From: Candidatus Aenigmatarchaeota archaeon
GTDB lineage: Archaea > Aenigmatarchaeota > Aenigmatarchaeia > QMZP01 > QMZT01
Reading direction: 5' to 3'
Length of the DNA stretch: 19,577 bases
Assembly (NCBI GenBank): GCA_041489155.1
Contig: JBGPQP010000016.1
Location: 1 to 19,577 of the forward strand
In this document: piece by piece, positions 1-19,577 of the stretch
Position numbering within the stretch: the first letter of the stretch is position 1
Layout of the letters: each line of letters starts with the position of its first letter
Made by a program: the position numbers and the translations under genes
Notes under the pieces: generated by a model
Seen by the model: only the letters and a program-made list of their open reading frames with translations
The model's database searches: none
Told to the model about the DNA's origin: nothing

Positions 1-2
1 AG

Positions 3-317
3 AACATCCACATAGGGCCGAGCGACTACGTCCCTTGGCAGAACGACAACAAAGTCTGCTTCATTCGCATTGAAGGCAGGAAGTTCGGCGATGTTCCGAT
101 AGAGCTCGAGCTGCGCCTGTCCGTCGAGGATTCGCCGAATTCCGCTGGCATCGTGATAGACGCGGTTCGCTGCGCTAAGCTGGCAAAGGACAGGGAAATC
201 GGCGGCCCATTACTCTCGTCATCGGCGTATTTCATGAAGCATCCGCCGCAGCAGTTCCCCGATTCCGTAGCGAAGCAGATGGTAGAAGAATTTATTAAGG
301 GCGAGAGAGAAAGATAA
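3..317 (+). CDS. ino1: myo-inositol-1-phosphate synthase, C-terminal part (5' truncated by window edge)
   Basis: Not in the ORF track. Manual translation from base 3: [85 protein letters not shown]...[19 protein letters not shown] and YFMKxPP are hallmark motifs of archaeal/actinobacterial MIPS. Stop TAA at 315-317. Confidence 0.95.
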
Positions 318-341
318 ATTATAACGGGAGCTTGGGATTGG

Positions 342-953
342 ATGGTCCTTTACAAGAACAGGAACTGGTTCAAAAACCTGTCGATAAAGATAGGCATAAT
401 ATTCTCCAAAACCGGTCTTTCTCCGAACCAGTGGACGCTGCTTGTGATAATTCCGACCATAATATCCCTTTACTACCTGCTGCAGCAGAGATTCCTGCTG
501 GCAGCGGCTTTCCTGCTCGTTTCAGCGTTCCTAGACTTCGTCGACGGCTCCGTAGCGAGGGTCATGGGCAAGGTAACCAAGTTTGGCGCGTATCTGGACA
601 CGATAATGGACAGATATGTTGAAGCAGTGATAATCCTAGGCCTCTTGTTCTGCGGTCTTCCAGCGTTTTTCCTGCCTGCTGCGGCTTGGCTGTTCATATT
701 TTTCTTCGGCTCGATGATGACGACGTACGCTAAGGCCGCTGCAAAAGAGAAAGAGCTGACTGAAAAGGAGTTGACAGGCGGCCTGCTGGAGCGCGGCGAG
801 CGCATTATAATCCTTTTCGCAGGCATCCTTCTGGGCGCCTACAACCTCAATTACCTGGTCTACATAATCGTTATGCTCGCGGTCCTGACGAACGTGACCG
901 CACTGCAGAGAATTGTTCTGGCATCAAGAGAAGCCGCCGTGAAAAACCAGTAA
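342..953 (+). CDS. CDP-alcohol phosphatidyltransferase, probable archaetidylinositol-phosphate synthase
   Basis: Signature DxxDGxxAR...GxxxDxxxD (DFVDGSVAR...GAYLDTIMDRY), N-terminal SPN motif, GLLERGER motif and multiple TM helices. Directly downstream of ino1. Confidence 0.9.
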   Translation: MVLYKNRNWFKNLSIKIGIIFSKTGLSPNQWTLLVIIPTIISLYYLLQQRFLLAAAFLLVSAFLDFVDGSVARVMGKVTKFGAYLDTIMDRYVEAVIILGLLFCGLPAFFLPAAAWLFIFFFGSMMTTYAKAAAKEKELTEKELTGGLLERGERIIILFAGILLGAYNLNYLVYIIVMLAVLTNVTALQRIVLASREAAVKNQ

Positions 954-957
954 AGCA

Positions 958-964
958 TTTAAAG
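958..964 (+). promoter_or_regulatory. TATA-box-like element for the leaderless ORF at 985
   Basis: TTTAAAG about 21-27 nt upstream of ATG 985. Confidence 0.4.
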
Positions 965-984
965 TTTTTTGACAATTTCAGTTA

Positions 985-1206
985 ATGCTAAGAATACCAG
1001 TAGAGGTTTACGTAATAGCCAAGGAAAAAGTACCATTTGGTGTAGTGAGCGTATTTTACGTGCCCACAGGCCATAATTTAAGCGATGTAAGCCCCATTCA
1101 GGCAACTTACCCGCTGGATGTGTTTCCTTCGGCTGACAAGCTAGAGACTGGCATGAGAAAAATGATAACTGTACACGAAGAAGATCTTAGAAAGCTGCAG
1201 TTATAA
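985..1206 (+). CDS. hypothetical protein, 73 aa (orphan)
   Basis: Fills the gap between two real genes and has an upstream TATA-like box. More AT-rich than its neighbours. No recognisable motif. Confidence 0.55.
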   Translation: MLRIPVEVYVIAKEKVPFGVVSVFYVPTGHNLSDVSPIQATYPLDVFPSADKLETGMRKMITVHEEDLRKLQL

Positions 1207-1209
1207 TTT

Positions 1210-1923
1210 TCAGATCTTTCTTATCCTGCCCGGGCTCGGTTCATAACAGATGCCGTCATTAAGCAGTTCGTCGACCGCAGCCTCGATTTCCGCGCCTTTC
1301 GCCTTCACCCTTTTTACGAGGTCCGAATAAACCACGCCGTCCTTCTGCGAGCCGATTATGTCCAGAAGCTGCTTCTTGAGCGCGTTCTTTTCCTTGCCCT
1401 TCTTCTCCGCGATGAACATGTCTATCCACTGCGACTCGAGGCCATGTTTCTCGACGAGTTCTTTGCGCAGCTCTTCGGGATCGCTGTCCTTGTGCTTTTC
1501 AATCAGTTCCTTTGTCTTCTTTATCCCCATCTCTTTGTATGCAAGCTCGAGCCTTCGCATGATCTCGAAGTTGGGGTCGCTGACTTTGCCCACGACCTCT
1601 GGCATCACATACACCTCGCCCTGGTATTCACGGACCTTGCCTATCACGTCGACTATGTCGCCAACGGTAACCGTGTCGAGCGGCTTGACGGTCTTGAAGA
1701 TCTTGACGCGTATGGTGTCGCTGCCGTCATCCAGCGTTATTGCAGCGTAATTGCCGTCTTCGGCAACGAATTTCGCGACAACCGTGCCCATCAGCCTCGC
1801 GCGGGAAATCTCCTCGCCAAGCTGCGTTTTTACCACGCTGGGCTCGAAGCCCTCTTTCTTTACGTACGTACCGTTAACCAGATCCCACACGCGGACTTTC
1901 TTGGCCGTTTGCCTCGCTATCAT
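1210..1923 (-). CDS. RPA32-like / RPA-associated OB-fold ssDNA-binding protein with C-terminal winged helix
   Basis: N-terminal RQTAKKV, then an OB fold (RARLMGTVV...ITLDDGSDTIRVK...GDIVDVIGKVREYQGE), then a C-terminal wHTH ending LLNDGICYEPSPGRIRKI. This is the typical archaeal RPA32/COG3390 architecture. Confidence 0.85.
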   Translation of the reverse strand: MIARQTAKKVRVWDLVNGTYVKKEGFEPSVVKTQLGEEISRARLMGTVVAKFVAEDGNYAAITLDDGSDTIRVKIFKTVKPLDTVTVGDIVDVIGKVREYQGEVYVMPEVVGKVSDPNFEIMRRLELAYKEMGIKKTKELIEKHKDSDPEELRKELVEKHGLESQWIDMFIAEKKGKEKNALKKQLLDIIGSQKDGVVYSDLVKRVKAKGAEIEAAVDELLNDGICYEPSPGRIRKI

Positions 1924-2004
1924 GCGAAACCCCCATCCTCAATTGAATGTGTTTATTTTTTGTAGTTAAGATATAAAAACAACGTTTAAACGAGATGTCC
2001 AGCT

Positions 2005-2247
2005 CTATATGATCTTCTGGCTGAACAGGAGCGAGACGACGAAGAGTATCACGGCAACAGCTATGACGACGTAAAGCAGCGGCTTGTCGTTGGCGAAGCC
2101 GAAAGAGATCGGTCCTATGAAGCCGCCGACGGCGACTTTTGCGCCGGTTTTGCCGTCGCCGGCGCCCAGAAGGGAACCTATGATTATGATGAAAATGCCT
2201 ATGAAGACAACCGCGACACCGATTAATATAAGCTGTTCCATACGCAT
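2005..2247 (-). CDS. small two-TM membrane protein, DUF131/TIGR00304-like
   Basis: TM helix, then GGFIGPISFGF (cf. the family GGxxxIGPIPIxFG motif), then a second TM helix. Alternative start at 2241. Confidence 0.75.
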   Translation of the reverse strand: MRMEQLILIGVAVVFIGIFIIIIGSLLGAGDGKTGAKVAVGGFIGPISFGFANDKPLLYVVIAVAVILFVVSLLFSQKII

Positions 2248-2250
2248 TCC

Positions 2251-2988
2251 CTACTTTCCGTATCTCCTTTCCCTGTTCCTGAATTCTTCCATTATCCTGT
2301 CGAATTCCCTCGTGGTGAAATCGGGCCACAGCGTGTCGCTGAAGAAGAGTTCTGCGTATTCCGCCTGGTAGAGCATGAAGCCTGAGAGGCGCTTCTCGCC
2401 TCCTGTGCGTATTATCAGGTCAAGCGGCTTCGGTATCATAAGGAACCTCTCGAATACCCTTTCCGAGATGTTTTTCAGGTTGGCAGGCATCGACCTGTCG
2501 TTTATTTTCTTCGCGAGGCTGAGCGCGGCGGCGATGATTTCGAACTTGCCGCCGTATCCAAGGCCTATGTTGAGCCTGAGCCTGTCGTAGCCTTTCGTGA
2601 GCTCTATCGACTGTTTTATCGCCCCGGCGAGCGACTGCGGGATTTCGTCGAACTTGCTGCCGAAAACGTTTACTCTCACCCTTTCATTGTGCACCAGTTT
2701 CTTTATACGCGAGTTCTTGTTGAATTGCTCGATATTCTCTTCGATAAGATCCTCTATTAGCCTGAAGACCCTCTGCTTGTCCTTGTCGTTCCTTTTGAAG
2801 TTCTCGGTTGACATCGCCCAGACCGTGACCTCGGTTATTTCCGGGTGCTTTTTCCAGATGTGCCTGAGGATTTCCTTGATCCCGTTCCCCGATTCCTTCC
2901 CATCCCAGTCCGTGGGCTTGCCGTGCGCCTTCCCCCAGCGCCTGCTGCCGTCAGGTATAATGCCTATGTGGAGGCCCTTCCTTGCCAT
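2251..2988 (-). CDS. uppS: cis-prenyltransferase (UppS family), divergent paralog
   Basis: GIIPDGSRRW, WAMSTENFKR, YGGK, DLIIRTGGEKRLSGF...QxxYAELFF..WPDF and C-terminal RRYGK. ATG 2988 is preferred over GTG 3006 because TTTTTTAAG (3017-3009, minus strand) sits at TATA distance from it. Confidence 0.9.
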   Translation of the reverse strand: MARKGLHIGIIPDGSRRWGKAHGKPTDWDGKESGNGIKEILRHIWKKHPEITEVTVWAMSTENFKRNDKDKQRVFRLIEDLIEENIEQFNKNSRIKKLVHNERVRVNVFGSKFDEIPQSLAGAIKQSIELTKGYDRLRLNIGLGYGGKFEIIAAALSLAKKINDRSMPANLKNISERVFERFLMIPKPLDLIIRTGGEKRLSGFMLYQAEYAELFFSDTLWPDFTTREFDRIMEEFRNRERRYGK

Positions 2989-3044
2989 AGTTTTGTTTTG
3001 TATCACATCTTAAAAAAGAAATTGCGGGGTTCGATTCCTGGCGG

Positions 3045-3758
3045 TTATTTACCGAATCTGCGCTGGCGCTGGCCGTATTCTTCTATCGCCGCGATAAGGT
3101 CTTCCTTTTCGAATTCCGGCCACAGCTTTTCCACGAAAACCAGCTCTGAATAAGTTGCCTGGAACGGGAGGAAATTCGACATCCGCTTTTCCCCGCCCGT
3201 CCTTATTATCATGTCGGGGTCCGGGAAGCCGTTGGTCCAGAAATTCGCCCGCAGCACGGCCTCGTTTATCTCCTCGGGTTTTAGCCTTCCCTCGCTCGCG
3301 TCAGCCGCGATTTTCTTGACTGCCTCCACGATTTCCTGCCTGCCGCCGTACGCCATGGCCAGGTTGAGGAAGGTATCCGAATAATTTTTAGTCTTGTTCA
3401 TCGCCGTCTTTATCAGTTCCTGTATGTCTTCGGGAAGCAGGTCGAGCCTGCCGAAAAACCTCACTCTGGTCCTGTTCTTGTGCACCGGATGGTTCCTGTT
3501 TTTTATCAAATCGCTTACTTCTTTCCTGGTCAAATCGTAAATGTATTTCAGCTCCCTTTTCGGCCGTTTTTCGATGTTTTCAAGGGAAAGGAGATAAACG
3601 GTCACTACCCTGACTCCCAGCTCCTTTGCCCAGTCCATCACTATTCTTATCTTGCCGACGCCCCATTCATGGCCTTTCCACGGCTGCTTCATGAGCCTTC
3701 TGGCGAGCCGCCTGTTGCCGTCAGGAATTATGCCTACGTGCTGGGGGATTTGCAACAT
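3045..3758 (-). CDS. uppS: cis-prenyltransferase (polyprenyl/undecaprenyl diphosphate synthase), canonical paralog
   Basis: PQHVGIIPDGNRR, GHEWG, YLLSLENIEKR, YGGRQEI, PDMIIRTGGEKRMSNFLPFQ, WPEF and C-terminal RRFGK. Confidence 0.95.
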   Translation of the reverse strand: MLQIPQHVGIIPDGNRRLARRLMKQPWKGHEWGVGKIRIVMDWAKELGVRVVTVYLLSLENIEKRPKRELKYIYDLTRKEVSDLIKNRNHPVHKNRTRVRFFGRLDLLPEDIQELIKTAMNKTKNYSDTFLNLAMAYGGRQEIVEAVKKIAADASEGRLKPEEINEAVLRANFWTNGFPDPDMIIRTGGEKRMSNFLPFQATYSELVFVEKLWPEFEKEDLIAAIEEYGQRQRRFGK

Positions 3759-3863
3759 AAAAACTTGCCTGTCTGAATCATATTTTCGGGTTTATAAGAA
3801 TAATGGTTAGATATAAATAAATATTTGCAAAAGAAGCCTTTATCTGAGTTTTAACGGTGAACA

Positions 3864-4688
3864 ATGATGCAATTCGAGCTGCACTGCCATTCGTGTTATT
3901 CAGTGGGCACGAAAGTCCCTACGGAAGGGATACCCAAGCCCGAAGAAATCATAAAGAGAGCGAAGGCAATAGGCCTCGCTGGTATAGCCATAACGGACCA
4001 CCGCACGACGAAGGCGTGGCCTGCCGCCGCCAAAGAGGCGAAGAGGCAAGGCGTGATATTCATCCCGGGCGTTGAGCTGCAGACGGATGCAGGGCATCTG
4101 ATAGCGCTGGGCATAAACGAGCCTGTCCCGAATCTTTTGTCAGTCGAGGAATCAGTCGAAAGAATCCACCGGCAGGGCGGCATCGCAGTCGCCCCGCATC
4201 CCTTCGACATAAAGGGCGATGGCATCGGAGGCCTTGGGATATACGCCGACGCCATCGAAGTCTTCAATTCGCTCAGCATCGAAAAGGTGAACAACCGCTT
4301 CGCCCTGTCGAGATTCGGTCACAAGCGCATTGCGAAGGTCGTGGGATCGGATGCGCATACGCTCGGCATGATAGGCCTTTCCGTGAATATCATGGACGCA
4401 TACGATGTCGATTCAGTTCTGAAATGCATACTGAAAGGCAAGGTGAGCTATGCAGCGAGATACGTGCCCATGGACGAGCTCATGTCATGGGTAAGGCTGC
4501 GCCTGTCCGGCTCGCAGGCAGAGGTTCTGCAGTACGCCAGCCTCAACTACTCGCCTCCAAAGCGCTGGCTTTACACCAAGATGCTCAAGAAGTTTCTCTC
4601 CACCAGCGACAGACCATGGCGCGTGCTGGCGGAAATGAGCCTCTGCGCGGTCAGGGGTTATGGCGTCCTGAAAATCATATCCTACTAA
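3864..4688 (+). CDS. PHP-domain metal-dependent phosphoesterase with C-terminal extension
   Basis: LHCHS.YS, GIAITDH, IPGVE, GHL, AVAPHPF, DAIEVFN and GSDAH form the full set of PHP metal-ligand motifs. Confidence 0.9.
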   Translation: MMQFELHCHSCYSVGTKVPTEGIPKPEEIIKRAKAIGLAGIAITDHRTTKAWPAAAKEAKRQGVIFIPGVELQTDAGHLIALGINEPVPNLLSVEESVERIHRQGGIAVAPHPFDIKGDGIGGLGIYADAIEVFNSLSIEKVNNRFALSRFGHKRIAKVVGSDAHTLGMIGLSVNIMDAYDVDSVLKCILKGKVSYAARYVPMDELMSWVRLRLSGSQAEVLQYASLNYSPPKRWLYTKMLKKFLSTSDRPWRVLAEMSLCAVRGYGVLKIISY

Positions 4689-4777
4689 CCCTTATTATTA
4701 GGCCTAACCTAACATAAAATATGGCTAAAAGCATATCTTCGAGAAAGAATCATTAAATAAGAGATGGTGCCTAGGAC

Positions 4778-7700
4778 ATGAGCAAAAAAGCTTTGATGGC
4801 AATTGTGCTGATTCCGCTATTTTTATTTTTATTTTCTGCTAGCTATGCCGGTGCGGTCGAGATATGCGAGTCCTGCGATGATGTCGAGGACGTGTTCAAC
4901 TCTTATTCTATCTCATGGCTGGGCAATGTCAGACTCGGCGCTACCAACACCATCACTTTGAGCGGCCACCAGAGCCATGGCATAAAGTCCTTGTTAGTCT
5001 CATGCGAGATGCCGTGCGGCAAGCTGGGCGAAAAATGCTGCTATGACGGAGTGGTTAGCGCATTCGTCTGCGATTACAACTACCTCAAATGCACTGCGCA
5101 GGACGAAAGCGGCATATGCGCTTACACCTGCAACCCCGGAGAAACGACGCAGTGCTTCACCTACAGAAACGGCGAAACCATATACGGCGAAGACGCGGTA
5201 ACAACAGGAGCCTGCGCCCCGGGCACTGCGGCCTGCGTTGACCATCTGTGGGGGCCCTGCGAAAACCAGGTAGGGCCTTTCCAGGAGATATGCAACGGCA
5301 TCGATGACGACTGCGACGGCAAGATAGACAACCAGTGGACAGACGACTCTTATCCCATATACACCTATTGCTGCGAAGACGGATACGAATGCGGGGAATG
5401 CGGCATGGGCATGAAATACTGCTTTAACGGCAACTGGCAGGATGACAGCCAGTGCACGAGCATGGCATACGCTTCGCCGGAGCTTTGCAATGGCCTTGAC
5501 GACGACTGCGACGGGGTGATAGATGACGTGGGCAATGGCGCTTCTGTGGAAGAAACGAAATGTGCCTGCTATAACGGAAACGCAAATAAAATAGAGACAT
5601 GCAACGGCCTTGACGACGACTGCAACGAGGTGATAGATGATGTTTATGACGTCTCTACGTGCGCCTGCTACAACGGCGCACACACACCCGGCGAGCTGAC
5701 GGAAAGCTGCAACTCCAAAGACGACGACTGCAACGGGGTGATAGACGACCAGTGGATTGGAACATTGGGCTGGGATTGGCCTTACTATGTCGAATACTGC
5801 GGCATGGGTACGCCGTGCGAGGGAGGTTATTGGAAATGCAATGCGGCCAAAAACGGCGTCGTCTGCTCAACCATAGGCGGCAGCAACAATCTTGCCCAGA
5901 ACGAGACATGCGACAACATAGACAATGACTGCGATAACAGCGTTGATGAGGGCTGCGCCTGCGCACCAGGCAACTGGACCTACTGCGGCTTGAATGTTGG
6001 CGAATGCGTACAGGGGCTGCAGGAGTGCGTTTCTGGTGCATGGAGCACCCAATGCATAAATTACAAAGGCCCGGAAAACGAAATATGCGACGGCAGTGAC
6101 AACGACTGCGACAACATAACAGACAACGTGAACGGCGGCAACTCGACCATTTCTACCAAATGCAGATGCTACAACAAGGGCACACCATCGGCAGAGACCT
6201 GCAACGGCATAGACGACGACTGTAACGGCAGGGTTGACGACGTTGGCAGCGGGACTTCAGTGGATTCCTCGCATTGCAGATGCTATGGAGGCATAGTTAA
6301 ACCAGGAGAAAAAAGCGAGACATGCAATAATATAGACGACGACTGCGACGGCAAGATAGACGAAGAATGGGCCAATCTGGGCAAAGACTGCGGTACCGGC
6401 ATATGCTCTGGAGGGAAGTTTGTTTGCTCCATCAGCGGCAATTACACCGTCTGCTCCACCATGAGCAGCTACGGCATGATGAATGCGACGGACAAGACAA
6501 AGCTCGAGGTCTGCAACGGCATAGACGACGACTGCAACGGCATCGTGGATGACATAGGTGGCATGCAGTCGGTGGAAGACACGAAATGCGGCTGCTACGG
6601 AGGGAAAGCCAAGGCCAGTGAGGCCTGCAACAAGATAGACGACGACTGCGATGAAGGAATAGACGAGGAGTTATTATGCCTGTGTTTTGACGGCCAGAAG
6701 AAGGCCTGCGGCTCGCCCATAGGCGAGTGCGAATTAGGCGAGGCAGAATGCACCGGCGGCGTGTGGGGCAGATGCACCGGAGGCAAAGGCCCTGCCGAAG
6801 AAACGTGCAACATGAAGGACGATGACTGTGACGGAGCGATGGACAATGTTGAAAACGGTTATTCCATAGAAGAAACCCGCTGCGGCTGTTACAACAATGG
6901 CAGGCCTTCCATCGAGAAATGCGACGGCATTGACAACGACTGCAACCAGGTTATAGACGACGACATAGACTGCAGGTGCAGTGAAGGCGAGGAGATGCAG
7001 TGCGGCTCCAACGTCGGAGAATGCACCCCTGGCATGAAGCAATGCATAGGAGGTGCCTGGGGAGCGTGCGCAGGAGGCGTGCTGCCGAAACCTGAAGAAT
7101 GCAACGGCAAGGACGACGACTGCAACGGCGTCGTTGACGACGTCGATGGTGGGAATTCCATAGGTTCTTCCAGATGTGCATGTTACAACAGATTTGCTAT
7201 GCCGTCATCCCAGGACGAGATATTCAACGGCATAGATGACGACTGCGACGGGAAAGTTGATGAGGGCTTCGGGAACGTAGAAGAGCCTTCTCACTGTCAT
7301 GACAACGTCAGGAACGGCGACGAGACTGGCGTCGATTGCGGAGGTTCGTGCAAGAAGGCCTGCCCGGTGATGCCTGCCGTTAACGTATGGATTATCATAT
7401 TCGCGGCGCTTGTGGCGGTCATAGCGATATTCGGTTTGTTCTTCAGCTCCTTCTGGAAGAAGGAGACAAAGTCGCTGTTCGAGAGGGGAAGGGGGAAACG
7501 CAAAATAATTTCCATAGTTTTGGTGGCGCTTTTGGTTGCAGTTTTGTTCGCTGAATATAACGTTAACAGATATTCAGGCTATGCTACTGTGAAGTTCGCT
7601 GGTTCTGAAGAAATGCCGAAAATAAACCAGCAATGGACGTGCGGCAACGGCTTTCAGGGCTGCACTGCGGTAAGCACGCAGGATATCTGCACCCCGGACC

Positions 7701-8539
7701 CCTACCTGCCCATGAACTACAACACCTACAACATCAACCTGCAGGCTCCCGCAGAGGGAAACTACAGCTGCGAGATACGCGTCGTTTCAAATCATTTCGA
7801 CTACAGCGGCACGCAGGAAAACGATGAAAGGACTGACGTTTACCTGAACGGCAAGCTCGTCGGCACGACGAGCGACCTGCGCTGCCCGCCCGGCGGGCGT
7901 AATATAGACGTAGACGTATGTGCTGTGGAGCCAGACTGTGTGTGTTCTGTTTTGCTGGATATCAGCATGTGCGAAAGCAAACATAGCGTAGAGACCTGTA
8001 ACGTCGAACCAAACTGCTGCTGGATGTATACTGACCAGGGAGAGAACGCGGATCGCGGCTGCGGCGGAGTTGGCTGCTGTGCAGGAAAAGGTGGCGTTGG
8101 ATCGCCTGATGAGTACATGGCTTCCGTGCGCCTTTGCTACTGGGACGGAAGCAAATCATGGTGTTTGAAAAAGGCATGCTCAAACGCTGACTGGCAGACA
8201 TACAAATGCGAGAATTACAATAACCAGAACGATTGCAACGATTACACCAAGCACGCCGGCCTTGTCTGCTGCTGGTACGGCGGCAAATGCCAGACCGATG
8301 TCTGCCCGAACTGGTACAGCTCAAGAGTTGACGGGAGATTTGCTTACGCCAAAGGACAGTGCGAGGGCACAGGATCAGACCCTTATGTGCTGCTTCCTGC
8401 CGGGGCATGCACATGGGACAGCGCCAATCCAGGAAGCGTATTCCCGTGCAGATGCGCTTCTGGCTTCAGCTCATACACAAATCCTGACACGTACGTCAAT
8501 GACAGAGGAAGCGAATGCGTTGTGACTGTGCTTAAATGA
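4778..8539 (+). CDS. large secreted/membrane-anchored Cys-rich protein with 14 ExCNGxDDDCDGxxD repeats (putative metal-binding, MopE-like motif)
   Basis: N-terminal signal peptide, 14 counted E-x-C-[ND]-x-x-D-[DN]-D-C-[DN]-x-x-x-D units, a DETGVDCGGSC motif, two internal TM helices and a second Cys-rich C-terminal module. GGTG SD-like sequence upstream. The true 3' end may be 8608 (see findings). Confidence 0.85.
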   Translation: MSKKALMAIVLIPLFLFLFSASYAGAVEICESCDDVEDVFNSYSISWLGNVRLGATNTITLSGHQSHGIKSLLVSCEMPCGKLGEKCCYDGVVSAFVCDYNYLKCTAQDESGICAYTCNPGETTQCFTYRNGETIYGEDAVTTGACAPGTAACVDHLWGPCENQVGPFQEICNGIDDDCDGKIDNQWTDDSYPIYTYCCEDGYECGECGMGMKYCFNGNWQDDSQCTSMAYASPELCNGLDDDCDGVIDDVGNGASVEETKCACYNGNANKIETCNGLDDDCNEVIDDVYDVSTCACYNGAHTPGELTESCNSKDDDCNGVIDDQWIGTLGWDWPYYVEYCGMGTPCEGGYWKCNAAKNGVVCSTIGGSNNLAQNETCDNIDNDCDNSVDEGCACAPGNWTYCGLNVGECVQGLQECVSGAWSTQCINYKGPENEICDGSDNDCDNITDNVNGGNSTISTKCRCYNKGTPSAETCNGIDDDCNGRVDDVGSGTSVDSSHCRCYGGIVKPGEKSETCNNIDDDCDGKIDEEWANLGKDCGTGICSGGKFVCSISGNYTVCSTMSSYGMMNATDKTKLEVCNGIDDDCNGIVDDIGGMQSVEDTKCGCYGGKAKASEACNKIDDDCDEGIDEELLCLCFDGQKKACGSPIGECELGEAECTGGVWGRCTGGKGPAEETCNMKDDDCDGAMDNVENGYSIEETRCGCYNNGRPSIEKCDGIDNDCNQVIDDDIDCRCSEGEEMQCGSNVGECTPGMKQCIGGAWGACAGGVLPKPEECNGKDDDCNGVVDDVDGGNSIGSSRCACYNRFAMPSSQDEIFNGIDDDCDGKVDEGFGNVEEPSHCHDNVRNGDETGVDCGGSCKKACPVMPAVNVWIIIFAALVAVIAIFGLFFSSFWKKETKSLFERGRGKRKIISIVLVALLVAVLFAEYNVNRYSGYATVKFAGSEEMPKINQQWTCGNGFQGCTAVSTQDICTPDPYLPMNYNTYNINLQAPAEGNYSCEIRVVSNHFDYSGTQENDERTDVYLNGKLVGTTSDLRCPPGGRNIDVDVCAVEPDCVCSVLLDISMCESKHSVETCNVEPNCCWMYTDQGENADRGCGGVGCCAGKGGVGSPDEYMASVRLCYWDGSKSWCLKKACSNADWQTYKCENYNNQNDCNDYTKHAGLVCCWYGGKCQTDVCPNWYSSRVDGRFAYAKGQCEGTGSDPYVLLPAGACTWDSANPGSVFPCRCASGFSSYTNPDTYVNDRGSECVVTVLK
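5285..7268 (+). repeat. intragenic coding repeats (TGCAACGGCATAGACGACGACTGC-like), 14 copies
   Basis: The GACGACGACTGC core recurs in frame. GACGACTGCGACGGCAAGATAGAC is identical near 5306 and 6338. Confidence 0.85.
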
Positions 8540-8619
8540 CAGCTACTGCGACGAAGGCCAAATATGCATGGGCGCGCGCCCGACGGCAACTGCGTGTCTA
8601 TGATGTAGGGTAAGATTAA

Positions 8620-9495
8620 ATGGTCAATATTGCGAACGGAGCGCTATTGCTCGGCGTGGTTTTCTGGGCAGCGACTTTTGTGGTCATTAAGGAAGCGGTC
8701 GAATTTGTGGACGTTTACTCTTTCATTTCCGTTCGTTTTCTCATCGCTTCTGCCATATTGAGCTTGATATTTTTCAGAAGATTCAGGAATTACGATTTAA
8801 AAGTCCTTAAGAAAGGGGTTCTAATTGGGATAATCCTGGCAGCTTCCTTTATTTTTCAGGTAACGGGAATCAAATTCACAACCGCTTCCAACGCCGCCTT
8901 TATTACAGGCTTGAGCGTGGTTCTCGTCCCGATTTTCGTATGTTCCATAGACAGGAAGTTGCCTAAAGCGATGCAAATCATGGCAGTTGTATTAGCCTTT
9001 GCAGGACTTGTTTTGTTGACACTGAGGCCCGGTTTCGGCTTCAATGCCGGAGACATGTGGACATTATTGTGTGCTGTCACGTTCGGGATACATCTTATAA
9101 TGATCAGCAGGCTGGTGAAAAAAATTGATGTACCCATGTTCGTTGTCACGCAGTTTCTGACCGTGGCGGTGATAAGCGCAGCGATAGGCCTTTTGTTTAA
9201 CGGCCAAATAGTTATTTCAGATCAGTTCGTTGTCTGGAGGGCGATACTCTTCTGCGCCATCTTCGCAAGCGCTTACATGTATACGGCGCAGGCACATTTC
9301 CAGAGGTATATAACTGAAATAAAAGCGGCAATAATATATTCTTTCGAGCCGCTGTTCGCTGCAGTGATGGCGTTCCTTTACCTAGGAGAAATGCTCACCC
9401 CGCAGGCGATAATCGGAGGGTTGTTGATCTTTATAGGTATGCTTTTATCAGAGTTGAAGCTAAAATCCAAGACTGCATTGCCAGGAGCTACCTGA
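8620..9495 (+). CDS. EamA/DMT-family drug/metabolite transporter
   Basis: About 10 TM helices in two repeats. Motifs: WAATFVVIK, RFLIA, GIKFTTASNAAFITGLSVVLVP, GDMWTLLCA, AAIIYSFEPLFA...LGE. Confidence 0.92.
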   Translation: MVNIANGALLLGVVFWAATFVVIKEAVEFVDVYSFISVRFLIASAILSLIFFRRFRNYDLKVLKKGVLIGIILAASFIFQVTGIKFTTASNAAFITGLSVVLVPIFVCSIDRKLPKAMQIMAVVLAFAGLVLLTLRPGFGFNAGDMWTLLCAVTFGIHLIMISRLVKKIDVPMFVVTQFLTVAVISAAIGLLFNGQIVISDQFVVWRAILFCAIFASAYMYTAQAHFQRYITEIKAAIIYSFEPLFAAVMAFLYLGEMLTPQAIIGGLLIFIGMLLSELKLKSKTALPGAT

Positions 9496-9499
9496 ATTC

Positions 9500-11548
9500 C
9501 TATCTCACGAACAGCACGAACTTTACGACCAGGATTATCAGAATGACGAGCACGATGAGGGCGAGCAGGATGACCCTGCCGCTGCCGCTGGCGAAGCTCA
9601 CTATCATGCCTGTCGGCACCGTGGGTTTGCCGGCTGCCGTGCCTTCTTCATTGACCGGTTCTGGCATGACACCGACTCCGATTCTGAAGAGCAGTTCCTT
9701 TTCTACGTTTGCGGACGCTGCCTTAAGCGAAGCGCTATAAACGCTCTTGTTGACGTCGAAGCCCGGTGAAGCGTAGAGATAAACTGTCGCTTCTTCCCCT
9801 GCTTTGAGGGCAAGCGAATCCTCGCTGATGTGGAACCACGCAGGGGCTTCGAGCGACAAGGCATAGTTTTCCGGCTTCTCGCCGCTGTTCTTTATCTTAG
9901 CTGCGATGGCCAGGCCCTTGCCGGCCTCCACCATGCTGACCGCGCTCTCGCTGGAGATCTCGACGTTGTAGCATTTTTCCTTGGGCTTTATTGTAATCAT
10001 GGTAACCGCTTCCTTGGAAACGTAGTCTGAACGGAGCCTGAAGGTGATGTTGTGCTGGCCGTCAGAGAAGTCCGTTTTAACCGTTGTGGAGAACATTTTC
10101 AGCTCGCCAGGGGACAGGGAAATCACGCCGATGTCATTGTTTTCAACGCCCAAAGTGTAATTCTCCGCGAACTGGCCGGTGTTCTTGAAGACTATTGTAT
10201 ACTGCAGTTCGTCACCCGCGCATATTTCCGCCTTTGCCGGGCTCACGCCGAACTCCGCCGAGTAGCAGTTCTTGACCGTCAGCTTCGCTGAATTCTGGTC
10301 AGAAATATCACCGCTTTTTGCGGCAACTGTGACTAGGGTTTCGCCCGGCTGCATTGTTTTGGTGTCAATGGAAAGCTTGATTTCCTGTACGTCGCCGGAA
10401 TCTATGCTGATCTTTTCGCTTTCAAGCGTCCCGAGGCTCGTGCGGATGTCGTAGGTATCAGCGCCCGTTCCCGTGTTTTTGACCGTGATCTTGAAATCAG
10501 CGGTCAGGCCGCCGCAGATTTCCTGCGCAGACGGCGCAACAATGATAGCGACCCCCCTGCATTCCTTCACATCCACGGCCGCGCTGGAGTTTTTCACCAG
10601 TTTGGGGTAGCCTTTCGAGCTTACAACAATGGTCAAAACTGACTTGCCCTTCGCTTCAGGATAGGCGAAAAGGCCTAGGCTCCTCTCCTCGCCCTGAAGG
10701 ATAGTGATGTTGTCCTGGCTGGGCGTTACCCAGTTCGGAACGCTTATAAGATAAACATCCTCCGACGTCCCGAGATTCTTTAGGGTGAGCACGAATTTCG
10801 AGGAACCTCCCATGCAAGCGGTCGCCTCCGCTGGTTCGAGGTTCATGCTGAAATCATAACATTTGTTCACTTTGACCTGCGTGGATGCCTCGCTTTTGGC
10901 GTAAGATGATTTTGATGCGGCTTTCACTGTTATCGTGCCGCTCTGGGCAGGTGCGTTGACATATACGACGAAGTTCTTCGTCTTTCCGGCATCTATCGAG
11001 ACTGTTTCCTTGTGAAGTTCGGCGCCCCATGACCCGGAAACAATAATTTCGAATTCCTCAGCCGCCTTGCCGTTGTTGGTGGCGCTGAAGTCGTACTGGA
11101 ACTGAGAATCAGCGCAAACTTCTATCGCCTCTTCTACCTTTATCGCTACGTTGTGGCACGTCAAAACCTCGATTTCAACGGCTTTCGTAGCTTCATCAAT
11201 GCCTGCCTTCGCTTTGACGCTCGCCTGATAGACTCCCGGCTCGACTGCCGGCGGGTTGATCCAGAACATTATCGTCTTGGTTTCCCCTGAAGCAAGGGTG
11301 GCGTCAGGCTGGATGAAGCCGTTCGAAGGCGAGGTCCAGCCCTGGGGAAGCCCGAGCGACAGCGAATACGCGTGCGTCTCATCGTCGTTGTTTGTAAGCG
11401 TAAGGTAAAGCGTTTTCGTGTCTGTTGGACACGTGGAAAATTTTTCCTCGGAAAGCGTCATCCCTATGTTGGAATATGCGCTTGCCAGCGGAACCATAAG
11501 GCTGAACAAAACCACTACGGCCAGGATACTGACGATATAATTTCGCAT
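9500..11548 (-). CDS. surface protein with about 6 tandem Ig-like (CARDB/NPCBM-associated, COG1470-like) domains and C-terminal TM anchor
   Basis: Start reassigned from 11608 to ATG 11548, which has SD GGTGGTGA at 11560-11553 and is followed by the signal peptide MRNYIVSILAVVVLFSLMVPLASA. Repeated 'ltlkNtG..edty.l' units. C-terminal TM with basic residues. Confidence 0.85.
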   Translation of the reverse strand: MRNYIVSILAVVVLFSLMVPLASAYSNIGMTLSEEKFSTCPTDTKTLYLTLTNNDDETHAYSLSLGLPQGWTSPSNGFIQPDATLASGETKTIMFWINPPAVEPGVYQASVKAKAGIDEATKAVEIEVLTCHNVAIKVEEAIEVCADSQFQYDFSATNNGKAAEEFEIIVSGSWGAELHKETVSIDAGKTKNFVVYVNAPAQSGTITVKAASKSSYAKSEASTQVKVNKCYDFSMNLEPAEATACMGGSSKFVLTLKNLGTSEDVYLISVPNWVTPSQDNITILQGEERSLGLFAYPEAKGKSVLTIVVSSKGYPKLVKNSSAAVDVKECRGVAIIVAPSAQEICGGLTADFKITVKNTGTGADTYDIRTSLGTLESEKISIDSGDVQEIKLSIDTKTMQPGETLVTVAAKSGDISDQNSAKLTVKNCYSAEFGVSPAKAEICAGDELQYTIVFKNTGQFAENYTLGVENNDIGVISLSPGELKMFSTTVKTDFSDGQHNITFRLRSDYVSKEAVTMITIKPKEKCYNVEISSESAVSMVEAGKGLAIAAKIKNSGEKPENYALSLEAPAWFHISEDSLALKAGEEATVYLYASPGFDVNKSVYSASLKAASANVEKELLFRIGVGVMPEPVNEEGTAAGKPTVPTGMIVSFASGSGRVILLALIVLVILIILVVKFVLFVR

Positions 11549-11585
11549 GACATCACCACCAAAATGGTCTGGATTAATTAATATA

Positions 11586-11604
11586 TTTATAAACTCTATG
11601 GTAG
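11586..11604 (-). promoter_or_regulatory. BRE/TATA promoter of the Ig-repeat gene
   Basis: CTACCATAGAG-TTTATAAA on the minus strand, about 40 nt upstream of ATG 11548. Confidence 0.65.
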
Positions 11605-11670
11605 TCAAATTTTAAAAACAGATATTGTTAACAGAAGAGTTTGAAATTTATCAGAAGGGTTTCAGGGCGT

Positions 11671-11787
11671 TCATGCAGAAATTTCTTCTTTTTCCCTTTC
11701 TTTCAACGTAAACAGCGTTGCATCCAACAGCTCAGCTCTAAGTCCAAGCAAAACTACGTCACCCATTGAAACGCTTCTCATTCTCAT
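11671..11787 (-). CDS. possible small protein, 38 aa (MRMRSVSMGDVVLLGLRAELLDATLFTLKEREKEEISA)
   Basis: Manual translation. Starts 13 nt after the stop of the PKD gene, on the same strand. Below the ORF-track size cutoff. No clear SD. Confidence 0.3.
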   Translation of the reverse strand: MRMRSVSMGDVVLLGLRAELLDATLFTLKEREKEEISA

Positions 11788-11800
11788 TTTTACATCGCTT

Positions 11801-14251
11801 TTATACATTTAAGAAGTCCCTGCCGAACTTAGGATAATAAGTGCCGTCATGGTATTTGACTATTTCCGCCGGCAGCATCCTGCCAATTATGCCAGCATCT
11901 GTCTCTTTCGCTGCTGTTGCGCCTGTATTCACGTTTATTGCGTTCGCAGTGCCGCCAACGCCGGTGCTGCCCTTCATCATCCGCGTGTTCTGCGCGTCGT
12001 AGTAAGCGAAAGGCTTGTGATAAGTTTTGTAGGGCGTACCGTAGACGTGGTCCTCGTACGTTTTTTTCTTGTATCTGCCGGCAAAGAAGTACAGCGCAAC
12101 GAGAACTGCCAGAATCGCGGCAAGCGCTGCTCCGACAAGCCAGTTGCCTTCCAGTGCGCTGATCATGCCTGTCAGGCCATTCTGATTATTGCTTTTGGCA
12201 CCGGCAGGAGCGACGTAAAGCTTAACCGGCTGCTCAAAGGTCTTGCTGCCTGTCGTAACCTTGACTTTGAAATTATAGTTTCCGACGCTCTTAGGAACAA
12301 TGTAAGCGTATACGGTCTGGCTGCCTTTCATCTCGATTTCATTCGGGTAGTTCGCCCAGCCCTCAGGAAGGCCTTCGACAGAGATGGCGAATTTCGCCTG
12401 GTTTGGACTGTAAATATCTATCGCTACTGTCTTGCCGGTGTTTACCTCGGTATCTATGGAAGCAGGACTTATCTTCACTGTCGTTTCTCCTGTGACAGCG
12501 CCGGTGCCTCCGCTTCCGCCGGAACCACCTGTCGGTATGAAGACGCCCGACGTGGCCGGGAAGATCGTTATCTCAGCGGTTTTGTTGAGCTTGCCGCTGC
12601 ATGAAAGATACGCCTCAACGGTCGCCTTGTGAGCGCCGACCGAAAGCGGGAATTCGAACCTCTTCACTGCGCTGTCTCCTGCGCTGAGGTGGACCGAATA
12701 CTGGTCCTTGAAAACCTTGTCAACGTAAAGCTTGAAATACAGCGTGCCTGACTGACCGCCCGTGTTTTCGATCTCGCTCTCGACCCATCCGGTACTCCCT
12801 TCTATCATGTAGGTGTTGTAATCGAACCTGCCGAACAGGATGCTGCATCCCGTTCCTTGCGTCGCCTCGCCGCTCGTACTTCTCGAGGCCGTGGCGTAAT
12901 TGTGTCCCTCGTCGTAAACCGTGACCTCGCATTTTATCGTGTCTTCGGCGTCGGCAAGAATGTCTACGTCCGTGCTCGCTTCGTCGCTGTCACCTTCGAG
13001 ATCGTGCTTGTAGGTGAACATGAGTTCGTCGTTATAATACCATTTGAACCTGACATATGAGAGATCGCCGTCATGGTCGTAAGCCTCGACGTCGCACGTG
13101 AATTTCACATAATTGTTAACCGCTTCCTTGGTGATGCTTATGTCATCTATCTGAGGCCTTTCATCATCGTCGTTTCCGTCGTTGCCGTTGCCAACGTACA
13201 CTACAACTGCTGTGCTCCATAACGATTCATTCTGCTCGTCGTCCTTCACCATAAGCCTCGCGTAATAGATGCCGTCTTGCGAGTACGCATGGTAAGCAAA
13301 AGGTGTCGAAGCAGGCTGCCACGCTGACTGCGAGCCGTCGCCGAAATCAAAAAGATACTGGGTTATGCTACCGCCGTCAGGGTCGTACGAGCCATAGCCC
13401 GAGAACTGGATGTTCTCGTCTTCTTCGGGGTAGCGGTCGTTCACGAAAAGGACCGCAACCGGCCTCTGGGTGTATGATGGTGTGGACGGTGGATAAACCG
13501 GAGGATTAACACTTCCTCCGCTGTAGCCTGAAATGACGACGGGCATCGAATCCTCGACAGTGCTCTGGCCTGCGGCGTCATAAACCTTGGCCCTGCACTT
13601 GAACAGGTCTCCTGCGCTCGCATAGCCGTAGCGCAGGGTGTCGTACGCAGTGTCGCTGGAGCCCATTATGTACTTGGCTGCTGACTTTACCAGCCTGTCG
13701 TTCCTGTACCATTCTATGACAACATAGCCAAGATTATCATCCGCGTCCGTCGCGAAGACGGAGCACGTCAAATCTTGTTGAGGGTTGGGGTGTCTTGGGG
13801 TGATATCCACGTAGGATACGCTTGGCGCAGAATTAGACACCATGTTTCCTACGCGGACAGCATGAGTTTCCCTGTCGTACGCGCCGGCAAAGTCATAGAG
13901 CTTTGCCTCGCAAACAACGTAATCATTCGCTTCCTTTGGCGATGTAAAAACATCATAAGCCGAACTGGTCGAGCCGTAAACAAGCTTGTTGGTCTGCCTG
14001 AGCAGCTGGCCGTTCCTGTACCAACTGAATTCGACGTAATCCAGATTGCCATCGACATCTGAAACGCTGACCGAGCAGGTAAGTTCCTGGTACTTCGTCG
14101 GGTTATCCGGCGTGATACCTATTGCATCGATTACAGGCGGTGTGTTCGCCACTGCAGTCACATTAGCTGGCAAAGAAATCATGACTATTGCTACCAAAGC
14201 CAAAAACATAAAACCAAGATTTTTAACCAAATTCTTCATAAAATCACCCAT
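11801..14251 (-). CDS. surface protein: signal peptide, 3 Ig-like repeats, PKD domain, CARDB-like domains, TM anchor and cytoplasmic tail
   Basis: Repeats of the form 'NxxP.i..i.ItP..P...q.LtCsV...D.DgnL.yV.f.WYrN'. PKD signature FSGYGSYDPDG..TQYLFDFGDG...HAYSQDGIY. Start is 14251 (SD GAGGT) or 14239 (SD GGTGA). Confidence 0.85.
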   Translation of the reverse strand: MGDFMKNLVKNLGFMFLALVAIVMISLPANVTAVANTPPVIDAIGITPDNPTKYQELTCSVSVSDVDGNLDYVEFSWYRNGQLLRQTNKLVYGSTSSAYDVFTSPKEANDYVVCEAKLYDFAGAYDRETHAVRVGNMVSNSAPSVSYVDITPRHPNPQQDLTCSVFATDADDNLGYVVIEWYRNDRLVKSAAKYIMGSSDTAYDTLRYGYASAGDLFKCRAKVYDAAGQSTVEDSMPVVISGYSGGSVNPPVYPPSTPSYTQRPVAVLFVNDRYPEEDENIQFSGYGSYDPDGGSITQYLFDFGDGSQSAWQPASTPFAYHAYSQDGIYYARLMVKDDEQNESLWSTAVVVYVGNGNDGNDDDERPQIDDISITKEAVNNYVKFTCDVEAYDHDGDLSYVRFKWYYNDELMFTYKHDLEGDSDEASTDVDILADAEDTIKCEVTVYDEGHNYATASRSTSGEATQGTGCSILFGRFDYNTYMIEGSTGWVESEIENTGGQSGTLYFKLYVDKVFKDQYSVHLSAGDSAVKRFEFPLSVGAHKATVEAYLSCSGKLNKTAEITIFPATSGVFIPTGGSGGSGGTGAVTGETTVKISPASIDTEVNTGKTVAIDIYSPNQAKFAISVEGLPEGWANYPNEIEMKGSQTVYAYIVPKSVGNYNFKVKVTTGSKTFEQPVKLYVAPAGAKSNNQNGLTGMISALEGNWLVGAALAAILAVLVALYFFAGRYKKKTYEDHVYGTPYKTYHKPFAYYDAQNTRMMKGSTGVGGTANAINVNTGATAAKETDAGIIGRMLPAEIVKYHDGTYYPKFGRDFLNV

Positions 14252-14255
14252 TACC

Positions 14256-14336
14256 TCAATTCTTCTCCTGCATGAGCCATATCATGAGTCTCTTTTCTAT
14301 GTCGCCGAGATTTTCAAGCATGTACAGGGGGTTCAT
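14256..14336 (-). CDS. small upstream ORF, 26 aa (MNPLYMLENLGDIEKRLMIWLMQEKN)
   Basis: Manual translation. Preceded by SD-like GAGGGTG and GATTTT. Its TGA overlaps the GAGG of the downstream gene's SD. It lies between a strong promoter and the PKD gene. Confidence 0.5.
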   Translation of the reverse strand: MNPLYMLENLGDIEKRLMIWLMQEKN

Positions 14337-14440
14337 AAAATCCACACCCTCATTCCCTTCTTTTTTATCTTTTTTAGCTTTGTTTTGAATGTTTTCCAAG
14401 TGTTTTACTATTTACAAGTGATAATTTATTGGTAAGAGGC

Positions 14441-14459
14441 TTTATAAACCTTTCGGTAG
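14441..14459 (-). promoter_or_regulatory. consensus BRE/TATA promoter
   Basis: CTACCGAAAGG-TTTATAAA on the minus strand, a textbook archaeal BRE (CGAAA) plus TATA box. Confidence 0.8.
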
Positions 14460-14484
14460 GGGGTGATGTCGCACGGTTTATAAT

Positions 14485-14874
14485 CTATCTGTAGCCCAAA
14501 CGACCGGAGAATTTGTCGGCCCCGTACAATCTTAGAAGGCGAGCAGGCGTAATGCCGCGAAATCTAACAGAATAACCTGCTTTCTCGCAACATTTTGAAA
14601 CATTCTCGATAAGGCCGCCGGATTCTTGGTGTGGCTCAAGTTTTGGACAATGAATAAAAATATCATCGGGATTCTCCGGAAGTTCTGTAGCATAAGAAGT
14701 TCCATCACGGCCTGTTTCTGGAAACCAGGCAGTTTTGGTTCCTGTCTTCCAGCCTATTACAATGTGTTCTGCAATTGGCAACTCTCCTTTTTTGCTACAA
14801 TTGGGATCAGAACCGCTGCATTTTATATAGTCCGGTTTTTTTGCAGGTCCATCAGATTTATTTTCATTACTCAT
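14485..14874 (-). CDS. hypothetical protein, 129 aa, Cys-containing orphan
   Basis: Clean ORF with GAAAATC-TTTATAAA (TATA at 14903-14896) at leaderless distance. AT-richer than its neighbours. Contains CxxxxxxC, HC and CC residues. Confidence 0.6.
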   Translation of the reverse strand: MSNENKSDGPAKKPDYIKCSGSDPNCSKKGELPIAEHIVIGWKTGTKTAWFPETGRDGTSYATELPENPDDIFIHCPKLEPHQESGGLIENVSKCCEKAGYSVRFRGITPARLLRLYGADKFSGRLGYR

Positions 14875-14953
14875 ATGTAATAAATATATTCAATATTTAT
14901 AAAGATTTTCCCTGAGTTCGGAGTCGGAAGGCAGAATGATATTCAATTTAAAG

Positions 14954-15703
14954 TCATCTGGCCTGCCTGCCTATTTCTTCCTTTATGGTTTTATCAAGGC
15001 CTTTCGGATGGTGGCGGAAGAAGTCCTCGATTTCCGTCGCCTTCCTGTGACTGTGGTGGTAATCTTTGCCTTTAGCCATCAGGCTCCTTTCGTGCAACTC
15101 GTGGATAAGTATGAACTTCCTTTCTCCCGGGTGAATGTCTTGATCGATCCATATCTCGTTATCGGGAATGAAGTGGAAGACCTTGTCATGCCCTCCTCCT
15201 CCGAAAAAAGTGTAGAACACGTCTCTCACAAGCTCGCCGTCGACTATCCACACTCTCACCTTGTCGCTGTATTTCTTCAGCAGTTTCTTGTGGATCATGC
15301 CAATAATTTCCTTCTTGTGCTCCCTCACGCTGCCCAGTTTTTTCATTATTTCGGATTTGCCTCTTTCCCTCTTTTCGGCGAGTGATGCTTTTGCTGAAGC
15401 CTCCTCGAAACTCATCCCTTTCAACATCAGCCTGTGTTCGACCAGCATGTGGTCTATGTAGTATATTATCTCGTCTTCCTTCGTCCCGTCGGCTATCCAG
15501 AACTCGTTCTTTGGTATGAATTTGAAGTTAAAATAATGTGCGTAATTCACGAAATCCTCGCAGATGTTCCTGCGGATGTACTCGCCGTCCACGAGCCATA
15601 CCTGGATTTTGGAAAGCTTGCATATTTTTTTAAGGTAAATTTTCCTGTTGCCGCTTATCCTTACCTTGCCGTTTCTGAACGCCTCGTCGAGAAAAAACCC
15701 CAC
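14954..15703 (-). CDS. hypothetical protein with two tandem homologous domains, the second with an HExxE...H metal-binding-like motif
   Basis: GTG start with SD GGTGGTG. Internal duplication VWxVDGExxR...FIPxNExWI...H..xE..LM.KG. Confidence 0.8.
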   Translation of the reverse strand: MGFFLDEAFRNGKVRISGNRKIYLKKICKLSKIQVWLVDGEYIRRNICEDFVNYAHYFNFKFIPKNEFWIADGTKEDEIIYYIDHMLVEHRLMLKGMSFEEASAKASLAEKRERGKSEIMKKLGSVREHKKEIIGMIHKKLLKKYSDKVRVWIVDGELVRDVFYTFFGGGGHDKVFHFIPDNEIWIDQDIHPGERKFILIHELHERSLMAKGKDYHHSHRKATEIEDFFRHHPKGLDKTIKEEIGRQAR

Positions 15704-15774
15704 GGGGCACCACCTTATTTAATAATTTCGCAGAGCTCGCTTAAGAATTTTAATAGGTCCGTTCAATATGTTTT

Positions 15775-16050
15775 ATGGCACAGATTTTCAGGCACAGAGG
15801 CTTCAAGATAACCAGGCGCCACACCAGAAGAACGCTTTACACCAAGAAAAAACCGCCCGTGAAGAGGGGAAGAGTATATAGGATGTACATAAGCGACGTG
15901 AGCAAGCGCGGCGACGGCGTCGGCAAAATCGACAACTTCGCGGTCTTCGTGCCCGGCGCGGAAATCGGGGAAACCGTCGACGTCAAGATAATCGAGGTCA
16001 AGAAGAACTGCGCTGTGGGGAAAAAAGTAGGCGGCGTAAAGGTAGCATGA
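15775..16050 (+). CDS. single TRAM-domain RNA-binding protein (archaeal RNA chaperone / cold-shock-like)
   Basis: PPVKRG..Y...ISDVSKRGDGVGKIDNFAVFVPGAEIGETVDVKIIEVKKNCAVG matches the archaeal stand-alone TRAM consensus. Confidence 0.92.
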   Translation: MAQIFRHRGFKITRRHTRRTLYTKKKPPVKRGRVYRMYISDVSKRGDGVGKIDNFAVFVPGAEIGETVDVKIIEVKKNCAVGKKVGGVKVA

Positions 16051-16052
16051 TT

Positions 16053-18953
16053 CTATAACAATTCTATTCCCGGCTTCCCCGGCATCGCCTTTGCCGCCTT
16101 GTCGCTTGCTGACGCCTCAGCGCGGGAGATTTCGACATTCAGGTTGAATTCATGCTTGAGGAATTTCGCTGCCTCCAGCAAAGCGCCAAACTCCTCGTCC
16201 TGGCCGAGGATTTGGGACGGCAGCTTTGACGGGTCCTTGACGACGGACGGGACGAACCTGGAGATTTCCTGGCCGTGCTCCTTGTCCACCACCGCCTTCA
16301 TTATCTTGCCTATGTCCCTGGTTTTCTCCATTTCGTCCTTCAGCTTCTGGAAGAAGGCGTATTTCCACTTGGGTGAAACGAAAAGCCTGATCTTCTTCGG
16401 CTCGATTTTCACGAGCCTGAGCACGCTCCTGATATCTTCTGTGACGCAGTCCACCAGCTCGTCGGAAGCGACGAATTTCTCGTTTATCATCTTCTTATCG
16501 CTTTCAGGCCAGCCCCGGAGCGAGGAGAAGCCTTTGCCGCCAGACTTTTCCCACAACTCCTCGCTGATGTGCGGCACAACAGGATTGAGCATGCGTATGT
16601 ATTTGTCCACGAAAAGCCCGTAAACTGCATGCAATTCATTCGCGTCCGAGCGGCGCTTCAGCTTCTTCAGCCATGAGGGGATCGAATAAAGCACTATGCT
16701 GCCGTAATCCCTGAGGCGCATTTCGGACAAAGCTTTGTCCGCTTCGGCGACAGCGGCCTCGAATCTGGCCATGAAAGCCCTGCCGAGAGAACCCAGCTCT
16801 TCGTGTCCGCGCTTTTTATGCTCATGGTTTCGCCTGCGGATTGCTTCTGCGACCATTTCGTATATTCCAGAAAGCGTTTTCTGGATGTTCTCGGCTTCGT
16901 TCGTCTTCCAGTCGAACGTGCCTTCAAGATTCGTCGCCGTAGAGATGTACGCGCGGAACGTGTCCGCCCCATACGTATTCTTGACGTCCAGCAGCGTGAT
17001 GACATTGCCCTTCGACTTCGACATCTTCATGCCACCGCTCTGAACAAACCCATGGAAGGAAATCTTCTTCGGCCAGTATTTCTCCGGGAAAATGCCCGCG
17101 TGGGCGAAGATGAAGAATGAAAGATGGTTGGAAAGATGGGCGACGTACGTATGGCGGTGGTCGTTCGGGTACCAGTAGTCGAACTGCGAGCGCATCTCTT
17201 TCAGGTTTTCTGCAGGGATATGAGTAAGCTTGCTCACGTGCATCGCATCGCCTTCGCCAAGATAAACGTAATCGAAAAATGCCGTTTCTAGCTGCTCAGG
17301 CTTTATCCTGTACTTGTTTATCAGGTTCTTGATGATGTAGAAGCTCATGTAAATCGTCGAGTCGGACAGCGATTCTATTATCCAGTCACGGTTGAAAGGC
17401 AGCGGCGTCCCCAGGCCCCTCCTCCTCGCTGCCGGCCTCTTGTCAAGCCATTCGAACGTATCTTCAAAGAGTTTTCTCATCGTGCCAGGCAGCAGCTCCA
17501 TTTCCCTGAGGCATCTGGAAGCGAGCGGTTTCCAGCCTTTGGCGTTGAAGTCGAGGAACCACTGGTCTTCCAGGACGGAGACCACGACTCTGGTTCCGTC
17601 CCTGCAGAAAGCGGCTCTGGACGTTTCATAAATAACATCCGCCTCGCCGCTTTCGATGAGCTCCTTTTTCACCGCATCCTTCGCATCGATGACTTTCATG
17701 CCTGCATATTTGCCGCAGTTCTCGTTCATCACGCCAGTGTGGAAGCCTTCCTTGTAAATCGTCTGCGTCGCCCCCTCCAGGCGAGGATCATGCTGGTTAG
17801 CCAGCGAAAGCTGCTCCGATATCCGCAGAGCGGCAAGGTCGCCCCAGCCCGGAATTTTTATGATTGGTATCGGCTTTATTTTCCTGACCTCCTCGGTGTC
17901 CAGGCCGTATTTCTTGCAGGTTTCCCTGTCGTTCTGCAGGTCCTTCAGCGCCATCCAGTCGTACGGCGCGTCAGAAGGTACGCTGGTAACGATGCCGCTC
18001 CCGACATTCGCTTCAACGAACGTGGAAGGGAGAATAATGACTTTCTTGCCGATGCCCGGTGCTCTTGCGTATTGGCCTATAAGGTCCGCTCCTTTTACGT
18101 AGCCTGCCGCCTTCAGGCCTTTCTTCTGGAAATTTAGTTTTTCGTAGCCTTCCCTGCTCATGACCCAGGTCTCTTCACCAGCTGCGATTTTCATGTATTC
18201 GGTTTCCGGGTTCACCCAGAGATTCGTTTGTCCGAATACGGTCTCGGGCCTCAGCGTCGCGGCAACCAGAATCAGGCCGTCGTCCATCCTGAATTTAAGG
18301 AGCGTGAATTCGAGTTTCGAGACGGGATTGGTGTCCGCGTCCTGTATGTCGTCCTCGCCGACGGCGTTCTCGCATTTGGGGCAGTAAAGCACGGGATAGC
18401 TGCCTTTTATCAGGTAATTCTTGTCCCGGTATTTCATGAACTGCCAGGTTATGAACTTCTGGTAGTCGGGGTCGCCAGTCGTGAAGCGCCTCGTCCAGTC
18501 GATGCTCAGGCCGAGAGAGGCATATTCATCCATCATTTTGGGGATAAAGAAGTTGACAATGTTCCACGGCTCGCTGAAGGAGCGCACGATTTTGGCAGCT
18601 TCCTTTTCATTCTTCACGTAATTGCGGACATAGCTCTTATACAGATCGATTTTTGCCTGGTCGCATGCTTCGATTGCGGCGGATATGCCAAGCACCGGCG
18701 TTCCGGTTATGTGGAACGCCAGCGGGTAGAGAACGTTGAAGCCCTTCATGCGCATGTAGCGCACGTAGATGTCGCTTTCAGCCACTGCTCGCCCGTGGCC
18801 GATGTGGAGGCTGCCTGAGATGTACGGATAAGGCGTGGTGAAGAAGAACTTCTTCTTCCCGCGGTCGATTTTGGGCTCGAATATTCTGCCCTCCCTCCAC
18901 CGCTTCTGCCATTTTTCCTCGGTCTTCCTGAAGTCGTGCGCGCTCTCTGCCAT
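16053..18953 (-). CDS. leuS: leucyl-tRNA synthetase, archaeal/eukaryotic type
   Basis: PYPYISGSLHIGH, KMSKSKGN, CP1 editing motifs ATLRPET and GSGIVTSVPSDAPYD, WIIESLSDSTIY, and C-terminal AMPGKPGI. Confidence 0.97.
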   Translation of the reverse strand: MAESAHDFRKTEEKWQKRWREGRIFEPKIDRGKKKFFFTTPYPYISGSLHIGHGRAVAESDIYVRYMRMKGFNVLYPLAFHITGTPVLGISAAIEACDQAKIDLYKSYVRNYVKNEKEAAKIVRSFSEPWNIVNFFIPKMMDEYASLGLSIDWTRRFTTGDPDYQKFITWQFMKYRDKNYLIKGSYPVLYCPKCENAVGEDDIQDADTNPVSKLEFTLLKFRMDDGLILVAATLRPETVFGQTNLWVNPETEYMKIAAGEETWVMSREGYEKLNFQKKGLKAAGYVKGADLIGQYARAPGIGKKVIILPSTFVEANVGSGIVTSVPSDAPYDWMALKDLQNDRETCKKYGLDTEEVRKIKPIPIIKIPGWGDLAALRISEQLSLANQHDPRLEGATQTIYKEGFHTGVMNENCGKYAGMKVIDAKDAVKKELIESGEADVIYETSRAAFCRDGTRVVVSVLEDQWFLDFNAKGWKPLASRCLREMELLPGTMRKLFEDTFEWLDKRPAARRRGLGTPLPFNRDWIIESLSDSTIYMSFYIIKNLINKYRIKPEQLETAFFDYVYLGEGDAMHVSKLTHIPAENLKEMRSQFDYWYPNDHRHTYVAHLSNHLSFFIFAHAGIFPEKYWPKKISFHGFVQSGGMKMSKSKGNVITLLDVKNTYGADTFRAYISTATNLEGTFDWKTNEAENIQKTLSGIYEMVAEAIRRRNHEHKKRGHEELGSLGRAFMARFEAAVAEADKALSEMRLRDYGSIVLYSIPSWLKKLKRRSDANELHAVYGLFVDKYIRMLNPVVPHISEELWEKSGGKGFSSLRGWPESDKKMINEKFVASDELVDCVTEDIRSVLRLVKIEPKKIRLFVSPKWKYAFFQKLKDEMEKTRDIGKIMKAVVDKEHGQEISRFVPSVVKDPSKLPSQILGQDEEFGALLEAAKFLKHEFNLNVEISRAEASASDKAAKAMPGKPGIELL

Positions 18954-18964
18954 ACGTATTGCCC

Positions 18965-19004
18965 TTTTAAATAATATTAATAGACTGCCGGGTATTATAT
19001 AAAA
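18965..19004. promoter_or_regulatory. AT-rich divergent promoter region for leuS (-) and tRNA-Arg (+)
   Basis: TTTTAAATA (18965-18973, +) and TTTTATATAA (19004-18995, -), each about 40 nt upstream of the respective gene start. Confidence 0.5.
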
Positions 19005-19031
19005 TAATCAAGGGCGTGTAGCTCAGCTGGA

Positions 19032-19071
19032 AACAAGGGAAGAAACAGACCTGGTCTGTTTCGGTCTGCAG
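19032..19071 (+). other. tRNA intron 1 (40 nt, D-loop, after position 20)
   Basis: Relaxed BHB: GCTG (19026-29) / CTGC (19066-69) with one U.U mismatch, bulges GA|A and AG|T, inner AC/GT pairs. Internal hairpin GAAACAGACC-T-GGTCTGTTTC. Removal restores the typical Arg GGATAGAGC. Boundary could be off by 1 nt. Confidence 0.75.
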
Positions 19072-19089
19072 TAGAGCGCTGGCCTTCTA

Positions 19090-19176
19090 TGCAGTTCTGC
19101 GCCATTGGGTGCGGGGCAAAGCTTGGAAGATTTGAAACGAAGGGGTTTCTGCTTCTTCGTTGATGATAAAGAAGAA
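19090..19176 (+). other. tRNA intron 2 (87 nt, canonical 37/38 position)
   Basis: Central 4-bp helix CTTC (19084-87) / GAAG (19171-74), bulges TA|T and AA|A, closed by the anticodon stem. Confidence 0.88.
19118..19170 (+). ncRNA. putative intron-encoded box C/D guide RNA (target U34)
   Basis: Guide GCTTGGAAG at 19121-29, D-like TTGA at 19132-35, 10-bp hairpin 19136-19161, C-like TGATGA at 19161-66. The D+5 nucleotide A19127 pairs with U34. Confidence 0.6.
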
Positions 19177-19218
19177 AGCCTGAGGTCGGGGGTCCGAATC
19201 CCCCCACGCCCGTCTGTC

Positions 19219-19243
19219 TTTTTAAAAATTTTTCAAAATAAAA
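19219..19243. terminator. bidirectional T-tract terminator between tRNA-Arg (+) and tbp (-)
   Basis: TTTTTAAAAATTTTTCAAAATAAAA gives oligo-T runs on both strands between convergent genes. Confidence 0.55.
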
Positions 19244-19255
19244 AGCTGGCAGGAT

Positions 19256-19576
19256 TCACTCCGCCATCGGCTTTACCTTAACGCCGATTTCCTCGAGCTT
19301 GATTTTGAACTTGTCCAGCGCGCGGTAGATGTCGTCCACGCTTTGCGCGCCCGTGCAGATTATCTTGCCCGAGCTGAACAGCAGGAATGCAACGCGCGGC
19401 TCGCTTATCCTGTAGACGAGACCCGGGAACTGCTCCGGCTCATACTCGGCATTTTCAAGGGAGAAGGCGATGTCTTCGAGATTCAGGTCAGCCTTTATCC
19501 TCGCTGATGCTACTATGTTCTCCACCTGTATCGGATATTTGTCAGGGACTTTAATGCCGGTTTCCTTTATCTTCGC
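19256..19576 (-). CDS. tbp: TATA-binding protein, C-terminal repeat (5' part outside window)
   Basis: The frame is open to the window edge: ...AKIKETGIKVPDKYPIQVENIVAS...AEYEPEQFPGLVYRISEPRVAFLLFSSGKIICTGA. The 89-aa ORF-track start is internal. Confidence 0.97.
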   Translation of the reverse strand, partial: AKIKETGIKVPDKYPIQVENIVASARIKADLNLEDIAFSLENAEYEPEQFPGLVYRISEPRVAFLLFSSGKIICTGAQSVDDIYRALDKFKIKLEEIGVKVKPMAE

Positions 19577-19577
19577 G

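Follow-up and report, generated by a model that had tools for sequence, protein, structure and literature searches.

An intron in the anticodon loop of a tRNA-Arg(UCU) gene from a Candidatus Aenigmatarchaeota archaeon bears a conserved layout that joins a kink-turn (K-turn) to an antisense of the anticodon loop, with U34 as the most likely target of a predicted ribose methylation. The gene lies in a contig of the assembly GCA_041489155.1 (JBGPQP010000016.1, positions 1 to 19,577), and this whole 19,577-nt stretch is referred to below as the window. On comparative sequence evidence, we consider it reasonably probable that the intron serves as a box C'/D'-type guide with a single K-turn for the formation of Um34, and that guide pairing competes with the splicing fold of the precursor.

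A tRNA-Arg(UCU) gene with two introns

The host assembly comprises 1.13 Mb in 39 contigs and is ~90% complete. On the minus strand, a gene for a class I aminoacyl-tRNA synthetase (16053-18953) and one for the TATA-binding protein (19256-19576) flank the tRNA-Arg(UCU) gene and point to an archaeal host; the parts of the tRNA gene are listed in Table 1. ARAGORN and Rfam did not detect the gene in the raw window because it is split by two introns; once both had been scripted out, ARAGORN called tRNA-Arg(tct) and the exons folded as a cloverleaf with a UCU anticodon. For annotation, this means that such a gene escapes standard tRNA finders entirely. A nearly identical copy of the AT-rich stretch 5' of the gene precedes the L004 orthologue, and D-loop introns like the one at 19032-19071 also split tRNA-Arg(CCU) and other tRNAs of relatives (L012, L013, L015, L017). 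The U28.U42 mismatch of the anticodon stem (19080/19181) recurs in four genomes of the window's genus, where the 3' strand GCCUG is unchanged and preserves a CUGA (19180-19183, positions 41-44) situated 10 nt past the C'-like box; in the genome G005, the stem is paired and CAGA takes the place of CUGA.

Table 1. Features of the tRNA-Arg(UCU) locus in window coordinates and, in the last row, the related introns of the same genome (G000) in contig coordinates
Feature	Position	Strand	Basis
Promoter-like AT-rich stretch 5' of the gene	18964..19008	+	sequence; promoter role inferred
tRNA-Arg(UCU) gene, two introns, discriminator G19212 included	19012..19212	+	T-arm/acceptor pairing scan; ARAGORN after intron removal
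D-loop intron, 40 nt; ends uncertain by 1-2 bases	19032..19071	+	comparison with orthologues without the intron (G002, G003, G005)
Anticodon loop C32-A37, target strand; U34 = 19086	19084..19089	+	sequence; pairs with 19124-19129 in minimum-free-energy fold
Anticodon-loop intron, 87 nt, position 37/38	19090..19176	+	sequence; ARAGORN 87-nt intron after D-loop intron removal
Variable hairpin 1, 10 bp, between target and guide	19094..19117	+	fold
Putative antisense guide GCUUGGAAG (DNA GCTTGGAAG); A19127 opposite U34	19121..19129	+	sequence; shuffle test
D'-like box UUGA; G19134 and A19135 sheared partners	19132..19135	+	invariant in alignment A1
K-turn canonical stem, 11 bp (19136-46/19151-61), loop 19147-50	19136..19161	+	fold; covariation
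C'-like strand: bulge GAU 19162-64, sheared G19165-A19166, U19167, A19168	19162..19169	+	register NNU-GA-N-A common to orthologues
Splicing strand: GAAG 19171-74 with C32-C35 as central helix; 3' bulge A19175, A19176, A38 (19177)	19171..19177	+	sequence geometry
3' exon; anticodon-stem 3' strand 19178-82, U28.U42 mismatch	19177..19212	+	sequence
Terminator-like T-rich run 3' of the gene	19218..19236	+	sequence; terminator role inferred
Seven further introns with the module (G000)	C4:39060-39271, C10:27291-27425, C3:95076-95212, C13:17027-17170, C2:49753-49921, C20:4957-5105, C9:8170-8420		

The putative guide can form 9 of 9 pairs (one of them G-U) with the spliced anticodon arm C32-C40, and the dinucleotide AT (19130-31) separates it from TTGA. 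An initial annotation of this DNA had described this pairing with A19127 facing U34, had located the 9-mer at 19121-29, TTGA at 19132-35 and TGATGA at 19161-66, and had cautioned that the D box reads TTGA rather than CTGA, all of which the sequence bears out. In the unspliced transcript, the contiguous guide duplex is just 6 bp (C32-A37) and is followed by a U.U mismatch and two more pairs.

The two box-like strands enclose a hairpin with the arms AACGAAGGGG(T)/(G)CTTCTTCGTT, which the initial annotation had noted as 10 bp and which folds as 11 bp. Beyond it, G19165 and A19166 pair with A19135 and G19134, U19167 is opposite U19133, and A19168 pairs with U19132. The idea that the boxes face each other as a K-turn holds for the tandem G.A and U.U pairs and needed correcting in its register, which is shifted so that the bulge is GAU and an A-U pair follows the U.U. 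Given this bulge and the sheared GA at 19165-66, the hairpin can stay closed, and this register, common to all 13 sequences compared, does away with the earlier reservation that its base must open. Both boxes deviate from consensus (UUGA versus CUGA, UGAUAA versus UGAUGA); together, the C-to-U change in the D'-like box and the G-to-A change in the C'-like box turn the usual G-C pair into A-U.

With these elements the intron has the internal C'/D' motif (K-turn or K-loop) of archaeal box C/D sRNAs, together with an antisense in the usual range of ~9-12 nt directly 5' of D/D' and the target opposite the fifth nucleotide. It falls short of a complete C/D sRNA for want of a terminal box C (RUGAUGA)/box D (CUGA) K-turn: neither a box C 5' of the guide nor an intronic box D was found, and a search of the 87-nt intron returned no second K-turn. 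We tried CUGA 19180-83, with its 10-nt spacing, as a box D for the C'-like box and rejected it, as it sits in the 3' exon, G005 has CAGA instead and other tRNAs carry no CUGA there. The best scores against Rfam C/D families were 17.5, 12.7 and 9.9 bits versus gathering thresholds of 70, 80 and 50. The initial claim of an intronic C/D guide aimed at its own U34 therefore survives as an internal C'/D' motif in fixed register, and not as a complete C/D RNA.

Intron shuffling produced a 9/9 complement in 359 of 100,000 trials and a complement plus GA in register in 31 of 100,000, and the pattern GCTTRGAAGNNNNGA has one match in the window versus 0.03 expected. A within-gene shuffle of the guide, which is a weak control, reached the 6-bp run in 443 of 500 trials and was not significant for Arg. 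The case for the putative guide rests on conservation, not on the single sequence of the window.

Folding the precursor yields two mutually exclusive structures. Left unconstrained, the RNA pairs C32-A37 with 19124-29 around a nested hairpin 1 (-41.0 kcal/mol), and a fold of the whole gene reproduces this pairing. The enforced splicing fold, in which C32-C35 pair with G19171-G19174, is less stable than the guide duplex by ~4 kcal/mol (-36.8 kcal/mol). It can be drawn as a bulge-helix-bulge made of the anticodon stem, a 4-bp helix and two 3-nt bulges (U36-A37-U19090 and A19175-A19176-A38); no helix past the 5' bulge (h') could be made out, and the splicing motif would accordingly be of the relaxed type (hBH). 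In the minimal introns of G078 and family f19, the GA of the K-turn itself belongs to the splicing strand GAAGAA. Four orthologues, L047 (G004), L039 (G009), L042 (G017) and L037 (G018), contain an extra insertion of 39-62 nt, with the guide intron's last bases (…CGAAGAA) directly on one side and A38 on the other; it resembles a second, abutting intron and would impose an order on splicing.

Conservation among orthologous introns

Orthologous genes with recognisable introns were collected by BLAST over 61 relatives. The strict pattern CTTCTA-N5-35-TTRGAAGANTTGA matched 13 of the 91 genomes of the order, whereas its reversed control matched none (0/91); the matches fall in the window's own genome, in 11 of 22 others of its family and in one of 47 genomes of another family. 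In all 13 order-level orthologues, UUGA leads into a stem no shorter than 4 bp, after which come a 3-nt bulge whose last base is U and then GA, and in all 13 the guide is (G)CUURGAAG. Each of the four pairs that close the stem has changed on both sides in alignment A1, where 100% of cells are paired, against 24-58% in slid controls in which the partner was shifted by 1-3 columns; wherever columns 13/72 have letters (12 of 12 cells), they form the U-A pair. Run over the genome collection, the strict Arg pattern gave no hit in a tRNA gene among the 80 loci listed, a result that is uninformative on distribution or taxonomy.

A looser Arg pattern matched 67 of 251 genomes of the class, and its reversed control also matched ~45 genomes; this pattern being noisy, only genes read individually were counted. 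On that basis, the module is present inside tRNA-Arg(UCU) in 36 genomes from seven families of one class (f1, 13 genomes; f5, 5; f3, 2; f19, 12; f22, 1; f27, 2; f34, 1). In 36 of 36 genes, two nucleotides separate the guide G paired with C32 from NNGA, and with this constant spacing the fifth base upstream is always opposite U34. What varies around this core is the intron length (33-143 nt), the NNGA box (UUGA, CUGA, AUGA, UCGA, UGGA or CGGA across the class) and the first hairpin, whose length and sequence differ among orthologues and which is missing in G017, G078 and family f19. The second half of the module is a hairpin K-turn or, in family f19, a classical K-loop (CUGA-5/6 nt-GAUGA). The guide, boxes and spacing that the initial annotation had singled out are accordingly kept in orthologous introns.

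The same annotation had taken the spliced anticodon arm as the pairing partner. This fits the window's genus, where the spliced loop is favoured (9 versus 6 bp), whereas other lineages pair better with the exon-intron junction. Among 29 parsed orthologues (six loci were unparsed and the G012 row was misparsed), 8 show better guide pairing with the precursor and 12 with the spliced form, the remaining 9 being equal, and a general preference for either target was rejected on this split. The core kept in every orthologue is 6 bp with C32-A37.

The module in other tRNAs and the methylation machinery

Seven more introns of this genome combine a K-turn with an antisense that matches the respective anticodon. 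The base faced at N+5 is position 34 in tRNA-Gln(UUG), tRNA-Glu(UUC), tRNA-Leu(UAA) and tRNA-Trp(CCA), with a best complement including that base of 9-11 bp; it is C32 in tRNA-Lys(UUU), with 10 bp, and U39 in tRNA-Thr(UGU) and tRNA-Ser(UGA), with 9-11 bp that cover the intron end and A38 onward. According to a parser run over the family orthologues, position 34 is the target at 13 of 18 Glu, 14 of 17 Gln, 9 of 17 Leu and 10 of 17 Trp loci and position 32 at 7 of 10 Lys loci, leftover loci being unparsed or spurious picks. The register is not universal, since the Lys genes and three of the 17 Trp genes aim at 32, not 34. Two covariations support genuine pairing by the putative guides: in Lys, the nucleotide next to the guide is U with A31 and C with G31, and in Gln genes of genus g9, a guide A becomes G where position 33 is C. 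A loose Lys pattern was discarded as noise, as it matched 85 of 91 genomes and its control equally many; that scan contains a hint of a CTTTTA-N8-TTAAAAGTTGA(TG) form in families f6 and f2. No module was found in the C34 isoacceptors tRNA-Arg(CCU), tRNA-Gln(CUG) and tRNA-Glu(CUC) of this genome, or in its intron-less four-box tRNAs, tRNA-Gly(UCC) and tRNA-Pro(UGG).

Several observations on neighbouring tRNAs emerged from this survey. Eight tRNA-Gln(UUG) loci (L123, L129, L130, L122, L128, L127, L131, L135; genera g2, g6, g7, g9, g10) read C-C-UUG-G, that is, C33 instead of the near-universal U33. The tRNA-Ile(UAU) gene (G000 C1:82600-82728) has a body close to that of tRNA-Arg(UCU) and a 56-nt intron that resembles the Arg module minus the guide core, with the second GA lost (…AGCUU-UGA…UAU-AG). 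In tRNA-Lys(CUU) of genus g9 (L095, L098, L099), the intron contains a K-turn AUGA…UGU-GA, and an upstream CGGAUAU pairs with the intron end and A38-G42, which would put U39 at N+5. Two tRNA-Leu genes (G000 C6:10229-10386 and C10:26056-26211) have complex non-canonical insertions; one of these contains CUGA-UUCAAG-AUGAUG beside a strand pairing with …UCAAGACC and is possibly a guide for C34 of tRNA-Leu(CAA). A recurring hairpin (…ATGACGCA…TGCGTC…, with TTCG/ATCG flanks) is nested in intron loops, including inside K-turn stems (G000 C2:49753-49921, C3:6549-6742, C9:8170-8420, C20:4957-5105), and resembles a mobile intron module.

The genome encodes L7Ae, Nop5 and fibrillarin, the proteins of archaeal box C/D sRNPs, for which the initial annotation had advised a check. 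Two contig ends (G000 C11:5-430 and C7:3-221) each bear a part of the fibrillarin gene, probably because of an assembly break. Fibrillarin was detected in 83 of the order's 91 genomes and in 23 of its 23 high-quality ones; among the 20 order genomes with the Arg module, a match is missing only in G001, which is 84% complete. Crude pattern scans of the genome for canonical two-box C/D sRNAs gave no full match, and the reversed genome makes a poor control for these scans because TGATGA occurs 783 times in the genome versus 160 times in its reverse.

Neither a SpoU-type methyltransferase nor Elp3 was found in this assembly, and Elp3 occurs in only 8 of the 91 order genomes (missing from 83). We nevertheless rejected Um34 as a simple replacement of Elp3-type wobble chemistry, as the Elp3-positive genomes G024, G028 and G080 carry the Arg module. 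For the Elp3-positive genus g8, pattern and BLAST searches turned up no tRNA-Arg(UCU) gene.

Relation to known guides, proposed mechanism and alternatives

The tRNA-Trp introns of Euryarchaeota possess the boxes C, D', C' and D. Like these introns, described for Haloferax volcanii and as Pyrococcus sR50, the intron studied here would place a guide in the anticodon loop and aim it at ribose 34 of its own tRNA (the Trp intron makes Um39 in addition to Cm34; PMC7994747, PMC11408192). The Trp guide is used by L7Ae, Nop5 and fibrillarin, all three of which are encoded here, and the tRNA-Trp intron of the present genome also has the module, aimed at C34. Unlike the euryarchaeal intron, which is a complete C/D RNA with two guides, the Arg(UCU) intron has one K-turn, one guide and a uridine as its predicted target. 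A further parallel is the 66-nt intron found in elongator tRNA-Met from N. equitans, also a tiny archaeon, which is a stable C/D-box-like RNA in which a strong hairpin accompanies a box D and a mutated box C (Randau 2012, PMC3491384). A role as methylation guide was proposed for it with no target named in the text available, whereas U34 of tRNA-Arg(UCU) can be named as the predicted target here; the same paper states that functional C/D RNA was previously known solely from tRNA-Trp introns.

Positions 32, 34 and 39 of archaeal tRNAs are established sites of guided ribose methylation (PMC7994747, PMC6009581, PMC7668247, PMC11408192). Pyrococcus sRNAs aim at the wobble base of Leu(CAA), Leu(UAA), Met and Trp, sR50 being the tRNA-Trp intron (PMC7994747); Pyrobaculum guides are directed to C34 of Trp, U34 of Gln (sR27), C34 of Val and U34 of Thr (sR46) (PMC6009581), and Um34 has been measured in Sulfolobus tRNA-Gln(UUG) (PMC7668247). 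As read here from sequence alone, the intron would use the chemistry of these trans-acting RNAs and follow their N+5 rule at position 34; a U34 in a tRNA from a two-codon box is among the bases that they serve. It differs from them in that they are separate genes with two K-turn motifs, and the targets listed in the portions of these papers cited omit Arg(UCU) and Glu(UUC). Archaeal C/D RNPs normally require both motifs for efficient and specific methylation (PMC1635284). The single motif of the intron has the features of an L7Ae-bound K-turn or K-loop, namely a stem with a 3-nt bulge whose last base is U, followed by tandem G.A/A.G pairs, U.U and a Watson-Crick pair, and departs from a classical box C'/D' K-loop in that A-U replaces G-C after the U.U and an 11-bp hairpin replaces the loop.

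The initial annotation had thought the arrangement undescribed in a tRNA-Arg, and we likewise found no report of a guide in a tRNA-Arg intron in the literature searched, a body of text from which subscription journals were largely absent. The available part of a 2024 review of intron-dependent tRNA modification names Trp alone (PMC11408192). Within the literature searched, the intron-borne guides described are those of Trp in Euryarchaeota, with a hint for Met of Nanoarchaeum, and no others.

We propose that 19132-19169 of the precursor folds as a K-turn whose 11-bp stem is followed by the bulge GAU, by tandem G.A/A.G pairs and then by U.U and A-U; L7Ae would bind this K-turn and recruit Nop5 and fibrillarin to it. 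Pairing of 19121-29 with the anticodon loop would bring A19127 opposite U34 and direct 2'-O-methylation of that nucleotide. As C32-C35 are needed both by the guide duplex and by GAAG 19171-74, the RNA must refold before cleavage; formation of the bulge-helix-bulge would then precede the endonuclease cuts at 19089/19090 and 19176/19177. The two exclusive folds are the picture expected of a precursor that is methylated and then spliced, the order being presumptive. The module would act at the precursor stage, either in cis or between two precursors, and in the window's genus, an extra GCU:AGC pairing would let the excised intron act on the spliced tRNA. Protein binding, methylation and the order of events are the parts of this scheme that we infer.

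The main rival to this mechanism is a structural or timing role of a putatively L7Ae-bound kink-turn without methylation. In the structural version, which we hold to be unlikely, the K-turn is an L7Ae-binding scaffold that folds the long intron and presents its splice sites, with the antisense as one of its arms. The K-turn does lie 4 nt from the strand that makes the central helix of the splicing motif, its GA falls within GAAGAA in the minimal introns, and a protein-stabilised fold could be useful where h' is not evident. Within the antisense duplex, however, the 5' splice site is hidden, and the duplex is a competitor of the splicing fold and not a part of it; a scaffold explains neither the constant NNGA spacing in 36 of 36 genes nor why, across eight tRNAs, position 32, 34 or 39 is invariably the one faced.

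The timing version, in our estimate improbable, has the antisense keep the anticodon loop and the 5' splice site masked by pairing until a K-turn-bound protein frees them, with no modification involved. It draws on the greater stability of the guide duplex over the exclusive alternative fold and on the tight hairpin between target and guide in many lineages (loops of 4-8 nt), yet a mask needs neither a fixed distance to a GA dinucleotide nor guides extending to the 3' junction with U39 as the faced base, as in Thr and Ser, and no regulator is evident. That the resemblance is due to chance, or that the intron descends from an inserted C/D sRNA gene, now decayed and non-working here, we regard as very improbable: the degenerate boxes, the short cis duplex and the non-significant within-gene shuffle would fit such an origin, but the module is kept with compensatory changes across seven families, the reversed-pattern control is empty, and guide plus GA in register is as rare among intron shuffles as stated above.

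Extending the guide interpretation beyond tRNA-Arg, we tentatively suggest, with somewhat less than even confidence, that the lineage practises a self-service methylation of anticodon arms, in which at least eight tRNAs of one 1.1-Mb genome would possess natural half-mer guides (for position 34 in Arg, Gln, Glu, Leu and Trp, 32 in Lys, and 39 in Thr and Ser) and methylation would be a checkpoint before intron removal. If so, the predicted marks are Um34 on Arg, Gln, Glu and Leu, Cm34 on Trp, Cm32 on Lys, and Um39 on Thr and Ser. The proposed design is a stripped-down form of the intron guide, with one kink-turn instead of two, present in tRNA-Arg and seven other tRNAs of one tiny genome. Were it confirmed, single-K-turn (half-mer) RNPs would be a physiological form of the C/D particle that is used in nature, and the retention of long tRNA introns and of the fibrillarin machinery in reduced genomes would be explained.

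Follow-up and report, generated by a model that had tools for sequence, protein, structure and literature searches.

A candidate one-K-turn methylation guide in an archaeal tRNA-Arg(UCU) intron and its complementarity to tRNA-Gly(UCC)

The tRNA-Arg(UCU) gene and its anticodon-loop intron

The window, by which we mean the whole stretch of 19,577 nt that was analysed, is contig C16 of a genome (G000) assembled in 39 contigs, amounting to 1.13 Mb and estimated to be 89.65% complete. Among named sequences, those closest to the leucyl-tRNA synthetase that it encodes come from Candidatus Aenigmatarchaeota MAGs. It contains a gene for tRNA-Arg(UCU) with two introns (Table 1), whose acceptor stem is GGGCGTG/CACGCCC and whose discriminator base is G19212. 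The exon frame and the intron boundaries were set by comparison with orthologues lacking the D-loop intron, using that from G002 as the exon reference. ARAGORN did not detect this gene in the window and Rfam, at gathering score, gave no matches in it, in both cases because the gene is interrupted by two introns; a permissive Rfam scan produced chance-level matches only, the best of them, to a Dictyostelium snoRNA, scoring 17.5 bits where the cut-off is 70. The tRNA gene is flanked by genes for leucyl-tRNA synthetase (LeuRS; 16053-18953, reverse strand) and TATA-binding protein (19256-19576, reverse strand), and the proximity of the synthetase and the tRNA is conserved in several relatives; the LeuRS from G004 matches as two overlapping pieces, suggesting a frameshift or an assembly error. 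Elsewhere in the window, positions 4778-8539 of the forward strand encode a protein of 1253 aa in which putative metal-binding motifs of the MopE type are repeated (PF11617, E = 1.7e-41).

Table 1. Features of the tRNA-Arg(UCU) gene and its introns, in positions of the window
Feature	Position	Strand	Basis
Host tRNA-Arg(UCU) gene, with two introns	19012..19212	+	Read from the sequence, orthologues aligned by eye
D-loop intron, 40 nt, holding a hairpin	19032..19071 (boundary +/-1)	+	Orthologues from G002-G005 lack the intron
Host nt 32-37, CTTCTA (U34 = 19086, U36 = 19088), 5' part of the putative target	19084..19089	+	
Anticodon-loop (37/38) intron, 87 nt, putative relaxed bulge-helix-bulge type	19090..19176	+	Read from the sequence
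Intron hairpin 1, with a 10-bp stem	19094..19117	+	Predicted fold and comparison with relatives
Putative guide AAAGCTTGGAAGAT, 14 nt; core 19121-19129, GCTTGGAAG	19118..19131	+	
D'-like box UUGA, one strand of the K-turn	19132..19135	+	
Closed hairpin, canonical stem of the K-turn (AACGAAG.../...CTTCGTT)	19136..19161	+	
C'-like box: 3-nt bulge GAU, then GAUA	19162..19168	+	
GAAG, intron strand of the central helix of the splice motif, pairing with 5' exon nt 32-35	19171..19174	+	
Host nt 38-40, AGC, 3' part of the putative target	19177..19179	+	

The hairpin within the D-loop intron is formed by AAACAGACC...GGTCTGTTT. This intron is also present in G001, G012, G014, G017 and G021 and is absent from G002, G003, G004 and G005. 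A search for the locus among public sequencing runs listed no RNA run; DNA contigs from four sediment runs contained the same gene, together with one variant without the D-loop intron, a related gene on a contig from run X3 that skips positions 19031-19073.

The anticodon-loop intron comprises, in this order, hairpin 1, the putative guide, UUGA, the closed hairpin, GAU-GAUA, two bases and GAAG. Hairpin 1 varies among relatives and is missing in G017. Archaeal bulge-helix-bulge motifs consist of a 4-bp helix with a 3-nt bulge at either end and a further helix beyond each bulge. A splice motif can be drawn for this intron with a 4-bp central helix (19084-19087/19171-19174), two 3-nt bulges (UA|U and AA|A) and the helix of the anticodon stem, and the sequence GAAGA(A) at the intron strand of this motif is conserved among orthologues; the outer helix on the intron side is absent, and the minimum-energy fold favours pairing of the guide with the exon instead.

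In box C/D RNAs, the K-turn is made by boxes C (RUGAUGA) and D (CUGA) and has sheared G.A pairs in tandem, and archaeal box C/D sRNAs combine the C/D and C'/D' motifs in a bipartite, symmetric RNA; the guide, of around 8-12 nt, is located immediately upstream of box D or D', and the target base is that opposite its fifth nucleotide. In the intron, a K-turn of the C'/D' kind, UUGA/(GAU)GAUA, is made up of UUGA and GAUA together with the closing stem and the 3-nt bulge; its boxes are degenerate with respect to this consensus. The sequence of positions 19118-19135, AAAGCTTGGAAGATTTGA, consists of the 14 nt of the guide followed by TTGA; in this register, nine pairs are formed with host nt 32-40, with G19125 opposite nt 36 and A19127, the fifth base from the box, opposite U34. 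A second K-turn was found neither in the Arg intron of G000 nor in its orthologues, and hairpin 1 has no G.A motif. We rejected as a possible box D the exon sequence CTGA (nt 41-44), located 11 nt past the C'-like box, which has no partner box C and is not conserved outside family f1. We read this segment as the guide, with its D'-like box, of a probable single-K-turn, "half-mer", box C/D-type 2'-O-methylation guide residing in a tRNA-Arg(UCU) intron.

The genome contains genes for the proteins of a box C/D RNP: L7Ae (PF01248, 92.8 bits, contig C10), Nop5 (PF01798, 211 bits, contig C11) and fibrillarin (PF01269, 178 + 52 bits), the latter being split over contig ends (start of C11 and start of C7). 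The same one-K-turn design is found in the introns of tRNA-Trp (C13:17026-17172), with the fifth base on C34, and of tRNA-Leu(UAA) (C3:95075-95214), with the fifth base on U34, in both cases as modules guide-UUGA/AUGA-hairpin-UGU-GA. With the Arg module, therefore, G000 would have at least three intron-borne wobble guides. A search of G000 for Elp3 (TIGR01211) gave nothing above cut-off (43.5 bits versus 350), which may make ribose methylation the principal modification of the wobble base. Separately, C4:39060-39272 holds an initiator-like tRNA (A1-U72 ends) that is broken by one or more large insertions, which include a K-turn-like module, GCTTCCAAAGCT-TTGA-stem-TGT-GAAA; ARAGORN miscalls this gene as Arg(tct).

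Complementarity to the anticodon loops of tRNA-Arg(UCU) and tRNA-Gly(UCC)

Host nucleotides 32-37 and 38-40 are separated by the intron, and the target is thus contiguous only once spliced, when the anticodon loop reads CTTCTAAGC. The sequence-only reading of the window had proposed that the guide is also a perfect match to the anticodon loop of tRNA-Gly(UCC), whose gene would lie elsewhere. We found this gene as a single copy on the minus strand of contig C9 (C9:42931-43003); it has the best tRNA score in the genome (71.8 bits versus RF00005), it is called Gly tcc by ARAGORN, and its anticodon arm is CAGGC CTTCCAA GCCTG. Its nt 32-40 are exactly CTTCCAAGC, as had been predicted, and this sequence is the reverse complement of positions 19121-19129; the core of the guide can consequently pair with this tRNA at nine positions, all of them Watson-Crick, and with the spliced host at the same nine, G19125-U36 being the sole wobble. 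The description of CTTCCAAGC as the usual 32-40 sequence of tRNA-Gly(UCC) holds for this genome, its general validity having been checked within this order alone. The predicted duplex energy is -15.6 kcal/mol with the Gly arm versus -13.3 kcal/mol with the spliced Arg arm.

Counting both strands, the assembly of 1.13 Mb contains the core 9-mer 10 times, versus some 8.6 occurrences expected, and 28 sites in 2.27 million positions allow at least nine contiguous Watson-Crick pairs including the N+5 base, one match in each of these two counts being the strand antisense to the guide. Among the stable RNAs of the assembly, the guide matches tRNA-Gly(UCC) only; there were no matches in the 16S rRNA, and the 23S rRNA is not in the assembly, contig C5 ending just past the 16S. 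Since the guide has to fit its host, whose anticodon loop is distinguished from that of tRNA-Gly(UCC) by nt 36 alone, the match in a single genome comes down to the presence of G versus A at one position of the guide. Taken in one genome, then, the Gly match is roughly a coin toss, and it is comparison among genomes that gives it any weight.

A whole-genome scan of G000 did not reveal any other convincing guide for U34 of tRNA-Gly(UCC). Loose scans of the genome gave mostly noise, with 77 guide-plus-box matches and with 390 and 2991 matches from the K-turn detectors; 15 K-turn matches were left after filtering, among which the Arg intron alone was convincing. A separate pattern, in which box C precedes a guide and CTGA, gave one more match, ATGATGA-14 nt-CTGA at C21:3128-3152. 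Its 14-mer can pair over 8 nt with nt 30-37 of tRNA-Gly(UCC), which places the fifth base on U34; the sequence lies inside an open frame of 227 aa and has no proper second half, and it is probably a coding-sequence coincidence arising from Met-Met codons.

The minimum-energy fold of the precursor has the guide paired in cis with nt 32-37, forming 6 bp, and the guide also pairs with nt 38-40, which in the precursor come after nt 37 and the 87 nt of the intron. Complementarity therefore crosses the splice junction, and the full 9-bp duplex would form only on a spliced or intron-less tRNA, i.e., in trans or on the product. A trans action on tRNA-Arg(UCU), if any, would leave no reason in terms of base pairing to spare tRNA-Gly(UCC). 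Judging from the predicted fold, a purely cis, host-only action of the guide is possible.

Probable intron guides in related genomes

Of the 45 genomes of the order in which the gene was read, 43 have the guide-box-hairpin-box design in their Arg(UCU) intron, the genes from G048 and G075 being intron-less. The fifth base faces U34 in the 43 guides, with an invariant distance from the box to U34, while the stems of the K-turn are built from unrelated sequences in relatives. The C'-like box has the consensus NNU-GA-N-A, and it co-varies with its D'-like partner in the 40 orthologues that were parsed (UUGA/GAUA, UCGA/GAGA and CUGA/GAAG). We consider it highly probable that the Arg-intron element is a position-34 guide for its host.

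Members of genus g24 (G042, G046, G081 and G082; loci L316, L317, L319 and L320) have TCTA as D'-like box, instead of TCGA or TTGA. An A-U pair here replaces the sheared A.G pair, and the K-turn may have been lost while the guide stays.

The element could alternatively have a role other than methylation, with its K-turn binding L7Ae and the antisense stretch masking or positioning the anticodon loop for splicing, with no action of fibrillarin. Such a role would fit the end of the K-turn 2 nt ahead of the helix strand of the splice motif, the missing outer helix of this motif, the presence of a single K-turn, the pairing of the guide in cis in the minimum-energy fold and the g24 box UCUA, which has no G for the sheared G.A pair. 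Nevertheless, the box-to-U34 distance, with the fifth base facing the target, is invariant in the introns of Arg, Gly, Leu and Trp tRNAs in spite of their different insertion sites (37/38 and 29/30), and pairing across the junction would be useless for the folding of the precursor; additionally, the version in the tRNA-Trp intron corresponds to a methylation guide already known from reviews (PMC11408192, PMC7994747). On balance, we regard the role in splicing without methylation as improbable.

The Arg-intron guides were classified as A-type or G-type after their base opposite nt 36, the A-type fitting the host only. Outside family f1, 25 of 26 guides are A-type and one, from G042, is G-type; within this family, 15 of 17 are G-type, and those from G001 and G004 are A-type. 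An adjacent, unpaired guide base varies freely. A pattern scan of metagenomes retrieved three genuine Arg-intron guides among the 118 matches listed; all of them are G-type and resemble genomes already counted. The length of the pairing also differs: in the window's clade (genera g1, g2, g6, g9 and g10, whose LeuRS are at least 69% identical to that from the window), 11 of 13 Arg guides have GCTT or TCTT before GGAAG, which gives 8-9 pairs crossing the junction, the Arg guide of the clade being 8-10 bp long; the Arg guides from g3 and g7 have GATT, giving seven pairs; and pairing outside f1 mostly ends at nt 37-38. In a quick tree constructed with a single protein, LeuRS, which is unusable as a marker outside the window's clade (31-43% identity), G001 was sister to G000 (support 99) and G004 was sister to G002 plus G003 (support 92), from which we can infer that G changed to A twice independently within the genus of the window.

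In at least 25 of the 91 genomes of the order, the gene for tRNA-Gly(UCC) contains an intron at position 29/30, inside the anticodon stem, with its own putative guide for U34; by family, 11 of these introns are from f6, seven from f5 and seven from f1. The guides are CTTGGAAG or CTTGGAAA, followed by two bases, ATGA or GTGA, a loop and GATGAT, with the fifth base opposite U34, and the motif ATGA...GATGAT is K-loop-like (loci L368-L393; for instance, L386 is G032:C4 and L391 is G015:C31). Given their presence in at least 25 of 91 genomes, U34 of tRNA-Gly(UCC) appears to be a regular target of such guides in this lineage. Both introns are found in G032, where the Arg intron contains ATAGAAGGT-TTGA, with A opposite U36, and the Gly intron contains GCTTGGAAGAA-ATGA, which is G-type; a 10-mer of the latter guide, GCTTGGAAGA, is identical in the Arg-intron guide of the window.

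This identity could be taken to mean that tRNA-Gly(UCC) is the main target, a Gly-type guide now residing in the Arg intron and the host being methylated poorly or not at all. In tRNAs with an anticodon ending in U, A37 is normally converted into t6A, which is unable to pair. A modified A37 would weaken the duplex with the mature tRNA-Arg(UCU), adding to the nine Watson-Crick pairs with tRNA-Gly(UCC) and the better duplex energy. Against this, G.U pairs off the target base are normally tolerated, and the A-type G001 and G004 retain the element for the host alone; moreover, GATT, as in the Arg guides from g3 and g7, and GCTT differ by one base change, so a transfer of the Gly guide is not needed. 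A guide directed mainly to tRNA-Gly(UCC) is therefore very improbable.

None of the nine tRNA-Gly(UCC) genes read from the window's clade contains a guide intron. There is no intron at 29/30 in G000, G002, G004, G005, G014, G017 and G021; G018 has a 17-nt remnant with neither guide nor K-turn, and the gene from G001 has an unrelated intron at 37/38. We looked for the gene in G003, G009, G012 and G013 and did not find it; in G022, there is an intron at the guide site that is interrupted by the contig end. The dedicated Gly guide is kept in genera g3 and g7, where it coexists with a G-type Arg guide (G006, G010, G015 and G019), and the G-type Arg guide predates the loss of the Gly guide. The A-type Arg guides from G001 and G004 accompany a Gly gene without guide intron, as does that from G054, of family f5. 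Considering the 20 genomes in which both genes were read, there is no Gly guide in seven and there is one in four of those with a G-type Arg guide, the corresponding figures for the A-type being three and six; among these related, non-independent genomes, the association of the G-type with a missing Gly guide is weak. These observations might be reconciled with dual use through the codon boxes: glycine codons form a four-fold family box, whereas the Arg/Ser box is split. Restriction of the wobble would be dispensable in the former, so the Gly guide could be easily lost, and it would be needed in the latter.

Readings of the guide, related systems and significance

From the sequences, their conservation, the co-variation of the K-turn boxes and the gene content we infer a mechanism in which L7Ae would bind the K-turn formed by UUGA and GAU-GAUA, where Nop5 and fibrillarin would assemble; the guide would pair with nt 32-40 of the anticodon loop, and fibrillarin would methylate the ribose of U34, opposite the fifth nucleotide of the guide. 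This RNP, made with the excised intron or with another precursor molecule, would act in trans on the spliced tRNA-Arg(UCU). If recognition is by base pairing alone, the intron-less tRNA-Gly(UCC) would be bound at least as well and its U34 would also be methylated; the Arg-intron guide would then appear to replace, in the window's clade, the dedicated guide present in the tRNA-Gly(UCC) intron of relatives.

A guide base such as G19125 can pair with U36 or C36, making it possible for one guide to target two tRNA families. We counted in favour of dual targeting the Gly match together with the pairing to the spliced host, the loss of the dedicated Gly guide in the clade, and the presence there of a long, G-type Arg guide. 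We counted against it the older origin of the G-type, the two changes from G to A, the case of G054, the weak association, the single K-turn and the cis fold. The earlier proposal of methylation of U34 in two tRNA families is thus supported in part: its prerequisites are all present in the sequences and it is in agreement with the pattern of the clade, but the occurrence of G beside a Gly guide and its two reversions to A speak against selection for G. As we see it, comparison of the sequences leaves dual targeting of Arg(UCU) and Gly(UCC) by the Arg-intron guide evenly poised. The fuller proposal, that an RNP with a one-K-turn intron guide methylates the wobble U of both tRNAs and that this breadth let the clade drop the Gly guide intron, is put forward tentatively, its probability falling slightly short of even on these sequence comparisons.

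The main alternative is a guide for U34 of tRNA-Arg(UCU) alone, acting in cis or on its own spliced product, with G opposite U36 as a wobble that is tolerated and the fit to tRNA-Gly(UCC) as a by-product of anticodon arms that are distinct at nt 36 alone. The guide sits in the Arg gene in 43 of 43 cases and, outside f1, nearly always (25/26) fits the host alone, with a pairing that mostly ends at nt 37-38, in line with an action in cis; U36 can pair with either base, G or A, and G was replaced by A twice within the window's genus; the G-type exists beside the Gly gene's own guide in g3 and g7; the minimum-energy fold shows the cis pairing; and, according to Lui et al. (2018; PMC6009581), the position-34 guides of Pyrobaculum have a single tRNA target each. 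However, the guides of the window's clade pair with nt 38-40, for which a spliced tRNA is needed, and nothing would then exclude the better-pairing tRNA-Gly(UCC). Likewise, the maintenance of A in 25 of 26 guides outside f1 and of G in 15 of 17 inside is unlike a free drift between G and A, and the dedicated Gly guide has been lost in the clade. On balance, we find an action restricted to the host doubtful.

To our knowledge, intron-borne methylation guides are textbook matter only for archaeal tRNA-Trp. In the searchable literature, which comprises few subscription journals, we found no description of such guides in introns of Arg or Gly tRNAs or in Aenigmatarchaeota. The intron of archaeal pre-tRNA-Trp (Haloferax volcanii, and Pyrococcus sR50) contains a C/D guide for which a trans action is described in reviews (Clouet-d'Orval 2001 and Singh 2004, via PMC11408192 and PMC7994747). 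As with the Arg guide, it resides in a protein-spliced 37/38 intron, is complementary to the anticodon loop of its host and is directed to position 34. The pre-tRNA-Trp type, however, has C/D and C'/D' motifs and two guides (for C34 and U39), whereas there is one K-turn and one guide in the tRNA-Arg(UCU) intron, where the canonical stem of the K-turn is a closed hairpin; also, a second, unrelated tRNA family, Gly(UCC), here fits the guide perfectly. We thus regard the Arg-intron element as related to the guide known from the tRNA-Trp intron, but with a single K-turn and a single guide.

Free-standing C/D guides exist in Pyrococcus for the wobble positions of tRNA-Leu(CAA), Leu(UAA), Met and Trp (PMC7994747), and sR26, sR27, sR45 and sR46 from Pyrobaculum are aimed at tRNA position 34 (Lui et al., 2018; PMC6009581). 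These sRNAs also act by base pairing on C34 or U34, with duplexes of at least 8 bp; they are independent genes with two box motifs, each with one reported tRNA target at position 34, whereas the Arg guide is an intronic half-mer that fits two families. A single guide can serve several tRNA substrates through a common sequence, as is the case of the D guide of Pae sR64, which matches 16 tRNA families at G51 (PMC6009581). Guides of this type use universally conserved arm sequences, in contrast to the Arg guide, for which the shared sequence includes the anticodon and the breadth would come from a G able to pair with U36 and C36. Single-site C/D RNPs were active but had lost site specificity, according to Hardin and Batey (2006; PMC1635284), which bears on the single K-turn of the Arg intron.

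With respect to the host gene, it shares with the multi-intron tRNA genes of DPANN archaea and Thermoproteales the presence of two introns, a non-canonical site in the D-loop and a fast turnover of introns among relatives. The multi-intron genes from both groups have relaxed bulge-helix-bulge sites, which the splice motif as drawn here would resemble. Descriptions of those genes treat the introns as passengers, whereas the anticodon-loop intron analysed here would be a conserved functional module.

The one-K-turn form of the intron guide is found in tRNA-Arg(UCU), tRNA-Gly(UCC) and tRNA-Leu(UAA) across a DPANN order with genomes of around 1 Mb. If these guides work, they would provide a reason for reduced genomes to keep tRNA introns, and a half-mer C/D RNA would be specific in vivo, contrary to the in vitro work. 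They would also constitute a natural series (A-type, G-type, with and without a Gly guide) in which to follow the evolution of guide breadth, which bears as well on whether ribose methylation of the wobble base substitutes for a missing Elp3 pathway. Should the dual reading be true, the Arg intron would have been retained as the only source of a common modification guide, and this would be a natural case of guide take-over, with an intron kept for its trans function on the product of another gene.
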